Shown piece after piece: positions 1 through 64,000 of a stretch of 64,000 bases of DNA. Positions within the stretch are counted from its first letter, which is position 1. The number at the start of each line of letters is the position of its first letter. The translations under genes were made by a program, and so were the position numbers. Below the pieces are notes generated by a model. It was not told the DNA's origin, searched no databases, and saw nothing but the letters and a program-made list of their open reading frames with translations. The stretch is from Eubacteriales bacterium (GTDB lineage: Bacteria; Bacillota; Clostridia; Oscillospirales; CAG-272). The stretch spans positions 719 to 64,718 of the forward strand of contig JAZKYE010000060.1 of NCBI GenBank assembly GCA_045611965.1, in the 5' to 3' direction.

Positions 1-153
1 AATTATGTTTTGACATATACAATAGCTCTTAATGTATGTGGCGTTATTTTTATATTATGTGAATTATGCTTTACAAACTTGCTTGGTTATAACTTATTAA
101 GATTGCGATTGATAGATAGTGCTCTTGGTGTTTTAGGTAGCGTTATTATATGA
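1..153 (+). CDS. 3' end of an unidentified hydrophobic protein (partial, enters from left window edge)
   Basis: Frame 1 is open from base 1 to TGA at 151-153, inside a very AT-rich stretch where stops are otherwise frequent. The translated tail (..NVCGVIFILCELCFTNLLGYNLL..) is hydrophobic. It is not in the ORF track because it has no start in the window. Confidence 0.3.
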   Translation, partial: NYVLTYTIALNVCGVIFILCELCFTNLLGYNLLRLRLIDSALGVLGSVII

Positions 154-470
154 ATATATAAATGAAAATGTATGGCTTTGCGCGGATGGTTTTATGGGGC
201 TGATCGGCAGGGGGGATTTTGCTGATGGCAGAGATTTTTATGCTTGTATAAACGCCTATGATTTTGCGTGCGACATTATTTAACTGAAAAACTTGAAAAG
301 ACAAATCCTGTGTGCTATAATTATTTTATTAAATTATTGACTGTGTAAACGGGGGAAAATAATGAAACGCGTTTTGTCATATATTTTCTTATGCCTTGCG
401 GTCATAGTATTCTGGTACATCTGTGTGTTATAATTTAAGTGTGGTTCATCTTGAATTAGGGGGATTTGTT

Positions 471-1346
471 ATGGGAAAAACTGATTGTGTTTCCGTTGGC
501 AATTGCGGTGAGTATTTCGTCGCAGCAGAGCTTGAAAGAAATGGCTTTACGGTTGCTGTGCCTATGTCTAATACGAAGGATTTTGATATTTTAGCTATAA
601 GCAAGCAAAATAATAGGCAAATAGCATTGCAAGTTAAAACCAACCATACCAGCGAAAGGACCTGGACTTTATCTCAAAAGAATGAAAACATTGTGGATGA
701 TAACATTTACTATGTGTTCGTATGCCTGAATGATAAGGCATTGCCTGATTATTATATTTTGCATAGCGCTCTTGTTGCGAAAAGCATCAAGAAAAGCCAT
801 GCGGATTGGATTGCAGGAAAAACAAAGAACGGTAAAGCACACAAGGATACTTCAATCAGGAAGTTTAGTTTTGAAATAGCAAAATATAATCCATACAACT
901 TGAAAGCTGATGATTATAAATCAAATTGGGATGACATCGGGAAAATATATTGCGAGCTTACGAAGTTTTTGCCTGTGTTTGATAGTGATTGCTTTGGTGA
1001 ATGGTATATAGATAAAAATGCGAATGGAAGTGCAGAGCATCCCTTTCACCTGCCGTGCTTTAGTTATAGTGACGATGTAGAGAATTTTTCGAGTGCTGTA
1101 AGAGCTTTTATAGACGAGCATCCCAAAATGGAGCTTGATTATTATAGAGAGATATTAAAGGCTAATAATATTGACATCGAAACTATAAAATCAGTTGATG
1201 TTTCGAGGCTGAATGGTCAATGCGTTTGCGCGATGATTGTAGCAAATGTTTTGGCAGAAAAGTTTTGTGAGGGTGCAATTTTGGGCTCTTGTAAGGACGG
1301 CACCTTTGCCAAATGGCTCAAACGACTTCAGATTTTAGACAAATAG
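471..1346 (+). CDS. hypothetical protein with N-terminal PD-(D/E)XK-like nuclease fold motifs
   Basis: ATG at 471 is preceded by GGGGGA (459-464). The GTG at 423 in the ORF track has no RBS. The N-terminus GNCGEYFVAAELERNGFTVAVP..DFDILA..IALQVKTN fits the E..D..(E/Q)xK pattern of restriction-endonuclease-like folds. I do not recognise the C-terminal ~170 aa. The gene is visibly more AT-rich than the rest of the window. Confidence 0.55.
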   Translation: MGKTDCVSVGNCGEYFVAAELERNGFTVAVPMSNTKDFDILAISKQNNRQIALQVKTNHTSERTWTLSQKNENIVDDNIYYVFVCLNDKALPDYYILHSALVAKSIKKSHADWIAGKTKNGKAHKDTSIRKFSFEIAKYNPYNLKADDYKSNWDDIGKIYCELTKFLPVFDSDCFGEWYIDKNANGSAEHPFHLPCFSYSDDVENFSSAVRAFIDEHPKMELDYYREILKANNIDIETIKSVDVSRLNGQCVCAMIVANVLAEKFCEGAILGSCKDGTFAKWLKRLQILDK

Positions 1347-1665
1347 AACGGCGCTGCTCATTAATAACAGCCTTGAATGTAAACTATGCTTTTCATAATA
1401 GGCTTTGTTCTTGTGTGAACTGTTGATATGTTAAACCGTATGTAGATAAAAAGCACACGGCAGGGTAAGGCGGTGATAAATGCGTGTCAAGGCGTATCCG
1501 CAATGAATAAATGACGCGTGCTTCATAAATGATTATCGTTGGAGTTTGCTTTTGCCTATATATATTGATGCAACGATGGTGATGATTTTACCTTCGGTGC
1601 GTGATTTTTTCGTTAGTGTGTGGTGCTGAATTCTGATATATTTCTTCTTCTCGGCTTGAAGTTTA

Positions 1666-1697
1666 GGGGGATTGCGTTATTTGTAGCGCAATCCCCC
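1666..1697 (+). terminator. strong hairpin (11-bp perfect stem) at the boundary of the AT-rich left segment, possible terminator/insulator
   Basis: gggggattgcg (1666-1676) pairs perfectly with cgcaatccccc (1687-1697) around a 10-nt loop. It is followed by a T-rich but interrupted tract (ttgatattgtt). Confidence 0.4.
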
Positions 1698-1726
1698 TTG
1701 ATATTGTTAACAATTTTATGTATAAT
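1698..1726 (+). promoter_or_regulatory. sigma-A type promoter of glgB
   Basis: TTGATA (1698-1703), 17-nt spacer ending in TG (extended -10), then TATAAT (1721-1726). It lies about 35 nt upstream of the glgB start. Confidence 0.5.
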
Positions 1727-1761
1727 ATATTTATAGAGCAAATTTACGAGGGGGCGTGGAA

Positions 1762-3783
1762 ATGATTAATGTTGATCTTGCTATGACAAGACTTCTTAAA
1801 GAGGATATAGAGCTTTCACCGTTTTCATCCGACATAAGAATGCATCTTGAACGCTATAACAGTAAGCGTTACGAGCTTGTGGGCGGCGGGGAATTGCTTT
1901 CCGTTGCAAACGGATATTTATATTTCGGTTTCCACAGAACCGATAGCGGATGGGTATTCCGCGAGTGGCTTCCGGGTGCTGACTCGGCGTGGCTTTTTGG
2001 TGACTTTAACGGCTGGGATGCGTATTCACATCCGCTGACTAATATCGGCGGTGGTGTTTTTGAGATAAAGCTTGAGGGCAAGGATGCGCTTCGCCACGGA
2101 CAGTTTGTAAAGCTTATGGTCGGCAGAGATGGCGCGTCTTTCTCTCGCCTGCCTGCATATGCAAGGCGCGCTGTGCTTGACGAGCGCGATGCAAAGCTCT
2201 GCGCGCAGATATGGATGCCTGACGAGCCCTTTGCGTGGACTGACGGTGACTGGTATGGAAGGAAGGGGCACCGCTCGCCACTCATTTACGAGGCGCATAT
2301 CGGTATGGCGCAGGAACGCGAGGGCGTTGGCACTTACAGAGAATTTGCTGATATAACGCTTGAGTGGATACGCAAGGCAGGCTACAATACAGTACAGCTT
2401 ATGGCAATTCAAGAGCATCCCTACTATGCTTCGTTTGGCTATCAGGTTACGGGCTTTTTCGCACCTTCCTACCGATACGGCACGCCCGAGGACCTCAAAT
2501 ATCTTATAAACAAGGCGCACTCGATGGGAATTGCCGTGCTTCTCGATATCGTGCATAGCCACGCCTGCCCTAATGTGGGTGAGGGACTTAACCGCCTTGA
2601 CGGTACTGACGGACAGTATTTTCTTGAGGGTGAGCGCGGATGGCATAGCGCGTGGGGAACGAGGCTTTTTGATTACGGCAGGGCTGAGGTTCTGCACTTC
2701 CTTCTGTCTAACCTCAAATATTGGCAGGACGAGTTCCACTTCGACGGCTTCCGCTTCGACGGCGTAACCTCGATGCTTTACGAGAACCACGGTCTTGGCG
2801 TTGCCTTTACAAATCTTTCGCAATATTATTCGCTCAACACCAATGTTGATGCGAGAGTTTATCTTATGCTCGCAAACGAGCTTATCCACAAGAATAATAA
2901 GCGCGCTATCACCGTTGCAGAGGATATGAGCGGCATGCCCGGAATGTGCCTGCCTCTCGCATCGGGTGGCTTCGGATTTGATTTCAGGCTTTCTATGGGC
3001 GTTCCCGATATGTGGATTAAGCTTATCAAGAAGGAAAGAATGGACGACTGGTCGGTGGGCTACATTTTCTCTGAGCTTTCAGGCGGCAGAGAGGGTGAAG
3101 GCTCGATAGGATACAGCGAGTCGCACGATCAGGCGCTCGTCGGTGATAAGACGATAATGTTCCGTCTTGCCGATGCAGAGATGTACACGGGTATGATGAA
3201 GAGCTATCATTCCCCCTCTATGGATACCGCGATAGATATGCACAAGCTCATCCGCTTCGTGACCGCGGTGCTTGCTAAGGACGGTTATCTCAACTTTATG
3301 GGCAACGAGTTCGGTCACCCTGAGTGGATAGATTTCCCGAGAGAGGGCAACGGTTGGAGTCATAAGTATGCGCGCCGTCAGTGGTCGCTCGTGCGTAACC
3401 TTACCTACAAATACGATTGGCTCTGCGAGTTTGACAGAGCGATGATAGCGCACCTGCGTCGCTACCTCGTTCACTCGAAGAAGCGCGCGAGGCCGATATG
3501 GCTTGACGAAGCCAAGAAGCTTATGATATTCGAGCGAGGCGAAATAATCTATGCGGTGAACCTTCACCCCACCTGGTCACAAAATCCTGCCTTCATCTGC
3601 ACGAAGGATTTTGATAAGAGTGAGTTTCGCGTCGTGTTCTCGTCGGACAAGAGCGAGTTTGGCGGGCAGGGAAGAATATCGACAGAGCAAACCTATGTTG
3701 CAACCGACACACCGTTTGGGCGCGGATTTTTCATATATCTTCCTGCAAGATGTGCCGTCGCGCTTAAATCGGTAAAAGGATAG
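1762..3783 (+). CDS. glgB: 1,4-alpha-glucan branching enzyme (GH13)
   Basis: GH13 catalytic-region motifs are present: LLDIVHSH, GFRFDGVTSM, AEDMSG, YSESHDQ, plus a CBM48-like N-terminus. ATG at 1762 sits 7 nt after GAGGGGG; the GTG at 1756 in the ORF track lies too close to the RBS. Confidence 0.9.
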   Translation: MINVDLAMTRLLKEDIELSPFSSDIRMHLERYNSKRYELVGGGELLSVANGYLYFGFHRTDSGWVFREWLPGADSAWLFGDFNGWDAYSHPLTNIGGGVFEIKLEGKDALRHGQFVKLMVGRDGASFSRLPAYARRAVLDERDAKLCAQIWMPDEPFAWTDGDWYGRKGHRSPLIYEAHIGMAQEREGVGTYREFADITLEWIRKAGYNTVQLMAIQEHPYYASFGYQVTGFFAPSYRYGTPEDLKYLINKAHSMGIAVLLDIVHSHACPNVGEGLNRLDGTDGQYFLEGERGWHSAWGTRLFDYGRAEVLHFLLSNLKYWQDEFHFDGFRFDGVTSMLYENHGLGVAFTNLSQYYSLNTNVDARVYLMLANELIHKNNKRAITVAEDMSGMPGMCLPLASGGFGFDFRLSMGVPDMWIKLIKKERMDDWSVGYIFSELSGGREGEGSIGYSESHDQALVGDKTIMFRLADAEMYTGMMKSYHSPSMDTAIDMHKLIRFVTAVLAKDGYLNFMGNEFGHPEWIDFPREGNGWSHKYARRQWSLVRNLTYKYDWLCEFDRAMIAHLRRYLVHSKKRARPIWLDEAKKLMIFERGEIIYAVNLHPTWSQNPAFICTKDFDKSEFRVVFSSDKSEFGGQGRISTEQTYVATDTPFGRGFFIYLPARCAVALKSVKG

Positions 3784-3996
3784 CTCAAATAGTAAAAAAC
3801 AAAGAAAAAGCGAGAGTATATGCGCTTTTGTTTGATGACGGTACTTCTCTCGCGTCGGTAAATTTGGTAGTAATATAGCTTTCGTTAATGTGAGATGGAA
3901 AAAGTATACAGGTCTTTTTCGCTCGCGATATACCGACAAAGTAAGAAAGAATAAATTTGCATTTGCGCTTGAAAATTGTGCGCTTGCAAATAAAAA

Positions 3997-4030
3997 GGGC
4001 GAAGAATTTTTGTGTTCTTCGTCCTTTTTT
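3997..4030. terminator. bidirectional rho-independent terminator between convergent glgB and the C-S lyase gene
   Basis: gggcgaagaa (3997-4006) pairs with ttcttcgtcc (4015-4024) with one G-T wobble. An A-run lies upstream (3992-3996) and a T-run downstream (4025-4030). Confidence 0.6.
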
Positions 4031-4084
4031 ATCATTGGATTTTTATATTAACATCGCAGGTGCTGACAGCATAGCCACCTCGAC

Positions 4085-5245
4085 TTAAGGGTGATTTTTA
4101 TTTATAAAATCGCGAAGCAGGGTAAGACCGCGCATTACAAGCTCGCGGCTGGTTGCGAGGTTTATTCTGACGAAGTATCTTCCGCACTCGCCGTATTCAA
4201 GTCCGTCGTTAATGAAAAGACCGCCATCCTCGCGAAGCCTTTTCGTAAATTCTACGGAATCTATGCCGAGGGCAGATATATCAACCCAAAGAAGATAGGT
4301 TGCCTCGGTTTTGGGGACCTTGAGCGAGGGGATTTCGCTCTCGATAAATTTTATAGCCACGCGCTTGTTCTCGTTGAGGTAGTCAACGAGCGCGTCAAGC
4401 CAAGCCTCGCCCTTGTTGAGCGCGGCAAGGTTTGCCACTACCGCAAAGGCATTGGGCTCACCGATTTCGTCATTGTTTAAGCTGCGGTAAACCTGATGAC
4501 GAAGCAGGGGATTTTTGACAACCGCGATAGCAGAGCAAAGCCCTGCGATATTGAACGCCTTTGAAAGCGAGAGAAGCGTTACGCTTATCTCATAGCAGAT
4601 ATCGGATGCGGCGGCAAAGGGGGTATACGAGCATTTCGGCTCGGTAAATTCGCAGTGAATTTCATCCGAGATAACCGTTACACTGTAGCGGTGGCAAAGC
4701 TCGCCTATTTTACAAAGCTCGTCCTTGGTAAAGGTTTTTCCGACGGGGTTGTGGGGGTTGCAGAGAATCATAAGCGTGGTCATAGGGTCGCTTATCTTTT
4801 TTTCAAGGTCGGCAAAATCAATATGCCACGAGTCATCCTTCAGCACGAGGTCGCTTGACACGACGCGTCTGCCGCTGTTGAGGATTGAGTTATAGAAGAT
4901 ATTATATACGGGTGATTGAATAAGCACGCCCTCGCCTGGGTGAGTGAGGCGTCTTACGAGCGACGATATTGCCGCGACTACGCCCGACGAATATACCATA
5001 TACTCGGTATCAAAGCGAAAGCCGTGACGCTTTGCCCAGAAATCTGACGCGCTCTCAAAAAGCTCTTTCGGTGCGTAGGTGTATCCGTACACGCCGTGGA
5101 TAGCGCGCTCGACTATTGCCGCCTTTACCTCAGGGGCGGTTTCAAAGTCCATATCCGCAACCCACATGGGAAGCGCGCTTGGATGCTCGTCCCATTTGTA
5201 GGAATAGGTATTTCTTCTGTCGGGGATATTATCAAAATTGTACAT
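4085..5245 (-). CDS. PLP-dependent C-S lyase / cystathionine beta-lyase, PatB/MalY family aminotransferase
   Basis: The N-terminus MYNFDNIPDRRNTYSYKWDE is the typical MalY/PatB start. Class I/II aminotransferase features follow: LCNPHNPVGK, and SLSKAFN with the PLP lysine. Confidence 0.85.
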   Translation of the reverse strand: MYNFDNIPDRRNTYSYKWDEHPSALPMWVADMDFETAPEVKAAIVERAIHGVYGYTYAPKELFESASDFWAKRHGFRFDTEYMVYSSGVVAAISSLVRRLTHPGEGVLIQSPVYNIFYNSILNSGRRVVSSDLVLKDDSWHIDFADLEKKISDPMTTLMILCNPHNPVGKTFTKDELCKIGELCHRYSVTVISDEIHCEFTEPKCSYTPFAAASDICYEISVTLLSLSKAFNIAGLCSAIAVVKNPLLRHQVYRSLNNDEIGEPNAFAVVANLAALNKGEAWLDALVDYLNENKRVAIKFIESEIPSLKVPKTEATYLLWVDISALGIDSVEFTKRLREDGGLFINDGLEYGECGRYFVRINLATSRELVMRGLTLLRDFINKNHP

Positions 5246-5287
5246 AATACACTCCTGATGAAAATAATTGTTTGCTTTATATTGAGT

Positions 5288-6136
5288 TTATCGCTTTGTT
5301 TCTATAACCGTATCATCGGGATTGCAGAAGTTTTCGTCGAGGATAATCTCGCCTATTTCGTCTGCGATAATTCTTCCAGAGGTGGGGTTCTTTACGCTGA
5401 TAACCGAGCCCGAAATCATAGCATCGACATTCTTGCAATATTCGAAGCAAAGGTCGGTGCAGATAAGCTTCGTATCTCTTACGGTGAGGCCGTCTATATA
5501 GCAGAGCCCCTGATTTGACTCAATGGTGCAGTTTATAAGAGTTACATTCTTTGAGTTCCACGCAAGGTACTCACCGATGATAACCGAGTCGCGCACCGTT
5601 ATGTTCTCGCAGTTCCAGAAGGCATCCTTCGATATAATTCTTGAGTTTCTTACCTCAACGTTCTTGCATCCGTCGAAGGCGTAGTTGCCCGATATGCTCA
5701 CGTTATTTGCGATGATGCCTTCAGAGCATTTGCAGAAGTAGTCACCGACTATGCTCACGCGGTTCAGCATTATTCCATCGCAGCTCCACATCGTTTCCTG
5801 TGCAAACGGCATAGTGCAGTCGTTAAGTGTTATGTTGCTTGAGCGCCTGAAGGTCTTGGGCGCGTCGATGGTGCAGTGCGACATCGTAATTCCGTCCGTG
5901 TACCAAATGCCCGAGCGAGCCGTGGTGAGAAGCGTTGTGTTTTCCACCTCAACCTCTTTGCAATTCCACAGCGGATACTTCCATTCGAAAATACAGCCGT
6001 TGATGCACAGGCACTCGGATTCCTTCAGGTGGGACTCGCCGTTTCTGAAAACGCTGTCGTATATTTCAAGCTCGCGCGAAGCGTAAAGCGCGCGCTCGCC
6101 CTCGAAAATTCCTTGTTCTATAATTTCCATAAGCAA
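5288..6136 (-). CDS. DUF3737-like protein (parallel beta-helix-type repeats)
   Basis: 282 aa with a repeating N(V/I)x(V/L)xNC/S pattern. GERALY, WKYPLWNC, APKTFRR, KDAFWNCENITV and GEYLAWNSKNVTL match my recollection of the DUF3737 family. The function is unknown. Confidence 0.65.
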   Translation of the reverse strand: MLMEIIEQGIFEGERALYASRELEIYDSVFRNGESHLKESECLCINGCIFEWKYPLWNCKEVEVENTTLLTTARSGIWYTDGITMSHCTIDAPKTFRRSSNITLNDCTMPFAQETMWSCDGIMLNRVSIVGDYFCKCSEGIIANNVSISGNYAFDGCKNVEVRNSRIISKDAFWNCENITVRDSVIIGEYLAWNSKNVTLINCTIESNQGLCYIDGLTVRDTKLICTDLCFEYCKNVDAMISGSVISVKNPTSGRIIADEIGEIILDENFCNPDDTVIETKR

Positions 6137-6140
6137 GCTC

Positions 6141-6884
6141 CTACATTAGTCCTATAAGATTGAAAAGCGGAACGAGTGCAAACGGCACGAAGAGCGCAGG
6201 TGTCATATTGGCGGTTTTTACACTCGTGAGGCCGAGAAAGTTCGTTCCTATAAATACTATAATAAGCGAACCCGTTGCCGAGAGGTAGGTAATCGTAGCC
6301 TCGGGAATTATAGATACGAAGAATAGGCTTATAAGCGTGATAGCGCCCTGATAGAGAAGAAGCGGAAATGACGAGAAGGCAACGCCAACGCCGAGCGTGG
6401 TAGCAAGCATAAAGCAGGCGATAAAGTCTATCGTTGCCTTTGCTATAAGCGTGCTTGGGTCACCGGTCGCATCAAGAATTGCGCCGTTTACCGCCATAGC
6501 GCCAACGCATATCATAATGGTTGAGCTGACGAAGCCCTTTGCAAAGCTTCCCTTACTGCTTTCGTCCTTTACAAGCCTTGCCTCGATTTTCTCACCAAGG
6601 GCTGTGACGAGGCGGTCGATATCTATTATCTCACCGATTACCGTTCCGATAACGAGCGAGAGTATCATAATGAGAAACTTGACGAGCCCTGCGCTTTCAA
6701 AAAAGCCGCCGACATCGGGTGCGCTAACGAGTGCGCCGTCAATTCCTATGTAAATTACGCATATCGCAATAGCGGCGGTGATAGCCTTGATTATTCTCTC
6801 GGGAATACCGCGTCTTATCGACGCGCCAAGCAGTCCTGAAATGAGCACCGCGAGAAAGTTAATTATCGTTCCTAAAAATGGCAT
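6141..6884 (-). CDS. DUF554 family membrane protein (YdfK/YqgA-like)
   Basis: Polytopic hydrophobic protein of 247 aa. The N-terminus MPFLGTIINFLAVLISGLLGASIRRGIPERI is typical of DUF554. Confidence 0.75.
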   Translation of the reverse strand: MPFLGTIINFLAVLISGLLGASIRRGIPERIIKAITAAIAICVIYIGIDGALVSAPDVGGFFESAGLVKFLIMILSLVIGTVIGEIIDIDRLVTALGEKIEARLVKDESSKGSFAKGFVSSTIMICVGAMAVNGAILDATGDPSTLIAKATIDFIACFMLATTLGVGVAFSSFPLLLYQGAITLISLFFVSIIPEATITYLSATGSLIIVFIGTNFLGLTSVKTANMTPALFVPFALVPLFNLIGLM

Positions 6885-6899
6885 TGTATAACCTCGGTA

Positions 6900-8186
6900 T
6901 TAAAATTGTATCTGAACAGCCTTGCCCTCGGCAACAACATAGTGCGCGTCAAGGCTGACATCGACCAAACGAAGCACCTCGCAAAGCCTTTTCGTTGCCG
7001 CGATATCCTCGTCTGACGGTACGGCTCTGCCGAAGGGGTGGTTGTGCGCGAGGATTACCGACTTAGCGCCTCTGCGTCCTACGCAATCAAGAAGCATACG
7101 GGGCAGAATTTCGCTCGAGCTGACAGTTCCCTCGCATATAAAATCACAAGAGATAAGCGCACCGCCGCCGTCGATAGAAAGCATCACCACCTGCTCGCGC
7201 GGCGAGCCGAGAAGCTGGCCTACAAGACATCTTTTAAGCTCATCCTGCGAGTACCTTCTTTTTGCGGTATATTTTTCGCTTATTCTGCGTGAGGCGAGAG
7301 CAGGGATGAGGGAAAGCAGAGTCCTCTCGCGCTCGGTTGCTTCGTCGTGGGTAGTGTGAGAGGGCGTGAGAAGCGCGCTTGCCGCCGGCGCTCTCGCAAT
7401 AAGCCCCTGAAGCCTTTGCGCGCCGTCCTTGAAGGCAGAGGAAAACAAATCTGTAAGCACCTCTGTTGCACCCTCATCAAGCGGTGCGCTATCGTCGGCG
7501 AGCGAGGGGGATACGGTGACGCTCTTGCGGCTTATCATATCGTAATAGCTGCTTCCGCAGGTGACGATGCAGGCGTTAACCCTGATGCCGACCGCTGACA
7601 AGGCACCCGTAACGAGCCGCTCGGTTTCCATATCGCTTTCGCTCGGAAAGGCAGGGCCGAAGGGATGGCTGTGCGCGATAATGCAGGATACCGCACCGTG
7701 CTCAAGCAACCTGCTTACGAACACCGACGGCTTAATACCGCCTGATGAAAAATCAAGCGAAAACAGCTTGTCCTTGCCAATAACTCTGCCTGCGTTATCA
7801 AGAGATACGAGCACGGTCGTCGCACACTCATAGCCTGAGAGCAGGCGGCATATATCAGCATACACAGAGCCCTCGTCAGCCTCTGTCACCTGCGCGTCAA
7901 GCACCTCGAAGAAGCGGCAGGCGCGTTCTGCTGATTTTATAAGACCGACGGACTCTGCGCCTATTCCGACAACCGACGAAAGCTCGTCGGCATCGGCAAG
8001 CAGTACGGCATCAAGCGAGCCGAAGCGCGAAAGAAGATTTTTTGCTATGGGGTTTGTGTCGCGTACGGAATTAGTGTAGTAAAGAAGCATTTCAAGAAGC
8101 TCGTAGGTGTCAAAAACGCGGTGCGAAAATTCAAGAAGCTTTCTTCGCATTCTTATTCGGTGACCCTTGTGTGCGTTTTCCTGCAT
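6900..8186 (-). CDS. radC: RadC-family protein with two tandem JAB/MPN (JAMM) domains
   Basis: The N-terminal HhH-like region (NLLSRFGSLDAVLLADADELSSVVGIGAESV) is typical of RadC. Two HxHx7SxxD motifs follow: HSHPFGPAFPSESD and HNHPFGRAVPSDED. At 428 aa it is roughly twice the usual length. Confidence 0.8.
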   Translation of the reverse strand: MQENAHKGHRIRMRRKLLEFSHRVFDTYELLEMLLYYTNSVRDTNPIAKNLLSRFGSLDAVLLADADELSSVVGIGAESVGLIKSAERACRFFEVLDAQVTEADEGSVYADICRLLSGYECATTVLVSLDNAGRVIGKDKLFSLDFSSGGIKPSVFVSRLLEHGAVSCIIAHSHPFGPAFPSESDMETERLVTGALSAVGIRVNACIVTCGSSYYDMISRKSVTVSPSLADDSAPLDEGATEVLTDLFSSAFKDGAQRLQGLIARAPAASALLTPSHTTHDEATERERTLLSLIPALASRRISEKYTAKRRYSQDELKRCLVGQLLGSPREQVVMLSIDGGGALISCDFICEGTVSSSEILPRMLLDCVGRRGAKSVILAHNHPFGRAVPSDEDIAATKRLCEVLRLVDVSLDAHYVVAEGKAVQIQF

Positions 8187-8225
8187 ATCCGCCCCTTTCT
8201 ACACTTTATGTAAACTTATATTGTC

Positions 8226-8936
8226 TTAATCGGCGTTGTTCTTGTACTTTTCAAGATATTCCTTGCGTCCGTTCTTTGTGAGGTCGAAGGGAACTGACGC
8301 AACGAATCCCTCGGGCTTGCGTATCTCTACCATGTTGATTTTGTAGCCTTGGGATGAGAAGTTTTCCTCATACTCGGTCCTGATATTTCCCTCATTCCAC
8401 TCGCTGTTGTGAAGGTCGCGGGTAACGACGGTGGGCGTAATGCCGATTTTCTCAATTTCTTCAAGCGTGAAGTCAAAGAGCGCTACGTTGTCGGTCTTGA
8501 AGCGAAGCGTGCCGCCCGTTTTAAGCAGGCTCATATAGAGCATAAGATATCTGCGGTGCGTAAGTCTGCGCTTTGCGTAGCCCTTCTTTGTCCACGGGTC
8601 GGAAAAGTTGAGGAATATTCTCTCAACCGCCCCCTCGGGAAGCATAAGCCCGAGGTTGTCTGCGGTGTCAACGATAAACTTAAGGTTTTTCGGCTTGCCC
8701 GTTTTCTCTATTTCATCTTTAAGATGCTCTGCGGCAAGGGTCACGCAATCGCTGACGCGTTCCATTGCATAGTAGTCAGCCTCGGGATTTCTTTTCGCCA
8801 TCTCGATGGCAAAGCCGCCCTTTCCTGCGCCTATTTCAAGCCATATAGGGCGCTCGCCCACGGTGGGCGCGCTTGCAAGAAGCTCTGCACACGCGAGAAG
8901 TCTTTTCTCGCCGTTTTTCTTTTTTCGCATTCTCAT
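8226..8936 (-). CDS. trmB: tRNA (guanine46-N7)-methyltransferase
   Basis: Has the SAM-binding motif EIGAGKGGF and the family signature NFSDPWTKK..KRRL. The start overlaps the prfC stop by 1 nt (TAATG on the minus strand at 8934-8938). Confidence 0.9.
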   Translation of the reverse strand: MRMRKKKNGEKRLLACAELLASAPTVGERPIWLEIGAGKGGFAIEMAKRNPEADYYAMERVSDCVTLAAEHLKDEIEKTGKPKNLKFIVDTADNLGLMLPEGAVERIFLNFSDPWTKKGYAKRRLTHRRYLMLYMSLLKTGGTLRFKTDNVALFDFTLEEIEKIGITPTVVTRDLHNSEWNEGNIRTEYEENFSSQGYKINMVEIRKPEGFVASVPFDLTKNGRKEYLEKYKNNAD

Positions 8937-10546
8937 TATATATTACCGCCCGTATTTCCCTTGCTGAATTCTGCGAGCTCAAGACCTGGGTTATCCTCAA
9001 GCACCCAGCGTATTGCCCACTCGCTTGTAAATATCAGAAGATTATTTCCCCTGAAGTCCTGCACCCACTTCGTGCCGTGCGAGAGCTTAAGGCTTTTGGG
9101 GTCAAGCCCCTCGTTGGTTATCCATCTTATCTGCTCAAAGTTAAGATTGTTTCTTCGCAGGTCACAGCCGTACTCGTTTTTAAGACGGTATTCAAGCACC
9201 TCGAATTGAAGCACGCCGACAACGCCGACTATAACGCGTTCAAGACCTGCGCCGGGCTCGAAGAATATCTGAATAGCACCCTCTTGGGCTATCTGGTTCA
9301 TTCCCTTTGCGAACTGCTTGCGCTTCATTGAGTCAACCTGCTCGACCATAGCGAAATGCTCGGGCGCGAAGGTGGGTATGCCCTCGAAGGCAAGCTTCAT
9401 TCCCTTTTCGCACACGGTGTCACCGATAGAGAAGATGCCGGGGTCAAACACACCTATTATATCGCCTGCATAAGCCTCGTTGATGACCTCGCGCTCGGAT
9501 GCCATCATCTGCTGGGGCTGGGATAAGCGGAAGCTCTTCTGCCCCTGAACGTGATAGTATTCGCATTCCCGACGGAATTTGCCCGAGCATATTCTCATAA
9601 ACGCAATTCTGTCGCGGTGCGCCTTGTTCATGTTCGCCTGAATTTTAAATACGAAGGCAGAGAATTTCTCATCAAACGGGTCAACCGTAACGTCACCCGT
9701 CTGCCTCGGCAGAGGTGAGGTGGTCATTTTTAAGAAGTGTGCAAGGAAGGGCTCAATGCCGAAGTTGTTGAGTGCCGAACCGAAGAATACGGGGGACAGC
9801 TTTCCGTGTCTTACCGCTTCAATGTCAAAGTCAAAGCACGCGCCGTCGAGAAGCTCTATCTGCTCGCAAAGCTCTTCGCGCATAGTGCTTCCGATAAGCG
9901 AGTCAAGCTTCCCTATGTCGTTTATATCGCAGTCAATTCCGTGAATTTTCTCGCGTCCTCTGTGCGAATCGTCAAACGAGAGTATCTGTCCTGCCTCGCG
10001 GTCGTAAACACCCTTGAACTTCTGACCGCATCCGATGGGCCAGTTCATAGGATAAGTGCCGATGCCGAATTCCTTTTCAAGCTCGTCGAGCAGGTCGAAG
10101 GGGTCTCTTGCCTCTCGGTCCATCTTGTTGATAAAGGTGAAAATCGGAATGTCGCGCATAGCGCAGACCTTAAAGAGCTTTCTCGGCTGCGGCCCAATAC
10201 CCTTTGCCGCGTCGATAACCATTACTGCGCTGTCCGCCGCCATAAGCGTGCGGTAGGTGTCCTCGGAAAAGTCCTGGTGTCCCGGGGTATCCAGTATATT
10301 GATGCAGTAGCCGTCGTATTCAAACTGAAGCACCGATGAGGTTATCGAGATACCTCTTTGCTTTTCAAGGTCCATCCAGTCGGAAACCGCGTGCTTGTCG
10401 CTTTGCTTTCCCTTAACCGAGCCCGCCGACTGAATAGCGCCGCCGTAAAGAAGGAATTTCTCGGTAAGAGTGGTCTTACCTGCATCGGGGTGTGATATTA
10501 TCGCAAAGGTGCGTCGCCTTTGTATTTCATTCGTAAAATCCTGCAT
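8936..10546 (-). CDS. prfC: peptide chain release factor 3 (translational GTPase)
   Basis: RRTFAIISHPDAGKTTLTEKFLLYGGAIQ (G1), DTPGHQDF (G3), NKMD (G4). At 536 aa the length is typical of RF3. Confidence 0.95.
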   Translation of the reverse strand: MQDFTNEIQRRRTFAIISHPDAGKTTLTEKFLLYGGAIQSAGSVKGKQSDKHAVSDWMDLEKQRGISITSSVLQFEYDGYCINILDTPGHQDFSEDTYRTLMAADSAVMVIDAAKGIGPQPRKLFKVCAMRDIPIFTFINKMDREARDPFDLLDELEKEFGIGTYPMNWPIGCGQKFKGVYDREAGQILSFDDSHRGREKIHGIDCDINDIGKLDSLIGSTMREELCEQIELLDGACFDFDIEAVRHGKLSPVFFGSALNNFGIEPFLAHFLKMTTSPLPRQTGDVTVDPFDEKFSAFVFKIQANMNKAHRDRIAFMRICSGKFRRECEYYHVQGQKSFRLSQPQQMMASEREVINEAYAGDIIGVFDPGIFSIGDTVCEKGMKLAFEGIPTFAPEHFAMVEQVDSMKRKQFAKGMNQIAQEGAIQIFFEPGAGLERVIVGVVGVLQFEVLEYRLKNEYGCDLRRNNLNFEQIRWITNEGLDPKSLKLSHGTKWVQDFRGNNLLIFTSEWAIRWVLEDNPGLELAEFSKGNTGGNI

Positions 10547-10574
10547 TTTTTCGCCTTTCCGTAAATAGTTGTTA

Positions 10575-11336
10575 TCAAAGAAGTTCCATTTCGCTTCTTA
10601 TAGCGCTGTCCATATCGCTCTTTTCCTCAAATGCGCGGCTCTTATCCTCAATTTCAGAGAATGCCGCATAGTAGCGTCTGCCGAATTCAAGAAGCGCCTC
10701 GGCACAGAAGTGAAGATTGTCGGGGTTTGACAAAAGCCCCTCTGCGCTCGCATACGCGGTGCGATGGGTAGTGGCCGCAAACTGCAAAAGCTGCTCGTTT
10801 ATTTTAGGGTAGGACTTCAGCGACGGACTTTCCTCGCGGTCCTTAAGAAAATCACCGAGTCCGCCTACGATGAGCGGAATGTCCTCTGCACCTAACGCCT
10901 CGCGCAGAGATGACATAGTAGCACTCAGGCGTTCAAGGTAATGTGCATTTTTGCTCTCACCGCAGTCTGCCTCGCCCTGATGCCACAGTATTGCTACGAG
11001 ATTTGATGTGCGTATAGCGAGACGCGCCATATTCACCGCGTTATCAAAAAGCAGACCGCCCCTTTGCCATTGAGAGAGCGATGTGCCGCCGTCAGCGCAG
11101 GGAATTATACCCACCTCTGCGCCCTCGTGCGCCTTGGCATATTCGACGGCAAAGCTCTCTGCAAGGCAAACGCCTGCGGTTGCTCTGTCGGGGTTGACGG
11201 GACGGTAGGCGTTAAACCATCTGCCGTTGCGAAGCACCTTGATTTTGCCACCCATATTGTTAATCGGGGCGACCTCGCTTGAAATTCCGCGCCCTGCCAT
11301 GTTCGATTGTCCTATTATAAGAATTGAGTGTATCAT
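10575..11336 (-). CDS. sialate O-acetylesterase-like (SASA/DUF303) SGNH-type carbohydrate esterase
   Basis: The N-terminal IIGQSNMAGRG block and the WHQGEAD block are characteristic of the SASA family. Confidence 0.7.
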   Translation of the reverse strand: MIHSILIIGQSNMAGRGISSEVAPINNMGGKIKVLRNGRWFNAYRPVNPDRATAGVCLAESFAVEYAKAHEGAEVGIIPCADGGTSLSQWQRGGLLFDNAVNMARLAIRTSNLVAILWHQGEADCGESKNAHYLERLSATMSSLREALGAEDIPLIVGGLGDFLKDREESPSLKSYPKINEQLLQFAATTHRTAYASAEGLLSNPDNLHFCAEALLEFGRRYYAAFSEIEDKSRAFEEKSDMDSAIRSEMELL

Positions 11337-11375
11337 ATAATAATATCCCAGAATTGCAAAATTTCAACAAATAAC

Positions 11376-11404
11376 ATTTTAGCATATCGGAAGGACGCTG
11401 TCAA
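11376..11404 (-). promoter_or_regulatory. sigma-A type promoter for the minus-strand esterase-prfC-trmB... gene string
   Basis: On the minus strand: TTGACA (11404-11399), 17-nt spacer, TAAAAT (11381-11376). Confidence 0.5.
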
Positions 11405-11422
11405 GCGCGCGTGAAATATTTA

Positions 11423-11451
11423 TTGACACACGCGTGCGATTAGTGTATAAT
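11423..11451 (+). promoter_or_regulatory. sigma-A type promoter of the 11483 membrane-protein gene
   Basis: TTGACA (11423-11428), 17-nt spacer, TATAAT (11446-11451). It is divergent from the 11376-11404 promoter. Confidence 0.55.
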
Positions 11452-11482
11452 TAAGACAAAAATAAGAGAGGGGGGGCGCAGG

Positions 11483-12688
11483 ATGAAGCACCGAGGCTTT
11501 ATATACTTTATTCGCGGTATGCTCGCGGGATTTTTTGCGTGGGCGCTCTCAAAGCTCACCCTCTTTATTCTGCTTGCGATATCGTTGCCCTTCGACTCAA
11601 CGCTTCACTCGTTGCCTACGTGGAGTATCAGGCTGGTTTGCTGCGTGGCGCTGGTGCTTATATTCAATTCGCTGATACGCTTTCTTACGCTTTATGACCG
11701 CGCACAGCGCGATGCCTTCGTGGAAGAGGACAGAGATGTGTATTTTATAAGTGAGCTTCGGCTTATCATAAAGGACAGAGTGTTCATTCTCGAAACCGCA
11801 GGCGCTTTGATTCTGCTCACACTCATATCTCTCGTCGGCGGTATGGGTGAGCTTGCAGGGGTGTTCGTTCACGAGGGAGAGCCCGACTCTGCGCTTATAA
11901 AATTTCTGCCGCTTGCCGTTTATATTCCGCTTACGGTTGTTATAAGTCTTGTGAGAAGATACGACCTGCGCCGCTACTTCCGTATCCTGTATATCAAGGG
12001 CGAGCTTGATGCGCTCGACAGCCGCTTTAAAATGCTGCTGCGCCTGTTTGCGATATTCGTTCTTTATCCGCTCGTATTTCCTTACGCGCCGCTTCTCGTT
12101 TTCGTGCTGTTTTCATTCGCAAGCATATTCGTTTCGCTGACAGCGCTGCTCACCGTAGCAGGCTTTATCGCCCTTTGCGTGCTTCTCATCTTACTTATCG
12201 TGGGAATTGCCTACATCAGGGCAATATCAAGGCGCAAGAAATTTATAAGGTCGCTGACGCAGCTCGCAGAGCAGCGTGGATATACCTTAAGTGAAATCAA
12301 GGACCCTGTGAGGTCGTTCTTTAAGCCGAGCGAGGGTGTGAGCTTTACGCTGACGAGAGGGACGGCTGTGTATTCGGTGAGGTTTTTATCAACCGTAAGG
12401 CGCGGTGTCAGGCTCTACTTCACAAGCGATAAGCACGCCTACCTGCTTCACAGAATAGGAAGTGACAGACATCATATATCCTTCCACCACAATATCGACT
12501 GGGGATTTGATGGCGAGGGGGTAAAAATACTTCTTATAAATCCGTATCCCAAGCGCGTTTTCGCTATCGCTCAAAACGGCGCTACGAGGCAGTTAATCTC
12601 GGGGGATAGGCTATATGACACTATCGTGTACGATGACATCTCTTTGCTTGGTGCTATTGACAGAGATTGCCTTGGACGGACAAACTGA
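11483..12688 (+). CDS. hypothetical polytopic membrane protein with C-terminal soluble domain
   Basis: RBS GAGAGGGGGG lies upstream. There are several long hydrophobic segments in aa 1-250 and a non-hydrophobic C-terminal domain of about 140 aa. I recognise no family. Confidence 0.55.
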   Translation: MKHRGFIYFIRGMLAGFFAWALSKLTLFILLAISLPFDSTLHSLPTWSIRLVCCVALVLIFNSLIRFLTLYDRAQRDAFVEEDRDVYFISELRLIIKDRVFILETAGALILLTLISLVGGMGELAGVFVHEGEPDSALIKFLPLAVYIPLTVVISLVRRYDLRRYFRILYIKGELDALDSRFKMLLRLFAIFVLYPLVFPYAPLLVFVLFSFASIFVSLTALLTVAGFIALCVLLILLIVGIAYIRAISRRKKFIRSLTQLAEQRGYTLSEIKDPVRSFFKPSEGVSFTLTRGTAVYSVRFLSTVRRGVRLYFTSDKHAYLLHRIGSDRHHISFHHNIDWGFDGEGVKILLINPYPKRVFAIAQNGATRQLISGDRLYDTIVYDDISLLGAIDRDCLGRTN

Positions 12689-12694
12689 AAAAAT

Positions 12695-12735
12695 AAAACG
12701 CACGGCATACCTATTTTGTGTATGCTGTGCGTTTT
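12695..12735. terminator. bidirectional rho-independent terminator between convergent genes
   Basis: aaaacgcacggcatac (12695-12710) pairs with gtatgctgtgcgtttt (12720-12735) with one mismatch. A-rich and T-rich tracts flank it. Confidence 0.6.
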
Positions 12736-12773
12736 TGCGTTATATGAAAATAATTGTTGACAAAATATGCGGT

Positions 12774-14537
12774 TTATACTCTGTCGCGGTTCTCTTGTGT
12801 AATCTTTGCGATAAACTCATCAAGAGTCATAGTAGTGGTCTGTGCGGTGTCGCGGTTACGGATGGAAACGGTGCCGTTTTCAGCTTCCTGCTGACCGATA
12901 ATTACCATGTAGGGAACTCTGCCGACGACCTGTGCCTCTCTTATCATATATCCGATTTTCTCGTTTCTGTCGTCAAGCTCTACGCGTATTTTAGCAGCTT
13001 TAAGTGCCTCGTAAACCGATTTGCCGTACTCTGCACACTTCTCTGAAACGAGAAGAACCTTTGCCTGCGTGGGTGCAAGCCAGAGCGGGAACTTACCTGC
13101 GAAATGCTCTGTAAGAATACCGATAAAGCGCTCGATTGAGCCGTAGCAAACGCGGTGTATCATAATGGGACGCTGCTTCTCGTTGTTCTCGTCGGTGTAC
13201 TCAAGCTCGAAGTTAATGGGCATCTGGAAGTCAAGCTGTATCGTTCCGCATTGCCAGGTTCTTCCGAGCGTGTCCTCAAGATGGAAGTCGATTTTAGGAC
13301 CGTAGAACGCGCCGTCACCCTCGTTGATAACATAGGGAAGTCCAAGTCTGTCAAGGGCGTTTTTAAGTCCGTTGGTTGCCGCTTCCCAGTCCTCGTCGCT
13401 GCCCATGCTGTTTTCAGGACGGGTAGAGAGCTCTACGGAATACTTGAAGCCGAACTTCGAGTAAACCTCGTTGATAAGATTAACTACGCCGACAATCTCG
13501 TCGGAAATCTGCTCGCGGCGCATAAAGATGTGCGCGTCGTCCTGATTGAAGCAACGGACGCGGAACAGACCGTGAAGCGCACCCTTAAGCTCGTGACGGT
13601 GTACAAGACCGATTTCGCCGACACGCATAGGAAGCTCGCGGTAGCTGTGGGGCTGGCTTCTGTAAACCATAACGCCGCCGGGGCAGTTCATGGGCTTGAT
13701 GCAGAAGGTTTCCTCGTCAATGATGGTTGAGTACATATTGTCCTTGTAGTGGTCCCAGTGTCCGCTGGTTTCCCAAAGCTTGCGGTTCATGATAAGGGGC
13801 GTGCTGATTTCCACGTAGTTCTCACGTGCGTGAAGCTCGCGCCAGTACTCGATAAGTGCGTTCTTTAAAAGCATACCTTTGGGTAAGAAGAAGGGGAAGC
13901 CGGGGGCTTCGTCCTGAAGCATAAACAGCCCCATTTCCTTACCGATCCTTCTGTGGTCGCGCTTTTCAGCCTCTTCGAGAAGCTTTAAGTAATCGTCAAG
14001 CTCTTGCTGTGTCTTGAACGCAGTACCCTTTATTCTCGTGAGCATCTTGTTGTTCTTGTCGTTCTTCCAGTACGCGCCCGACTGTCCCATAATCTTGAAC
14101 GCCTTAAGCGCCTTGGTATAGGTGATGTGAGGTCCGGTACACATATCAACGTAGTCGCCCTGCTTGAAGAAGCTTATCTCAACGCCCTCGTCAAGGTCGC
14201 CGATGTGCTCAACCTTGTACTTCTCGCCAAGCTCTTGCATGTGCGCGATAGCCTCGTTACGGGGAAGAATATAGGGGCGGATGGGAAGATTTTCCTTAAC
14301 TATCTTCTTCATCTCGCTCTCGATTTTCATAAGATCCTCGTCCGTCAGCTTGGTGTCGCCGAGATCTACGTCGTAGTAAAAGCCCTTCTCGTTAGCAGGT
14401 CCGTAAGCGAAGTCCGCGTGGGGCCAGAGCCTCTTTATTGCCTGCGCCATAATGTGAGCCGCAGAGTGACGAAGTATATGAAGCTCGTCCTCGGGGGCGC
14501 ACTCACCAACCGTGCCGTCCTTAAAAATTACCTTCAT
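12774..14537 (-). CDS. thrS: threonine--tRNA ligase (short form, TGS domain largely absent)
   Basis: Editing-domain motif RHSAAHIMAQAIKR and class II core motifs (FRVRCFNQDDAHIF, GPKIDF, HRVCYGSIERF). Only about 20 aa precede the HSAAH motif, where a full TGS domain normally sits. Confidence 0.95.
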   Translation of the reverse strand: MKVIFKDGTVGECAPEDELHILRHSAAHIMAQAIKRLWPHADFAYGPANEKGFYYDVDLGDTKLTDEDLMKIESEMKKIVKENLPIRPYILPRNEAIAHMQELGEKYKVEHIGDLDEGVEISFFKQGDYVDMCTGPHITYTKALKAFKIMGQSGAYWKNDKNNKMLTRIKGTAFKTQQELDDYLKLLEEAEKRDHRRIGKEMGLFMLQDEAPGFPFFLPKGMLLKNALIEYWRELHARENYVEISTPLIMNRKLWETSGHWDHYKDNMYSTIIDEETFCIKPMNCPGGVMVYRSQPHSYRELPMRVGEIGLVHRHELKGALHGLFRVRCFNQDDAHIFMRREQISDEIVGVVNLINEVYSKFGFKYSVELSTRPENSMGSDEDWEAATNGLKNALDRLGLPYVINEGDGAFYGPKIDFHLEDTLGRTWQCGTIQLDFQMPINFELEYTDENNEKQRPIMIHRVCYGSIERFIGILTEHFAGKFPLWLAPTQAKVLLVSEKCAEYGKSVYEALKAAKIRVELDDRNEKIGYMIREAQVVGRVPYMVIIGQQEAENGTVSIRNRDTAQTTTMTLDEFIAKITQENRDRV

Positions 14538-14555
14538 TTCAAGTATCTCCTTTTG

Positions 14556-14820
14556 CCTTTCGGCTATAAATTATTTTCTTCCCTGCCGTGCAAAAGAAAA
14601 AGCCCCCTGCCGACATACAGTCGCCAAGGGTGCATGATATGCACGGTTCCACCTTGAGCTTTAACTCATTTTTTCATAACGCAGAAATATCGCGGCGCGC
14701 CTTGTTACCGGCGGCGGCTCGGGAGTGGTCTTCGGACGCGGTAGCGTATAGGGGCTTCCAGCATACGCCCCCTTCTCTGGTATACCTGACACGCATCTTA
14801 CTCTTTCCGTCAGCGCCTTT
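14556..14820 (-). promoter_or_regulatory. T-box leader (tRNA-Thr sensing riboswitch) of thrS
   Basis: Read on the minus strand: AGAGA bulge, TGGAA distal loop, then a specifier context GAAG-ACC-A with ACC (Thr) at 14729-14727. A T-box-like sequence AAGGTGGAACCGTGC lies at about 14660-14641. A terminator hairpin (cccttggcgac/gtcggcagggg) is followed by CTTTTTCTTTTG at about 14632-14590. Confidence 0.8.
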
Positions 14821-14826
14821 ATATGG

Positions 14827-14855
14827 ATTTTATCACAAAACCCGCCCCTTGTCAA
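14827..14855 (-). promoter_or_regulatory. sigma-A type promoter of the thrS T-box leader
   Basis: On the minus strand: TTGACA (14855-14850), 17-nt spacer, TAAAAT (14832-14827). Confidence 0.55.
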
Positions 14856-14935
14856 TAATATTACGAAGAATTTTGCGCGAAAATCGGCGCAAAATATTTT
14901 CGGGCGGCGGCGCGCGTTAATTTTAGCGCGAAAAC

Positions 14936-14964
14936 TTGACAAGGGCACGCGTGTGTGTTAAAAT
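14936..14964 (+). promoter_or_regulatory. sigma-A type promoter of the ThyX-like gene
   Basis: TTGACA (14936-14941), 17-nt spacer, TAAAAT (14959-14964). Confidence 0.55.
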
Positions 14965-15000
14965 ATGAATAATATTATTATGAACTTTGCGAGGTAAACA

Positions 15001-15639
15001 ATGCTTAAGGTTGAAAGAATTACCGTCTGTAATATGGAAAACGCCATAAGAGGCGCAAGAAATCCGATGAACAGCTGGGCGAGAATGGACAGCTACTACG
15101 ACGAAAAGGGCAATTTCGTGCTTGGTGCAAACGACCTTGCGCTTGCATCAAGGCTTGCTATGGCAGGAAGTGACCACAGAAAGTTTTTGCGTCAGGTGTT
15201 CGTTTCTATGGATATAACCGCGCCGCTTTATTGGTGGAAGGAATTTGATACCTACAAAGTAGGTACGGTTGCAAACTCGACCTCGACCATGCACAAGGTT
15301 CACACCAAGGAATTTTCGCGTGAGGATTTTTCACACGACAGACTTACGCCCGAGGGACTCAAGGTGCTTGATACGCTTATCGAGTTTCTTGAAGAGCAGA
15401 GAGTTAAGTTCAACGATATTCAGGACAGAGGACATTGGCACAACATAATCCAGCTTCTTCCCTCGTCCTTTAATCAGATGCGTACTGTCAGCCTTAATTA
15501 TGAGGTGCTGATTAACATTTATTACGCGAGAAGGCATCATAAGCTTGCCGAGTGGCATACGCTCTGCGAGGCTATTGAGAAGCTTCCTTATGCAAATGAG
15601 CTTATACTCGTAAAGAATAAGGACGACGTTGCAAACTGA
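15001..15639 (+). CDS. ThyX (Thy1)-fold protein with non-canonical active-site motif
   Basis: By eye it aligns collinearly with flavin-dependent thymidylate synthase: GSDHRKFLRQVFVSMDITAPLYWW corresponds to G-HxxxxEHxxFTFxIxxxSR. The RHR...S.RY dUMP-binding signature is replaced by TYK (15250-15258) and STMH. Confidence 0.65.
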   Translation: MLKVERITVCNMENAIRGARNPMNSWARMDSYYDEKGNFVLGANDLALASRLAMAGSDHRKFLRQVFVSMDITAPLYWWKEFDTYKVGTVANSTSTMHKVHTKEFSREDFSHDRLTPEGLKVLDTLIEFLEEQRVKFNDIQDRGHWHNIIQLLPSSFNQMRTVSLNYEVLINIYYARRHHKLAEWHTLCEAIEKLPYANELILVKNKDDVAN

Positions 15640-15753
15640 TTTTGAGCGTCGGTTAAACTATCGGGGCTGTGGCATTTTGAGTTTTTGCTTTAGCCCCTTT
15701 TGACTTTCATTTGGGCGGTCTTTGCGCCCGAATTCTTGTTATAGGAGTGAAAT

Positions 15754-17637
15754 ATGAACGACGGAATAATCAAGATTTTTTCTGCCTCACCGAGCGTAAG
15801 GCTTGGGGACGCGGATGCAAATAGGGCAGAGTGCGTGCGACTTGCAAGGCAGGCAGATGCAGAGGGCGGTGCGCTTATTGTATTCCCCGAGCTTTGTCTG
15901 ACCTCTGCCACCCTTGGCGATATGTATAGGCAGAGCGTCGTTACCGACGGCGCAAAGCGCGCGCTCGCACAGTACGCGAGTGAAACGGCAGAGCTTTCGC
16001 TCGTGTCGTTTGTTGGCTTGCCCGTAAGCGCTAACGGATTTTTATACAATTGCGTGGCGGTGGTTTCGTCGGGCAGGGTGATTGCTCTTGTGCCGAAGCG
16101 CGGTGCAGACGGTGTGTTCGCTTCAGGCGAGGGCGCGCCCGCATTCGTCAGAATAGGCGAGAGCGACGTGCCCGTGCGTGCAGAGCTTGTATTTGATATG
16201 AGATATCCCGAGGGGGCAGGCGTGTCGGTGGTGTTTGCCGATGAGCTTTTCTCACCCGCCTCACGCATAGGCGAGAGGGTGCTCTCGGGCGCGTCGGTTA
16301 TCGTATGCCCCGATGCCTCACCCATCTTGGCGAAGGGGGAAGCGGATAAATGCGCCGTTCTTCTGTCAGAGAGCCGACGCAACGGCTGCGTTATTGCATA
16401 CGCCAACGCATCCTTCGGTGAGAGCGGCACCGACGCGCTTTATTCGGGAAATAGGTATATATGCGAGTGCGGAAGCGCGCTTGCTTCGAGCGATGAGCTC
16501 TCGGAATGTGAGCTTGTGTCGGCTGACGCAGACATTCAGATAGTCTTTGCAAGACAGAGGAAAAGCTCGGTTTTTAAATCGGCGGACGCGTGTGAGCACC
16601 TCGCGATAGAAAACCGCCTGATAGCAACGGTGCTTACGAGAGCTTACCCGCGCTTACCCTATATAAACGAGGATGAAGAGGGGCAGTCCTGCTCAAGAAT
16701 TGTAAAAATTCAAAGCAGAGCGCTTGCAGGCCGCCTCGTGCGCTCTTACTCAAAAAAGCTCATCCTCGGTATCTCGGGTGGACTTGACTCAACACTTGCA
16801 CTTATTGCCGCGGTTGAGGCGTGCGACCTTATCGGCATCGGCAGAGATAACGTAATCGCGCTGACTCTGCCCTGCTTCGGCACGAGCTCACGCACGAGAG
16901 GCAACGCAGAGCTTCTTTGCGAGGCGCTTGGCGTAACCTTCAGGACGGTTGATATAAGAGATGCGGTAAGAGGACACCTTGCGGATATAGGTCACGATGG
17001 GAAAACACCCGACGCGGCGTTTGAAAACGCGCAGGCGAGAGAGCGCACGCAGGTGCTGATGGACGTGGCTAATATGACGGGCGGTATCGTAGTCGGTACG
17101 GGCGATCTTTCCGAGCTTGCGCTGGGCTTTTGCACCTACAACGGCGACCATATGTCGATGTACGCAGTCAACGCATCGCTTCCCAAGACGCTTATGCGTA
17201 GGATAGTCGGTGAGTATGCAAGCTCGTTGAGGTCAAGCAACGAGAGCGCGTATAGGGTGCTTAACGATATACTCGCAACCCCCATAAGCCCCGAGCTTCT
17301 TCCCCCTGACGAGGCAGGCGATATTGCACAGTGCACCGAAGAGCTTATCGGTCCTTACTGCCTGCACGACTTCTTTATCTACTATTTCGTCGGATACGGC
17401 TTCTCACCGAGAAAAATTCTTCGCATAGCGAAAAGAGCCTTTGGCGGCGAATTTTCTGACGGTGAGATAAAAGCAACGCTTCGCATATTTATAAAGCGGT
17501 TTTTCGCATCGCAGTTCAAGCGCTCGTGCGCCCCTGACGGCCCGAAGCTCACGGAAATATCACTCTCACCGAGAGGGGAATTTTCTATGCCGTCGGACTC
17601 GGTGTGCGACGCGTGGCTTCGCGAGCTTGACGGCTGA
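15754..17637 (+). CDS. nadE: NAD+ synthetase with N-terminal nitrilase-like (glutaminase-type) domain
   Basis: PP-loop ILGISGGLDSTLAL, GTGDLSELALGF, and the C-terminal FKRSCAPDGPK..LSPRGEFSMPSD all align well to long-form NadE. The N-terminal CN-hydrolase domain keeps the Glu (VFPELCL) and Lys (LVPKRG), but Ala (16237-16239) sits where the catalytic Cys is expected. Confidence 0.9.
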   Translation: MNDGIIKIFSASPSVRLGDADANRAECVRLARQADAEGGALIVFPELCLTSATLGDMYRQSVVTDGAKRALAQYASETAELSLVSFVGLPVSANGFLYNCVAVVSSGRVIALVPKRGADGVFASGEGAPAFVRIGESDVPVRAELVFDMRYPEGAGVSVVFADELFSPASRIGERVLSGASVIVCPDASPILAKGEADKCAVLLSESRRNGCVIAYANASFGESGTDALYSGNRYICECGSALASSDELSECELVSADADIQIVFARQRKSSVFKSADACEHLAIENRLIATVLTRAYPRLPYINEDEEGQSCSRIVKIQSRALAGRLVRSYSKKLILGISGGLDSTLALIAAVEACDLIGIGRDNVIALTLPCFGTSSRTRGNAELLCEALGVTFRTVDIRDAVRGHLADIGHDGKTPDAAFENAQARERTQVLMDVANMTGGIVVGTGDLSELALGFCTYNGDHMSMYAVNASLPKTLMRRIVGEYASSLRSSNESAYRVLNDILATPISPELLPPDEAGDIAQCTEELIGPYCLHDFFIYYFVGYGFSPRKILRIAKRAFGGEFSDGEIKATLRIFIKRFFASQFKRSCAPDGPKLTEISLSPRGEFSMPSDSVCDAWLRELDG

Positions 17638-17663
17638 CGCGAGGCAGAATTTAAGGGTGATTT

Positions 17664-18293
17664 ATGGCAGACATTTTTGATTTATTCAAGCAGATATCGA
17701 CGGGGAGCACAGCGCCTGCCGGCCCCGTCACACATATAATAGTGGGACTTGGAAATATAGGCGCGACCTATGAGAAAACCCGTCACAACGCAGGCTTTAT
17801 GGCAATTGACGCGCTTGCAAAAGAGTGCGGTATCGAAATCAAGCAGGCGAGATTTCACGCCCTCGTCGGTGAGGGCTCGGTTGGCGGTCACAGAGTGCTT
17901 CTTATGAAGCCCACGACCTTTATGAACAACTCAGGACTTGCTGTGGGTGAGGCGGCTTCCTTTTACAAGATACCCCCGGAGAGAGTTATCGTGCTTCACG
18001 ATGAAATCAGCTTTGACGCAGGTATGATGAGAATAAGGCGCAAGGGCTCGGCTGGTGGACACAACGGACTTAAAAGCATTATAGCATCTCTCTCGTCAGA
18101 GGGCTTTCCGAGAATAAAGATAGGCGTCGGCAAAAAGCCCTCGCCCGAATACGACCTTGCGGATTTCGTGCTTTCAAAAATGCCAGAGAGCGAGCTTCGT
18201 GCGCTTGCGGATATATATCCGAATATAATAAATTCGGTAAAGCTTATGCTTGACGGAAAAATAGACGACGCTATGTCGAAGTATTCAAAATAG
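17664..18293 (+). CDS. pth: peptidyl-tRNA hydrolase
   Basis: IIVGLGNIGATYEKTRHNAGFMAID and HDEISF..RRKGSAGGHNGLKSI are canonical Pth motifs. Confidence 0.95.
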   Translation: MADIFDLFKQISTGSTAPAGPVTHIIVGLGNIGATYEKTRHNAGFMAIDALAKECGIEIKQARFHALVGEGSVGGHRVLLMKPTTFMNNSGLAVGEAASFYKIPPERVIVLHDEISFDAGMMRIRRKGSAGGHNGLKSIIASLSSEGFPRIKIGVGKKPSPEYDLADFVLSKMPESELRALADIYPNIINSVKLMLDGKIDDAMSKYSK

Positions 18294-18307
18294 ATGAAAG
18301 AGGATTT

Positions 18308-21300
18308 ATGACTACGGTTTCCTCGCTTATACGGCTTGACCGTGAGTATCGCTCGTCGGTTGAATGTCTTATAAATCAGCTTTCGCACAGCGAGAGGCTG
18401 CCCATTCACGTAACGGGACTTACCGAGGGGTCGGCATATCACTACGCGGTGTCCTGCGTAGAGGATATCAAGGCATCCGCCCACGGTGTGTGCCTCGTGC
18501 TGATGCAGAGTGACAAGGAATGTGCGCTGCTTTGCGATATGCTGACGGACATAGGCGTAAGGTGCGCCCACTTCAAGCCGAGAGATTTTGTTTTCTATAA
18601 TATTTCAGCCTCGCACGACGGTGAGCGTGAGAGGCTTTCGGTGCTTTCTGTGCTTTTGTCAGGCGAGCTTGATGCTGTGGTAACGACACCTGCCGCGGCG
18701 GCATCCTTTACGATACCGAGAGCAAAGCTTTCACCTATGATAAAGGCGTATAGGATAGGTGACGAGCTCTCGCCAGAGAGCCTTTCGGATATGCTCGTTA
18801 TGCTTGGCTTTGCCAAGGTAGGGCTCGTCGAAGCACCGGGGCAGTTTGCAAGGCGCGGCGGCATAATCGACTTTTACGCATCCGACGCCTCTTGCCCTGT
18901 GAGAATTGAGTTTTTCGGTGATGAGATAGACCGCATCGTGACCTTTGACGTTATTTCGCAGAGGGCGCTTGACGGCAGGGATAGCTTTACCGTAGCCCCT
19001 GCGGTTGAGGTAATGCTTGATGGCGAAGCCGTGGGGCGTGTGTCGGAAGAGCTTGATAGGCTTATGCTGTCGCAGAAAAACGATTCAACGCTTTCATCTC
19101 TCAAAACCGACAAGAGAACGCTCTGTGACGGCGGTGTTCTTTTATGTCGCGACAGATATCTTTCTTTGATTTACAAAGAGCGCGAAACCCTCTTTGACTA
19201 TCTCGGCAGGGATGCCGCGACGCTTGTCATCGGCACAGCCGAGGGTGAGGAAGGACTTAAAAAGAGAATTGCCGAGCTTCAAGAGCAGACCGAGATGCTT
19301 CGCGCAAGAGGCCTCGTGTCGCTATGCGACGAGTATTTTCTCTCACACGCAAAATACGCGCAGACTCTGTCGGGGCTTGCGACGGTGCATATCAATCCGT
19401 TTGCAGGCACGTCGGGCAGAAGGCTTGCGGGGCTTTTTGGCATACGCACCAAGCGAACTGTGCGCTACGGTGACAACAATTATTCACTTTTGTTTGAGGA
19501 TATACTCACTTACAGAAAAGCAGGCTATAAGGTAATTATCTCTGCGCCGCAAAGGCAGGGCGCTCTATCCGTAAAGGAAGCGCTTGAGGGTGACGGTGTA
19601 TCGGTAACGCTTATTGAGAGCGAAAAAATTGATACAAGTTCGCTCGTTCACGGATGCGTCTATGTGACCGTGGGCAGGGGATTTGGCTACGACCTCGTTT
19701 CGCCGAAGGTCGCGCTGATTTCCACCGAGCGTGACAGCGGTGCGACTATTATGTCTGAAAGACGGGCAAGGCGCATACTTAAACGCACGGGGGGCGGTGC
19801 AAGACTGCTCTCGCATAACGACCTCTCGGTCGGTGACTACGTGGTACACGCAAACTACGGCATAGGTCTTTTCGAGGGAATACAGACGGTGCTTGTGGAT
19901 GGCGTAAAGCGCGACTACATTACGATAAAATACGCGGGCACGGATAAGCTTTTCGTTCCGTGCGACCGCCTTGAAATGATAAGCAAATATATTGGCGGCA
20001 GGGATTCTGACGGCGGTGTTAAGCTGTCTAAAATGGGTGGCGCTGACTGGCACAGAACCAAGAGCCGCGCCAAGGGGGCGGCTCAGGACATAGCGAAAAA
20101 GCTTCTTGAGCTTTACGCAAAAAGACAGAGCACCGAGGGCTATGCCTTCCCTGAGGATTCAGAGCTTGAGGACTCGTTTGACGCGGCGTTTGAATACGAG
20201 CTTACCGACTCACAGCGTCAGGCTATCACGGAAATCCGCCGCGATATGGTAAAGCCCGTGCCGATGAACCGCCTGCTTCTTGGCGACGTTGGCTTCGGCA
20301 AGACCGAGGTTGCGCTTCGCGCGGCGTTCAAGGCAATTCTTGGCGGCAAGCAGGTGGCTATTCTCGTTCCCACCACTATCCTCGCCCTTCAGCACTATCA
20401 GACAACACTCTCACGAATGCGCGGCTATCCCGTGACGGTTGAGATGCTTTCAAGATTTCGCTCAGCGTCAGAGCAGACGCGTATTCTTGCCGACACAAAG
20501 CGCGGTAAGGTTGATATTCTCATCGGCACGCACAAGCTTCTGTCGCGCAAGATGGAATTCAAGCGACTTGGACTTCTTATCGTTGACGAGGAACAGCGCT
20601 TCGGTGTAGCGCAGAAGGAACGGCTCAAAGAGCTATCGGTTGGCGTCGACGTCCTGACGCTCAGCGCAACACCTATACCGAGAACGCTTAATATGGCGAT
20701 AAACGGCATATCGGATATGTCTGTCCTTGACGAAGCACCCGGCGACAGACGCCCCGTGCAGACCTATGTTATGGAACACGACGACAACGTGATTTTCGAT
20801 GCGATAAGGCGCGAGCTTTACCGCGGCGGTCAGGTGCTTTATCTATATAACAATATTGATACTATCATCCTTGCCGCTGACAGAATTACAAAGGAAATTC
20901 CCGAGGCGCGCGTAGCCTACGCACACGGACAGATGGCGCGCGAAGAGCTTGAGGATATCTGGCAGATGTTAGTCAGATGCGAGCTTGACGTGCTCGTCTG
21001 CACGACGATAATTGAAACCGGCGTTGATTTGCCTAACGCAAACACGCTGATTATAGAGAATGCCGACAGAATGGGACTTTCACAGCTTCACCAGATACGC
21101 GGACGCGTCGGCAGAAGCGAGCGTCAGGCGTATGCCTATTTCACCTACCGCCCGGGCAAGGCGCTCTCGGAAATCGCAACAAAGCGTCTTTCGGCAATAA
21201 GAGAATACGCCGAGTTTGGCGCAGGCTTTAAGGTGGCGCTTCGCGACCTTGAAATAAGAGGGGCCGGAAATCTTCTCGGTGCTGAGCAGCACGGCTATAT

Positions 21301-21832
21301 AGACAGCGTCGGCTACGACCTTTACGTAAAGCTTCTTGAAGAGGCGGTTGCCGAGGCGAGGGGCACACCGATAAAGGAAAAGCAGGAAGCGCACGTGGAT
21401 ATTCGCGCGCAGGCATACATTCCCGAGAGTTATATCTCGATGCAGTCGAGCCGTATGGAAATGTACAAGAGAATATCGGATATCGCATCCCCTGACGATA
21501 AGCTCGACGTGAGGGATGAGCTTCTTGACCGCTTCGGTGATATACCGAAATGCGTTGACACGCTTCTGTCCGTAGCACTCTGCCGCGCGATACTTGAGCA
21601 TATGTCTGCGACGAAAGCAACGCAGGATAGCGGCTATCTTAAAATCTACACAGCCTCGCCGCGCCTTGAAATATGGGCAGAGCTTTTCCCGAGCTACGGG
21701 GGCAGGCTTCGTGCCGTAGCGGCTGACGCACCGATAGTGTATAGGCTCGCCAAGGACGAGAGCGCTACCTTCGCGCTTGAGAAAATACTGTGCGACTACT
21801 ACAAGGCAAGCCAGAGCCTTGATAAAGAATAA
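18308..21832 (+). CDS. mfd: transcription-repair coupling factor
   Basis: 1174 aa. It has the RNAP-interaction region (VGDYVVHANYGIGLFEGI), superfamily 2 helicase motifs (GDVGFGKTEVALRAA, LLIVDEEQRFG, LSATPIPRT, QLHQIRGRVGRS) and a TRG-like region. It sits directly after pth, as is usual in Firmicutes. Confidence 0.95.
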   Translation: MTTVSSLIRLDREYRSSVECLINQLSHSERLPIHVTGLTEGSAYHYAVSCVEDIKASAHGVCLVLMQSDKECALLCDMLTDIGVRCAHFKPRDFVFYNISASHDGERERLSVLSVLLSGELDAVVTTPAAAASFTIPRAKLSPMIKAYRIGDELSPESLSDMLVMLGFAKVGLVEAPGQFARRGGIIDFYASDASCPVRIEFFGDEIDRIVTFDVISQRALDGRDSFTVAPAVEVMLDGEAVGRVSEELDRLMLSQKNDSTLSSLKTDKRTLCDGGVLLCRDRYLSLIYKERETLFDYLGRDAATLVIGTAEGEEGLKKRIAELQEQTEMLRARGLVSLCDEYFLSHAKYAQTLSGLATVHINPFAGTSGRRLAGLFGIRTKRTVRYGDNNYSLLFEDILTYRKAGYKVIISAPQRQGALSVKEALEGDGVSVTLIESEKIDTSSLVHGCVYVTVGRGFGYDLVSPKVALISTERDSGATIMSERRARRILKRTGGGARLLSHNDLSVGDYVVHANYGIGLFEGIQTVLVDGVKRDYITIKYAGTDKLFVPCDRLEMISKYIGGRDSDGGVKLSKMGGADWHRTKSRAKGAAQDIAKKLLELYAKRQSTEGYAFPEDSELEDSFDAAFEYELTDSQRQAITEIRRDMVKPVPMNRLLLGDVGFGKTEVALRAAFKAILGGKQVAILVPTTILALQHYQTTLSRMRGYPVTVEMLSRFRSASEQTRILADTKRGKVDILIGTHKLLSRKMEFKRLGLLIVDEEQRFGVAQKERLKELSVGVDVLTLSATPIPRTLNMAINGISDMSVLDEAPGDRRPVQTYVMEHDDNVIFDAIRRELYRGGQVLYLYNNIDTIILAADRITKEIPEARVAYAHGQMAREELEDIWQMLVRCELDVLVCTTIIETGVDLPNANTLIIENADRMGLSQLHQIRGRVGRSERQAYAYFTYRPGKALSEIATKRLSAIREYAEFGAGFKVALRDLEIRGAGNLLGAEQHGYIDSVGYDLYVKLLEEAVAEARGTPIKEKQEAHVDIRAQAYIPESYISMQSSRMEMYKRISDIASPDDKLDVRDELLDRFGDIPKCVDTLLSVALCRAILEHMSATKATQDSGYLKIYTASPRLEIWAELFPSYGGRLRAVAADAPIVYRLAKDESATFALEKILCDYYKASQSLDKE

Positions 21833-21846
21833 TACAAGAGGAATTT

Positions 21847-23076
21847 ATGGGAAGAAAAAGGATTGTTACAAAAGCAAAGCAAAAGGACAATTCAGCGATT
21901 ACAAAGCGCATTTTGTTAATAACTGTTTGCGCCCTCGTGGGTATTGCCGTAATTTTGGGCGGTGTGCTCGGCATAATAACTGCCGTTAAGCAGGCAAACG
22001 CGCTCGTGCGCTTTGACGGTGTTACTATGAATGAAGGCGAGGTTAAGTACCTTGTCAGCTACTATAAGGCGCAGTATATGACCTCTCTTTCAAAGAGCGG
22101 TGTTGCGGTCAGCGACACACCCGAATTCTGGGCGAAAGAGGTTTATAACGGAAGCACCTATCTTGACTATCTGCGTATTAGCACCGAGAGCTATCTGCGT
22201 CAGCTTTGCGCGGCAAACAAGATATTTGAGGAAAACGCCACCTTGAATGCAGATGACAGAGATAGAATAGAGGTTGCTACTGATGAAATTCTGCTCTACC
22301 GCGCGCAGGGCTCAAAGAGCACCTTCTTCGAGCTTTGTCAGAAATTCGGCTTCGACTACTCTGACTTCGTGTCGGCAAGCGAGATGATTTTCAAGGGCTG
22401 GGCGGCAAAGGCAAAGATATTCGGTGAGAATGGCGAGAGGATGTCGCTTTTCCCCGACTACTGTGACGAGTATCTTAATTACTACACTCACGCAGACCTT
22501 ATCTTTATCAGGACCGAAAAGGTTTTCGTTTTGGACGAGAACGGAAATAAGGTAAAGGATGAAGAGGGCGTGTATAAGATGCGCGCGCTTACCGATGAGG
22601 AAAAGGCACAGCGCACATCACGCATAGAAGAGCTTCGCCGCGCGGTGAAGGGAATTAACGAGGGTACTGTTACACCCGAACGCTTCTACGAGCTTCAGAG
22701 GATGTATAGCGAGGGCGATGCCGCTATGGATAAAGACGGCTATTACTTCTATGCAAATTCCGAGTACACCAAGGAATTCTCGCAGGTTTTCGATGAAATA
22801 GTTACCGCAGTTTACGAGCTTGAAGAGGGCAAATGCACGGAAATCGCGTGCGATATAGGCACCTGCTTTATCAGGGTTATACCCTCTGTTGATAAGGCTT
22901 ACACCAAGACCGGTGCTGTCGCAGACTGCTTTTCGGACTTCTACTCGCTGACAGCCGACTCGGTTTATCAGAAGCTTATTGAGGACTATACCGACTCGGT
23001 TGAGCTTCGTGATATATGGTCGGTGGTTGACCTTGAAAAAATACCCTACAACAGTGACTTCGTCGCAAGATTTTAA
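21847..23076 (+). CDS. membrane-anchored PrsA/SurA-like protein (degenerate parvulin C-terminus), putative foldase
   Basis: One N-terminal TM segment (ILLITVCALVGIAVILGGVLGII). The position after mfd is typical for PrsA-like genes in Clostridia. The C-terminal EFSQVFDEIV..LEEGKCTEI..GTCFIRV only loosely resembles a parvulin domain. Confidence 0.45.
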   Translation: MGRKRIVTKAKQKDNSAITKRILLITVCALVGIAVILGGVLGIITAVKQANALVRFDGVTMNEGEVKYLVSYYKAQYMTSLSKSGVAVSDTPEFWAKEVYNGSTYLDYLRISTESYLRQLCAANKIFEENATLNADDRDRIEVATDEILLYRAQGSKSTFFELCQKFGFDYSDFVSASEMIFKGWAAKAKIFGENGERMSLFPDYCDEYLNYYTHADLIFIRTEKVFVLDENGNKVKDEEGVYKMRALTDEEKAQRTSRIEELRRAVKGINEGTVTPERFYELQRMYSEGDAAMDKDGYYFYANSEYTKEFSQVFDEIVTAVYELEEGKCTEIACDIGTCFIRVIPSVDKAYTKTGAVADCFSDFYSLTADSVYQKLIEDYTDSVELRDIWSVVDLEKIPYNSDFVARF

Positions 23077-23103
23077 TTGCTGAAGGATGGAATAAAAGAA
23101 ATA

Positions 23104-23131
23104 CCCCGAGGGTGAAAAAACACCCTCGGGG
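23104..23131 (-). terminator. hairpin terminator candidate for the minus-strand MFS operon
   Basis: ccccgagggtg (23104-23114) pairs perfectly with caccctcgggg (23121-23131). On the minus strand it is followed by TATTTCTTTT. Confidence 0.5.
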
Positions 23132-23134
23132 CAA

Positions 23135-23185
23135 CAGCCGAGCTGGGCGCTGCTAATTAAGCGAGTGGCTCGGCTGTTTTATTTT
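23135..23185 (+). terminator. hairpin terminator candidate for the mfd/prsA-like transcription unit
   Basis: cagccgagc (23135-23143) pairs with gctcggctg (23169-23177). It is followed by TTTTATTTT. Confidence 0.5.
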
Positions 23186-23205
23186 GCTTGGAATTTTTAA
23201 AATGC

Positions 23206-24540
23206 TTATTTGCCCGCTTGCTTATCTCTTACCAGCTTCAGCAGAGGGATGAGCGCTATAATCAGCACCGATACGCCTGCGGCGGCGAGGAAGATTTCGG
23301 GGGCAGGGATGAACGAGGTTGTCATTGCGTCAGCACCTGCGTTTTCAAGGGGGATGTTCATCTTGCGGTTTATCGCGTTGCCGACGGTAGGACCTACGAG
23401 CATAGGAATAAGGACGGCGAATATCATTCTGACACCCTGAAGCTTTCCTGTGTCAGCGGCAGGGGTGAAGTCGCGCGTGAGCGCGCCTGCGAGCGCAGAG
23501 ATAAAAATGTAGCCGACTATCATAACGAAGCCTGCGATGCCGAAGAGAATGAGAAGGGTGGTTTTATCCATATCCTTCATAAAGTACATAAGAAGAAGTC
23601 CCACGCAGAATACACCGCCTGCGATATACATACACTTAACCTTATCGACCTTGTCTGCAAGCCTGCCGAGCGGTACGTTGATAGCCGCGCCGAGGATAAT
23701 TGCCGCGCCGAAGATTATGCTGTATTCAAGCACGCTCATCGAGAGGTAGGTTTTCATATATATAATTAGGTAGGGCATAAATATCTGACACGCAATTCCG
23801 TAAACGCAGGTGATGATGAGCGTCATATAGAATGAGGGGTTAGAGCGCACCGACCTTGGCTTGAAGCCGACGAGCATATCGGAAAGAGTGCCGTTTTTCG
23901 TAAGCGAGTCACTGTCCTTTATAATAAACAGACCGATAGCGCCGCACGCGGATATTATAATACCGAGAGCAAGGAATACCGAAGAGTAGCCAACCGCCTC
24001 AACTATAATTCCAAAGCCACCTGCAACGACTATCATTGACGCAAGAGGAAGAATGGCAACGATGGACTCTATCTTGCCGCGTATCGAGGACTCGGTGTTG
24101 TCCGTAACCCACGCGTTATAAGCCGCATCATTTGCGCTTGAGCCGAAGAGTGTCATAATGCAGTCACCGACGATAACGGTAACGAGCGCGGCTGTTATCG
24201 CATTTTCCTCGCTCATACCGAAGAGGGCTGCGAAAAGCTCGGGCTTGATGAAGCCAAACAGCGCCACCGTCGCGCCCCAGATAATATAGCCTACCGAGAT
24301 GAACGAGCGGCGGTTGCCGAGCTTGTCGGACACCGTGCCTGCCACGAGCGTGACGAGCGTTGCGACGATACCCGAAAGCTGTACCATAAGAGTTATCGCA
24401 TCGAGGTTTGGCTGGATTTCATCAAAGATGAAAAGATTGAAATACATATTCTCGACCGTCCACGCAATCTGCCCTATAATACCGAAGAGCAGAAGCACGG
24501 TCCACTTGTTTTTGTTAAATTTAGTTGACATTTTACTCAT
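23206..24540 (-). CDS. MFS transporter
   Basis: 444 aa with about 12 predicted hydrophobic helices and an MFS-type loop motif (GTVSDKLGNRR). The start overlaps the upstream lipoprotein stop (ATGA at 24537-24540). Confidence 0.8.
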   Translation of the reverse strand: MSKMSTKFNKNKWTVLLLFGIIGQIAWTVENMYFNLFIFDEIQPNLDAITLMVQLSGIVATLVTLVAGTVSDKLGNRRSFISVGYIIWGATVALFGFIKPELFAALFGMSEENAITAALVTVIVGDCIMTLFGSSANDAAYNAWVTDNTESSIRGKIESIVAILPLASMIVVAGGFGIIVEAVGYSSVFLALGIIISACGAIGLFIIKDSDSLTKNGTLSDMLVGFKPRSVRSNPSFYMTLIITCVYGIACQIFMPYLIIYMKTYLSMSVLEYSIIFGAAIILGAAINVPLGRLADKVDKVKCMYIAGGVFCVGLLLMYFMKDMDKTTLLILFGIAGFVMIVGYIFISALAGALTRDFTPAADTGKLQGVRMIFAVLIPMLVGPTVGNAINRKMNIPLENAGADAMTTSFIPAPEIFLAAAGVSVLIIALIPLLKLVRDKQAGK

Positions 24541-27005
24541 CCTTTTCTTTCAATAACAAAGGTTTTTTGCTCGTGGTTGAAGCTTATTTTTATTCCGTAC
24601 GCCTTGATTTCTATATTTTTTCTTGATGTGAGGGTGCTTGATTTTATGCACAACAGCTCGCGCTCGGTCACATTAAGGGCGGTAGCAATATCGGGCTTCA
24701 GCACAAGCACGAGATATTCGCCGCCGTAAACCCACGCGTCGAAGTTGTTCCACTCAACATCAGAGCTGCTTCCCGTATAAAGCACGGGTGTGCCGTCGGG
24801 GATAAGAACCGTCGCGTCAAGATGCCCCTTGCCCTGAGCGCTGTCGGAAAGAGCGTAATAAAGGCGCGAGCCAAGACAGCTTACGATAAGAATATCACCG
24901 TCGGTTGAGTACGCCGCATAGCCGCCCATAAGTCCGTCAGGGGATACATACGGGTCGAGAAGCGCCGTGCCGTCATCATAAAGATAAGCCTCGGTGAAGG
25001 GGGAATAGTAAAGCGCGGTAGTGCTTGCTTTAAGGTGAACGGCAAAGATAAGACCGTCGCTCTGAACGTCGGATTTTACCTCTATATATATAGCCGTGCG
25101 GTACTCGCCCGCTACATTCGGAATGGTTATCCTGACGGGGATTTCATATCTGCCGGCGGCGGTGATGCTTCCGCTCTCACCGACGGGCACGCCGGATGTG
25201 TCGAGCATTGCTCTCGTTATAGCGACCTGCTGTATATTCATATGCGGGTTATCAAAGAGCCTTGCATTAAAAACCTTGCCGACGATAAGCTCGTCAAGCT
25301 TATCCTCAAGCGTGTCACCTATTTCAATAGTGTAGGTGTCCTCAATATCAACCGATTTTATATTGCTTGAATTTCTGTAATATATAAATATCTCGTCCGT
25401 CAGCACCTCGGGGGCATCCTGCTTGCCGTCACCGTCATAGTCGTAGTGAATGACGACTGGGTATCTTCCTTCAGCACCGAAGTTTATGTCTGTGTCGCGT
25501 ATGAGCATTTGCTCGTTAAAGGGGGCGAGTGCCACATACGCAGGGCTCGCGTCGGTGGACAAGGTGTACGGTGTGCCGTACTTGGTTTTGAAGGATAGAT
25601 TAAGTGCAATATCAGAATAGCTGCTCACGCCTCGCTTGAAGTCGTCATCCTTAAGCGAGATGGCGGTGAGGGTGGATTTTTCGTGCGAAAAGACCTCAAG
25701 AAGAAGCATATTATCCACCGATGCGCCAAGCACACCGTCGGTTAGCGTAAGGGGCTTTGGCGGATGCTCACCCCACACATAAGGTGTGCCGTCAAGCTCG
25801 CCAAGCATAGCGCGTGTTATGGGAAGTGTCGTTTTGTAGGTGTTTTTTGCAACCGTCAGCGAAAGCGTAACCGTAAGCCCCTCGTCTGAAGGAAGCTCGG
25901 TCAGGTCCTTGCATACCGCGACAACGCCGTCTGCGTTGATTTTTGCCGATACTGCGGAATAGGGCACGTCGTCAATGCTGTATATAGGAAGGATGGGCAT
26001 ATCGCAAAATACAGTAGCATCCGCGATAAGCGAGACGCGCACTCTGAAGGTCGTGCCTCTTGATGAGAAGGCGCTGAAATCGTATTCAAGCTCGCTTGGC
26101 AAAAGCTCGCGGCGCACGCCGTTCTTCTGCGTTGCGATAAAGCGCTCTGTAAAGGACTGTGTCAAAAGAGCCCCACTCGCGTCGGTAGCCATTATAGCAA
26201 AGGAATTATCCCTTGGCGTGATAGACATGGCCGAGGTGTCGTCAAGGTCAATGACCTCAATTTTAAAGGTTGCCGTTCTGCCACCGTGCTTTACCGCACA
26301 GCGGTATGAGCCGATTTTCGTAAAGTCAGGGGCGGTATAGATTGCATTTTCCTCGTACATATCGGCACTTACGTTTATAAACTCGGCATCACCGTTTTCA
26401 TATATCGCCTTAACCCTTACCGTCGGCGCTGTGTCAACGCGGAAGTAGGGCGAGTCAACGAATACAAGCGAGCGAAGCGCCATAGGCACGGTGTGAGTCA
26501 GCACCCTCTGCGTGCCGTCCGAGTAGAAAACGGTGACGGTGATTATCTGCTCGCCAAGCTCGCCTGCCGTGTGCGCGGTCTTGACCTCTGCTACGTCGGT
26601 AAGGTCTATATTCAGCCTTGTTGCGAGCGACCATACGCCGCTTGACGTGCATTTATACACGAAGGCAGAGTCGGTATTAAGATAAAGGTCACCGACCGAT
26701 GCGCCCTCAACCGTCGCAAATATCGAGTCACCCTCGCCACCGACGGCAGTACCGAGATGCCATTTCGACTCACCGCCCGAGGGTGTGCCCTCATCCTCTG
26801 CGGTAAGCCTTACCCAGCCCCCCTCGGTCAGTCTGTAAATCTCGTCGGCGCTCGTGTCGAGATAATAGTCGCCAACCTCGGCAGAAGCCGAGCCGTCGGG
26901 CGCGCCGCTACCCATATGCCAGACCTCGTTTGCACCGCAGGCGGTGAGAGCATATACGGCTAATATCAGTATGAAGAATAAAAGTGCGTATTTTTTCATA
27001 TTCAT
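24537..27005 (-). CDS. large secreted lipoprotein, function unknown
   Basis: Signal peptide with lipobox (LAVYALTAC-G), then about 800 aa of beta-rich sequence with no motif I recognise. Confidence 0.65.
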   Translation of the reverse strand: MNMKKYALLFFILILAVYALTACGANEVWHMGSGAPDGSASAEVGDYYLDTSADEIYRLTEGGWVRLTAEDEGTPSGGESKWHLGTAVGGEGDSIFATVEGASVGDLYLNTDSAFVYKCTSSGVWSLATRLNIDLTDVAEVKTAHTAGELGEQIITVTVFYSDGTQRVLTHTVPMALRSLVFVDSPYFRVDTAPTVRVKAIYENGDAEFINVSADMYEENAIYTAPDFTKIGSYRCAVKHGGRTATFKIEVIDLDDTSAMSITPRDNSFAIMATDASGALLTQSFTERFIATQKNGVRRELLPSELEYDFSAFSSRGTTFRVRVSLIADATVFCDMPILPIYSIDDVPYSAVSAKINADGVVAVCKDLTELPSDEGLTVTLSLTVAKNTYKTTLPITRAMLGELDGTPYVWGEHPPKPLTLTDGVLGASVDNMLLLEVFSHEKSTLTAISLKDDDFKRGVSSYSDIALNLSFKTKYGTPYTLSTDASPAYVALAPFNEQMLIRDTDINFGAEGRYPVVIHYDYDGDGKQDAPEVLTDEIFIYYRNSSNIKSVDIEDTYTIEIGDTLEDKLDELIVGKVFNARLFDNPHMNIQQVAITRAMLDTSGVPVGESGSITAAGRYEIPVRITIPNVAGEYRTAIYIEVKSDVQSDGLIFAVHLKASTTALYYSPFTEAYLYDDGTALLDPYVSPDGLMGGYAAYSTDGDILIVSCLGSRLYYALSDSAQGKGHLDATVLIPDGTPVLYTGSSSDVEWNNFDAWVYGGEYLVLVLKPDIATALNVTERELLCIKSSTLTSRKNIEIKAYGIKISFNHEQKTFVIERKG

Positions 27006-27043
27006 TCCCTTTAAAGGTGGATTTTATGTTTAAAAGATAATTT

Positions 27044-27072
27044 ATTTTACCATTTTAAGATGGCAAAGTCAA
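27044..27072 (-). promoter_or_regulatory. sigma-A type promoter of the lipoprotein-MFS operon
   Basis: On the minus strand: TTGACT (27072-27067), 17-nt spacer, TAAAAT (27049-27044). Confidence 0.5.
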
Positions 27073-27096
27073 TAATTATTTCAAAGCGCCTTCGGC

Positions 27097-27125
27097 TTGA
27101 CTTAATGGGTGAAATATTGTATAAT
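27097..27125 (+). promoter_or_regulatory. sigma-A type promoter of the TrmH-family gene
   Basis: TTGACT (27097-27102), 17-nt spacer, TATAAT (27120-27125). Confidence 0.55.
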
Positions 27126-27152
27126 AGGCAGGTAATGAAGGAGTGATGAAAA

Positions 27153-27980
27153 ATGGCAAAAATTATAAGGATAGATAGCTTGGATGCGCCCGAGCTTGAC
27201 GTTTACGTAAGGCTTACGGGCGGACAGCTTCGCTCATCCGATGAGTGTGAGCGCGGAATATTAATCGCAGAGAGCCCGACGGTAATCGAGGTTGCCATGC
27301 AGTCGGGAATAAGACCTATATCAATGCTTACTGATGAGAAGCTTCTTTCGGGCGAGGTTACGCGCATAATCGACGCGCTTGATGAGCAAACCCCGGTATA
27401 TATTTCCAGCGGCGAGGTGCTTCGCAATATCACGGGCTTTCCGCTGACGCGCGGTGCGCTGTGCGCTATGCAAAGACCCCGCGAGCCCGAGCTTTCCCTG
27501 GTGCTTGCAAATTCCAAAAGGGTTGCGGTGCTTGAAGAAATTGCCGATTCAACGAATGTCGGTGCTATAATACGCTCTGCCGCGGCGCTCGGAATTGACG
27601 CGGTGCTTCTCACCCCAACCTGCTGTGACCCCTATTGCCGCCGCGCGGTAAGAGTGAGCATGGGTACTGTGTTTACGCTTCCCGTGGTGCGAATTGGCAA
27701 AACGCATGCCGACTGGCAGACATCGGGCATCGACGCGCTTTGCGCCCACGGCTTCAAGACCGTATCAATGGCACTGACCGACAATTCCGTCGGGCTTGAC
27801 GATGAGGCGTTGCTTAACGAGAGCCGCCTTGCGATAGTGCTCGGTACAGAGGGCACAGGGCTTGATAAGGAAACCATAGCACGCTGTGATTACACCGTAA
27901 AAATCCCGATGCAAAGGGGCGTTGACTCGCTCAACGTCGGCTCTGCCGCCGCAATAGCGTTTTACGCGCTGACGAGGTAA
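27153..27980 (+). CDS. TrmH/SpoU-family RNA 2'-O-methyltransferase
   Basis: SPOUT motifs: VLEEIADSTNVGAIIRSAAALG, AIVLGTEGTGL, IPMQRGVDSLNVGSAAAIAFY. Confidence 0.85.
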   Translation: MAKIIRIDSLDAPELDVYVRLTGGQLRSSDECERGILIAESPTVIEVAMQSGIRPISMLTDEKLLSGEVTRIIDALDEQTPVYISSGEVLRNITGFPLTRGALCAMQRPREPELSLVLANSKRVAVLEEIADSTNVGAIIRSAAALGIDAVLLTPTCCDPYCRRAVRVSMGTVFTLPVVRIGKTHADWQTSGIDALCAHGFKTVSMALTDNSVGLDDEALLNESRLAIVLGTEGTGLDKETIARCDYTVKIPMQRGVDSLNVGSAAAIAFYALTR

Positions 27981-28083
27981 ATAAAGGCCGCAAAAAGGAT
28001 AAAATAACAGAATAAAAGAGGCAAGCCGTGGTCAATAATTGACTTGAAGGTTTGCCCCTTTTTTGTCGAAAAATGGAATATAG

Positions 28084-28112
28084 TTGACAAAGCGATAAAA
28101 AAGTATTATAAT
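28084..28112 (+). promoter_or_regulatory. sigma-A type promoter of degV-fakA
   Basis: TTGACA (28084-28089), 17-nt spacer, TATAAT (28107-28112). Confidence 0.55.
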
Positions 28113-28169
28113 TAGTGCGTTATGCCAAACGGAATTGACATACGAGAAAAACAGAAAAGAGAAAAAATT

Positions 28170-29030
28170 ATGAAAGACTACGTTATATTTACGGATTCTG
28201 CGTGTGACGTAAGACCCGAGGTTCTGCGTGAGTGGGGCGTTGAGTTTGTGTCACTTACGTTCAGATTTTTATCTGACGGCAAGGAATATCTTAATTATGA
28301 TATGAGCCCCAAGGAATTTTACGGAAAAATGCGCGACGGTGGCGTGGCAAAGACCTCTGCGGTAAATCAGAGCGTCTTTGAGAGTGCGTTTGACCGTGTG
28401 CTCGCTTCGGGCAAGGATATCCTTTACATCGGCTTTTCGTCAGGGCTCAGCACCACCTGCAACAGCGCGGCAATCGCGGCGCGTGCGCTTTCTGAAAAAT
28501 ATCCTGACGCAAGAGTGCTCACTCTTGATACCAAGGCGGCATCGCTCGGACTTGGAATGCTCGTGTATCTTGCAGTAGAGATGAAGAAAAACGGAAGGTC
28601 GCTCGATGAGTGCTATTCGGAAATCTGCACGCTTTCCCGTGGGCTTTGTCATTGGTTTACGGTTGCCGACCTTGTTTATCTTAAGCGCGGTGGCAGAATA
28701 AGCGCCGCGACGGCATTCGTCGGCAATATGTTAGGCATCAAGCCCGTGCTTCATATGGATGATGCGGGACACCTCGTTAACGTATCAAAGGCGAGGGGCA
28801 GACGCGGCTCTATCGCGGCACTTTGCGAGAGATACGAGGCAACCGTTACCGACAAGAGCGCACCCGTGTTTATTTCTCACGGTGACTGCGAGGCAGATGC
28901 CAAGGTGCTTGCAGATATGATAGAGGCGCACGGCGGTAAGGTAACGATGATTTCTGACGTCGGTCCCGTTATCGGCGCGCACGCAGGCCCCGGCGTTCTT
29001 GCGCTCTTTTTCGTGGGCAAGGTGAGATAA
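28170..29030 (+). CDS. DegV family fatty-acid-binding protein (FakB-like)
   Basis: The start MKDYVIFTDSACD is typical of DegV. The ATG at 28122 in the ORF track would lie at about the predicted transcription start. Confidence 0.85.
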   Translation: MKDYVIFTDSACDVRPEVLREWGVEFVSLTFRFLSDGKEYLNYDMSPKEFYGKMRDGGVAKTSAVNQSVFESAFDRVLASGKDILYIGFSSGLSTTCNSAAIAARALSEKYPDARVLTLDTKAASLGLGMLVYLAVEMKKNGRSLDECYSEICTLSRGLCHWFTVADLVYLKRGGRISAATAFVGNMLGIKPVLHMDDAGHLVNVSKARGRRGSIAALCERYEATVTDKSAPVFISHGDCEADAKVLADMIEAHGGKVTMISDVGPVIGAHAGPGVLALFFVGKVR

Positions 29031-29031
29031 T

Positions 29032-30780
29032 ATGGGCGTAAAAAATAAGAAAAGAGAAGCGCAAGAGGCGGCTTCCAAAAGAGATAAAAAGGAAAAGAAG
29101 AAATCCTCTCGCACAGGGCTTCGCGCTCTTGGCGGACTGCTCTTTGCAAAGATGGCAAGGGGTGGCGCGGCAGAGCTTCGCTCTAATGCCGAAGAGGTAA
29201 ACCGTCTTAACGTCTTTCCCGTACCCGACGGTGATACGGGCGACAATATGAGTATGACCATCGACAGCGGTGTGTCGGCTCTCACCGAAAACGAGAGCGA
29301 CGATATTTCTGCGGTTATCGAGAAGCTCTCAAGGGGTATGCTTATCGGCGCGAGAGGAAACTCGGGCGTAATACTCTCGCAGTTTTTTGCAGGTATGGCG
29401 AAGGGGCTTAAAAATTCAAGGAATGCTAATCCCCAAATACTCGGCAGAGCTCTTGCAGAGGGGGTTGAGCAGGCGTATTCTACGGTAATGACACCAACCG
29501 AGGGAACGATACTTACGGTTGCAAGAGAGTCGGTTGCATACGCAAACTCACGCTTAACAGACGGAAGCACGGTCAGCACGCTCTTTTCCGACCTTGTCGG
29601 ACAGATGCACCGCTCGCTTGAACATACCCCCGATTTACTTCCCGCGCTCAAAGAGGCCGGCGTGGTTGATTCGGGTGGCGCAGGACTTCTTTATATAATG
29701 GATGGCTTTAACCGTGTGCTTAACGGTGAGGAAATATCCGTGGGCGAGCCTGCCGCAGCCGCCGGCGGTGCTATCGGCCTGCCGACGGACTTCGACGAGA
29801 ACAGCGTTATGCAGTATGGCTACTGCACCGAGGTTTTGCTTCAGCTTATGCGCGCCAAGGGTGACCCCTCGCAGTTTGACGTTGATGCACTTCGCGCTTA
29901 TCTTTCATCAATAGGTGACTCGATAGTGGCGTTTGTCACGGGCAGTATAGTCAAGCTTCACGTGCATACGAGAACGCCTGAGCTCGTGCTCGGATATTGC
30001 CTGAAATTCGGTGAGTTTATCTCGGTTAAGATAGAGAATATGTCGCTTCAGCATACCGAAACCATAAGCAATACAGAGCAAGCGAGCGAAACAGACGCGT
30101 CGCAGGTGCCGAGCGAGAAAAAGAGATACGGTATAGTTGCTGTTTCGAGCGGTGAAGGACTTGACGCACTTTTCAAGGAATTTGGTGCTGACGAGGTAAT
30201 AAGGGGCGGTCAGACGCACAACCCCTCGGCAGGCGAGTTCGTGTCGGCATATGAGAGAATTAATGCTGAATATATATTCGTGTTCCCGAACAACTCAAAC
30301 GTATTGCTTGCCGCGACGATGTCGGGTGAGATGTACGAGGGGGCAAAAATTATTGTAGTAGAGTCAACCAATATGGGCGCAGGCTACGTGGCGCTTGCGT
30401 CGCTTGACCTGACGAATGAGAGCCCTGATGAAATTTTGGAAGGGGCAAGCTCTGCAATAGCGAATATCAGATGCGGCTTTATATCCCCCGCGATAAGAGA
30501 TGCCGATATGAACGGCGTCCACATCGAAAACGGTGATACTATCGGTATAATAGGAAAGCAGATAGTGCTTAGCGAGCACGATACTACCACAGCATCTATA
30601 TCTCTCACAGCCTTTATGTGTGAGGGAAGCAATATGCTTACGGTTATCACGGGCAAGGATGCCAAGGACTCTGACACGGATGCAATAAAGCAGCTGGTGG
30701 GTGAGAAATACCCAGATATAGAGCTATACTTTATTGAAGGCGGTCAGGACGTTTACCCATTTATATTTGTTGCTGAATAA
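29032..30780 (+). CDS. DAK2-domain protein, YloV/FakA-like fatty acid kinase subunit
   Basis: Has the Dak2 motif LNVFPVPDGDTGDNM and is paired directly with a DegV gene. An unusual Lys-rich extension of about 30 aa sits at the N-terminus. Confidence 0.8.
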   Translation: MGVKNKKREAQEAASKRDKKEKKKSSRTGLRALGGLLFAKMARGGAAELRSNAEEVNRLNVFPVPDGDTGDNMSMTIDSGVSALTENESDDISAVIEKLSRGMLIGARGNSGVILSQFFAGMAKGLKNSRNANPQILGRALAEGVEQAYSTVMTPTEGTILTVARESVAYANSRLTDGSTVSTLFSDLVGQMHRSLEHTPDLLPALKEAGVVDSGGAGLLYIMDGFNRVLNGEEISVGEPAAAAGGAIGLPTDFDENSVMQYGYCTEVLLQLMRAKGDPSQFDVDALRAYLSSIGDSIVAFVTGSIVKLHVHTRTPELVLGYCLKFGEFISVKIENMSLQHTETISNTEQASETDASQVPSEKKRYGIVAVSSGEGLDALFKEFGADEVIRGGQTHNPSAGEFVSAYERINAEYIFVFPNNSNVLLAATMSGEMYEGAKIIVVESTNMGAGYVALASLDLTNESPDEILEGASSAIANIRCGFISPAIRDADMNGVHIENGDTIGIIGKQIVLSEHDTTTASISLTAFMCEGSNMLTVITGKDAKDSDTDAIKQLVGEKYPDIELYFIEGGQDVYPFIFVAE

Positions 30781-30784
30781 AAAA

Positions 30785-30830
30785 ATAACCGCTTATTTTG
30801 TAATACATAGTTTACAAAATAAGCGGTTAT
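30785..30830. terminator. bidirectional terminator (19-bp perfect stem)
   Basis: ataaccgcttattttgtaa (30785-30803) pairs perfectly with ttacaaaataagcggttat (30812-30830). AT-rich runs flank it, and it lies between convergent genes. Confidence 0.6.
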
Positions 30831-30842
30831 TGCATTTATTGA

Positions 30843-32036
30843 TTATTTTTCGTATTCCTCAGCAAGTGACTTGAATGCGGGAAGGGAATTTACTACTCTT
30901 GCCTTGTCAACGCAGTAGGCTATTCTTACGTAGCCGCTAACGCCGAAGTCGTCGCAGGGAACTACGAGAAGCTCGTGACGCTTTGCGCGCTCGAAAAATG
31001 CGTAGGCATCAGGCTCGGGTGTCTTTACGAAAAGGTAGAACGCGCCGTCGGGCTTTACGCACTCATAACCGTACTCGGTGAGGTTGTTATAAAGCAGGTC
31101 GCGGTTCTCGCGGTAGATGTTGACGTCAACAGAAAGGTCGATACACCTTGCCACAACTCTCTGGAAGAGGCTCGGCGCGCACACATAGCCGAGCGAGCGG
31201 CCTGCACCGCATATAGCAAGATAAAGCTCGCGCGCAGAGTCTGCCTTGGGGCATACTGCGATATAGCCTATTCTCTCACCGGGAAGCGAGAGTGACTTTG
31301 ACCACGAGTAGCATACTACGGTGCTGTCGTAAAGGTTCATAAGATAGGGAACCTCGACACCCGTGTAAACAAGCTCGCGGTAGGGCTCGTCTGCGATAAG
31401 ATAAATAGTACGTCCGTACTCGCGCGACTTCTCGCGAAGAAGCTCGCATATCGAGGTAAGCTTTTCCTTGGTGTAAACTACACCGCTCGGGTTGTTGGGC
31501 GAGTTTATGATAATAGCCTTCGTGTTCTTGTTAATTCTCTGGCGAAGGTCGTCGATGTCGGGCTGAAGCGTTCCGTCCTCAGGCCTGCTTACGACGAGCT
31601 TTGCACCTGCATTCTCTACGAAAACACGGTACTCGGTGAAGAAGGGCGCGAGTGCTATGCACTCATCGTCATCACTCTCGACCATCGCTGAAAGTGTTAT
31701 CGAAAGCGATGCCGCCGCACCGCAGGTCATATAGATGTCGTTTGCTGAAATATCAACCCCGAAGCGGGATTTTATAGAGTCTGCAACCGTCTGTCTTACT
31801 AACGCATCACCCTGAGCCGAGGTATAGCCGTGAATGGCAACCGAGCTTTCGGTGGCGAGAAGCTCACACACCGCCTCATTAAGCTCTTTCGGTGCGGGCA
31901 CAGAGGGGTTTCCAAGGCTGAAATCAAAAACCTTGTCTGCGCCTATCTCTGCCGCGCGGACCTTGCTGTATTCAAATATTTCTCTTATAACCGAGCGCTT
32001 GCTACCAAGGCCCAGCATTCTTTTGTTAATTCCCAT
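30843..32036 (-). CDS. class I/II PLP-dependent aminotransferase (aspartate/aromatic type)
   Basis: FSLGNPSVPAP, NSPNNPSGVVY and YSWSKSLSLPGERIGY (PLP Lys). It is the last gene of the ior/paaK operon. Confidence 0.85.
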   Translation of the reverse strand: MGINKRMLGLGSKRSVIREIFEYSKVRAAEIGADKVFDFSLGNPSVPAPKELNEAVCELLATESSVAIHGYTSAQGDALVRQTVADSIKSRFGVDISANDIYMTCGAAASLSITLSAMVESDDDECIALAPFFTEYRVFVENAGAKLVVSRPEDGTLQPDIDDLRQRINKNTKAIIINSPNNPSGVVYTKEKLTSICELLREKSREYGRTIYLIADEPYRELVYTGVEVPYLMNLYDSTVVCYSWSKSLSLPGERIGYIAVCPKADSARELYLAICGAGRSLGYVCAPSLFQRVVARCIDLSVDVNIYRENRDLLYNNLTEYGYECVKPDGAFYLFVKTPEPDAYAFFERAKRHELLVVPCDDFGVSGYVRIAYCVDKARVVNSLPAFKSLAEEYEK

Positions 32037-32071
32037 AATAAGCTTCCTTACTCTTGCGAAAAATCGGTTAT

Positions 32072-32500
32072 TCAGATATTAACGAGGTCCTCACATCCGA
32101 CCGTAACCACACCGTTTTCGCTGAGAAGAACGTCGGTGGCGGCGGCATCAGAGGTTTTGAGCACTACGTACGCATTCTCATCCTCAATGGAAAGACCGTA
32201 CATATACTCAATGTTAACGCCACACTTGTCTATAACCGACAGAAGCTCTTGAAGGCTTCCGGTCTTGTGAGGAATTTTGATTATTGATACGTCCGAAAGA
32301 AGCGAGGAAAAACCCCCCTCGGTGAGCTTTTCCTTTCCAAGCGCGGGATTGTCTACGATAAGACGCAGAAGTCCGAACTCGGTGGTATCGGCAAGGCTGA
32401 GCGAAAGAATATTTACCTTATTCTGCTTAAGCACGTTAAGCACCTCGCAAAGTCTGCCCGTTCTGTTCTCTATAAAAATAGTAAGCTGTTTTGCAAACAT
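32072..32500 (-). CDS. ACT domain-containing protein (two ACT repeats)
   Basis: The start MFAKQLTIFIENRTGRLCEVLNVL and a second repeat (IKIPHKTGSLQELLSVI) are typical of small ACT proteins found in paaK/ior clusters. Confidence 0.7.
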   Translation of the reverse strand: MFAKQLTIFIENRTGRLCEVLNVLKQNKVNILSLSLADTTEFGLLRLIVDNPALGKEKLTEGGFSSLLSDVSIIKIPHKTGSLQELLSVIDKCGVNIEYMYGLSIEDENAYVVLKTSDAAATDVLLSENGVVTVGCEDLVNI

Positions 32501-32523
32501 AATGTTTTCCTCTCTTATCTGAT

Positions 32524-33822
32524 TTAATAAAGCTTGCGCTTGTCAATGACGTGAACCGCCTTGCCCTCGCTTCTGATAAGCGTCTGGGGCTCTACGAGCT
32601 TGACCTTGGGATTAAGACCGAGCGCCTGCTGAAGAATATGAGAAATTTTCTTTGTAAGAGCCTCGAGCGCCCTTACCTCGTCGGTATAGAAGCGCTGGTC
32701 GATTTCAACCTGAACCTCAAGGGTGTCGAGGTTGTTCACTCTGTCAACTATCATCATATAGTGAGGGGTAACCTCTTCGCAGTCAACGAGCGCCGCCTCA
32801 ACCTGGCTTGGGAATACGTTGACACCGCGTATGATAAGCATATCGTCAACACGTCCCTTGAAGCGCGAAATTCTCGCACTCGTTCTTCCGCACTCGCAGG
32901 TGGTGCGGTCAAGGCTGGTGAGGTCCTTCGTTCTGTATCTTATGAGCGGAATACCCTCTTTTGTGAGAGTGGTGAACGCAAGCTCACCGAGCGTGCCGTC
33001 GGGCACGGGCATAAGAGTTTTTGAGTCAAGCACCTCGGGATAGAAGTGATCCTCGCACACGTGAAGTCCTCTGTGGAATTCACAGTCGCACGCAACACCG
33101 GGGCCCATTATCTCGGAAAGACCGTAGATGTCGTAGGCCTTGATATTAAGGCGCGCCTCAATCTCGTTTCTCATCTTTTCCGTCCACGGTTCAGCACCGC
33201 AGATAGCACAGCGAAGCTTAATCTTATCAAGAAGTCCCTCGTCAGAGAGCACCTCGGAAATGTGAAGAAGGTAAGAGGGCGTGCAGGCTATTGCCGTAGC
33301 GCCGAAGTCCACCATCATCGTGGTAAGCTTCTTTGAGTTACCCGTGCTCATCGGCACGACGGTAGCGCCAATGTTTTCAGCGCCGCCGTGAGCGCCAAGA
33401 CCGCCCGTGAACAGACCGTAGCCATAGGCTACCTGAATAATATCATCCTTGCCGACACCTGCCATAGTGAAGCAACGCGAAACGCACTCACTCCATATAT
33501 CAAGGTCGTGTCTTGTGTAACCGACGACTGTTGCCTTTCCCGTAGTACCGCTCGATGCGTGAATTCTTACTATCTCGGAATTGGGAACGGCAAAAAGACC
33601 GAAGGGGTAGTTGTCGCGCAGGTCGTCCTTGGTGGTGAAGGGAAGCTTCGTTATATCCTCAATTCCCCTGATATCACCGGGCAAAAGTCCTGCCGCCTGC
33701 ATCTTTTTTCTGTAATATTCTACATTGTGGTAAACATAGTTAACCAGCTTGACAAGTCGTGCGCTTTGAAGATGAGTCATCTCGTCGCGCGACATACATT
33801 CCTTGCTTTCGTTCCAGATCAT
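32524..33822 (-). CDS. paaK: phenylacetate--CoA ligase family protein (paralog 2)
   Basis: The adenylate-forming motif HASSGTTGKATVVGYT and the N-terminus MIWN..RLVKLVNYVYHNVEYYRKKM are typical of PaaK. By eye it is about 55-60% identical to the 36214 copy. Confidence 0.8.
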   Translation of the reverse strand: MIWNESKECMSRDEMTHLQSARLVKLVNYVYHNVEYYRKKMQAAGLLPGDIRGIEDITKLPFTTKDDLRDNYPFGLFAVPNSEIVRIHASSGTTGKATVVGYTRHDLDIWSECVSRCFTMAGVGKDDIIQVAYGYGLFTGGLGAHGGAENIGATVVPMSTGNSKKLTTMMVDFGATAIACTPSYLLHISEVLSDEGLLDKIKLRCAICGAEPWTEKMRNEIEARLNIKAYDIYGLSEIMGPGVACDCEFHRGLHVCEDHFYPEVLDSKTLMPVPDGTLGELAFTTLTKEGIPLIRYRTKDLTSLDRTTCECGRTSARISRFKGRVDDMLIIRGVNVFPSQVEAALVDCEEVTPHYMMIVDRVNNLDTLEVQVEIDQRFYTDEVRALEALTKKISHILQQALGLNPKVKLVEPQTLIRSEGKAVHVIDKRKLY

Positions 33823-33834
33823 AATGCGCCTCTC

Positions 33835-34407
33835 TTACTTGTTCATCTCGTAGCCTCTTAAAAATGCTGCCTTGTTGATTTCTACCGTTTTAGGCGGAAC
33901 GGTTTCGGCTACCGTGTCAAGCCATCTTTCGGGGGAAAATCCGATAAGAGGTGCGCTGTAACCTAATACGACGGAATTTAAAACCTTGCTGTTTCCAAGC
34001 TCTTTGGCAATAGCCGCCGCGTCAAATGCGAGCACGTCGTGCTCTTTTTTCAGAGTGTCAACTATCGCCTCGGGATACTCTGCCGCACCGATTACTACGG
34101 TCATAGGCTCTATCTTGCAGTCGTTGATTATGAGTGCACCGTCCTTTTTAAGGAAGTGGCTGTATCTTCTTGCTTCAAGACGCTCAAATGCGATTATAAC
34201 GTCAGCGCAGCCCTCTTCAACGACGGGCTCGTAAACCTTATCGCCAAATCTTACGAAGGTAACGACCGAGCCACCTCTCTGCGCCATACCGTGAACCTCG
34301 GAAATCTTTACGTCGTAGCCCTCTGCGAGAGCCGCCTTACCAATTATGCGTGAGGTGAGCAGAGTGCCCTGACCGCCAACGCCGACTATCATTATATTCT
34401 TCGTCAT
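33835..34407 (-). CDS. iorB: indolepyruvate:ferredoxin oxidoreductase subunit beta
   Basis: The start IMIVGVGGQGTLLTSRIIG and a length of 190 aa fit IorB. It sits directly downstream of iorA with only a 0-1 nt gap. Confidence 0.85.
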   Translation of the reverse strand: MTKNIMIVGVGGQGTLLTSRIIGKAALAEGYDVKISEVHGMAQRGGSVVTFVRFGDKVYEPVVEEGCADVIIAFERLEARRYSHFLKKDGALIINDCKIEPMTVVIGAAEYPEAIVDTLKKEHDVLAFDAAAIAKELGNSKVLNSVVLGYSAPLIGFSPERWLDTVAETVPPKTVEINKAAFLRGYEMNK

Positions 34408-36147
34408 TTATCTCACCACCGTTTCAATAGCACCGAACTTGCAGTAGTTCTTGCAAAGTCCGCATCCGTTACACATAGACTCGTCAATTCTGACCTTACC
34501 GTCCTCACCCTTGCTCATAGCGGGACAGCCTATCTTTAAGCACATACCGCACTTTCTGCACTTGTCAGCGTCAACGCGGCAGACGTTAGGGAATTTTTGT
34601 CCCTTGAGAAGCACGCAGGGGGATTTGGTTATAATTACGGTAAGAGTATCCGAAGCCACGCTTTCCTTAATCACGCGCTCAAGCTCGTTTACGTCAAAGG
34701 CGTTAACCTCGATAACGTTCGGTACACCGATAGCCTCGCACACGGTCTTGAAGTCAATAGCGTAGGTGTCCTCGCCCTTGAGCGTCTTACCCGTGCCCGC
34801 GTGCTGCTGATGTCCCGTCATACCCGTAGTGCGGTTGTCGAGAATCATAACGGTCGCGGTGGACTTGTTGTAAACCATATTTATAAGAGAGTTGATACCC
34901 GTATGTAAGAAGGTCGAGTCACCGATAACCGCAACCCAGCTCTTAACATAATCCTTGCCCTTGCCCTTTTCCATACCGTGAAGCGAGGAAATCGACGCGC
35001 CCATACAGATGGTGGTGTCGATTACGCTTAAGGGCGCAACCGCACCGAGCGTGTAGCAACCGATATCGCCTGCGGCGTGAAGCTTAAGCTTGTTCAGTAC
35101 CGAAAATACGCTTCTGTGAGGACAGCCGGGGCAGAGAATAGGGGGGCGCGCAGGCGCTGATGCCGCCTCAAATACCGCCTCGTCCTTGCCGAAGATAACA
35201 CGGCGAAGCAGATTTGCGCTGTACTCGCCCTGAACGGTGAAGCATTCCTTTCCGTGTACCTTAAAGCCGAATGCGCGTACCTGCTCTTCGATAAGAGGCT
35301 CAAGCTCTTCGAATATATACACCTCGTCAACCGAGTTAACAAAGCTCTCGATGAGCTCGCGCGAGAGGGGATTGACAAGACCGAGCTTAAGCACGGATGC
35401 GTCGGGGCAGGCTTCCTTTACGTACTGATAGGAAACGCCCGAGGTGATGAAGCCGATTTTAGTGTCGCCCATCTCTATTCTGTTAACGGCAAGCGTAGCC
35501 GCGTCGTGAGCGAGTCTTTTTTCTCTGTCCTCAACGACGAGATGTCTGCCTATTGCAGAGGCGGGCATCATTACGTACTTTCGCATATTTCTCTCGTAGG
35601 GCTTATCCTCAACCTCTGTTCTGTCGCAAAGCTCAACTGCGCTCTGCGAGTGTGCAAGCTTTGTGGTGGTGCGAAGAATTACGGGGGTGTCGTACTTCTC
35701 GCTAAGCTCAAAGGCGTACTTGACAAATTCCTTTGCCTCACCGCTGTCAGAGGGCTCAAGAACGGGAACGTGTGCCGCTCTTGCTATCATTCTCGTGTCC
35801 TGCTCGTTCTGCGAGGACGCAAGTCCCGGGTCGTCTGCAACCACGAAAACCGAGCCGCCGCCAACACCGGTATAAGAGAAGGTGTAGAGCGGGTCAGCCG
35901 CTACGTTAAGACCGACGTGCTTCATACAGCAAAGGCTTCTTACACCCGATATGGATGCGCCGATAGCAACCTCTGCCGCTACCTTTTCGTTAGGCGCCCA
36001 CTCGGTGTAAACCTCGCCGTAGGTCGCAAGATATTCGCTGATTTCGGTGCTGGGCGTGCCGGGGTAGGCACTGCTCACCTTCGCGCCCGCCTCGTATGCG
36101 CCGCGCGCTATTGCCTCGTTTCCGAGCATAATCGTTTTGTTACTCAT
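34408..36147 (-). CDS. iorA: indolepyruvate:ferredoxin oxidoreductase subunit alpha
   Basis: TPP-binding region GDSTFLHTGINSL. Two 4Fe-4S ferredoxin motifs near the C-terminus (CRKCGMCLKIGCP, CNGCGLCKNYC). The N-terminal GNEAIARGAYEAG is typical of IorA. Confidence 0.9.
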   Translation of the reverse strand: MSNKTIMLGNEAIARGAYEAGAKVSSAYPGTPSTEISEYLATYGEVYTEWAPNEKVAAEVAIGASISGVRSLCCMKHVGLNVAADPLYTFSYTGVGGGSVFVVADDPGLASSQNEQDTRMIARAAHVPVLEPSDSGEAKEFVKYAFELSEKYDTPVILRTTTKLAHSQSAVELCDRTEVEDKPYERNMRKYVMMPASAIGRHLVVEDREKRLAHDAATLAVNRIEMGDTKIGFITSGVSYQYVKEACPDASVLKLGLVNPLSRELIESFVNSVDEVYIFEELEPLIEEQVRAFGFKVHGKECFTVQGEYSANLLRRVIFGKDEAVFEAASAPARPPILCPGCPHRSVFSVLNKLKLHAAGDIGCYTLGAVAPLSVIDTTICMGASISSLHGMEKGKGKDYVKSWVAVIGDSTFLHTGINSLINMVYNKSTATVMILDNRTTGMTGHQQHAGTGKTLKGEDTYAIDFKTVCEAIGVPNVIEVNAFDVNELERVIKESVASDTLTVIITKSPCVLLKGQKFPNVCRVDADKCRKCGMCLKIGCPAMSKGEDGKVRIDESMCNGCGLCKNYCKFGAIETVVR

Positions 36148-36213
36148 TTAAGTGTCCCTTTCGTAAGCACCTATGGTGCATATGTATGTGAAGAAGCCCT
36201 GCGGCCCCCTGAT

Positions 36214-37515
36214 TTACTTTATATTTCTTAAATCCCTTATTCTCTTTGCCTTGCCCTCAAAGCGCTCGAGAGTGTTTTGAGAAACGAGCGTTACCTTCGC
36301 GTCAAGACCGAGGACGGTTTTGAGTCTCTCGCGTACGCGCTTGGTAAGGTCCTCAAGCATAGAGAACGAGTCGGTGCTGAATGCAAGCTCAACTCTTACG
36401 GTAAGCTTGTCGTTGTAGCCCTCGCGTTCAAGCACTATCTCATAGTGCGGTCCAAGCTCTGCAAAGCTGAGCACTATCTCTTCTATCTGGCTTGGGAATA
36501 CGTTGACACCGCGTATTTTAAGCATATCGTCAGACCTTCCTGAGAGGTTTTCCATACGGCAGAAGGTTCTTCCGCATTTGCACTTCTCTTTGGTAAGCCT
36601 TGTGATATCCTTGGTTCTGTAACGGATGAGGGGAAGTCCCTCTTTTTTGATGCAGGTGATAACGAGCTCGCCCTTCTCACCCTCGCCAAGCACCTCGCCC
36701 GTCTCGGGGTTGATAATCTCGGGGATGAAGAAGTCCTCGTTGATATGCATTCCGCACATATACTCGCACTCGCCGGAAACACCTGGGCCCATAAGCTCGC
36801 TCATACCGTAGTTTGAGGTGATAAGAACGTCCTCGCCCCATACCTTGTGCATTTCCTCACGCATAGCGTCGGTGAGCATCTCGCTTCCGACGAGGGCAAT
36901 TCTTATTTTGAGGTCGGTCCTCGGGTCAACGCCCATCTCGCGCGCAACCTCTGCAAGGCGCAGAGCATAGGACGGGGTTGCAACGAGAAGCGAGGTTTCA
37001 AAGTCCTGCATATACATAATCTGCTTCTGCGAGTTACCCGTTGATGAGGGGATTATAGTAGCGCCGATGTTTTCAAGACCGTAGTGAAGTCCGAGAGCGC
37101 CCGTGAACATTCCGTAGCCGAAGCATATCTGCGCCATATCGCTTTTCGTAGCACCGCCCATACACGCGATACGCGAAACGCACTCGGTCCAGGTAGCAAG
37201 GTCACCCTCGGTGTAGCCTACGACGGTGGGCTTTCCGGTAGTGCCCGATGATGCGTGTACTCTGACGAGCTCATCCCTTGGCACGGCAAAAAGACCGAAG
37301 GGGTAGTTATCGCGCAGGTCCTGCTTGGTTACGAAGGGCAGGCGGGAAAGGTCGCCAAGTGACTTTATATCGTCGGGGCTGATGCCCGCGTCGTCCATTT
37401 TCTTACGGTAGGGGGCAACCCTTTCGTACACCCTCTTTACGGTTTCCTTAAGGCGTTCAAGCTGAAGCGCCTCTATCTCTTCTCTTGAGAGAGTTTCTTC
37501 CTTTGACCAAATCAT
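36214..37515 (-). CDS. paaK: phenylacetate--CoA ligase family protein (paralog 1)
   Basis: HASSGTTGKPTVVGYT, YRTKDITRL, and 433 aa. Confidence 0.8.
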   Translation of the reverse strand: MIWSKEETLSREEIEALQLERLKETVKRVYERVAPYRKKMDDAGISPDDIKSLGDLSRLPFVTKQDLRDNYPFGLFAVPRDELVRVHASSGTTGKPTVVGYTEGDLATWTECVSRIACMGGATKSDMAQICFGYGMFTGALGLHYGLENIGATIIPSSTGNSQKQIMYMQDFETSLLVATPSYALRLAEVAREMGVDPRTDLKIRIALVGSEMLTDAMREEMHKVWGEDVLITSNYGMSELMGPGVSGECEYMCGMHINEDFFIPEIINPETGEVLGEGEKGELVITCIKKEGLPLIRYRTKDITRLTKEKCKCGRTFCRMENLSGRSDDMLKIRGVNVFPSQIEEIVLSFAELGPHYEIVLEREGYNDKLTVRVELAFSTDSFSMLEDLTKRVRERLKTVLGLDAKVTLVSQNTLERFEGKAKRIRDLRNIK

Positions 37516-37547
37516 AGTGATTTACCTTTTATCTATTTTCTTTAAAG

Positions 37548-39086
37548 TTAAATTATTTCGTTTTCGATAGGACTGCTGAATGCAACCTCGACAACCTTCT
37601 CGTCGGGTGCCTTGGTGAAAAGGCTGACGAGCGCGGTTACGGCGAGCGATGCAAGCATACATATAACACCGATAAGCGGTGATGACGCAACACCCTGCTG
37701 TAAAATCTCACCGAAGGCGAGCACCTCTGCCTTTACAATACCGAATATTACGATAAGCGATACCGTCAGCGAAAGCGAGGTGATAATCGAGGCGTATGCC
37801 GCCGCCTTGGTTACCCTTTTCCACAAAAGTCCGAGCACGTAAGGGCCGATAAAGCATCCTGCGAGCGTGCCCCAGCTTATACCCATCATATAGGCAATAG
37901 CGGCAAGCTTGAATTTTTCATTAAGGATAGCGAGAACAACCGAAATCACGACGAACACGAGCGTGAGCGAGCGCATTACAATATTGACGCGCTTATCGTC
38001 AGCATCCTTTTTTATAGAACCCTTGTAGATGTCAACTGCGATAACCGATGCCGAGGCGAGCGATACCGACGAGAGCGTTGACATACTCGCAGAAAGAATA
38101 AGAACTGCAATAACACCCGTAAGACCGACGGGAATTACAAATTTTAGCATTGTGGGTATAACAAGACCGTCGCTGACACCGTCAAGAAGCGCGCCCTCAC
38201 CGTCAAAGAAGAAGCTCAGCGCACCCGAGAAGTAAGCGGCAACGCCTATGATGAGCGCGAATGCCGTGCTGACGACAACACCCTGCGTGATAGCCTTTTT
38301 GTCGCGGATTGCGTAATACTTGTGAATGGTCTGCGGAAGTGCCCACACACCGAGCGAGGTAAGAAGCATAAGCGAGATGAGCGATACCGTGTCACCGAAG
38401 ATGCCCGTGTTCTCGCTTCCAAATGTAAACCAGCTGTCCGCAATTGCCGAAATATCCCAGTTGATCTCGCTTGAATTCATATAGAAGATAATCATAAGCA
38501 CGACGCCGACTATCATTATAATACCCTGAATGAAATCCGAGAGGGCAGTGGCAAAATAACCGCCGAAGAAAAGATACAGCGCCGTCAGCGCCGCAAGCGC
38601 AAGCATCACTACCCATCCCGGAATACCGTAAACGGTTTCAAAAAGGCTTGACAGACCGTTGTAAACCGATGCCGAATAGGGGATAAGGAAGATGAATATG
38701 ATTATTGCAGAAAGGATTTTAAGACCGTGGCTGTCAAAGCGCTTCTCAAAGAAGTCAGGCATCGTCTTTGAGCCGAGCCTCGCCGTCATATTCTTCGTGC
38801 GCTTTGCAAGCACGAGCCATGCAAGAAGCGTGCCGATGAGCGCGTTACCAATACCAATCCACACTGCCGCAAGACCGTAGGCTCTGCCGAACTGTCCCGC
38901 GTAGCCGATAAAGACTACCGCAGAGAAATAGGTTGTGCCGTAGGCAAAGGCGGTAAACCAGCCGTTAAGTCCCTTTTTTCCTGCAAGCAGAAAGTCGTCA
39001 ACCGTTCCCGAACGGTTCTTCGTATATATAGCAACGCCCACCATTGAGAGAGCGTACAGTATCAGAACTGCAATATCAATAGCCAT
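37548..39086 (-). CDS. sodium:solute symporter (SSS family) transporter
   Basis: Polytopic membrane protein. The ATG at 39086 is preceded by GAGGAAAAACT. The TTG at 39182 in the ORF track lies inside the -35 box of its own promoter. Confidence 0.8.
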   Translation of the reverse strand: MAIDIAVLILYALSMVGVAIYTKNRSGTVDDFLLAGKKGLNGWFTAFAYGTTYFSAVVFIGYAGQFGRAYGLAAVWIGIGNALIGTLLAWLVLAKRTKNMTARLGSKTMPDFFEKRFDSHGLKILSAIIIFIFLIPYSASVYNGLSSLFETVYGIPGWVVMLALAALTALYLFFGGYFATALSDFIQGIIMIVGVVLMIIFYMNSSEINWDISAIADSWFTFGSENTGIFGDTVSLISLMLLTSLGVWALPQTIHKYYAIRDKKAITQGVVVSTAFALIIGVAAYFSGALSFFFDGEGALLDGVSDGLVIPTMLKFVIPVGLTGVIAVLILSASMSTLSSVSLASASVIAVDIYKGSIKKDADDKRVNIVMRSLTLVFVVISVVLAILNEKFKLAAIAYMMGISWGTLAGCFIGPYVLGLLWKRVTKAAAYASIITSLSLTVSLIVIFGIVKAEVLAFGEILQQGVASSPLIGVICMLASLAVTALVSLFTKAPDEKVVEVAFSSPIENEII

Positions 39087-39153
39087 AGTTTTTCCTCGCG
39101 TGCGCGGCTTGTGCGCGCTTAAAATTAATATGATAAAATAAAAGAATATAGAA

Positions 39154-39182
39154 ATTATATCACACGCGAATTGTCTTGTCAA
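39154..39182 (-). promoter_or_regulatory. sigma-A type promoter of the symporter-paaK-iorAB-paaK-ACT-aminotransferase operon
   Basis: On the minus strand: TTGACA (39182-39177), 17-nt spacer, TATAAT (39159-39154). Confidence 0.55.
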
Positions 39183-39222
39183 TGTTTTTTTGGTCGTAAA
39201 ATGCCAAAAATTCGCTAAAAAA

Positions 39223-39262
39223 TATGCATTTCCCCAGGGGGCTTGCCGAGGGGAAATGCATA
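39223..39262 (-). terminator. rho-independent terminator of the SGNH hydrolase gene
   Basis: tatgcatttcccc (39223-39235) pairs perfectly with ggggaaatgcata (39250-39262). On the minus strand it is followed by ATTTTTT. Confidence 0.6.
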
Positions 39263-39300
39263 AATCGTGTTTTTATTGCTTCTTTTAAGTAAAGAATAAA

Positions 39301-40374
39301 TCAGCGCACCTTGTCAAGCGCGGTCTTAAGCACAGCCTCTACCTCGTCTGCCATAAAGGCAAAGCCGAGGTCGTTCGGGTGCGTGCCGTCAACCGTGCAT
39401 TCATCTCTGTACGGCTCGCGGAAGATGTGCTCACCGTCGATAAAATAGAGGTTTTTGTCACCCGCCCTAGTTCCCTCGTCGTACGCTTTAAGTATTGCCG
39501 CGCGGCGCACTCTTGAAAGCTCGGGGTTCTTGTCAAAGTTAGGCATCGACATCATAATATATGGTATGTCGGGGTGCTTTTCTCTGATTTTTCTGTACAT
39601 ATTACGGTTGGTTCGCTCAAGGTGCTCGGGGTTTGGTGAGTTGTGGTCGTAATCCGACACAAAGGCGCATATATCAAGCGATGCCATATAATCGACTATC
39701 GTGTCCTCTGCGCGACCGTTTCCCGAGAAGCCGAGGTTGATATAGTCAAGCGAGAGCCTGCGCGAGAGTATATTCTGATAGCAGTTACCGGGACGGCTTG
39801 CACATCCGCCCTGCGTTATCGAGCTTCCGTAGAATATTACGGGCTTGCCGTTTGCATAAGCCAGCCCCTGCCCGAGCGTCGCCCCGCTCTCAATACCGAC
39901 GAGAAGATTTTTAACACCGCCGTAAAGAGGGAAATTTATCGTAATAAATCTTTGCTTTTTCTCACCGAGGCAGACCTTTGCCGCATAGCTCTCTTTTGCG
40001 GTTACGGGTGGAATAAACGTGCCCTTGTATCGGGAAATTTTCCCGTCCTCGTCGATATAAAGGTCAAATCCCGTCATACCCGTCTGTGGCATATGCGCCA
40101 TATTCCTTGAACGGAAGCACTCAACCGAAAGTGTTACGTACGACGAGTCGGTAGAGAAGCGAAGTCTGCCGCCTGCCGTGTCAAAGTATAGGTTTTTGAC
40201 ACCCTCATTTACATTATGCGCCACCTCGTCCGGCAGTCTTTGGAACACCTGCTCGTTCTTGTAATCGTAAAGACCGTAAACCTTAAACGGTGGCTTTCTC
40301 ACATCGAAAAACACCGTGCCGTCGTCATCGGTGGATACGGGGGCAAAATTCTTGTCGATTTCATAAATATTCAT
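39301..40374 (-). CDS. SGNH/GDSL-type hydrolase (carbohydrate esterase-like) with N-terminal beta-sandwich-like domain
   Basis: Block I is FYGSSITQGG and the C-terminal block is DGTHPND. The ATG at 40374 follows GAGGTG; the GTG at 40383 in the ORF track is itself part of that RBS. Confidence 0.7.
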   Translation of the reverse strand: MNIYEIDKNFAPVSTDDDGTVFFDVRKPPFKVYGLYDYKNEQVFQRLPDEVAHNVNEGVKNLYFDTAGGRLRFSTDSSYVTLSVECFRSRNMAHMPQTGMTGFDLYIDEDGKISRYKGTFIPPVTAKESYAAKVCLGEKKQRFITINFPLYGGVKNLLVGIESGATLGQGLAYANGKPVIFYGSSITQGGCASRPGNCYQNILSRRLSLDYINLGFSGNGRAEDTIVDYMASLDICAFVSDYDHNSPNPEHLERTNRNMYRKIREKHPDIPYIMMSMPNFDKNPELSRVRRAAILKAYDEGTRAGDKNLYFIDGEHIFREPYRDECTVDGTHPNDLGFAFMADEVEAVLKTALDKVR

Positions 40375-40396
40375 AAAAAGCACCTCGCTATAAGTA

Positions 40397-40432
40397 AAGG
40401 CGTCTGCTATCAGTAATTATAGCAGACGCCTT
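40397..40432 (-). terminator. hairpin at the 3' end of the helicase/AAA/VWA operon
   Basis: aaggcgtctgctat (40397-40410) pairs perfectly with atagcagacgcctt (40419-40432). The T-run on the minus strand is weak. Confidence 0.45.
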
Positions 40433-40449
40433 GGGAAAAGTCAATAAAA

Positions 40450-41805
40450 TCAGATATAAACGCACCTGCCAAAGCTGGGCTCTTCCTTGCTGTCCGCGAT
40501 TATCCACAGCACGTCAATTCCCATAGCGGCGCGCTCGTCGGGGAATGGGGCGTAGCCGTCGGTGAGAATGATTATGCTCTTCGGCGGGTCATCCGACATA
40601 TTTTTCTTTACATATTCGAATATTATATCAAAGCTCGTTCCGCCGCCGCCCTTGGGACGGATAGCGCGAAATTCCTCAATGGACTCAAACGGTACGGGTG
40701 GCACTACCTTCGCGTCGAAGAAGCCGAGCAGACCTGCAAGGCGTCCTTCAAAAAGGTCGATAGCACCCTTGATTTCGGAATAGCACTCGGTGATAAGCGA
40801 GTCCGACATAGACGCAGAGGTGTCTATCATAAACAGAATGTTCTCGACCTTTTCCTCGGTGTCGTTGTAGTCGGGAAGATAGAAGTCACCGTCACCGTAG
40901 CGCTTGTCTGGTGGCGAGAAGGAATAGTCGCATATCTCGGTGTCAATAAACTCGCAAAGAAGCGTGCGCCAGTCACACTTGGGATTTTTAAGCTCGTCAA
41001 GAAATCTCTCTGCACAAAGCGGAAGCAGACCGCGCTTGTTCGAAGGGTCCATAATCCTTATTGCCGCCTCTGCGTTATTGACGCGGCTTATAATTTTGTC
41101 AGAGAGAATTTCGTCTTGCGAGGTGCCCCAGCGCGAGTGGTCGTCCCAGGTTGCGTTATCACTCTTGTCACCGCCGCTCTTGCCTGCGCCTGCGCCCCTT
41201 GCGCTGCCGCTGCCCCCTGACGCGCCCTCTCGCTTGCCGTCACCGCTATCACCGCCGCCATCGCTTTGGTCAGAGCCGCCCTTTGATGCGCCCTTGCCGC
41301 TGCCGCCCTGTGACCTCATCTTCTTTTTAGCATCGTCAGCGAGCATATTATACACTTCCTCTGCCGTATAGAGATAGCCCTCTTTACCGTCAGGGGCGAG
41401 GTGCATAGACTCGCCAAACTCTTTCAGGGTGATGCTTTCCTTTTTCATTCCGTTTGCACGAAGGATGTTTGAGTTTACCACTATATCACACGCGATATTG
41501 AATAAAAACGGCTCGTAGTCGTGTCCTCGCGTGCAATGCTGAAGCGCCGCGTGAAGGGTTTCGTGCATAAGTATGAAATCCACCTCAGAGTCAGAGAGCT
41601 TGTCAAGGAAGCTCGGTGAGAACATAATTTCCTCACCGTTGGTAGCCGCCGTATCAAGCACCTCGTCAACCGAGAAAACCATATGCATAAGCAGCATTCC
41701 AAAGAAGGGATGCGAGCTTAACACACGCATTCTTGAGAGCAGAACCCGCCTTGAATATTCTCTTTTTTTCTCATCCGTAAGGGTGGTTCTACCGCTGTTT
41801 GTCAT
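40450..41805 (-). CDS. zincin-like (HExxH) metallopeptidase domain fused to VWA domain (DUF2201-like architecture)
   Basis: HETLH at 41565-41551 (aa 81-85). A Gly/Ser/Asp-rich low-complexity linker spans about aa 165-215. The MIDAS motif DTSAS lies at 40824-40810 (aa 328-332). The start overlaps the upstream AAA gene stop by 4 nt. Confidence 0.8.
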   Translation of the reverse strand: MTNSGRTTLTDEKKREYSRRVLLSRMRVLSSHPFFGMLLMHMVFSVDEVLDTAATNGEEIMFSPSFLDKLSDSEVDFILMHETLHAALQHCTRGHDYEPFLFNIACDIVVNSNILRANGMKKESITLKEFGESMHLAPDGKEGYLYTAEEVYNMLADDAKKKMRSQGGSGKGASKGGSDQSDGGGDSGDGKREGASGGSGSARGAGAGKSGGDKSDNATWDDHSRWGTSQDEILSDKIISRVNNAEAAIRIMDPSNKRGLLPLCAERFLDELKNPKCDWRTLLCEFIDTEICDYSFSPPDKRYGDGDFYLPDYNDTEEKVENILFMIDTSASMSDSLITECYSEIKGAIDLFEGRLAGLLGFFDAKVVPPVPFESIEEFRAIRPKGGGGTSFDIIFEYVKKNMSDDPPKSIIILTDGYAPFPDERAAMGIDVLWIIADSKEEPSFGRCVYI

Positions 41806-42899
41806 AAGTATTTACCTGCCTTAGTCAGCCATCTTGCGAATTGAGGAATCTTCATAAGCTTGAGCTTGTAGCCCTCTTCAAGATACATATAGTTTTTCAT
41901 AAGTATGCAGGAAAAGTCAGGGGGCATACGAAGCGCATAATCTATACTATGCTCTATTTTTGTAAGGTTGCCTTTGCATTTCCTTGCATATTCAGTCATG
42001 GATGACACGAGCGCGTAGAGTACGTCTGCGCTTTTAGGCATATCAATGCACTTGCCTGAAAATATGTCGTCAATAGAAGGCAGCTTGCCGTAAATCTCAC
42101 AGTAGCTACGAAGCTCTATCGCAGCACCGACACCCACCGTGCCCGCGACGAGATGATATACGCTCTTGATATCACCGCCCGATGCTAAAAGCAGATTTGA
42201 TACCATTTCCCAGGAACGGGGGGTAGCGTAGGCGAGGTCGTCTGCTCTCGTTTCATTTAAGAAGAGGTCGCGTCTGAACGAGAGGAAGCCCGTCACTCTT
42301 GACGAAATTCCGTGCTCTACCGCCCACTTCATCCACGAGTCAAAGTCTGCACATATTTCGATGTGCATAAGACGGTTGGCAAGCGCCCTAGGCATCTTGT
42401 ACGCCACCGACTTGTCGGTAAGACGGTTTCCTGCCGCAATAACTATGCAGTTTTCAGGAAGCCTATGCTCACCGACCACGCGGTCGAGCGTTATCTGATA
42501 AGCCGCCGCCTGAACGCTCTGCGGTGCGGCTGAAATTTCATCGAGGAAGAGGATATTTACCGTGTCGGCATCCTCGTCCATCTGAAAGATTTTAGGCTTA
42601 AGCCAGACGGCGAGCGTCTTGTCCTCGTTTGCGGTGGGAATACCGCGCAGGTCGATGGGGTTGAACAGAAGCAGACGCACGTCGGTCACCACCACGCGCT
42701 TGCCGGTTTTTTTCTGAATTTCATTCGCTATCTGTCTTACACCTTGGGATTTACCCACACCGGGCGCACCCCACAGCATAGCAGACGGCACAGTCCTTAC
42801 GGGAATTCCTGCGTTTATTACCTTTATATAAATATCGGAAAGAGCCTCGACAGCCTTTCCAACCGAGAGAGTCGGTAAATTGCTTTGAGTATTAGCCAT
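41802..42899 (-). CDS. MoxR-class (AAA_5-like) AAA+ ATPase
   Basis: Walker A GAPGVGKS at 42770-42747. Walker B ILFLDEIS (aa ~116-123). AAGN sensor-like motif. 365 aa. It overlaps the helicase gene by 8 nt. Confidence 0.85.
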   Translation of the reverse strand: MANTQSNLPTLSVGKAVEALSDIYIKVINAGIPVRTVPSAMLWGAPGVGKSQGVRQIANEIQKKTGKRVVVTDVRLLLFNPIDLRGIPTANEDKTLAVWLKPKIFQMDEDADTVNILFLDEISAAPQSVQAAAYQITLDRVVGEHRLPENCIVIAAGNRLTDKSVAYKMPRALANRLMHIEICADFDSWMKWAVEHGISSRVTGFLSFRRDLFLNETRADDLAYATPRSWEMVSNLLLASGGDIKSVYHLVAGTVGVGAAIELRSYCEIYGKLPSIDDIFSGKCIDMPKSADVLYALVSSMTEYARKCKGNLTKIEHSIDYALRMPPDFSCILMKNYMYLEEGYKLKLMKIPQFARWLTKAGKYL

Positions 42900-45800
42900 T
42901 TTTTACACCTAACCTTCTGTCAAGCTCGTCAAGTCTTGACCTGTAATGCTCTATTCTTTCGAGGTAGTCGTTTTCGCGTTTAAGCTCGTTCTTTATCGAG
43001 CGCTCGCGGCGTTTAAGCTCGGTTTCTGCCGAAATAAGCCTTTCAAGATGCTCACTTAAGCTATCGAGCTTGTTGTCAATTCTTAAAATTATACCCTTGT
43101 CACTCTCGCCAAGCTCAACGAAGTATCTGCCGTCGCGCACGAGGAAGATATAGGGCGCAGAGCGCATCATGCCAGCAGGTATCACGATATCAAAGCCGCG
43201 ATAGCTCGTCACCGTGCGCTCTTCCGTAAGAAGCTCGCCGTCGCGAAGTGCCTCGGCAATAATATCGCGAAAGTCGTTCTTCGCATCCTTTGACAGCTCA
43301 ATTCCGCACCCTGCCTCGGCGACAAGATACTCAACGTCGTGACGGCAGGCGGCAATAAGTCGCGCCTGACGCTGCTTTTTGTCGGGAATTGACGCAAGCT
43401 CTGCGTGAAGCGAGTCGCGCTCTTCGGTGTCCTTTGAGAGAAGAAGCTTGAACTTCGTCAGCATATTCGCGCACTCAATTCGCTCTTTTATAAGGGGATT
43501 TCCTATCGCGAGAGCCTTGATTTCACCGTAGCTTAACGATATATCGCCAACATCGGCAGCACTTCTGTCGGTTATGAAGCCCGAGAGAATATCCTCTATA
43601 AACTTCTGCTTGGTTTCAAGAAGCTGCCACGAGTAGGCGTCAAAGCTTCCCTCGGTTACATAGCGGAAAATCTGAACCTTGGGGCAGGTGTTGCCCTGAC
43701 GAAGAATTCTACCCTCTCTTTGCGTTACGTCCGACGGACGCCAGGGCAAATCGAGGTGGTGAAGTGCAACGAGACGCTCTTGAATGTTGACACCCATACC
43801 GACCTTGAAGGTCGAGCCGATAAGCACTCTTATCTCACCGCGGTTTACCTTGGCAAAGAGCTTTCCTCTCTGCGTGTCGGTCGTGGCGTTGTGAACGTAC
43901 TCGATTTCATCAGGCTTAACGCCGAGAATTTCAAGCAGAGAGCGAAGCTCGTCGTAAATGTTGAAGCCTGCCTTGGGGGTTGAGGTGTCGCAGAATACGA
44001 GCTGCGCGCACCTTTCCTTTTCGGTTTTGAAATAGATGTCGGCAATTCTCTCTGCACACTTGTAAACCTTTGACGAGGTGGTAAAGGCGAGAGTGTTTCT
44101 CACAAGCCTTATATCAAGTGCCGCCTTTCGTCCGTCGGTGGTTATGAGAAGAAGGTTGTCCTGCTTTCTCGGCACCTGCTGACGCCTTACCAAATCCGCG
44201 CGCCTTGAAATATCCTCAAGATATTCGGCAAAGTCGGCGGTTTTCGGCACGAGAATGTCGGTATAGCCCTCAAAATCAGGAATTTCGTTAGTCTTGTCCA
44301 CCTTGTGAAAGTCGGTTACAGAGGCGAAAAGATTAGTGAGCTCGGGCAGGTTGAAGAAGCGTGAAAGACGCGTTGCCATACGGAAATTGCTCGTGTCCAC
44401 ATCAATCTCAAACTCGGTGTGCTTCTCTGCAAACATACCTACCCACGAGTCAAAGGATTGAAGCTCAAGCAGCTCAAGCTCGCCGCTTTGCAGGTATCTT
44501 TGCATCGTATATACATCGCTTACCGAGTTGGTTATGGGCGTACCCGTTGCGAAAACCACGCCGCGTCCGCCATTCTGTCTTTGTACGCAGTGCACCTTTT
44601 TGAGCATAGACTCGCACTTTGAGCTGTACGTGTCGGAAACACCGAGCAGCTGCATCTTAGTGTCGAGCTTTATGTTCTTGTAGTTGTGACCCTCGTCGAG
44701 GAAGAGCGTATTAATGCCGAGGTCCTCAAAGTATATACCGCAGCCACCGTCACCGTCATCCTCACCGTCACCGATAAGCCCCTGCGTCTTGCCTGCCGGA
44801 AGAAGCGGAAGCTTGTCCTCGCCCTTTGCCTTTTTCAGCTGCTCGTCAAGAGTGTGCTGTCTGCGGCGAAGCGCGGTGGTCTGACGCTTGGGATTTTTGA
44901 GAGCCTCGTCGATTTCCTTCTTTTTGTCCTCAAGCTCTGCTATCAGGTAGTCCTTACTGAGTGCAATTCTGTCGAAGCAGGAATACGCCATAATTATCGC
45001 CTCAAAGTCACCGTCGCGTATGAGCCTCATCGTTGCCTCACGGCTCTTTGGCGTGAACTGCGAGGGGGTTACGGTGAGAAGCCTTGCATCAGGGTAAAGC
45101 TCAAGATAAGCATCCGTCCATTGACCCGTAAGGCTGTTCGGCACGACGTAAAGGTTCTTCTTTGATATTCCCATACGGCGAAGCTCGTGACCTGCCGCAA
45201 CCATAATATAGGTTTTACCCGCGCCGACGTCGTGTGCAAGAAGCGTGTTGGGCGAGAAGAGTATTCTCGCTATGGCATTCTTCTGATAGGTGTAAAGGCT
45301 TATTTTGGGGTTGAGGTCACGAAGGGCAAGAAACGCGCCGCTGTACTGACGCGCTACCACACAGCCGTATCGCTCGTTGAAGATTTTTTCAATCTTTGAC
45401 CTTCTGCCGGGGGCGGAAAGCACCCACTTTGAAAATTCCTCAAGGATAAGCTTCTGCTTTTCCTGCGCGAGAATGGACTCGGTTTCGTTGAGGGTTCTCG
45501 TGGTCTTGGTTTTTCCACCCACACGCGTGGTGTTCGTGTCATATACCTTGGGTATCTTCTGGTTAAGCGTGCATTCGATTATTTCAAGGGCGTTCATAAA
45601 GCGCGTTCCGTAGGTGAAGTTACAAAGCGCGCGCGTCTTGCCGTAATCGTACCTTGACTTCAAGGGGATTTCCCACGAGCCCGTCGCAACGTCGTGCTTG
45701 GTCGAGAGAAATTCCTTTGAGTAGTAATAGCAGGTCGCCTTGCCTAAAAGATGCACGATAAACTGGTCGATAATCTCGGCGGGAAGCCACGGCGAGCCTA

Positions 45801-46233
45801 TCGTAGCGTAAATGTCCTCGGCTCTCGTGCGCTTGGGAAGCACCTTGCGAAGGGCTGTGATATTCCGCTGGAAGTAGCCCTGATGCGCTTCGTTTGCCGC
45901 CTTTGCGGCGTTTATCTTTTCGAGGATGTTGCCCGAAAGATATTCGTCTGCGCTCTCGAATCCGAGATAGTAGCATTCCTGCCACTTAAGGGGGTTCTGG
46001 TAGATAGCGCCGCGCGCCTGCAAGGTGGAAATGACCGTTTTCATATCCTCACCGCTAAGCTCGCTGATGTATTCGATATCAACGCGCGCTCGGTGGTTGA
46101 GTGAGGCAATAAAGGCATCCTCGATGCTCATCTTAACCTCGCCGCATCCGTCACTCTTGGGCACGTCCGTGAACAGGTCGTCCCAGTCGATTGAGAGGCG
46201 CTCGGTGCTGTCATTAAAATTCGGGCTCATCAT
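42892..46233 (-). CDS. SNF2/DEAD-like superfamily 2 helicase, 1113 aa, with long uncharacterised N- and C-terminal regions
   Basis: Motif I HDVGAGKT (GAGKT at 45225-45211). Motif II DEGH at 44697-44686. Motif III-like ATGTPITN. Motif VI QREGRILRQGN. C-terminal coiled-coil-like ELKRRERSIKNELKRENDYLERIEHYRSRLDELDRRL. RBS AAAGGAGAAAG precedes the ATG. Confidence 0.85.
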   Translation of the reverse strand: MMSPNFNDSTERLSIDWDDLFTDVPKSDGCGEVKMSIEDAFIASLNHRARVDIEYISELSGEDMKTVISTLQARGAIYQNPLKWQECYYLGFESADEYLSGNILEKINAAKAANEAHQGYFQRNITALRKVLPKRTRAEDIYATIGSPWLPAEIIDQFIVHLLGKATCYYYSKEFLSTKHDVATGSWEIPLKSRYDYGKTRALCNFTYGTRFMNALEIIECTLNQKIPKVYDTNTTRVGGKTKTTRTLNETESILAQEKQKLILEEFSKWVLSAPGRRSKIEKIFNERYGCVVARQYSGAFLALRDLNPKISLYTYQKNAIARILFSPNTLLAHDVGAGKTYIMVAAGHELRRMGISKKNLYVVPNSLTGQWTDAYLELYPDARLLTVTPSQFTPKSREATMRLIRDGDFEAIIMAYSCFDRIALSKDYLIAELEDKKKEIDEALKNPKRQTTALRRRQHTLDEQLKKAKGEDKLPLLPAGKTQGLIGDGEDDGDGGCGIYFEDLGINTLFLDEGHNYKNIKLDTKMQLLGVSDTYSSKCESMLKKVHCVQRQNGGRGVVFATGTPITNSVSDVYTMQRYLQSGELELLELQSFDSWVGMFAEKHTEFEIDVDTSNFRMATRLSRFFNLPELTNLFASVTDFHKVDKTNEIPDFEGYTDILVPKTADFAEYLEDISRRADLVRRQQVPRKQDNLLLITTDGRKAALDIRLVRNTLAFTTSSKVYKCAERIADIYFKTEKERCAQLVFCDTSTPKAGFNIYDELRSLLEILGVKPDEIEYVHNATTDTQRGKLFAKVNRGEIRVLIGSTFKVGMGVNIQERLVALHHLDLPWRPSDVTQREGRILRQGNTCPKVQIFRYVTEGSFDAYSWQLLETKQKFIEDILSGFITDRSAADVGDISLSYGEIKALAIGNPLIKERIECANMLTKFKLLLSKDTEERDSLHAELASIPDKKQRQARLIAACRHDVEYLVAEAGCGIELSKDAKNDFRDIIAEALRDGELLTEERTVTSYRGFDIVIPAGMMRSAPYIFLVRDGRYFVELGESDKGIILRIDNKLDSLSEHLERLISAETELKRRERSIKNELKRENDYLERIEHYRSRLDELDRRLGVKNG

Positions 46234-46332
46234 CTTTCTCCTTTTTCTATTTTTCGCGTGTGTAAAATATTATAGCGAATACGGTGTGTCATAAACGGTA
46301 CAACCACACGCTATTTTCCTGATGGGGAAATA

Positions 46333-46361
46333 AGTATAGCATAGCAAATTTCGTTTGTCAA
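46333..46361 (-). promoter_or_regulatory. sigma-A type promoter of the helicase/AAA/VWA operon
   Basis: On the minus strand: TTGACA (46361-46356), 17-nt spacer, TATACT (46338-46333). This gives a leader of about 95 nt. Confidence 0.5.
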
Positions 46362-46466
46362 GGCGATTTTGTCTCATTTTTTGAGCCATTTCGCGCGGTG
46401 GTGAAGCTTTGGTGAGATAGGCTCATTTTTTGATACAAAATCACAGTAAAAAAATTAAAATAGGGG

Positions 46467-46495
46467 TTGACTTTTCAGGCCTTGGGGTGTATAAT
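46467..46495 (+). promoter_or_regulatory. sigma-A type promoter of feoAB
   Basis: TTGACT (46467-46472), 17-nt spacer ending in TG, TATAAT (46490-46495). Confidence 0.55.
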
Positions 46496-46502
46496 TTGTA
46501 TG

Positions 46503-46522
46503 TAGTTAGCAGAGGCTAACTA
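46503..46522 (+). promoter_or_regulatory. inverted-repeat operator candidate overlapping the feoAB transcription start
   Basis: TAGTTAGC (46503-46510), then AGAG, then GCTAACTA (46515-46522): perfect 8-bp arms immediately downstream of the -10 box. The GTTAGC/GCTAAC half-sites are reminiscent of DtxR/IdeR-type boxes, but the spacing differs. Confidence 0.45.
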
Positions 46523-46551
46523 ACAATGTCAACGCAAAAAGGGGGAGCGAT

Positions 46552-46776
46552 ATGACGCTCTACGACTGTGATTTAGGTCACGAGGTGACGGTTTTATCGG
46601 TGAGCACGGGGGATGCTGAGCTCGAACAGTTTTTATTTTCTCTCGGGCTGTATAGCGGTGAGCCCGTTTCGGTAACCGCAAGACGGCGCGGCGGCTGTAC
46701 GGTTGCTATAAAGGATGCAAAATACAGCATTGACAAGGCGCTGGCGAATGCAATTGAGGTTGAGAATATATATTAA
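46552..46776 (+). CDS. feoA: FeoA family protein
   Basis: 74 aa, SH3-like FeoA pattern (L..l..G....V..v....), directly upstream of feoB. Confidence 0.85.
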   Translation: MTLYDCDLGHEVTVLSVSTGDAELEQFLFSLGLYSGEPVSVTARRRGGCTVAIKDAKYSIDKALANAIEVENIY

Positions 46777-46807
46777 GCTAAATGCTTTTTGGACAGGAGA
46801 ATAACAA

Positions 46808-48847
46808 GTGAGAATTGCACTTGCGGGAAACCCTAACAGCGGCAAGACCACTATGTATAATGCCTTAACGGGCAGAAATGAGAAGGTCGGAAACTGGGCG
46901 GGTGTTACCGTCGAAAAAATAGAGCACTCGGTAAGGGCGCGTTACGCAGGGGATAATCAGATAATTGCTGTTGACCTGCCCGGCGCATACTCAATGTCAC
47001 CCTTTACCTCTGAAGAGAGTGTGGCGAGCGAATACGTCAGGGGCGAGCATCCCGACGTTATTATTAATATTGTTGACGCGACTAATCTTTCGCGTAGCCT
47101 CTTTTTTACAACACAGCTTCTTGAGCTTGGAATACCCGTCGTGGTTGCGCTTAACAAAACCGACGCATCAACAAAGCGCAGAAGCAAAATAGATACCCAG
47201 GCACTCTCTGCGCGCCTCGGATGCCCCGTATTTGAAACGGTGTCAACTACCGCTAAGGGACTCGTTGATCTTATGTGTGCCGCAGTACAGCTTCAGGGCT
47301 GTGAGCAGAGCGCGCCTTATCACGGTGCTGACGGATATAGCGAGGATAAGGAAGCGGCAGAGGCGGCTGACCGCCAAAGATTTGAGTTTGTCAAGGACAT
47401 AGTCCTTGCGGTGCAGACGAAGGAAGACCCAAAGGATTTGTATAGCGCGCAGGATAAGCTTGACGCTATTCTTATGGATAGCCGCATCGGACTTCCGATT
47501 TTTGCTGTGGTTATGTTCCTTGTGTTTTTGATTTCACAATGGGAATTCGGACCTGGCGTTCTGCTTGCAAATCTTCTCGTCGGCTGGCTTGAGTCGGGGC
47601 AGGAGTTAATTGCCACGGCTATCAATTCTGACGGAATTTTTGCATCTATTCTCGTTGACGGTATCATAGGCGGCTTTATTGCCATAGTGGGCTTTTTGCC
47701 GCTGGTTATGGTTATGTATTTCCTCATCGCGCTTCTTGAAGAGTGCGGATATATGGCGCGCGCGACGGTCGTGCTTGACCCGATTTTCAAGCGTGTCGGA
47801 CTTTCGGGAAAATCGGTTATTCCCTTCGTTATCGGTACTGGCTGTGCAGTCCCCGGTGTTATGGCTTGTCGCACCATACGCGACGAGCGCGAGAAAAGAA
47901 CGACGGCAATGTTAGCGCCCTTTATGCCCTGCGGTGCAAAGCTGCCCGTTATAGCGCTCTTTGCAGGTGTATTCTTCGGTGACTCTGCGTGGGTTGGCGC
48001 GCTTATGTACTTTGTCGGAATTTTGATTATATTACTTGCCGCTATGCTGATAAACGCGCTTAACGGCTACCGCCCCAGAGGCTCGTTCTTCATTATCGAG
48101 CTTCCCGATTATAAAGCGCCCTCGCTCGGCAAGGCACTCAAAACCACAGCTCAGCGCGGCTGGTCCTTCGTTGTAAAGGCAGGTACGGTAATTCTTCTTT
48201 GTAACTTTATCGTTCACGTTATGCAGAACTTCGGATGGACTCTTTCGCCCGTTGACAACCCTGATGACTCTATACTTGCCTATGTGGCAAGACCGTTTGC
48301 ATACATATTCGCGCCGGTTGTCGGCTTCGTTTCGTGGCAGCTTGCGGCAGCGTCGATTACGGGCTTTATCGCAAAGGAAAACGTCGTCGGCACTCTTGCG
48401 GTGTGCTTCGGCATCACCAATCTTCTCAGCGCAGATACTCTTGCTATTGAGAGCGGGGCTGAGGTCAGTAAGATAGCGCTCGCATTCGGTACGGGAAGTG
48501 GCGGTGCGATGCTTTCGGCAACCGCGCTTGCGTTCCTTATGTTTAATCTCTTTACGCCACCCTGCTTTGCGGCAATAGGCGCTATGAACTCTGAAATCAA
48601 GAGCAAAAGGGTACTCTTTTCGGCTGTCGGACTTCAGTTCTCGGTAGGCTATTCGTTAGGATTCCTTGTGAATTTCTTCGGCTCACTCTTTACTGACGGA
48701 CTTCGTGGCGAGAGTTGGACCTATATCGTCGGCTGGATAGCAGTTCTTGTAATAGCCGCAATATATGCGACAGCGATACTTATCAAAAGGCGCGAAGCGC
48801 GCAGGGGCGAAAGCAACGATACGAAGCCACTTGTGACGGCGGCGTGA
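46808..48847 (+). CDS. feoB: ferrous iron transporter B
   Basis: N-terminal G-domain IALAGNPNSGKTTMYNALTG, DLPGAYS, NKTD, followed by a polytopic membrane domain. Confidence 0.95.
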   Translation: MRIALAGNPNSGKTTMYNALTGRNEKVGNWAGVTVEKIEHSVRARYAGDNQIIAVDLPGAYSMSPFTSEESVASEYVRGEHPDVIINIVDATNLSRSLFFTTQLLELGIPVVVALNKTDASTKRRSKIDTQALSARLGCPVFETVSTTAKGLVDLMCAAVQLQGCEQSAPYHGADGYSEDKEAAEAADRQRFEFVKDIVLAVQTKEDPKDLYSAQDKLDAILMDSRIGLPIFAVVMFLVFLISQWEFGPGVLLANLLVGWLESGQELIATAINSDGIFASILVDGIIGGFIAIVGFLPLVMVMYFLIALLEECGYMARATVVLDPIFKRVGLSGKSVIPFVIGTGCAVPGVMACRTIRDEREKRTTAMLAPFMPCGAKLPVIALFAGVFFGDSAWVGALMYFVGILIILLAAMLINALNGYRPRGSFFIIELPDYKAPSLGKALKTTAQRGWSFVVKAGTVILLCNFIVHVMQNFGWTLSPVDNPDDSILAYVARPFAYIFAPVVGFVSWQLAAASITGFIAKENVVGTLAVCFGITNLLSADTLAIESGAEVSKIALAFGTGSGGAMLSATALAFLMFNLFTPPCFAAIGAMNSEIKSKRVLFSAVGLQFSVGYSLGFLVNFFGSLFTDGLRGESWTYIVGWIAVLVIAAIYATAILIKRREARRGESNDTKPLVTAA

Positions 48848-48857
48848 GGTAGAGCAT

Positions 48858-49034
48858 ATGGGGTCTGCTGAAATTATAGCCGCCATCCTTATCGTCCTCA
48901 TAGTCGGCGCATCGGTGTTCTATATAGTAAAACAAAAAAAGCGTGGCAAAGGGTGCATTGGTTGCCCCTACGCGGGCACCTGCGGCAAACAAAACGACTG
49001 TGAGTGCGCGGAAAATAAAAAACAATCCCCATAA
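48858..49034 (+). CDS. FeoB-associated Cys-rich small membrane protein (58 aa)
   Basis: ATG at 48858 lies 8 nt after the feoB stop, with GAGGTAGAG upstream. One TM segment (IIAAILIVLIVGASVFYIV) is followed by KKRGKGCIGCPYAGTCGKQNDCEC. It falls below the 60-aa cutoff of the ORF track. Confidence 0.7.
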   Translation: MGSAEIIAAILIVLIVGASVFYIVKQKKRGKGCIGCPYAGTCGKQNDCECAENKKQSP

Positions 49035-49084
49035 AATGCTTTCGGGGTGCGGGACGCTTTGGCTTCAAAGCGCCCCGCTTTTTT
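49027..49084 (+). repeat. 58-bp direct repeat, copy 1 (contains the feo operon terminator)
   Basis: ccccataaaatgctttcggggtgcgggacgctttggcttcaaagcgccccgctttttt is identical to 50720-50777. It contains the hairpin gcgggacgctttg (49049-49061) / caaagcgccccgc (49066-49078) plus T6. Confidence 0.9.
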
Positions 49085-49109
49085 CACGTCGTGTTATTCC
49101 TCTGAAAAA

Positions 49110-49149
49110 ATGAGGGTATAAGTAACGCATAGTTTACTTATACCCTCAT
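49110..49149. terminator. bidirectional terminator (16-bp perfect stem) downstream of the XRE gene
   Basis: atgagggtataagtaa (49110-49125) pairs perfectly with ttacttataccctcat (49134-49149). An A-run lies before it and a T-run after it. Confidence 0.6.
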
Positions 49150-49171
49150 TTTTATTAAATTTTGATATCTT

Positions 49172-49444
49172 TTAAAGTAGTTTAAGTGTGTCGAGTTGTT
49201 TTTGAATGCTGTCAATTAATGCGGCGCGTTTTTTGCTTGTTCCTACGTCAGTGTCGGTGCGTCCCAAAAGATAATCAATGGATACCTCAAAAAAATCCGC
49301 AAGACGAATAAGAGCATATGCATCGGGCAAGGTTTTGCCTGTTTCATAATTGGATATTGTCCTCTGGTCGATGCCCGTAGCGGCTGAAAGATCGCTTTGT
49401 CTTAAATCCCTGTCCTCGCGTAAATCCTTAATTCTATTCTTCAT
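49172..49444 (-). CDS. XRE-family helix-turn-helix transcriptional regulator
   Basis: LREDRDLRQSDLSAATGIDQRTISNYETGKTLPDAYALIRLADFFEVSIDYLLGR is a canonical Cro/C1-type HTH. 90 aa. Confidence 0.85.
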   Translation of the reverse strand: MKNRIKDLREDRDLRQSDLSAATGIDQRTISNYETGKTLPDAYALIRLADFFEVSIDYLLGRTDTDVGTSKKRAALIDSIQKQLDTLKLL

Positions 49445-49477
49445 ACTTCACCCCAAAGATTAGTATATACCCTAAAT

Positions 49478-49500
49478 CATACCACGAAATTAGTAAAAAC
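49478..49500 (+). promoter_or_regulatory. 23-bp operator-like repeat, copy A
   Basis: cataccacgaaattagtaaaaac matches 49538-49560 at 19 of 23 positions. It sits immediately upstream of the -35 box of the LRR gene promoter. Confidence 0.4.
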
Positions 49501-49502
49501 TA

Positions 49503-49531
49503 TTGACAAACCAAATAAATGCATATATAAT
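49503..49531 (+). promoter_or_regulatory. sigma-A type promoter of the LRR lipoprotein gene
   Basis: TTGACA (49503-49508), 17-nt spacer, TATAAT (49526-49531). Confidence 0.55.
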
Positions 49532-49537
49532 ATAAAC

Positions 49538-49560
49538 CATACCAAAATATTGGTAAAAAC
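49538..49560 (+). promoter_or_regulatory. 23-bp operator-like repeat, copy B
   Basis: cataccaaaatattggtaaaaac lies just downstream of the -10 box, exactly 60 bp from copy A. Confidence 0.4.
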
Positions 49561-49597
49561 AATTTTGTATTCGGTCGAGTTCTGAAAGAGGTGTAAA

Positions 49598-50716
49598 ATG
49601 AAGAAATCAATTTATCTATTTATCGCATTGATGCTAATAGTTTGTGCTGTCGTGCTTTGCTCGTGCGACCAAAACGATGAAGCAGGTGTTAGAAACGAGG
49701 GTAAGTTTGAATACAGACTGTCGGTTGATGAAACTTATTATATTTTAACTGCCAATAAGAATAAGGATGCAACAAGTGTGGTTATTGAAAGCTCACACAA
49801 AGGTTTGCCTGTAAAAACTATAGCATCAAAAGCATTCGTTGGTTGCATGTCATTGAAAAGTATAATTATTCCAGATAATATAACAACTATAGAAAAAGGT
49901 GCATTTATAGGATGCCCCGTTCTTGAGGAAATCACGCTTCCATATGTTATTGGACAAAAAGAGGGGCAATCGTATTTCGGATATTTGTTTTCTCTTGAAC
50001 AGTATCCGGGGAATAGTTATGTTCCAAGCACATTAACAAAAGTAACCATTACAAGCGGTGAAAAAATAACGAATGGTGTTTTTTCTAATTGTGAGAGCAT
50101 TACTGAAATTGTACTTCCAAATACTATTACAAGAATAGATAGTGGGGCATTTCATCACAGCGATAAACTGACTACTATTAATATTCCGGGTAGCGTTACG
50201 TATATAGATAGGTATGCATTCGAAGGTTGTGAGGCTTTGGAAAAGGTTGTTATAGAGGACTTGGCAAAATGGTGTCACATAGGTTTCAATGAAAGCACTT
50301 CAAATCCGCTCAAATACGGCAAACTGTATCTGGATTATGACGGAGAGTACCAGAAAAATGTTATAATTCCGTCTGGTGCTACTAAAATTAATTCCTATGC
50401 TTTTTATGGTTGCGATACCATTGAAACTGTGGTTATTCCAAATACCGTAGAGCAAATAGGAGCTTATATTTTTAGTGAGTGTACATCGCTTTCAAAAGTT
50501 ACTATTCCTGCGAGTGCTAATTATATAGCAAAACGCGCATTTTATAATTGCGAGAATTTGACTGATGTTGTGTTTGAGAATGTAAACGGCTGGACAAGGA
50601 CTTATTTGGGCAGTTATAAAAAGGATTTTTCTGCAGAGGAGCTTTCTGTATCTATGATCGCAGCGAAGTATCTGAAGAAAACATATGTTGATATAGCTTG
50701 GAATAGAGGTGAATAA
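49598..50716 (+). CDS. BspA-type leucine-rich repeat (LRR_5-like) lipoprotein
   Basis: Signal peptide plus lipobox-like VLCSC. Repeats of about 23 aa follow, of the form IPxxVxxIxxxAFxxCxxLxxI. Confidence 0.8.
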   Translation: MKKSIYLFIALMLIVCAVVLCSCDQNDEAGVRNEGKFEYRLSVDETYYILTANKNKDATSVVIESSHKGLPVKTIASKAFVGCMSLKSIIIPDNITTIEKGAFIGCPVLEEITLPYVIGQKEGQSYFGYLFSLEQYPGNSYVPSTLTKVTITSGEKITNGVFSNCESITEIVLPNTITRIDSGAFHHSDKLTTINIPGSVTYIDRYAFEGCEALEKVVIEDLAKWCHIGFNESTSNPLKYGKLYLDYDGEYQKNVIIPSGATKINSYAFYGCDTIETVVIPNTVEQIGAYIFSECTSLSKVTIPASANYIAKRAFYNCENLTDVVFENVNGWTRTYLGSYKKDFSAEELSVSMIAAKYLKKTYVDIAWNRGE

Positions 50717-50719
50717 ATA

Positions 50720-50777
50720 CCCCATAAAATGCTTTCGGGGTGCGGGACGCTTTGGCTTCAAAGCGCCCCGCTTTTTT
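50720..50777 (+). repeat. 58-bp direct repeat, copy 2 (terminator duplicate)
   Basis: Identical to 49027-49084. It begins 3 nt after the LRR lipoprotein stop codon. Confidence 0.9.
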
Positions 50778-50837
50778 ATCGCCTTTTTAGTCCGCTATTT
50801 TTATTTTCTCTTTTGCCTTTCTTTTATTGATATCTTC

Positions 50838-50866
50838 TTGCACTATCGTTAAATCTATGCTAAAAT
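50838..50866 (+). promoter_or_regulatory. sigma-A type promoter of fumC-malic enzyme
   Basis: TTGCAC (50838-50843), 17-nt spacer, TAAAAT (50861-50866). Confidence 0.45.
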
Positions 50867-50897
50867 ATATAGGTAAAATATATTTATGGAGATGGAT

Positions 50898-52268
50898 ATG
50901 GAATATCGTATTGAGCGTGACTCGATGGGTGAGGTTGAGGTTGACAGCCTTCGTCTTTGGGGTGCACAAACACAGAGAAGCCTTAATAATTTCAAAATAG
51001 GAAGCGATAAGATTCCGCGCGAGGTAATAGAGGCGCTTTTGAAGATAAAGCTCGCCTCTGCCAGAGTAAACGCAAGGCTCTTGCCTACGCGAATGACGCA
51101 GGAAAAGCTAGCGGCTATCGAGGATGCGGTGACGCGACTTCTTGGCGGCAAGTACTTTGATGAATTTCCGCTTTCGGTATATCAGACGGGAAGCGGCACT
51201 CAAACGAATATGAACGTAAACGAGGTCGTTGCAAACCTCGCAAACTTCAAGGTCGGCAAGACGCTGTTACATCCGAATGACGACGTCAATATGTCGCAGT
51301 CCTCAAACGACGTATTTCCGTCGGCTATGCACATAGCGGCAAGGGATATAATTGAGGGCGACCTTTCATTATCAATATATATGCTCACCCTTGCGTTTGC
51401 CGCGCTTGAACGCAAGGCAGAGGGTGTGGTTAAATGCGGAAGAACACATCTTCAGGATGCAACCCCGATAACCTTTTCACAGCAGGTGAGCGGATGGCGC
51501 GCAACTCTTGAGCGTGACTGCGAAATGCTCAAATGTGCGGCGAGTCGGCTCTCGGTGCTTGCGCTCGGTGGCACGGCTGTCGGTACGGGACTTAACGCGC
51601 CGTCCGGCTTTGACAGGGCGGTAGCAGACGAGCTCTCGCGCATCACGGGCAAGGAATATGTGCCTGACGAAAACAAGTTTCATGCGCTTTCGGCAAAGAG
51701 CGAGATATGCTTTGCACACGGCGCGATAAAAACGCTTGCTTGTGACCTCGTCAAGATAGCAAACGATATAAGATGGCTTGCATCAGGACCGAGAACGGGG
51801 CTTGGCGAGATAACGCTTCCGTCAAATGAGCCCGGCTCGTCTATTATGCCGGGCAAGGTAAATCCCACGCAATGCGAGGCTATGACTATGGTGTGCGCGC
51901 GCGTCATCGGCAACGATGCGACGGTTAGCTTCGGTGCATCGCAGGGCAACTTTGAGCTTAACGTTTATATGCCCGTTATTATATATTCGTTTATGAATTC
52001 GGCAAGGCTTCTTTGCGATGCTATTCGTTCCTTTGCGGAAAATTGCGTCATCGGAATTGAGGTTAATGTCGATAAAATGAAAGCAAATCTTTACAATTCG
52101 CTTATGACAGCTACTGCGCTTACACCCTTTATAGGCTATGATAACACCGCGGCGGCAGTTCATCTTGCACACGAAAAAAATATTACATTAAAAGAGGCGG
52201 TGCTATTACTCGGCTTTATGAGCGGTGATGAATTTGATGAGCACTACCATCCTGAAAAGATGGTGTAA
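50898..52268 (+). CDS. fumC: class II fumarate hydratase
   Basis: YRIERDSMGEVEVDSLRLWGAQTQRSLNNFKIG and the signature GSSIMPGKVNPTQCE. The ATG at 50898 follows GGAG (50888-50891). In-frame ATGs at 50886 and 50892 are alternative starts. Confidence 0.9.
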   Translation: MEYRIERDSMGEVEVDSLRLWGAQTQRSLNNFKIGSDKIPREVIEALLKIKLASARVNARLLPTRMTQEKLAAIEDAVTRLLGGKYFDEFPLSVYQTGSGTQTNMNVNEVVANLANFKVGKTLLHPNDDVNMSQSSNDVFPSAMHIAARDIIEGDLSLSIYMLTLAFAALERKAEGVVKCGRTHLQDATPITFSQQVSGWRATLERDCEMLKCAASRLSVLALGGTAVGTGLNAPSGFDRAVADELSRITGKEYVPDENKFHALSAKSEICFAHGAIKTLACDLVKIANDIRWLASGPRTGLGEITLPSNEPGSSIMPGKVNPTQCEAMTMVCARVIGNDATVSFGASQGNFELNVYMPVIIYSFMNSARLLCDAIRSFAENCVIGIEVNVDKMKANLYNSLMTATALTPFIGYDNTAAAVHLAHEKNITLKEAVLLLGFMSGDEFDEHYHPEKMV

Positions 52269-52279
52269 GGAGAAGATGT

Positions 52280-53467
52280 ATGTCTGAAAGGAAAAACGGT
52301 ATGTCTATAAGAGAGGATTCACTTTATAAGCATTACGAGTGGCGCGGAAAGATAGAGGTAGTATCTCGCGTCAAAATAGAAAGCAAAGAGGATTTGTCGC
52401 TTGCCTATACCCCCGGCGTTGCAGAGCCCTGCCTTGCTATTGCAGACGACCCTGAACGCGCATATATGCTAACGAGAAGAAAAAATCTCGTCGCGGTTAT
52501 CACCGACGGCTCTGCGGTGCTCGGACTTGGTGATATCGGCCCGTCTGCAGGTATGCCCGTTATGGAAGGCAAGTGCGTGCTTTTCAAGGAATTTGCTGGG
52601 GTTGACGCATTCCCTATCTGCATCGGCACGAAGGACGTTGACGAGATAGTAAGAACTGTAGAGCTTATTTCGGCAAGCTTTGGCGGAATAAACCTTGAGG
52701 ATATTGCGGCACCGAGATGCTTCGAGATTGAGCGCAGGCTTAAGGCTGTGTGCGATATACCCGTATTCCACGATGACCAGCACGGCACGGCTATCGTGCT
52801 TGGCGCGGCGCTTATTAACGCGCTTAAGGTTGTCGGAAAGTCGCTTTCAGCCGTCAGAATAGTAATTAACGGCGCAGGCGCGGCAGGCACAGCTATCGCA
52901 AAGCATCTTATCTCGCTTGGATGCACAAGCATTGTGATGGTTGACCGCTTCGGCATTATCTGTGAGGGCGATGCGACGCTTTCCCCAGCGCACAGAGAGC
53001 TTGCTGAAATAACCAACAAAGAGCACATACGCGGCACACTTGCTGAGGCTATGGCTGGGGCTGATGTGTTTATCGGTGTCAGTGCCCCTGGCATTGTTTC
53101 GCAGGATATGATAAGGTCTATGGCAAGGGATGCCGTAGTTTTCCCGATGGCAAATCCCACGCCTGAGATTATGCCAGACGAGGCACTTGCGGCAGGTGCT
53201 AAAATCGTAGGCACGGGACGCTCGGACTTCCCGAATCAGATAAATAATCTTCTCGCATTCCCAGGTATATTCCGCGGTGCGCTCGACTGTATGGCATCCG
53301 ATATTAACGAGCCGATGAAGCGCGCGGCAACTATGGCACTTGCCGAGTATGTAGGCGAGGTGTCGGAAACCAATATAATACCCTCACCGCTTGACAAGGG
53401 GGTTGCCTATGCGGTAAGCGCGGCGGTTATAGAGGCGGCGCGCAAATCGGGCGTGGCGAGAGGCTGA
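52280..53467 (+). CDS. NAD(P)-dependent malic enzyme (short, MaeB-type without PTA domain)
   Basis: LAYTPGVAEPC, VAVITDGSAVLGLGDIGP, FGGINLEDI, VFHDDQHGTAIV, NGAGAAG. Confidence 0.9.
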   Translation: MSERKNGMSIREDSLYKHYEWRGKIEVVSRVKIESKEDLSLAYTPGVAEPCLAIADDPERAYMLTRRKNLVAVITDGSAVLGLGDIGPSAGMPVMEGKCVLFKEFAGVDAFPICIGTKDVDEIVRTVELISASFGGINLEDIAAPRCFEIERRLKAVCDIPVFHDDQHGTAIVLGAALINALKVVGKSLSAVRIVINGAGAAGTAIAKHLISLGCTSIVMVDRFGIICEGDATLSPAHRELAEITNKEHIRGTLAEAMAGADVFIGVSAPGIVSQDMIRSMARDAVVFPMANPTPEIMPDEALAAGAKIVGTGRSDFPNQINNLLAFPGIFRGALDCMASDINEPMKRAATMALAEYVGEVSETNIIPSPLDKGVAYAVSAAVIEAARKSGVARG

Positions 53468-53511
53468 CGAGCCATAAAGCAGATCAAAGGAAACAGAAAG
53501 GGGATAGGGCT

Positions 53512-54642
53512 ATGAGGCTGCTTCACACCTCTGACTTACATATAGGAAAGCGTGTAAACGAGTTTTCTATGATTGATGAGCAGAGCTATATTCTTGACAA
53601 AATCATAGAGGTCATACAGAGTGTCGGTCCTGATGCGTTCGTTATAGCAGGCGACGTTTATGATAAGCCCGTTCCGACCGCCGAGGCGGTAATGCTCTTT
53701 GATGCCTTTTTAACGCGACTTAAGGACCTCGGCGTAAGGACCTTTGTCATTAGCGGAAACCACGACTCGCCCGAGCGCCTCGGCTTTGCCTCTCGCATTA
53801 TCGAGGATGGGGGCATTCATATCCACGGTGTCTATGAGGGCGAGGTAAAAGCCTTTTCACTTCACGACGAGTACGGTGACCTTACGGTATATACTCTGCC
53901 CTTTGTAAAGCCCACCCACGTCAGACGCTATTTCCCCGATGCGACTGTCGAAAGCTACACCGATGCCGTCCGCGTAGCCCTTGACCGCTCGTGCGTGGAT
54001 ACGCAGGGCAGATGCGTGCTTGTGACGCATCAGTTTGTCGGTGGCTCGGCACGGTGTGATTCTGAGGAAATTTCTGTCGGTGGCACGGACAACGTTGACC
54101 CCGATGCGCTTTCGGGATTTGACTATGTGGCGCTCGGACACCTTCACCTCTCACAGCGCGCAGGGGCTGACAATATCAGATATAGCGGCTCACCGCTTAA
54201 ATATTCCTTGTCAGAGGTCGATAATAAAAAGTCGCTCTCTTTGGTTGAAATACGCGAAAAAGGTAAAGTAGAGGTTACAAATATACCGCTTATACCTAAA
54301 ACCGATATGTATGCCATTCGCGGAAAATACGACGAGCTTTGTTCGAGAGATTTTTATCTTGACAAGGATTTCCGTGACGCGTACGTGCATATAACTCTTA
54401 CTGATGAGGACGATATTCCCGATGCTGTAAACAAGCTTCGGGTTATATACAAAAATCTTATGTCGCTCGTTTACGACAACACGAGAACGAGAACAAACGC
54501 AAGGCTTGACGTGGCATTTGACGTCGAGGAAAAGAGCCCGATAGAGCTTTTTGCGGCGCTCTTTGAGGCGCAGAATAACCGTACTATGACAGATACCGAG
54601 CGCGCGGATGTGCTGTGCGAAATCGAGAAGATTTGGGGGTGA
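53512..54642 (+). CDS. sbcD: exonuclease SbcCD, nuclease subunit D (Mre11-like)
   Basis: Calcineurin-like phosphoesterase motifs: LLHTSDLHIG, AGDVYD, SGNHDS, and GHLH. Confidence 0.9.
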   Translation: MRLLHTSDLHIGKRVNEFSMIDEQSYILDKIIEVIQSVGPDAFVIAGDVYDKPVPTAEAVMLFDAFLTRLKDLGVRTFVISGNHDSPERLGFASRIIEDGGIHIHGVYEGEVKAFSLHDEYGDLTVYTLPFVKPTHVRRYFPDATVESYTDAVRVALDRSCVDTQGRCVLVTHQFVGGSARCDSEEISVGGTDNVDPDALSGFDYVALGHLHLSQRAGADNIRYSGSPLKYSLSEVDNKKSLSLVEIREKGKVEVTNIPLIPKTDMYAIRGKYDELCSRDFYLDKDFRDAYVHITLTDEDDIPDAVNKLRVIYKNLMSLVYDNTRTRTNARLDVAFDVEEKSPIELFAALFEAQNNRTMTDTERADVLCEIEKIWG

Positions 54643-54646
54643 GCTG

Positions 54647-57430
54647 ATGCGACCTATAAGACTTGTTATCAGCGCATTTGGCCCTTATGCCAATAGGACG
54701 GAAATAGACCTTGGCTCGCTCGGCAAAAGCGGAATTTATCTCATCTGCGGTCCTACGGGCGCAGGAAAGACTTCTATCTTCGATGCGATATGCTACGCGC
54801 TTTTCTCATATGCGTCGGGTAGCGTCAGGGATGCGTCAATGCTACGCGCAAGAGGTGCGTCGCCTGCAGTTAAAACTGAGGTCGAGCTTGACTTCATTTA
54901 CAAGGACAAGCTCTACCGAGTTCGCCGCAGCCCCGAGTATATGCGCCCAAAGACAAAGGGCGACGGGCTTACCAAGGAACGTGCGTCAGCCGAGCTTATT
55001 CTTCCTGACGGTGCGCGTGTTGACGGTGTGAATGAGGTCAACGCGAAAATTATAGAGCTTCTCGGTGTTGACCGCAGTCAGTTCTCGCAAATCGCTATGA
55101 TAGCGCAGGGGGATTTTCAGAAGCTTCTTATAGCCCCCACCGATGAAAGAAAGAAAATCTTTCAGAAGATATTTAACACAGACAGCTTCTATCGGCTTCA
55201 GGAAAATCTTAAGCAAAGATATAGCGAGCTTAACGATAAATGCCGTGAGCTTGACGCATCCATAGCGCAGTACATTGCGGGCGTTGTGCAGGACGGCGAC
55301 GGTGCTTGTGAAATGCCTATTGCAGGTATGCCCTACGGCGAGGCAGTATTGGCCGTTGAAGGGCTTATCGAAAAGGATTTGGCGGCATTTGCCGAGTGCG
55401 AGAGAGCCATCGGTGAGCTTGCGGTGAAGCAGAGCGAGCACGACGCGAGGTGCGAGGCAGAAAAAAGACGAGCCGAGGCGCGTGCTTCTTTTTGCGAGGC
55501 AAGACAAATGCTCTCGTCACTCGGCGAGAAAAGAGTGACGCTTAACGAGGCATATAAAATCGCTGTGGCAAGAGAGTCTGAAATAACTGCGCTCTCTGAA
55601 AGGATAGCGCTTGCAAGGGCTTTGCTTTCGGATTACGGTGAGCTTGAAGGACTTGTAAATTCTCTTGCTAAAATTAATGACGAGCAGGTGGCGCTTGATA
55701 AGAGAATAGAGACGCTTCGTGACGAGGTCGCAAGCACCGACGGAAAAATCGCGTCCGACGAGCAGACCGTCAAGGAAGCAGGCGCGGCTAATTCCCGTTT
55801 GCTTGAGCTTGCAGAAGAGATTTTGGGCGCAGAAAAAATTATCGAGCAGTGCCGCCGGATGACCGCCCTTCTTGACGAGGTGGCGGATGCCGAAGCTAAT
55901 GCTTTTATCCTCGCTGAAAAATATATGCGAAAGAGAAATGAGGAATCCGCGGCGGCGCAGAAATACAGCGCCGTCTACCGCGCATATCTTGACGCGCAGG
56001 CAGGAATTATCGCAAAAGGACTTGTGGCGGCAGAGCCCTGCCCCGTTTGCGGCTCGACTACGCATCCTGCGCCATGCAAGCTTGCAGAGTCAGCGCCCAC
56101 CGCCGCCGAGGTTGATGCGGCAAAAGACGAGCACGATATAGCAAGGCGCGAGCTTTCGGCCGTGAGCGCAGAGTCAGGCCGTGCAGGCGGTATTCTTGAT
56201 GAAAAAAGACAGCTTGCGAGCGAGAGAGCGGATGCGCTTTTCGGTGACGGATGGCGTGGTGAAAATTCGCCCGAGGACGCGCTTATGGCAGGTGAACTAC
56301 GCGCTATGACAGAGCGCAAGCTTTGCGAGCACACCGAGCTTTATACCTCACTCTCGCACGAGAGGACAGAGAAGAAGGCAAAGGCTGACGCTGGCGCTCT
56401 TGCAGAGGCAAGACTTGACGAGCTTAAAAACAAAAGAGTCTCGCTTGAAACGGATATAAAGGCAGGCGAGGTCAGCCTTGCCGAGCTTAATGCTAAACGC
56501 GGCGCAACCGAGAAAACCAAAGAGCAGCTTCGCGCAAGACTTGAATACGAAAGTAAAAAAGATGCCGAGGATGCTATTAATAGTTTACAAAACACCCAAA
56601 AAGAGATAGAGCTCGCTATCGACAGCGCAAAGAATGCTCTTGTCGAATGTGAAAATGAAATCGCAAGGCAGACGGGAATTGCCGAGCAGGCAAGGGCTCT
56701 TAGCGAAGCGCCCGATGCAACGGATGCCGATGCGCTTATGGCAGAGGGGCTTGCGCTTGATGAGCAGAGGCGTGCGCTGACGGAAGCTCACCTTGCGCTT
56801 CATTCGAAAATCAGTGCAAATCGCACGGCGCTTTCAGGGCTTAAATCAAGCCTTGACAAGGCAGAGGTGCTTGACAAAGAAAGGGTGACGGCAAAGCTTC
56901 TTTACGAAACTGCGGGCGGTATGCTTTCAGGCAAGGAAAAGATGAGCCTTGAAGCGTACGTTCAGGGCGCTTTCTTTGACCGAATTATAGCACGCGCCAA
57001 CACGCGCCTTATGGTTATGAGCTCGGGGCAGTACGAGCTTGTCCGTCGCACCGAGGCGCTCGGCAACCGTTCGCAAAGCGGTCTTGAGCTTGACGTTGTT
57101 GACCACTTTACGGCATCAAGCAGAAGCGTGCGTACACTTTCCGGCGGCGAGAGCTTTATGGCATCGCTTTCGCTCGCACTCGGCTTGTCCGACGAGATAC
57201 AGTCGCGCTCGGGCGGCATACAGCTTGATACTTTGTTTGTTGACGAGGGCTTTGGTACGCTTGATGAGAATACGCTTGAATACGCCCTTCGCGCCCTTGG
57301 CGAGCTTTCCGTGGGCGGCAGGCTTGTCGGAATTATATCCCACGTCGGTGAGCTTCGTCAGAGGATAGATAAGCAGCTTATCGTCAGCAAGGATAAAAGC
57401 GGAATCAGCCACGTTAAGGTTTGTGTTTAA
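54647..57430 (+). CDS. sbcC: exonuclease SbcCD, ATPase subunit C (Rad50-like)
   Basis: Walker A CGPTGAGKTSIFDAI. Long coiled coil with a zinc hook, CPVCGS. The C-terminus carries LSGGESF (signature) and LFVDEGFGTLD (Walker B). The ATG at 54647 follows GGGGGTGAG. Confidence 0.9.
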   Translation: MRPIRLVISAFGPYANRTEIDLGSLGKSGIYLICGPTGAGKTSIFDAICYALFSYASGSVRDASMLRARGASPAVKTEVELDFIYKDKLYRVRRSPEYMRPKTKGDGLTKERASAELILPDGARVDGVNEVNAKIIELLGVDRSQFSQIAMIAQGDFQKLLIAPTDERKKIFQKIFNTDSFYRLQENLKQRYSELNDKCRELDASIAQYIAGVVQDGDGACEMPIAGMPYGEAVLAVEGLIEKDLAAFAECERAIGELAVKQSEHDARCEAEKRRAEARASFCEARQMLSSLGEKRVTLNEAYKIAVARESEITALSERIALARALLSDYGELEGLVNSLAKINDEQVALDKRIETLRDEVASTDGKIASDEQTVKEAGAANSRLLELAEEILGAEKIIEQCRRMTALLDEVADAEANAFILAEKYMRKRNEESAAAQKYSAVYRAYLDAQAGIIAKGLVAAEPCPVCGSTTHPAPCKLAESAPTAAEVDAAKDEHDIARRELSAVSAESGRAGGILDEKRQLASERADALFGDGWRGENSPEDALMAGELRAMTERKLCEHTELYTSLSHERTEKKAKADAGALAEARLDELKNKRVSLETDIKAGEVSLAELNAKRGATEKTKEQLRARLEYESKKDAEDAINSLQNTQKEIELAIDSAKNALVECENEIARQTGIAEQARALSEAPDATDADALMAEGLALDEQRRALTEAHLALHSKISANRTALSGLKSSLDKAEVLDKERVTAKLLYETAGGMLSGKEKMSLEAYVQGAFFDRIIARANTRLMVMSSGQYELVRRTEALGNRSQSGLELDVVDHFTASSRSVRTLSGGESFMASLSLALGLSDEIQSRSGGIQLDTLFVDEGFGTLDENTLEYALRALGELSVGGRLVGIISHVGELRQRIDKQLIVSKDKSGISHVKVCV

Positions 57431-57446
57431 GCGGTAGGCATCTCAC

Positions 57447-57475
57447 TTGACAAACTGTGTCAGGTTGTTTAAAAT
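57447..57475 (+). promoter_or_regulatory. sigma-A type promoter of the chimeric AAA+ protease gene
   Basis: TTGACA (57447-57452), 17-nt spacer, TAAAAT (57470-57475). The TTG used as the ORF-track start is this -35 box. Confidence 0.55.
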
Positions 57476-57536
57476 AGATATATCTTTAAAATATTTTTGC
57501 GCGAGCTTTGCGCGTAAAAGGAAACGGAGAACGGTT

Positions 57537-60500
57537 ATGCTTAAAAAGAGTAGGCTTACGGAATACTGTCTTGAGCTTTCGCAGAAAATTGCCAAGGTGC
57601 TCGATATAAAGGGTGTGTCTGCAAACGTATTCACTCTTGCCGCCTTGAAGCTTTATATGGATTATAAGAACGGAAAAATGCCGGAGAGCTTTGATTCCTC
57701 GCAGGATAAGGCAGAGATGGCAGAGTTTGTAAAAGAGGTTGATGCAAACGGCATTAACGCCGGCGATATGAGCCAAAGGCTTAAGGATAATATCAAGCGC
57801 CCCGGCGCGGTCAGCGGCTTTATGGACGTTTATAACTTCGGCAAGGTGCACGATAACGCAAACCTGCTTGCAGAAAAAAGAGGGGCCTCTGAGATTTCTC
57901 TTACGCACTATATCAGCGTGATACTTGCATACCCCACCGACTACATAAAGGCGGCTATGAAGCCCGAGGAAAAGAGCAGCGAGGATTTCTTCGCTGATTT
58001 CCCATCCCTTCGCCATATGTTTGAAGCAGACCCCGAAAGCGAGGACAAGGCAGAGGCAGAGGAAGAGGCTTCGCCCGAGAAGCAGACGGTGGCTCAAACG
58101 GTAGCAGAGCCTGATGAAAAGGGCGGCGACAACCTTAAAGCGGCGCTTGCGAAAACGCAAGAGGTCAGAGCGGCACTTCTTGAAAACGTGTTCGGTCAGG
58201 ACGGCGCTATCAACACCTTTGCGACGGGATATTTCAGGTCACTCGTTATGGCAGGGGATAAGAAGAAGTCGGCAAAGCCTGCCGCAACCTTCCTCTTTGC
58301 AGGCCCCCCCGGTGTAGGAAAGACCTACCTTTCCGAAACCTTCGCGCAGAGCTTGGGGCTTCCCTTCAAGCGCTTTGATATGAGTGAGTATTCCGACTCA
58401 CAGCAGTCGGTCAACGAGTTTACGGGCAACGACGGCTCTTATAAGAATGCAAAAGAGGGTAACGTTACAGGCTTCGTAATGAAGAACCCCAAGTGCGTGC
58501 TTCTCTTTGACGAGATAGAAAAGGCGCATCTGTCGGTTATCTATCTTTTCTTACAGATTCTTGACGCAGGCAGGCTTCGCGATTCCTACTGCGACAAAGA
58601 GGTATCGTTTACCGACACTATAATAATCTTCACCACCAACGCAGGCAAGACGCTCTACGAGGGCAACGATTCGACCAACCTCTCGTCTATCCCGAAGAAA
58701 ACCATCATCAAGGCGCTTGGCGAGGATAAAAATCCCAACACCAAGGACCCGATTTTCCCCGCGGCAATTCTTTCGCGCTTCGCCGCAGGTAACGTGGTTA
58801 TGTTCAACCACCTTGGCGCAAACCACCTTTATACTATTGCCAAGCGAGAGCTTCAAAAGAACGTCGCGCTTATTGCAGGACAGTCCGAGGTTAGCGTTGA
58901 GATAGAGGACAAGGTCGCAAGCACCATACTTCTTGCAGAGGGTGGAAATGCCGACGCGAGAACGGTTTGCGGAAGGGCAAACGCGTTCTTCCACGAAGAG
59001 CTTTTTGAGCTTCTTCGCCTTGTAAATCAGAGTGACGGTTCAGCACTTTCAAGGATTCGCAAAATCAAGGTTTCGCTTGACCTTGAAAACACACCCAAGG
59101 GTGTTATGGATTTGCTTGAAAACGATAAGACACCCGAGGTGCTTATCTTTGCATCACCTGAAAAGGCAGAGATTTGCAAACAAAAAATTACAAATGCTAA
59201 TGTTTATACAGCAAATACAATAGCAAAGGCAAAGGATATACTCTTTAAACGTGATATATCAATCGTGCTTTGTGATGTGTTCTATATGCCAAAGACCAAG
59301 GGCAAGAGTATGCTTAATGCAGAGGATATTTCATCCCTCGGACGCGACTTCCTCAGCTTCGTGCTTGACGGATATCAGAACGCGGTATATGTTCTTTGCG
59401 ACAAGCGCGACCAGATAAGCGCAGAGGAACAGTTCTCATTCTCGAAGATGGGCGTGCGCGATGCTATCGTGCTTGACGGTAATTTTGCCGAGCGCGTTGA
59501 CCTTGAGTGTGATATTGCCTACCGTCAGCAGAGTATGCTAAAGCTTGCGCGTGAGAACCGAGTTCTTTGCTACAAGACATATCAGTCGGTAAGCGAGGAC
59601 GGTGCGTGCGCGCAGATATCCGTCTACGGACTTTCTCTTAAAATTTCCGCAGAATCCACCGATGCAAAATACATTCTCGACGGTGTGTCGAAGCCCAATA
59701 TCCGCTTTGACGACGTCATCGGTGCTAAGGATGCAAAGGAAGAGCTTGGCTACTTCGTTGACTACCTTAAAAACCCCGTCAAGTTCCTTCGTATGGGTGT
59801 AAGAGCGCCCCGAGGTGTTCTTCTTTACGGCCCCCCCGGCACGGGTAAGACTATGCTTGCCAAGGCGGTTGCAGGCGAGAGTGACGTTACCTTTATCGTT
59901 GCAGAGGGCAACCAGTTTGTTGACAGTCATATAGGTGAGGGCGCAAAAAAGGTGCACGACATCTTCCGTACCGCAAGACGCTATGCGCCGTCTATTCTGT
60001 TTATCGACGAGATAGATTCCATCGCAAAGGACAGAATGCACTCGTCGGGCTCTGTGCAGAGCGACGTGCTCAACGCATTCCTCACCGAGCTTGACGGCTT
60101 TAAGTCAGACACCTCTCGTCCTGTATTTCTGCTTGCCGCGACCAATTACGGTGTTAAGGCAGGCGGTGACTGCGCGCTTGACGGTGCGCTTCTTCGTCGC
60201 TTTGACAGAAGAATTTACGTTGACCTTCCCACCAAGGACGAGCGCCGTCAGTATATAACGATGAAGGTTAAGTCGAATAAGATTATCGACCTTTCCGACG
60301 AGCAGATAGACTCTATTGCAGAGCGTGCTGTGGGTATGTCGCTCGCATCGCTTGAATCGGTAATTGAGCTTGCAATGCGTAACGCCATTCGCTCGAAGGC
60401 AGGCAAGGTCGGTGACGTCGAATTCGACGAGGCGTTTGAAACCTTCGGCTACGGCGAGAAGCGTGAGTGGGATAAGAGCGAGCTTACCCGTACCGCAAGG

Positions 60501-61010
60501 CACGAGGCCGGCCACGCGCTTCTCAGCTGGCTTGGCGGTGATAAGCCGACCTATCTTACCGTCGTTGCACGCGGCGATTTTGGCGGATATATGAAGCGCG
60601 GTGAAAACGAGGGCAAGGGAAGCTACACCAAGGACGACCTTCTTGCGCTTGTACGCACAAGCCTTGCAGGACGCGCCGCGGAGCTCGTTTACTACGGTGA
60701 GCGCGAGGGCGTGACAACCGGACCGAGCGCGGATTTACAGCGCGCGACCTATATCTGCGAGAGTATGATATGCTCGTACGGTATGTATCCCGAGTTCGGC
60801 TTGTCCTCGGTTGACGAGAAAATGATTGGCTGTGAGGAAGCGGTGCGCGCAAAGGTCAACGATATTCTCTTTGAACAGCTTGAAATTGCCAAGAGAACCG
60901 TTGACGAAAACCGCGCTGTAATCGACGCGCTCGTTTCGGCACTCGTCGAGAAGAATCAGCTTCGCGCTGACGAAATAGATGCGATTATTGCAGGCAATCT
61001 CAAAAAGTGA
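57537..61010 (+). CDS. chimeric soluble AAA+ protease: Clp N-domain-like repeats + Clp D2-type AAA module + FtsH-type AAA module + M41 zinc peptidase
   Basis: The ATG at 57537 follows GGAGA. The Clp-D2-like block is VFGQD.AI..FLFAGPPGVGKT (58302-58325) ..FDMSEY..VLLFDEIEKAH..LQILDAGRLRD..IIIFTTNAG. The FtsH-like block is LLYGPPGTGKT (59829-59852), ILFIDEIDS, ALLRRFDRR. The M41 motifs are HEAGH (60501-60515) and GPSADLQRAT. There is no hydrophobic TM segment at the N-terminus. Confidence 0.85.
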   Translation: MLKKSRLTEYCLELSQKIAKVLDIKGVSANVFTLAALKLYMDYKNGKMPESFDSSQDKAEMAEFVKEVDANGINAGDMSQRLKDNIKRPGAVSGFMDVYNFGKVHDNANLLAEKRGASEISLTHYISVILAYPTDYIKAAMKPEEKSSEDFFADFPSLRHMFEADPESEDKAEAEEEASPEKQTVAQTVAEPDEKGGDNLKAALAKTQEVRAALLENVFGQDGAINTFATGYFRSLVMAGDKKKSAKPAATFLFAGPPGVGKTYLSETFAQSLGLPFKRFDMSEYSDSQQSVNEFTGNDGSYKNAKEGNVTGFVMKNPKCVLLFDEIEKAHLSVIYLFLQILDAGRLRDSYCDKEVSFTDTIIIFTTNAGKTLYEGNDSTNLSSIPKKTIIKALGEDKNPNTKDPIFPAAILSRFAAGNVVMFNHLGANHLYTIAKRELQKNVALIAGQSEVSVEIEDKVASTILLAEGGNADARTVCGRANAFFHEELFELLRLVNQSDGSALSRIRKIKVSLDLENTPKGVMDLLENDKTPEVLIFASPEKAEICKQKITNANVYTANTIAKAKDILFKRDISIVLCDVFYMPKTKGKSMLNAEDISSLGRDFLSFVLDGYQNAVYVLCDKRDQISAEEQFSFSKMGVRDAIVLDGNFAERVDLECDIAYRQQSMLKLARENRVLCYKTYQSVSEDGACAQISVYGLSLKISAESTDAKYILDGVSKPNIRFDDVIGAKDAKEELGYFVDYLKNPVKFLRMGVRAPRGVLLYGPPGTGKTMLAKAVAGESDVTFIVAEGNQFVDSHIGEGAKKVHDIFRTARRYAPSILFIDEIDSIAKDRMHSSGSVQSDVLNAFLTELDGFKSDTSRPVFLLAATNYGVKAGGDCALDGALLRRFDRRIYVDLPTKDERRQYITMKVKSNKIIDLSDEQIDSIAERAVGMSLASLESVIELAMRNAIRSKAGKVGDVEFDEAFETFGYGEKREWDKSELTRTARHEAGHALLSWLGGDKPTYLTVVARGDFGGYMKRGENEGKGSYTKDDLLALVRTSLAGRAAELVYYGEREGVTTGPSADLQRATYICESMICSYGMYPEFGLSSVDEKMIGCEEAVRAKVNDILFEQLEIAKRTVDENRAVIDALVSALVEKNQLRADEIDAIIAGNLKK

Positions 61011-61029
61011 TATACCTTGATAAAACGTA

Positions 61030-61058
61030 TTGACATTCGCACGCGTCGGGTGTAAAAT
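61030..61058 (+). promoter_or_regulatory. sigma-A type promoter of the YbjN-like gene
   Basis: TTGACA (61030-61035), 17-nt spacer, TAAAAT (61053-61058). Confidence 0.55.
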
Positions 61059-61123
61059 AATATTAATGATGAGCGCAGGGGCACAACGCCCCGCGTAATA
61101 AAATAAAAATAAGGAGATAATTT

Positions 61124-61594
61124 ATGGGAAACGAAAACAAGGCAAGAGAAGTGTATAATTCGCTCGTTGCGATGCTTAACGAGAGAGATTGGAACTTTGC
61201 ACAGGATGATGAGAAGATGTTTATCAGCGCGTCTATCCGCGGCGAGGATCTTCCCGTAGAGTTTATAATGAGAGTTATGCCTGACTACGACGTAGTTCAG
61301 CTGCGTTCAAAGCTTCAGTTTAATATGCCCGAGGACAAGAGGATTGAGGGCGCTATTGCGACTTCCGTTGCAAACTACGGAATGATCAACGGCTCGTTTG
61401 ATTACGATATCAACGACGGTGAGGTTGCGTTCAGACTTACCACCTCTTACACAAACTCTGTGCTCTCGTACGACCTTCTTGAGAAGATGATTTATGTTTC
61501 GGCGTCCACCGTTGACCGCTACAACGACAGATTCTTTATGCTTGCAAAGGGTATGATGACCCTTGAGGATTTCATCAAGAAGGATAACGAGTAA
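61124..61594 (+). CDS. YbjN-like (type III secretion chaperone-like fold) small cytoplasmic protein
   Basis: 156 aa. The layout (..RDWNFAQDDEKMFISASIRGEDLPVEFIMRVMPDYDVVQLRS..) fits my recollection of the YbjN / putative sensory transduction regulator family. RBS AAGGAGA. Confidence 0.6.
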   Translation: MGNENKAREVYNSLVAMLNERDWNFAQDDEKMFISASIRGEDLPVEFIMRVMPDYDVVQLRSKLQFNMPEDKRIEGAIATSVANYGMINGSFDYDINDGEVAFRLTTSYTNSVLSYDLLEKMIYVSASTVDRYNDRFFMLAKGMMTLEDFIKKDNE

Positions 61595-61633
61595 GCTCAA
61601 CCTTGAATTTATCTTGCATTACAATACTTAATT

Positions 61634-61683
61634 AGCAGCGGCGCGGATTGCCTGATAAAGCAGGATTCTGCGTCGCTGCTTTT
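61634..61683 (+). terminator. compound hairpin, weak terminator candidate after the YbjN-like gene
   Basis: agcagcg (61634-61640) pairs with cgctgct (61674-61680), enclosing an inner cctg/cagg stem. It is followed only by TTT. Confidence 0.35.
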
Positions 61684-61796
61684 AATAAAGGTGTCGAAAA
61701 ATCTGCAATATTAATCAGAAAAAACGGCATTAATAATAACCATTATTTACATATAGAAGCATTTTGGCTTAACCAAACAAGAAAGGGGTGACGCTT

Positions 61797-64000
61797 GTGA
61801 CCGAAGAAGAGGGATACTATATAAAAGACGGTGTGTTTATCGTGTACTCTGGGGATGAGTCCTATATAACCGTGCCCGAGGGAATTCACACCATAGGCCC
61901 TGATGCGTTTATGTATTCAGATGCGGTAGAGATAAAGCTTCCGACGACGCTTCGTAAAATATCTGACGGCGCTTTTTCCTTGTGCTCTCGACTTCGCAGG
62001 ATTAATATTCCCGAGGGTGTCACTTGGGTTGGCAGAGAGGCTTTTTCCGAGTGTCAGTCGCTTGAAAACGTCACGCTTCCTAAAACGCTGACGGCAGTTG
62101 GCGATAATCTTTTTATGGGATGCTCACGTCTGCGCTACAACAGTTACTGTCAGGGCGAGTATCTTGGATGTGATGAAAGCCCCTATCTCTATCTTGCCGA
62201 GTACAAGAGCGAGGGCGATGACGGGGTTATCATTCATAAGGATTGCAGATTTCTTGGAAGCTTTGCCTTCGCTAATTCTGATAGGATTACCCGAGTGGAT
62301 GTGCCTGACGGTGTGCTTTCGATAGGAAGCATGTGCTTTGACGGTGCGAGCAGTCTTTGCGATATAACCCTGCCCGACAGCCTTCAGCGCGTGGGTAAGA
62401 TGGCGTTCATTAACTGCGAGAGCTTGAAGTACACCTACTCTGGTGGATGCGCGTATCTTCCGTCATATAACAACCCCTACTTTCTCGTCGCAGGTCCTGA
62501 GGACAAGCAGGTCACGCAGGTTATACCCGACGCAGGCTACGGCATTTTTGCCGACGGGGCATTTTACGGCTGTCGCAGGATTACCTATGCGGATTTGCCG
62601 AGGGGTATGGTCACGCTTCCCGATTCGCTTTTCTGCTGTGCTGAAAAGCTTGAATTTATAATTCTTCCGTCGAGCCTTCGCACCATATCGCACGCCGCGT
62701 TTTCGGGGTGCGAGTCGCTCTCGACGGTGGTATTTAACGACGATATTTATGAGATAGGCGAGGGCGCGTTCTTTAGGTGCAAGAGCCTTCGTCAGATTTG
62801 TCTGCCAAGGGCGGTAAGGCATATCCGCGATGCCGTCTTTGACGAGTGCTCGTCGCTTGAGGAAGTAGCTTTACCCGATGGACTTTTGTCGATTGGGCAG
62901 AGGGCGTTTGAAAAAACCGCGCTGAAATCACTCACGCTTCCCGAGGGGCTTGTGTCGATAGGTCACTCTGCATTTTCAGGCTGTAAGCAGCTCGAAACTG
63001 CCGTACTTCCTGCGTCCTTACGCGAGCTCGGTGTGGATGCCTTTGCATACTGCTCGGCGCTTGGCGGCATAACGTTGCCGAATGAAATCACTATGCTTGG
63101 CTCGGGTATTTTTACTAAATGCACCTCGCTTCGCTATGCTGTGCTTCCACTTGAGTTTGCTGACGAGCTTCCCGACAGGATGTTTTTTGATTGCAAAGAG
63201 CTTTCCGATATTAACCTTTTTGAGGGTGTTACTAAAATTGGTGAAAGATGCTTCTCCGGGTGTATCTCGCTTGAGAGGGTTATGCTGGCAGACACGGTTG
63301 AAACGATTGGCGAATACGCCTTTGAGGGATGCACATCGCTTGAATACGTTTATCTGCCTGAGGGCTTGAAGAGTGCTCAAATGGGTGCTTTCAGCGGCTG
63401 TACAAGGCTTCGCCGCACCGAGCATCTTGGGGCGATTTACTTAGGCTCGATGAAAAATCCGTATATGATTTTGCACTCGACGACATCGGATTTTAATGCT
63501 GATGCAGGACTTGCTGACGGTGTCAGGATAATCGGCAATAATGCGTTTAAGGGTGCGGGGGATTTTTGCTCGATAACCCTGCCTGATGGTGTTGTGTATA
63601 TCGGCGTTAACGCATTTTTAAGGAAGAGTATTTCTGAAATTCATATACCCGATTCGGTTGAGATGATAGATAGCGAGGCGTTCAAGGAATGCAGGCTGCT
63701 TTGTCGGGTGACGGGAATGAAGGGTGTCAGAGTGATAGAGGGCTGCGCGTTTTTTAAATGCACCTCGCTTACCAATATCGACCTTTGCGATAAGCTTCGC
63801 ACTATTGAGGGCTACGCCTTTTCGGGCTGCGACAGCCTTTGTGAGCTAACTCTGCCTGACTCGCTTGAATACATAGGCGGCTACGCCTTTTCAGGCTGTG
63901 CTTTGCTTGAAGAGGTGAACGCACCGCGCGTAACGAGAATTGACGACGGTGCATTCTGTGGCTGTACTGCGCTTCACACAGTCTTGCTTCCGTCACTGAA
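61797..64000 (+). CDS. BspA-type leucine-rich repeat protein, no signal peptide, 5' portion only (runs off right window edge)
   Basis: The frame is open from the in-frame stop at 61770-61772 to the window end (more than 734 codons). GTG at 61797 lies 8 nt after GAAAGGGG; GTG at 61788 is an alternative. The translation is a continuous series of LRR_5-type repeats (LPxxLxxIGxxAFxGCxxLxxI). It is missing from the ORF track because no stop is reached. Confidence 0.8.
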   Translation, partial: MTEEEGYYIKDGVFIVYSGDESYITVPEGIHTIGPDAFMYSDAVEIKLPTTLRKISDGAFSLCSRLRRINIPEGVTWVGREAFSECQSLENVTLPKTLTAVGDNLFMGCSRLRYNSYCQGEYLGCDESPYLYLAEYKSEGDDGVIIHKDCRFLGSFAFANSDRITRVDVPDGVLSIGSMCFDGASSLCDITLPDSLQRVGKMAFINCESLKYTYSGGCAYLPSYNNPYFLVAGPEDKQVTQVIPDAGYGIFADGAFYGCRRITYADLPRGMVTLPDSLFCCAEKLEFIILPSSLRTISHAAFSGCESLSTVVFNDDIYEIGEGAFFRCKSLRQICLPRAVRHIRDAVFDECSSLEEVALPDGLLSIGQRAFEKTALKSLTLPEGLVSIGHSAFSGCKQLETAVLPASLRELGVDAFAYCSALGGITLPNEITMLGSGIFTKCTSLRYAVLPLEFADELPDRMFFDCKELSDINLFEGVTKIGERCFSGCISLERVMLADTVETIGEYAFEGCTSLEYVYLPEGLKSAQMGAFSGCTRLRRTEHLGAIYLGSMKNPYMILHSTTSDFNADAGLADGVRIIGNNAFKGAGDFCSITLPDGVVYIGVNAFLRKSISEIHIPDSVEMIDSEAFKECRLLCRVTGMKGVRVIEGCAFFKCTSLTNIDLCDKLRTIEGYAFSGCDSLCELTLPDSLEYIGGYAFSGCALLEEVNAPRVTRIDDGAFCGCTALHTVLLPSL

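Follow-up and report, generated by a model that had tools for sequence, protein, structure and literature searches.

The three genes analysed here, which encode a DarB-like helicase, a MoxR-class AAA+ ATPase and a predicted metallopeptidase fused to a von Willebrand factor A (vWA) domain, form a conserved, horizontally spread functional cassette of patchy distribution, as judged from sequence comparisons, and are a credible candidate for a new anti-invader system. The explanation that we prefer, at a probability of about 0.45, is that the trio constitutes a MoxR-vWA conflict system of the 'ternary' type, with a DNA translocase as its third component and the zincin as its effector. The case for a defence role is circumstantial and made by association, from gene neighbourhoods in relatives.

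ORF calling across the 64-kb stretch of DNA that was analysed (the window) gave three overlapping minus-strand genes in the order helicase, AAA+, zincin-vWA (Table 1). A preliminary description of this DNA had given the two overlaps (8 and 4 nt) exactly so, and its motif coordinates (GAGKT, DEGH, GAPGVGKS, HExxH and DxSxS) agree with those recomputed from the translations. The TTGACA-N17-TATACT promoter that it assigned to the operon is near-consensus, with 11/12 matches plus a TG extension in a promoter scan, and the G+C content (0.50-0.51) equals that of the flanks, as it had stated. The trio is one self-contained, translationally coupled unit; the shared promoter, the stop-to-start overlaps and a gene order kept across species make it probable that the three proteins are co-produced in fixed proportions. 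The hairpin reported at the end of the operon is real (dG -23.9 kcal/mol, z -7.1), but its reading as a terminator is doubtful: because it has no T-run it is absent from the terminator scan's list, and it overlaps a near-consensus promoter-like site (40416-40444) of the downstream GDSL gene. A weak terminator and an operator are both possible readings.

Table 1. Features of the three-gene operon, in coordinates of the window.
Feature	Position	Strand	Protein	Basis and remarks
Predicted sigma-70-type operon promoter	46333-46361	-		TTGACA, 17 nt, TG-extended TATACT; sequence reading and scan
Predicted ribosome-binding site AAAGGAG	46238-46244	-		5 nt upstream of helicase ATG; sequence reading
Helicase (gene 1)	42892-46233	-	1113 aa	ORF
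Winged-helix-like domain WH_1 (PF28553)	45934-46125	-	helicase aa ~37-100	Precomputed Pfam annotation of homologues
DUF8437 (PF28554)	45319-45933	-	helicase aa ~101-305	Precomputed Pfam annotation of homologues
Two-lobed SF2 motor	43534-45306	-	helicase aa ~310-900	Pfam and alignments
Motif I GAGKT	45225-45211	-	helicase aa 337-341	
Motif II DEGH	44697-44686	-	helicase aa 513-516	
C-terminal helical/coiled-coil-like domain	42895-43533	-	helicase aa ~901-1113	Alignments; ends in conserved LDxxLG[VI] tail
AAA+ (gene 2)	41802-42899	-	365 aa	ORF; start overlaps helicase stop by 8 nt
Walker A GAPGVGKS	42770-42747	-	AAA+ aa 44-51	
Zincin-vWA protein (gene 3)	40450-41805	-	451 aa	ORF; start overlaps AAA+ stop by 4 nt
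Zincin domain	41311-41778	-	gene 3 aa ~10-165	HExxHxxxxH at aa 81-90; AF2 pLDDT 87-97
HExxH	41565-41551	-	gene 3 aa 81-85	Motif invariant in 30 homologues
Gly/Ser/Asp-rich low-complexity linker	41140-41310	-	gene 3 aa ~166-222	pLDDT <50; unconserved in alignment
vWA domain, intact MIDAS	40453-40854	-	gene 3 aa ~318-451	Foldseek and conserved motif
MIDAS DxSxS	40824-40810	-	gene 3 aa 328-332	
Perfect 14-bp hairpin/palindrome	40397-40432	-		3' of operon, without T-run

Pfam bore out the domain types anticipated for the three proteins, with these matches: SNF2-rel_dom, ResIII and Helicase_C in the helicase; AAA_3 (31.8 bits against a cut-off of 27 bits), AAA and AAA_5 in the AAA+ protein; and DUF2201_N (3e-33) with DUF2201/VWA (1.7e-10) in gene 3. 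The helicase is more specific than a generic SNF2/DEAD-type protein. [quoted passage not shown] Motifs I, II, III and VI (the last QREGRILRQGN) are kept in an alignment of 78 orthologues. Within the insert that separates motif I from motif II, the Gly/Asp-rich part is lineage-specific in the alignment. The N-terminus, formerly 'unassigned', is now covered by two recent Pfam families, WH_1 and DUF8437, and that label holds for the DUF8437 fold. The AF2 model of residues 1-330 has a pLDDT of 77, and in Foldseek its WH_1 part resembled wHTH proteins only weakly (E >= 0.37). In the DUF8437 region a local Pfam scan found no match, and neither Pfam, the AF2 model nor Foldseek revealed nuclease or methylase features. 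The C-terminal LDxxLG[VI] tail also occurs in the polyvalent-protein homologues and is therefore a feature of the helicase module rather than one specific to the MoxR partnership.

Gene 2, which matches PHROG 1297 over its full length (E 2e-91), is a predicted MoxR-class AAA+ ATPase and the most conserved member of the trio, with about 60-65% identity between species; Walker A, Walker B, the sensor-1 Asn and an Arg are kept in an alignment of 69 orthologues. Gene 3 matches PHROG 1314 over its full length (E 1.9e-77) and is a predicted zincin-like metallopeptidase (DUF2201_N) fused to a vWA domain (DUF2201), with ten residues invariant in the alignment (H81, E82, H85, H90, D107, D328, S330, S332, T390 and D416). 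Its HExxH region has an SprT-like match below threshold (E 0.0015, 18.8 bits against a 25.6-bit cut-off), and the best Foldseek matches of its vWA domain are the MDN1 MIDAS, integrin and anthrax-receptor vWA domains, and NorD. The pairing of MoxR and vWA proposed earlier can now be refined: the AAA+/zincin-vWA pair (PHROGs 1297 and 1314) is a common gene pair of phages and plasmids. It is found in hundreds of lytic phages, with 463-851 phage records, and on a conjugative plasmid adjoining PRTRC and T4SS genes, and MoxR/DUF2201 pairs on a Thermus plasmid adjoin RecQ- and UvrD-like helicases.

Among 80 species-level genomes carrying the helicase, 73 loci could be assessed for gene order, and AAA+ and then zincin-vWA lie directly behind the helicase in 71 of them, as they do in every metagenomic context examined; the expectation that the three families would be neighbours beyond the source genome is thus borne out, and the arrangement goes beyond chance. 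Two solo loci have the helicase without a MoxR/vWA partner. The hosts are gut and rumen Clostridia, together with Bacilli, Erysipelotrichaceae, Eggerthellaceae and one spirochaete, across all of which identity is similar (44-53%). Different species have unrelated genes on either side of the trio, which therefore travels as one unit, and islands bearing it are inserted behind different core genes (lysS-greA, ruvABC-argGH and addAB). In the source genome, the locus behaves as a stable chromosomal one, since in an ~80%-identical relative the trio (79, 84 and 77% identity) is as conserved as its flanks (FeoB 74%, SSF 79%, GDSL 59%), and its inheritance looks vertical. Genes with housekeeping functions surround it in the window (indolepyruvate oxidoreductase, CoA ligases, a transporter, GDSL lipase, FeoAB and fumarase), in keeping with the earlier remark that no mobile or defence-island context is evident there.

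The neighbourhoods of relatives bear on function. Of the 51 loci whose flanks reach 8 kb or more, 23 have a WYL(-WCX) regulator no further than 10 kb from the trio, often next to it, and WYL regulators make up 21/292 nearest trio neighbours versus 0/43 other window genes. WYL regulators, for example PafBC and DriD, also govern DNA-damage responses. The adjoining regulator probably controls trio expression in many genomes, and BrxR-family WYL regulators co-localise with defence systems (PMC9122601). Hallmark defence neighbours include GmrSD, HsdR, HNH, a retron reverse transcriptase, TIR-STAND, Mrr and Cas9, joined by a DRT reverse transcriptase, GajB (Gabija), PDC-S01, PDC-S02, PDC-S08 and PDC-S26. 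As a small control showed, raw PADLOC match counts are no enrichment test, because about 10% of ordinary window genes (GlgB, FtsH, SMC) also match its models at E <= 1e-10. The suggested defence role thus draws support from WYL and defence-gene neighbours in relatives, and is weakened by the housekeeping context and apparently vertical inheritance in the window.

NTP-dependent conflict systems with peptidase effectors have been predicted in which a MoxR-vWA pair forms the core (PMC7159879). In a system of this kind the helicase, going by its family, would bind and track double-stranded DNA with its DarB-like SWI2/SNF2 motor and N-terminal winged helix. By analogy with studied MoxR-vWA pairs, the AAA+ protein would form a ring, the vWA MIDAS would take hold of an acidic peptide in a client protein, and the client would be remodelled at the expense of ATP. 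More speculatively, the client might be an invader protein, injected or bound to DNA, that is encountered during tracking, or the helicase itself as a switch; the fused zincin might then cleave it, and the invader would be disarmed or host shutdown triggered. We count against the conflict reading the housekeeping neighbours in the window, the DNA-damage roles of WYL regulators, the invader-serving relatives and the lack of a visible toxin or nuclease effector.

It is unlikely that the trio is instead a machine for DNA-protein crosslinks or nucleoprotein clearance, a bacterial counterpart to SPRTN/Wss1 acting with p97/Cdc48 and a helicase, whose translocase would meet stuck proteins that the MoxR ring unfolds via the vWA adaptor and an SprT-like zincin degrades. 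A DNA motor, an AAA+ and a metalloprotease would suit such a logic, as would the damage-responsive WYL regulators, the helicases beside MoxR/DUF2201 on the Thermus plasmid and the chromosomal, vertically inherited locus of the window with its housekeeping context. However, the SprT-like match that favours it falls under the family threshold, the trio is patchy and horizontally transferred between unrelated flanks, it recurs beside GmrSD, retron, Cas9, Gabija and restriction genes, and each part has its closest relatives among phage and plasmid conflict proteins.

That last point would fit an unbundled polyvalent protein (a DarB-like helicase plus metallopeptidase) on integrated elements, which protects or establishes the element's own DNA or destroys host defence proteins. 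All three proteins have nearest annotated relatives that work for invaders rather than hosts, as the PHROG 10089 match, the modules of giant phage and plasmid proteins and the phage and conjugative-plasmid pairs illustrate; among the domains of polyvalent proteins, SNF2 and zincin act as hub partners (PMC5512222); and some loci have serine recombinases, an rve integrase or an FtsK-like gene within 10 kb. We nevertheless give this little credence: the complete trio occurs in 1/80 IMG/VR matches, PLSDB holds no plasmid with a trio-type AAA+ (best match 36% identical), many loci directly follow core genes with no recombinase nearby, and the window operon has its own housekeeping-type promoter, core-gene surroundings and vertical inheritance. 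More improbable still is a dedicated chaperone, with MoxR-vWA only assembling, maturing or recycling a helicase of ordinary DNA metabolism, as in NorQ/NorD or RavA/ViaA. Studied pairs do serve as chaperones that mature or remodel one particular client whose gene lies close by (PMC9976466, PMC13036017, PMC7159879 section 8), and the tight gene coupling and the NorD and MDN1 matches agree with this. Yet the invariant zincin site suggests proteolysis beyond remodelling, the helicase module works without MoxR/vWA in thousands of polyvalent proteins and in the two solo loci, in phages the pair does without the helicase, and the context is rich in defence genes.

As the preliminary description had supposed, the trio corresponds to no named system in PADLOC 2.0, where the helicase C-lobe has generic matches only, the AAA+ weak sub-threshold ones (best mad8, 20.7 bits) and the vWA protein none; NCBIfam 20 gave nothing above cut-off, and the published literature searched for this combination held no such system. 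No toxin or nuclease effector was detected in the trio by Pfam, or by AF2 and Foldseek for the helicase N-terminus, in agreement with the original view that nuclease and methyltransferase are missing. Lacking a methylase and any detected nuclease, the trio would not act as a restriction-modification system. DarB-type action requires a methylase and delivery with the DNA, neither evident here, which speaks against the reading as a module that serves mobile elements. Both this helicase family and the AAA/zincin-vWA pair are typical weaponry of phage and plasmid conflicts (PMC5512222, PMC7824862).

The three overlapping minus-strand genes of the trio are present as the preliminary description had drawn them, with overlaps of 8 nt and 4 nt, and the five motif coordinates assigned there all agree with the translations. 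The proposed operon promoter was also recovered, and a good ribosome-binding site can be read upstream of the helicase ATG. The G+C content of the operon is indistinguishable from that of the flanking DNA, as had been cautioned, and tRNA and Rfam scans found no tRNA genes or Rfam matches around the locus. Regions of lower G+C lie at 1-2000 of the window (0.378) and within 48000-52000 (~0.44), the latter around a BspA-type LRR_5 gene (49598-50716). LRR_5 proteins are encoded near the trio in 14 relatives' loci, probably only because such proteins are abundant in these genomes.

The hairpin that had been placed at the end of the operon is real and stable, but its reading as an intrinsic terminator is doubtful, because no T-run follows it, so that a terminator scan did not list it, and because it overlaps a promoter-like site. 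Its role is therefore ambiguous, and the palindrome could be an operator of the GDSL/SGNH gene, instead of or besides a terminator.

Features of the trio operon and its 3' side in the window, and loci of relatives carrying the accessory gene set
Feature	Position	Strand	Basis and remarks
Helicase gene	42892-46233	-	ORF, 1113 aa
AAA+ gene	41802-42899	-	ORF, 365 aa
Zincin-vWA gene	40450-41805	-	ORF, 451 aa
Operon promoter, TTGACA-17-TATACT with TG extension	46361-46333	-	Promoter scan, 11/12 matches
Perfect 14-bp hairpin/palindrome	40397-40432		3' of operon; dG -23.9 kcal/mol, z -7.1
Near-consensus promoter-like site, TTGACT-17-TATAAT with TG	40444-40416		Ahead of GDSL/SGNH gene; overlaps 14-bp palindrome
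GDSL/SGNH gene	39301-40383		Next gene after operon
Accessory gene set (loci of relatives)	L178 5459-9625; L183 17182-23534; L184 16223-23299; L185 16051-18063; L003 17692-23516		

The domains expected beforehand were returned by Pfam for all three proteins: SNF2-rel_dom, ResIII and Helicase_C in the first, AAA_3, AAA and AAA_5 in the second, and DUF2201_N with DUF2201/VWA in the third. The AAA+ protein matches AAA_3, the MoxR family, at 31.8 bits against a 27-bit cut-off, and its Walker A, Walker B, sensor Asn and Arg residues are conserved in 69 orthologues. Given this match, intact Walker motifs (A and B) and an arginine finger, we provisionally assign it to the MoxR clade, for which a helix-2 insert is the defining feature; it is the most conserved member of the trio, at about 60-65% identity. 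In the third protein, DUF2201_N (3e-33, 116 bits) and DUF2201/VWA (1.7e-10) are accompanied by a conserved zincin signature, HExxHxxxxH (H81, E82, H85 and H90, plus D107), and by invariant MIDAS residues (D328, S330, S332, T390 and D416) that include two metal-binding aspartates. AlphaFold2 modeled the zincin domain confidently (pLDDT 87-97). A Foldseek search with the whole model was dominated by vWA matches, the best being the MDN1 MIDAS domain, integrin-type vWA domains and NorD; it confirms the vWA fold and does not inform the zincin domain. A Gly/Ser/Asp-rich linker in this protein (aa ~166-222) is lineage specific and absent from ~50%-identical orthologues, as is a Gly/Asp-rich stretch in the helicase insert (KGEDKLPLLPAGKTQGLIGDGEDDGDGGCG, aa ~470-500).

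The first protein had been described as an SNF2/DEAD helicase. Its SF2/SNF2 domains bear this out, and motifs I, II, III and VI are conserved in the orthologue alignment, but it is not a generic member of the family: it is a DarB-like module without the methylase. Residues 34-1108 align with positions 2108-3208 of PHROG 10089, annotated as DarB-like antirestriction (E 5.6e-220, 734 bits). In a tblastn search of IMG/VR viral contigs, open reading frames of 2000 to 6500 aa contain an internal module that shares 28-39% identity with aa ~36-950 of the helicase (as far as aa 1110 in some). By these two comparisons, the similarity runs the full length and takes in the flanking domains. In two of the giant reading frames, the helicase-homologous region is closely preceded by an Eco57I-type adenine methylase, and InPase and LPD38 domains are present as well. 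Such reading frames encode the polyvalent proteins known from phages and conjugative elements, in which the pairing of methylase and SNF2 helicase is typified by the P1 antirestriction protein DarB (PMC5512222). SNF2-related relatives of the helicase also occur on >2000 plasmids, at no more than 37% identity, and thousands of distinct relatives occur in metagenomes; the best 120 of these thousands have the full architecture, including WH_1 (PF28553), DUF8437 (PF28554) and Helicase_dom (PF28555). By sequence search against PDB chains, the helicase returns generic SNF2 matches only. The names that NCBI gives to close relatives are "DEAD/DEAH box helicase family protein" and "hypothetical protein".

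The preliminary description had seen no methyltransferase or nuclease motif in the trio, and this observation stands. Pfam and NCBIfam detect neither a nuclease nor a methylase in the helicase, and a fold search with an AlphaFold2 model of aa 1-330 (pLDDT 77) found no nuclease fold in its N-terminus. The modeled region consists of a winged-helix-like domain followed by a fold without significant match, and, within the reach of these searches, we rejected a nuclease or methylase hidden there, the only fold matches being weak ones to wHTH domains (E >= 0.37). A specific ligand of the MIDAS site was also sought in the LDxxLG[VI] tail, which is invariant at the C-terminus of the helicase; we rejected this idea because the tail is present in polyvalent homologues without a MoxR or vWA partner.

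The three families are neighbors far beyond this genome. A scan of one genome per species found at least 80 species-level loci encoding the helicase at 44-53% identity, in Oscillospiraceae, Acutalibacteraceae, Lachnospiraceae, Christensenellaceae, Erysipelotrichaceae, Bacilli, the actinobacterium Anaerotardibacter muris and a spirochaete MAG. Cultured carriers are Lachnospiraceae bacterium AB2028 and YSD2013 and A. muris CLA-AA-M13 (loci L033, L053 and L072). By tblastn in the 80 loci listed, the AAA+ and zincin-vWA genes lie directly downstream of the helicase gene in 71 of the 73 with enough DNA, and the trio was present in every metagenomic context that we looked up. Clustering of all flanking open reading frames showed that the flanks change from species to species and that no other gene is constant, so the trio moves as a unit. 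On this comparative evidence, the three genes form one conserved unit that has spread horizontally, and each of its enzymes is predicted to be active. A full-length, trio-type helicase stands alone in two related loci, L058 (508-4188) and L080 (871-3990), and in the second it is followed by three unrelated genes instead (384, 208 and 643 aa). In two other related loci, L032 (14320-15234) and L035 (7334-8836), an extra ~244-aa open reading frame on the opposite strand separates the AAA+ and zincin-vWA genes and breaks their overlap.

The second and third genes have a wider distribution of their own. The AAA+ protein (aa 38-365) aligns with positions 26-353 of the 356 in PHROG 1297 (E 2.1e-91), and the zincin-vWA protein (aa 11-451) with positions 5-390 of the 394 in PHROG 1314 (E 1.9e-77), which makes both full-length members of these phage families. 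Pairs of the PHROG 1297/1314 type occur in 463-851 phage records, among them N4-like Schitoviridae, rV5-like phages and jumbo phages including Bacillus phage G. For example, the AAA+ protein is 34% identical to gp29 of Achromobacter phage Axy10 and 48.6% identical to gp566 of phage G, and in both phages the zincin-vWA partner is encoded a few genes away. A survey of jumbo phages noted a MoxR/metallopeptidase-vWA pair and proposed a role in virion assembly or processing (PMC7824862). Phage records often label the pair "ATPase" and "HNH endonuclease", the latter being also the label of PHROG 1314; zincin-vWA proteins so named include Axy10 gp32 (phage locus L175, 5920-7080) and phage G gp576 (phage locus L176, 12404-13582). 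Their DUF2201_N zincin and vWA content suggests that "HNH endonuclease" is a propagated misannotation. The pair without the trio helicase is also found on plasmids: on Synechocystis pSYSA among toxin-antitoxin and DUF262 genes, on a Sphaerotilus plasmid adjoining Sir2 and DUF262 genes, on the conjugative Paraburkholderia plasmid pBC201 (L182, 6980-10337) adjoining PRTRC and T4SS genes, and on Thermus oshimai pTHEOS01 (L180, 1-12765) between RecQ-like and UvrD-like helicase genes.

The caution that no defense or mobile context is evident in the window holds, since the neighbors are housekeeping genes: an aminotransferase, an indolepyruvate ferredoxin oxidoreductase, two phenylacetate-CoA-ligase-like enzymes, an SSF transporter, a GDSL lipase, FeoAB, an LRR_5 protein and a fumarase. 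A relative with ~80%-identical proteins keeps the feoAB-trio-GDSL synteny. The trio proteins are 79, 84 and 77% identical to those of this relative and thus at least as conserved as the flanking FeoB (74%), SSF transporter (79%) and GDSL lipase (59%), which argues for vertical inheritance under purifying selection in this lineage. In a relative at 64% identity, the GDSL side is kept and a TIR-STAND gene lies three genes downstream. We found no strain-level empty site between feoA and the GDSL gene; a metagenome scan with the GDSL protein brought up only five contigs, which were short, distant (~53%) and lacked the trio.

At ~50% identity, the trio sits in variable islands after differing core genes (lysS-greA, ruvABC-argGH or addAB), and it is in these relatives that the defense idea of the preliminary description gains ground, none of it coming from the window itself. 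Genes of the islands encode GmrSD pairs, HsdR, HNH proteins, a retron reverse transcriptase, Mrr, NADAR proteins, serine recombinases and an rve integrase, and other strong neighbor matches are to Cas9, a DRT reverse transcriptase, GajB, PDC-S01, PDC-S02, PDC-S08, PDC-S26, dGTPase and AriA. Of the 51 loci having at least 8 kb of flank, 23 encode a WYL(-WCX) regulator no more than 10 kb away, often adjacent, and WYL is the commonest family among the 292 nearest neighbors (21, versus 0 of 43 other window genes). BrxR-family WYL regulators colocalize with defense systems (PMC9122601); a sequence search of PDB chains with a neighboring WYL protein gave no match and did not recover BrxR, and so did not confirm membership in that family. 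Raw counts of PADLOC matches were dropped as an enrichment test after a control in which about 10% of the 43 other window genes matched PADLOC models at E <= 1e-10 (housekeeping paralogues such as GlgB, FtsH and SMC). We judged the association only by the identity of hallmark matches and by the WYL counts, and with this background the evidence is qualitative, not a statistic.

In a subclade, and in many Oscillospiraceae-type relatives, an accessory gene set recurs with the trio. Its products are an AAA+AAA_lid_6 protein of ~670 aa and its ~280-aa partner, PAD_porph, a Metallophos phosphoesterase and an AAA-M41 protease of ~425 aa that is FtsH-like but TM-less and that PADLOC rates as IetA-like. 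Two members are frequent neighbors without being constant: the AAA+AAA_lid_6 protein was found in 13 and the protease in 7 of 87 clustered loci. The set may be a second, linked multi-AAA/protease system.

We put the probability that the trio is a conflict or defense system at about 0.45, a tentative reading that draws on gene content and neighborhoods. From knowledge of the families, the helicase would be a SWI2/SNF2-type translocase on double-stranded DNA, the MoxR ring would work with the MIDAS site of the vWA domain to capture a peptide from a client protein and remodel it, and the zincin would cleave a protein. The client might be a DNA-bound protein of an invader, or it might be the helicase, acting as a switch, with immunity as the outcome. 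A more elaborate version, in which gut bacteria have domesticated the helicase module with which phages and plasmids shield their incoming DNA and have coupled it to a MoxR-vWA-zincin machine, would amount to "proteolytic restriction". Here, the translocase would track foreign DNA or compete with the DarB-like protein of the invader, and DNA-bound invader proteins (for example, injected polyvalent or antirestriction proteins, terminal proteins or relaxases) would be stripped and cleaved, so that immunity would act on proteins without a nuclease or methylase; we consider this detailed scheme unlikely.

Other functions were weighed against a conflict role. Eukaryotes repair DNA-protein crosslinks with the SprT-like zincins SPRTN and Wss1, which act alongside the AAA+ unfoldase p97/Cdc48, and the trio resembles this machinery in function, combining a zincin protease, an AAA+ remodeler and a DNA motor. 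The likeness is functional only: Cdc48 is a double-ring unfoldase and the MoxR protein of the trio is not of that type, no evidence connects the trio with DNA damage, and its zincin region is assigned to DUF2201_N instead of SprT-like, the latter matching at 18.8 bits (E 0.0015) against a 25.6-bit cut-off, with no SprT-like or WLM match above threshold. Clearance of DNA-protein crosslinks or nucleoprotein is improbable as the role of the trio. A module serving integrated mobile elements seems comparably doubtful. A plain chaperone for helicase maturation would have its models in NorQ/NorD, RavA/ViaA, CoxD/CoxE and the midasin MIDAS, with which the trio shares a MoxR-class AAA+ protein, gene pairing and the vWA fold (Foldseek E 2e-5 to 2e-4 for MDN1 MIDAS and NorD). 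Those pairs, whose clients are metalloenzymes or ribosome-assembly factors, lack a fused protease or a helicase partner, and neither the AAA+ nor the vWA protein has significant sequence similarity to solved structures (no matches among PDB chains); we regard this role as very unlikely. The rest of the probability we assign to no particular role.

If the trio is a defense system, then it would be a widespread, unnamed addition to the immunity of hard-to-study gut and rumen Firmicutes, carried by at least 80 species-level genomes and thousands of distinct metagenomic sequences. The mechanism would be unusual in joining a DNA translocase, a MoxR-vWA remodeler and a zinc protease without a nuclease, methylase, NADase or membrane effector. 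Such a system would also offer a first way into the function of the AAA+/zincin-vWA pair, which hundreds of lytic phages encode, in many cases under the name "HNH endonuclease", and provide a clear case of a helicase module common to hosts and invaders. A system for crosslink or nucleoprotein clearance would be a bacterial counterpart of SPRTN/p97 and likewise new.

The statement that no named system contains this trio was upheld by PADLOC-DB 2.0, NCBIfam 20 and the literature. DISARM DrmD, BREX BrxHI/HII, Hma HmaA, Dpd DpdE and Zorya ZorD share a generic SF2 C-terminal lobe with the trio helicase, which PADLOC-DB 2.0 models match over aa ~760-900 only, at 20-52 bits, with DrmD best at 52 bits. 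DrmD also descends from a methylase-SNF2 pairing. NCBIfam scores of the helicase are 49.4 for DrmD against a cut-off of 610, 27.5 for DpdE against 500 and 15.4 for ZorD against 1500. None of the partner genes DrmA/B/C/MI, BrxC/PglZ, ZorABC or DpdA-K is in the operon, the vWA protein matches no model in PADLOC-DB 2.0, and no trio protein passes any cut-off in NCBIfam 20 (June 2026). The literature on DUF2201, PF13203 and DUF8437, and on MoxR in combination with SNF2, anti-phage, VWA or metalloprotease, yielded no account of the trio, newer DefenseFinder releases and subscription-only papers aside, and a paper on anti-defense genes in plasmid leading regions does not mention its domains.

Closer likenesses are found among mobile elements. 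With the DarB dyad and other polyvalent proteins, the trio helicase shares the WH_1/DUF8437 pre-helicase region, an SF2 core with inserts and the LDxxLG[VI] tail. Whereas the DarB dyad has an Eco57I/EcoKI-type adenine methylase N-terminal to the helicase and polyvalent proteins carry InPase, LPD38 and other domains, the trio helicase has none of these and stands alone at about 1100-1300 aa. Its gene is chromosomal, is read from a promoter of its own and is coupled to those of the MoxR and zincin-vWA proteins; polyvalent proteins lack such partners, and the paper describing them makes no mention of MoxR or vWA (PMC5512222). The DarB dyad is encoded by phages and conjugative elements and delivered along with their DNA, whereas the trio lies among core metabolic genes in the window, its type of AAA+ protein is absent from PLSDB plasmids (best match, 36% identity), and only 1 of 80 IMG/VR matches carries the trio. 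Similarly, phage PHROG 1297/1314 pairs have no adjoining DarB-like helicase, whereas the pair in the trio is translationally coupled to one, in bacterial chromosomes.

The MoxR-vWA ternary conflict systems come nearest in overall design, sharing with the trio a MoxR AAA+ protein, a vWA protein with an intact MIDAS, one more conserved protein, a conflict-type context and a peptidase fused to the vWA component. According to Kaur et al. 2020 (PMC7159879), the third place in them is taken by VMAP, by a STAND NTPase that is inactive, by an AAA+ protein of the double FtsH type or by a vWA-fused beta-propeller, so the trio, with its DarB-like SNF2 helicase, fits none of the four types; some of these systems do recruit SF2 helicases as effector partners (PMC7159879). 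Trypsin- and caspase-like peptidases dominate among them and zincins are rare, whereas the peptidase fused in the trio is a zincin, and their hosts are multicellular actinobacteria, cyanobacteria and myxobacteria instead of unicellular gut anaerobes. Judged by its predicted components, the trio is best filed as a variation on the MoxR-vWA conflict-system theme, in which a DarB-like helicase is combined with an AAA+/zincin-vWA pair of the phage type.
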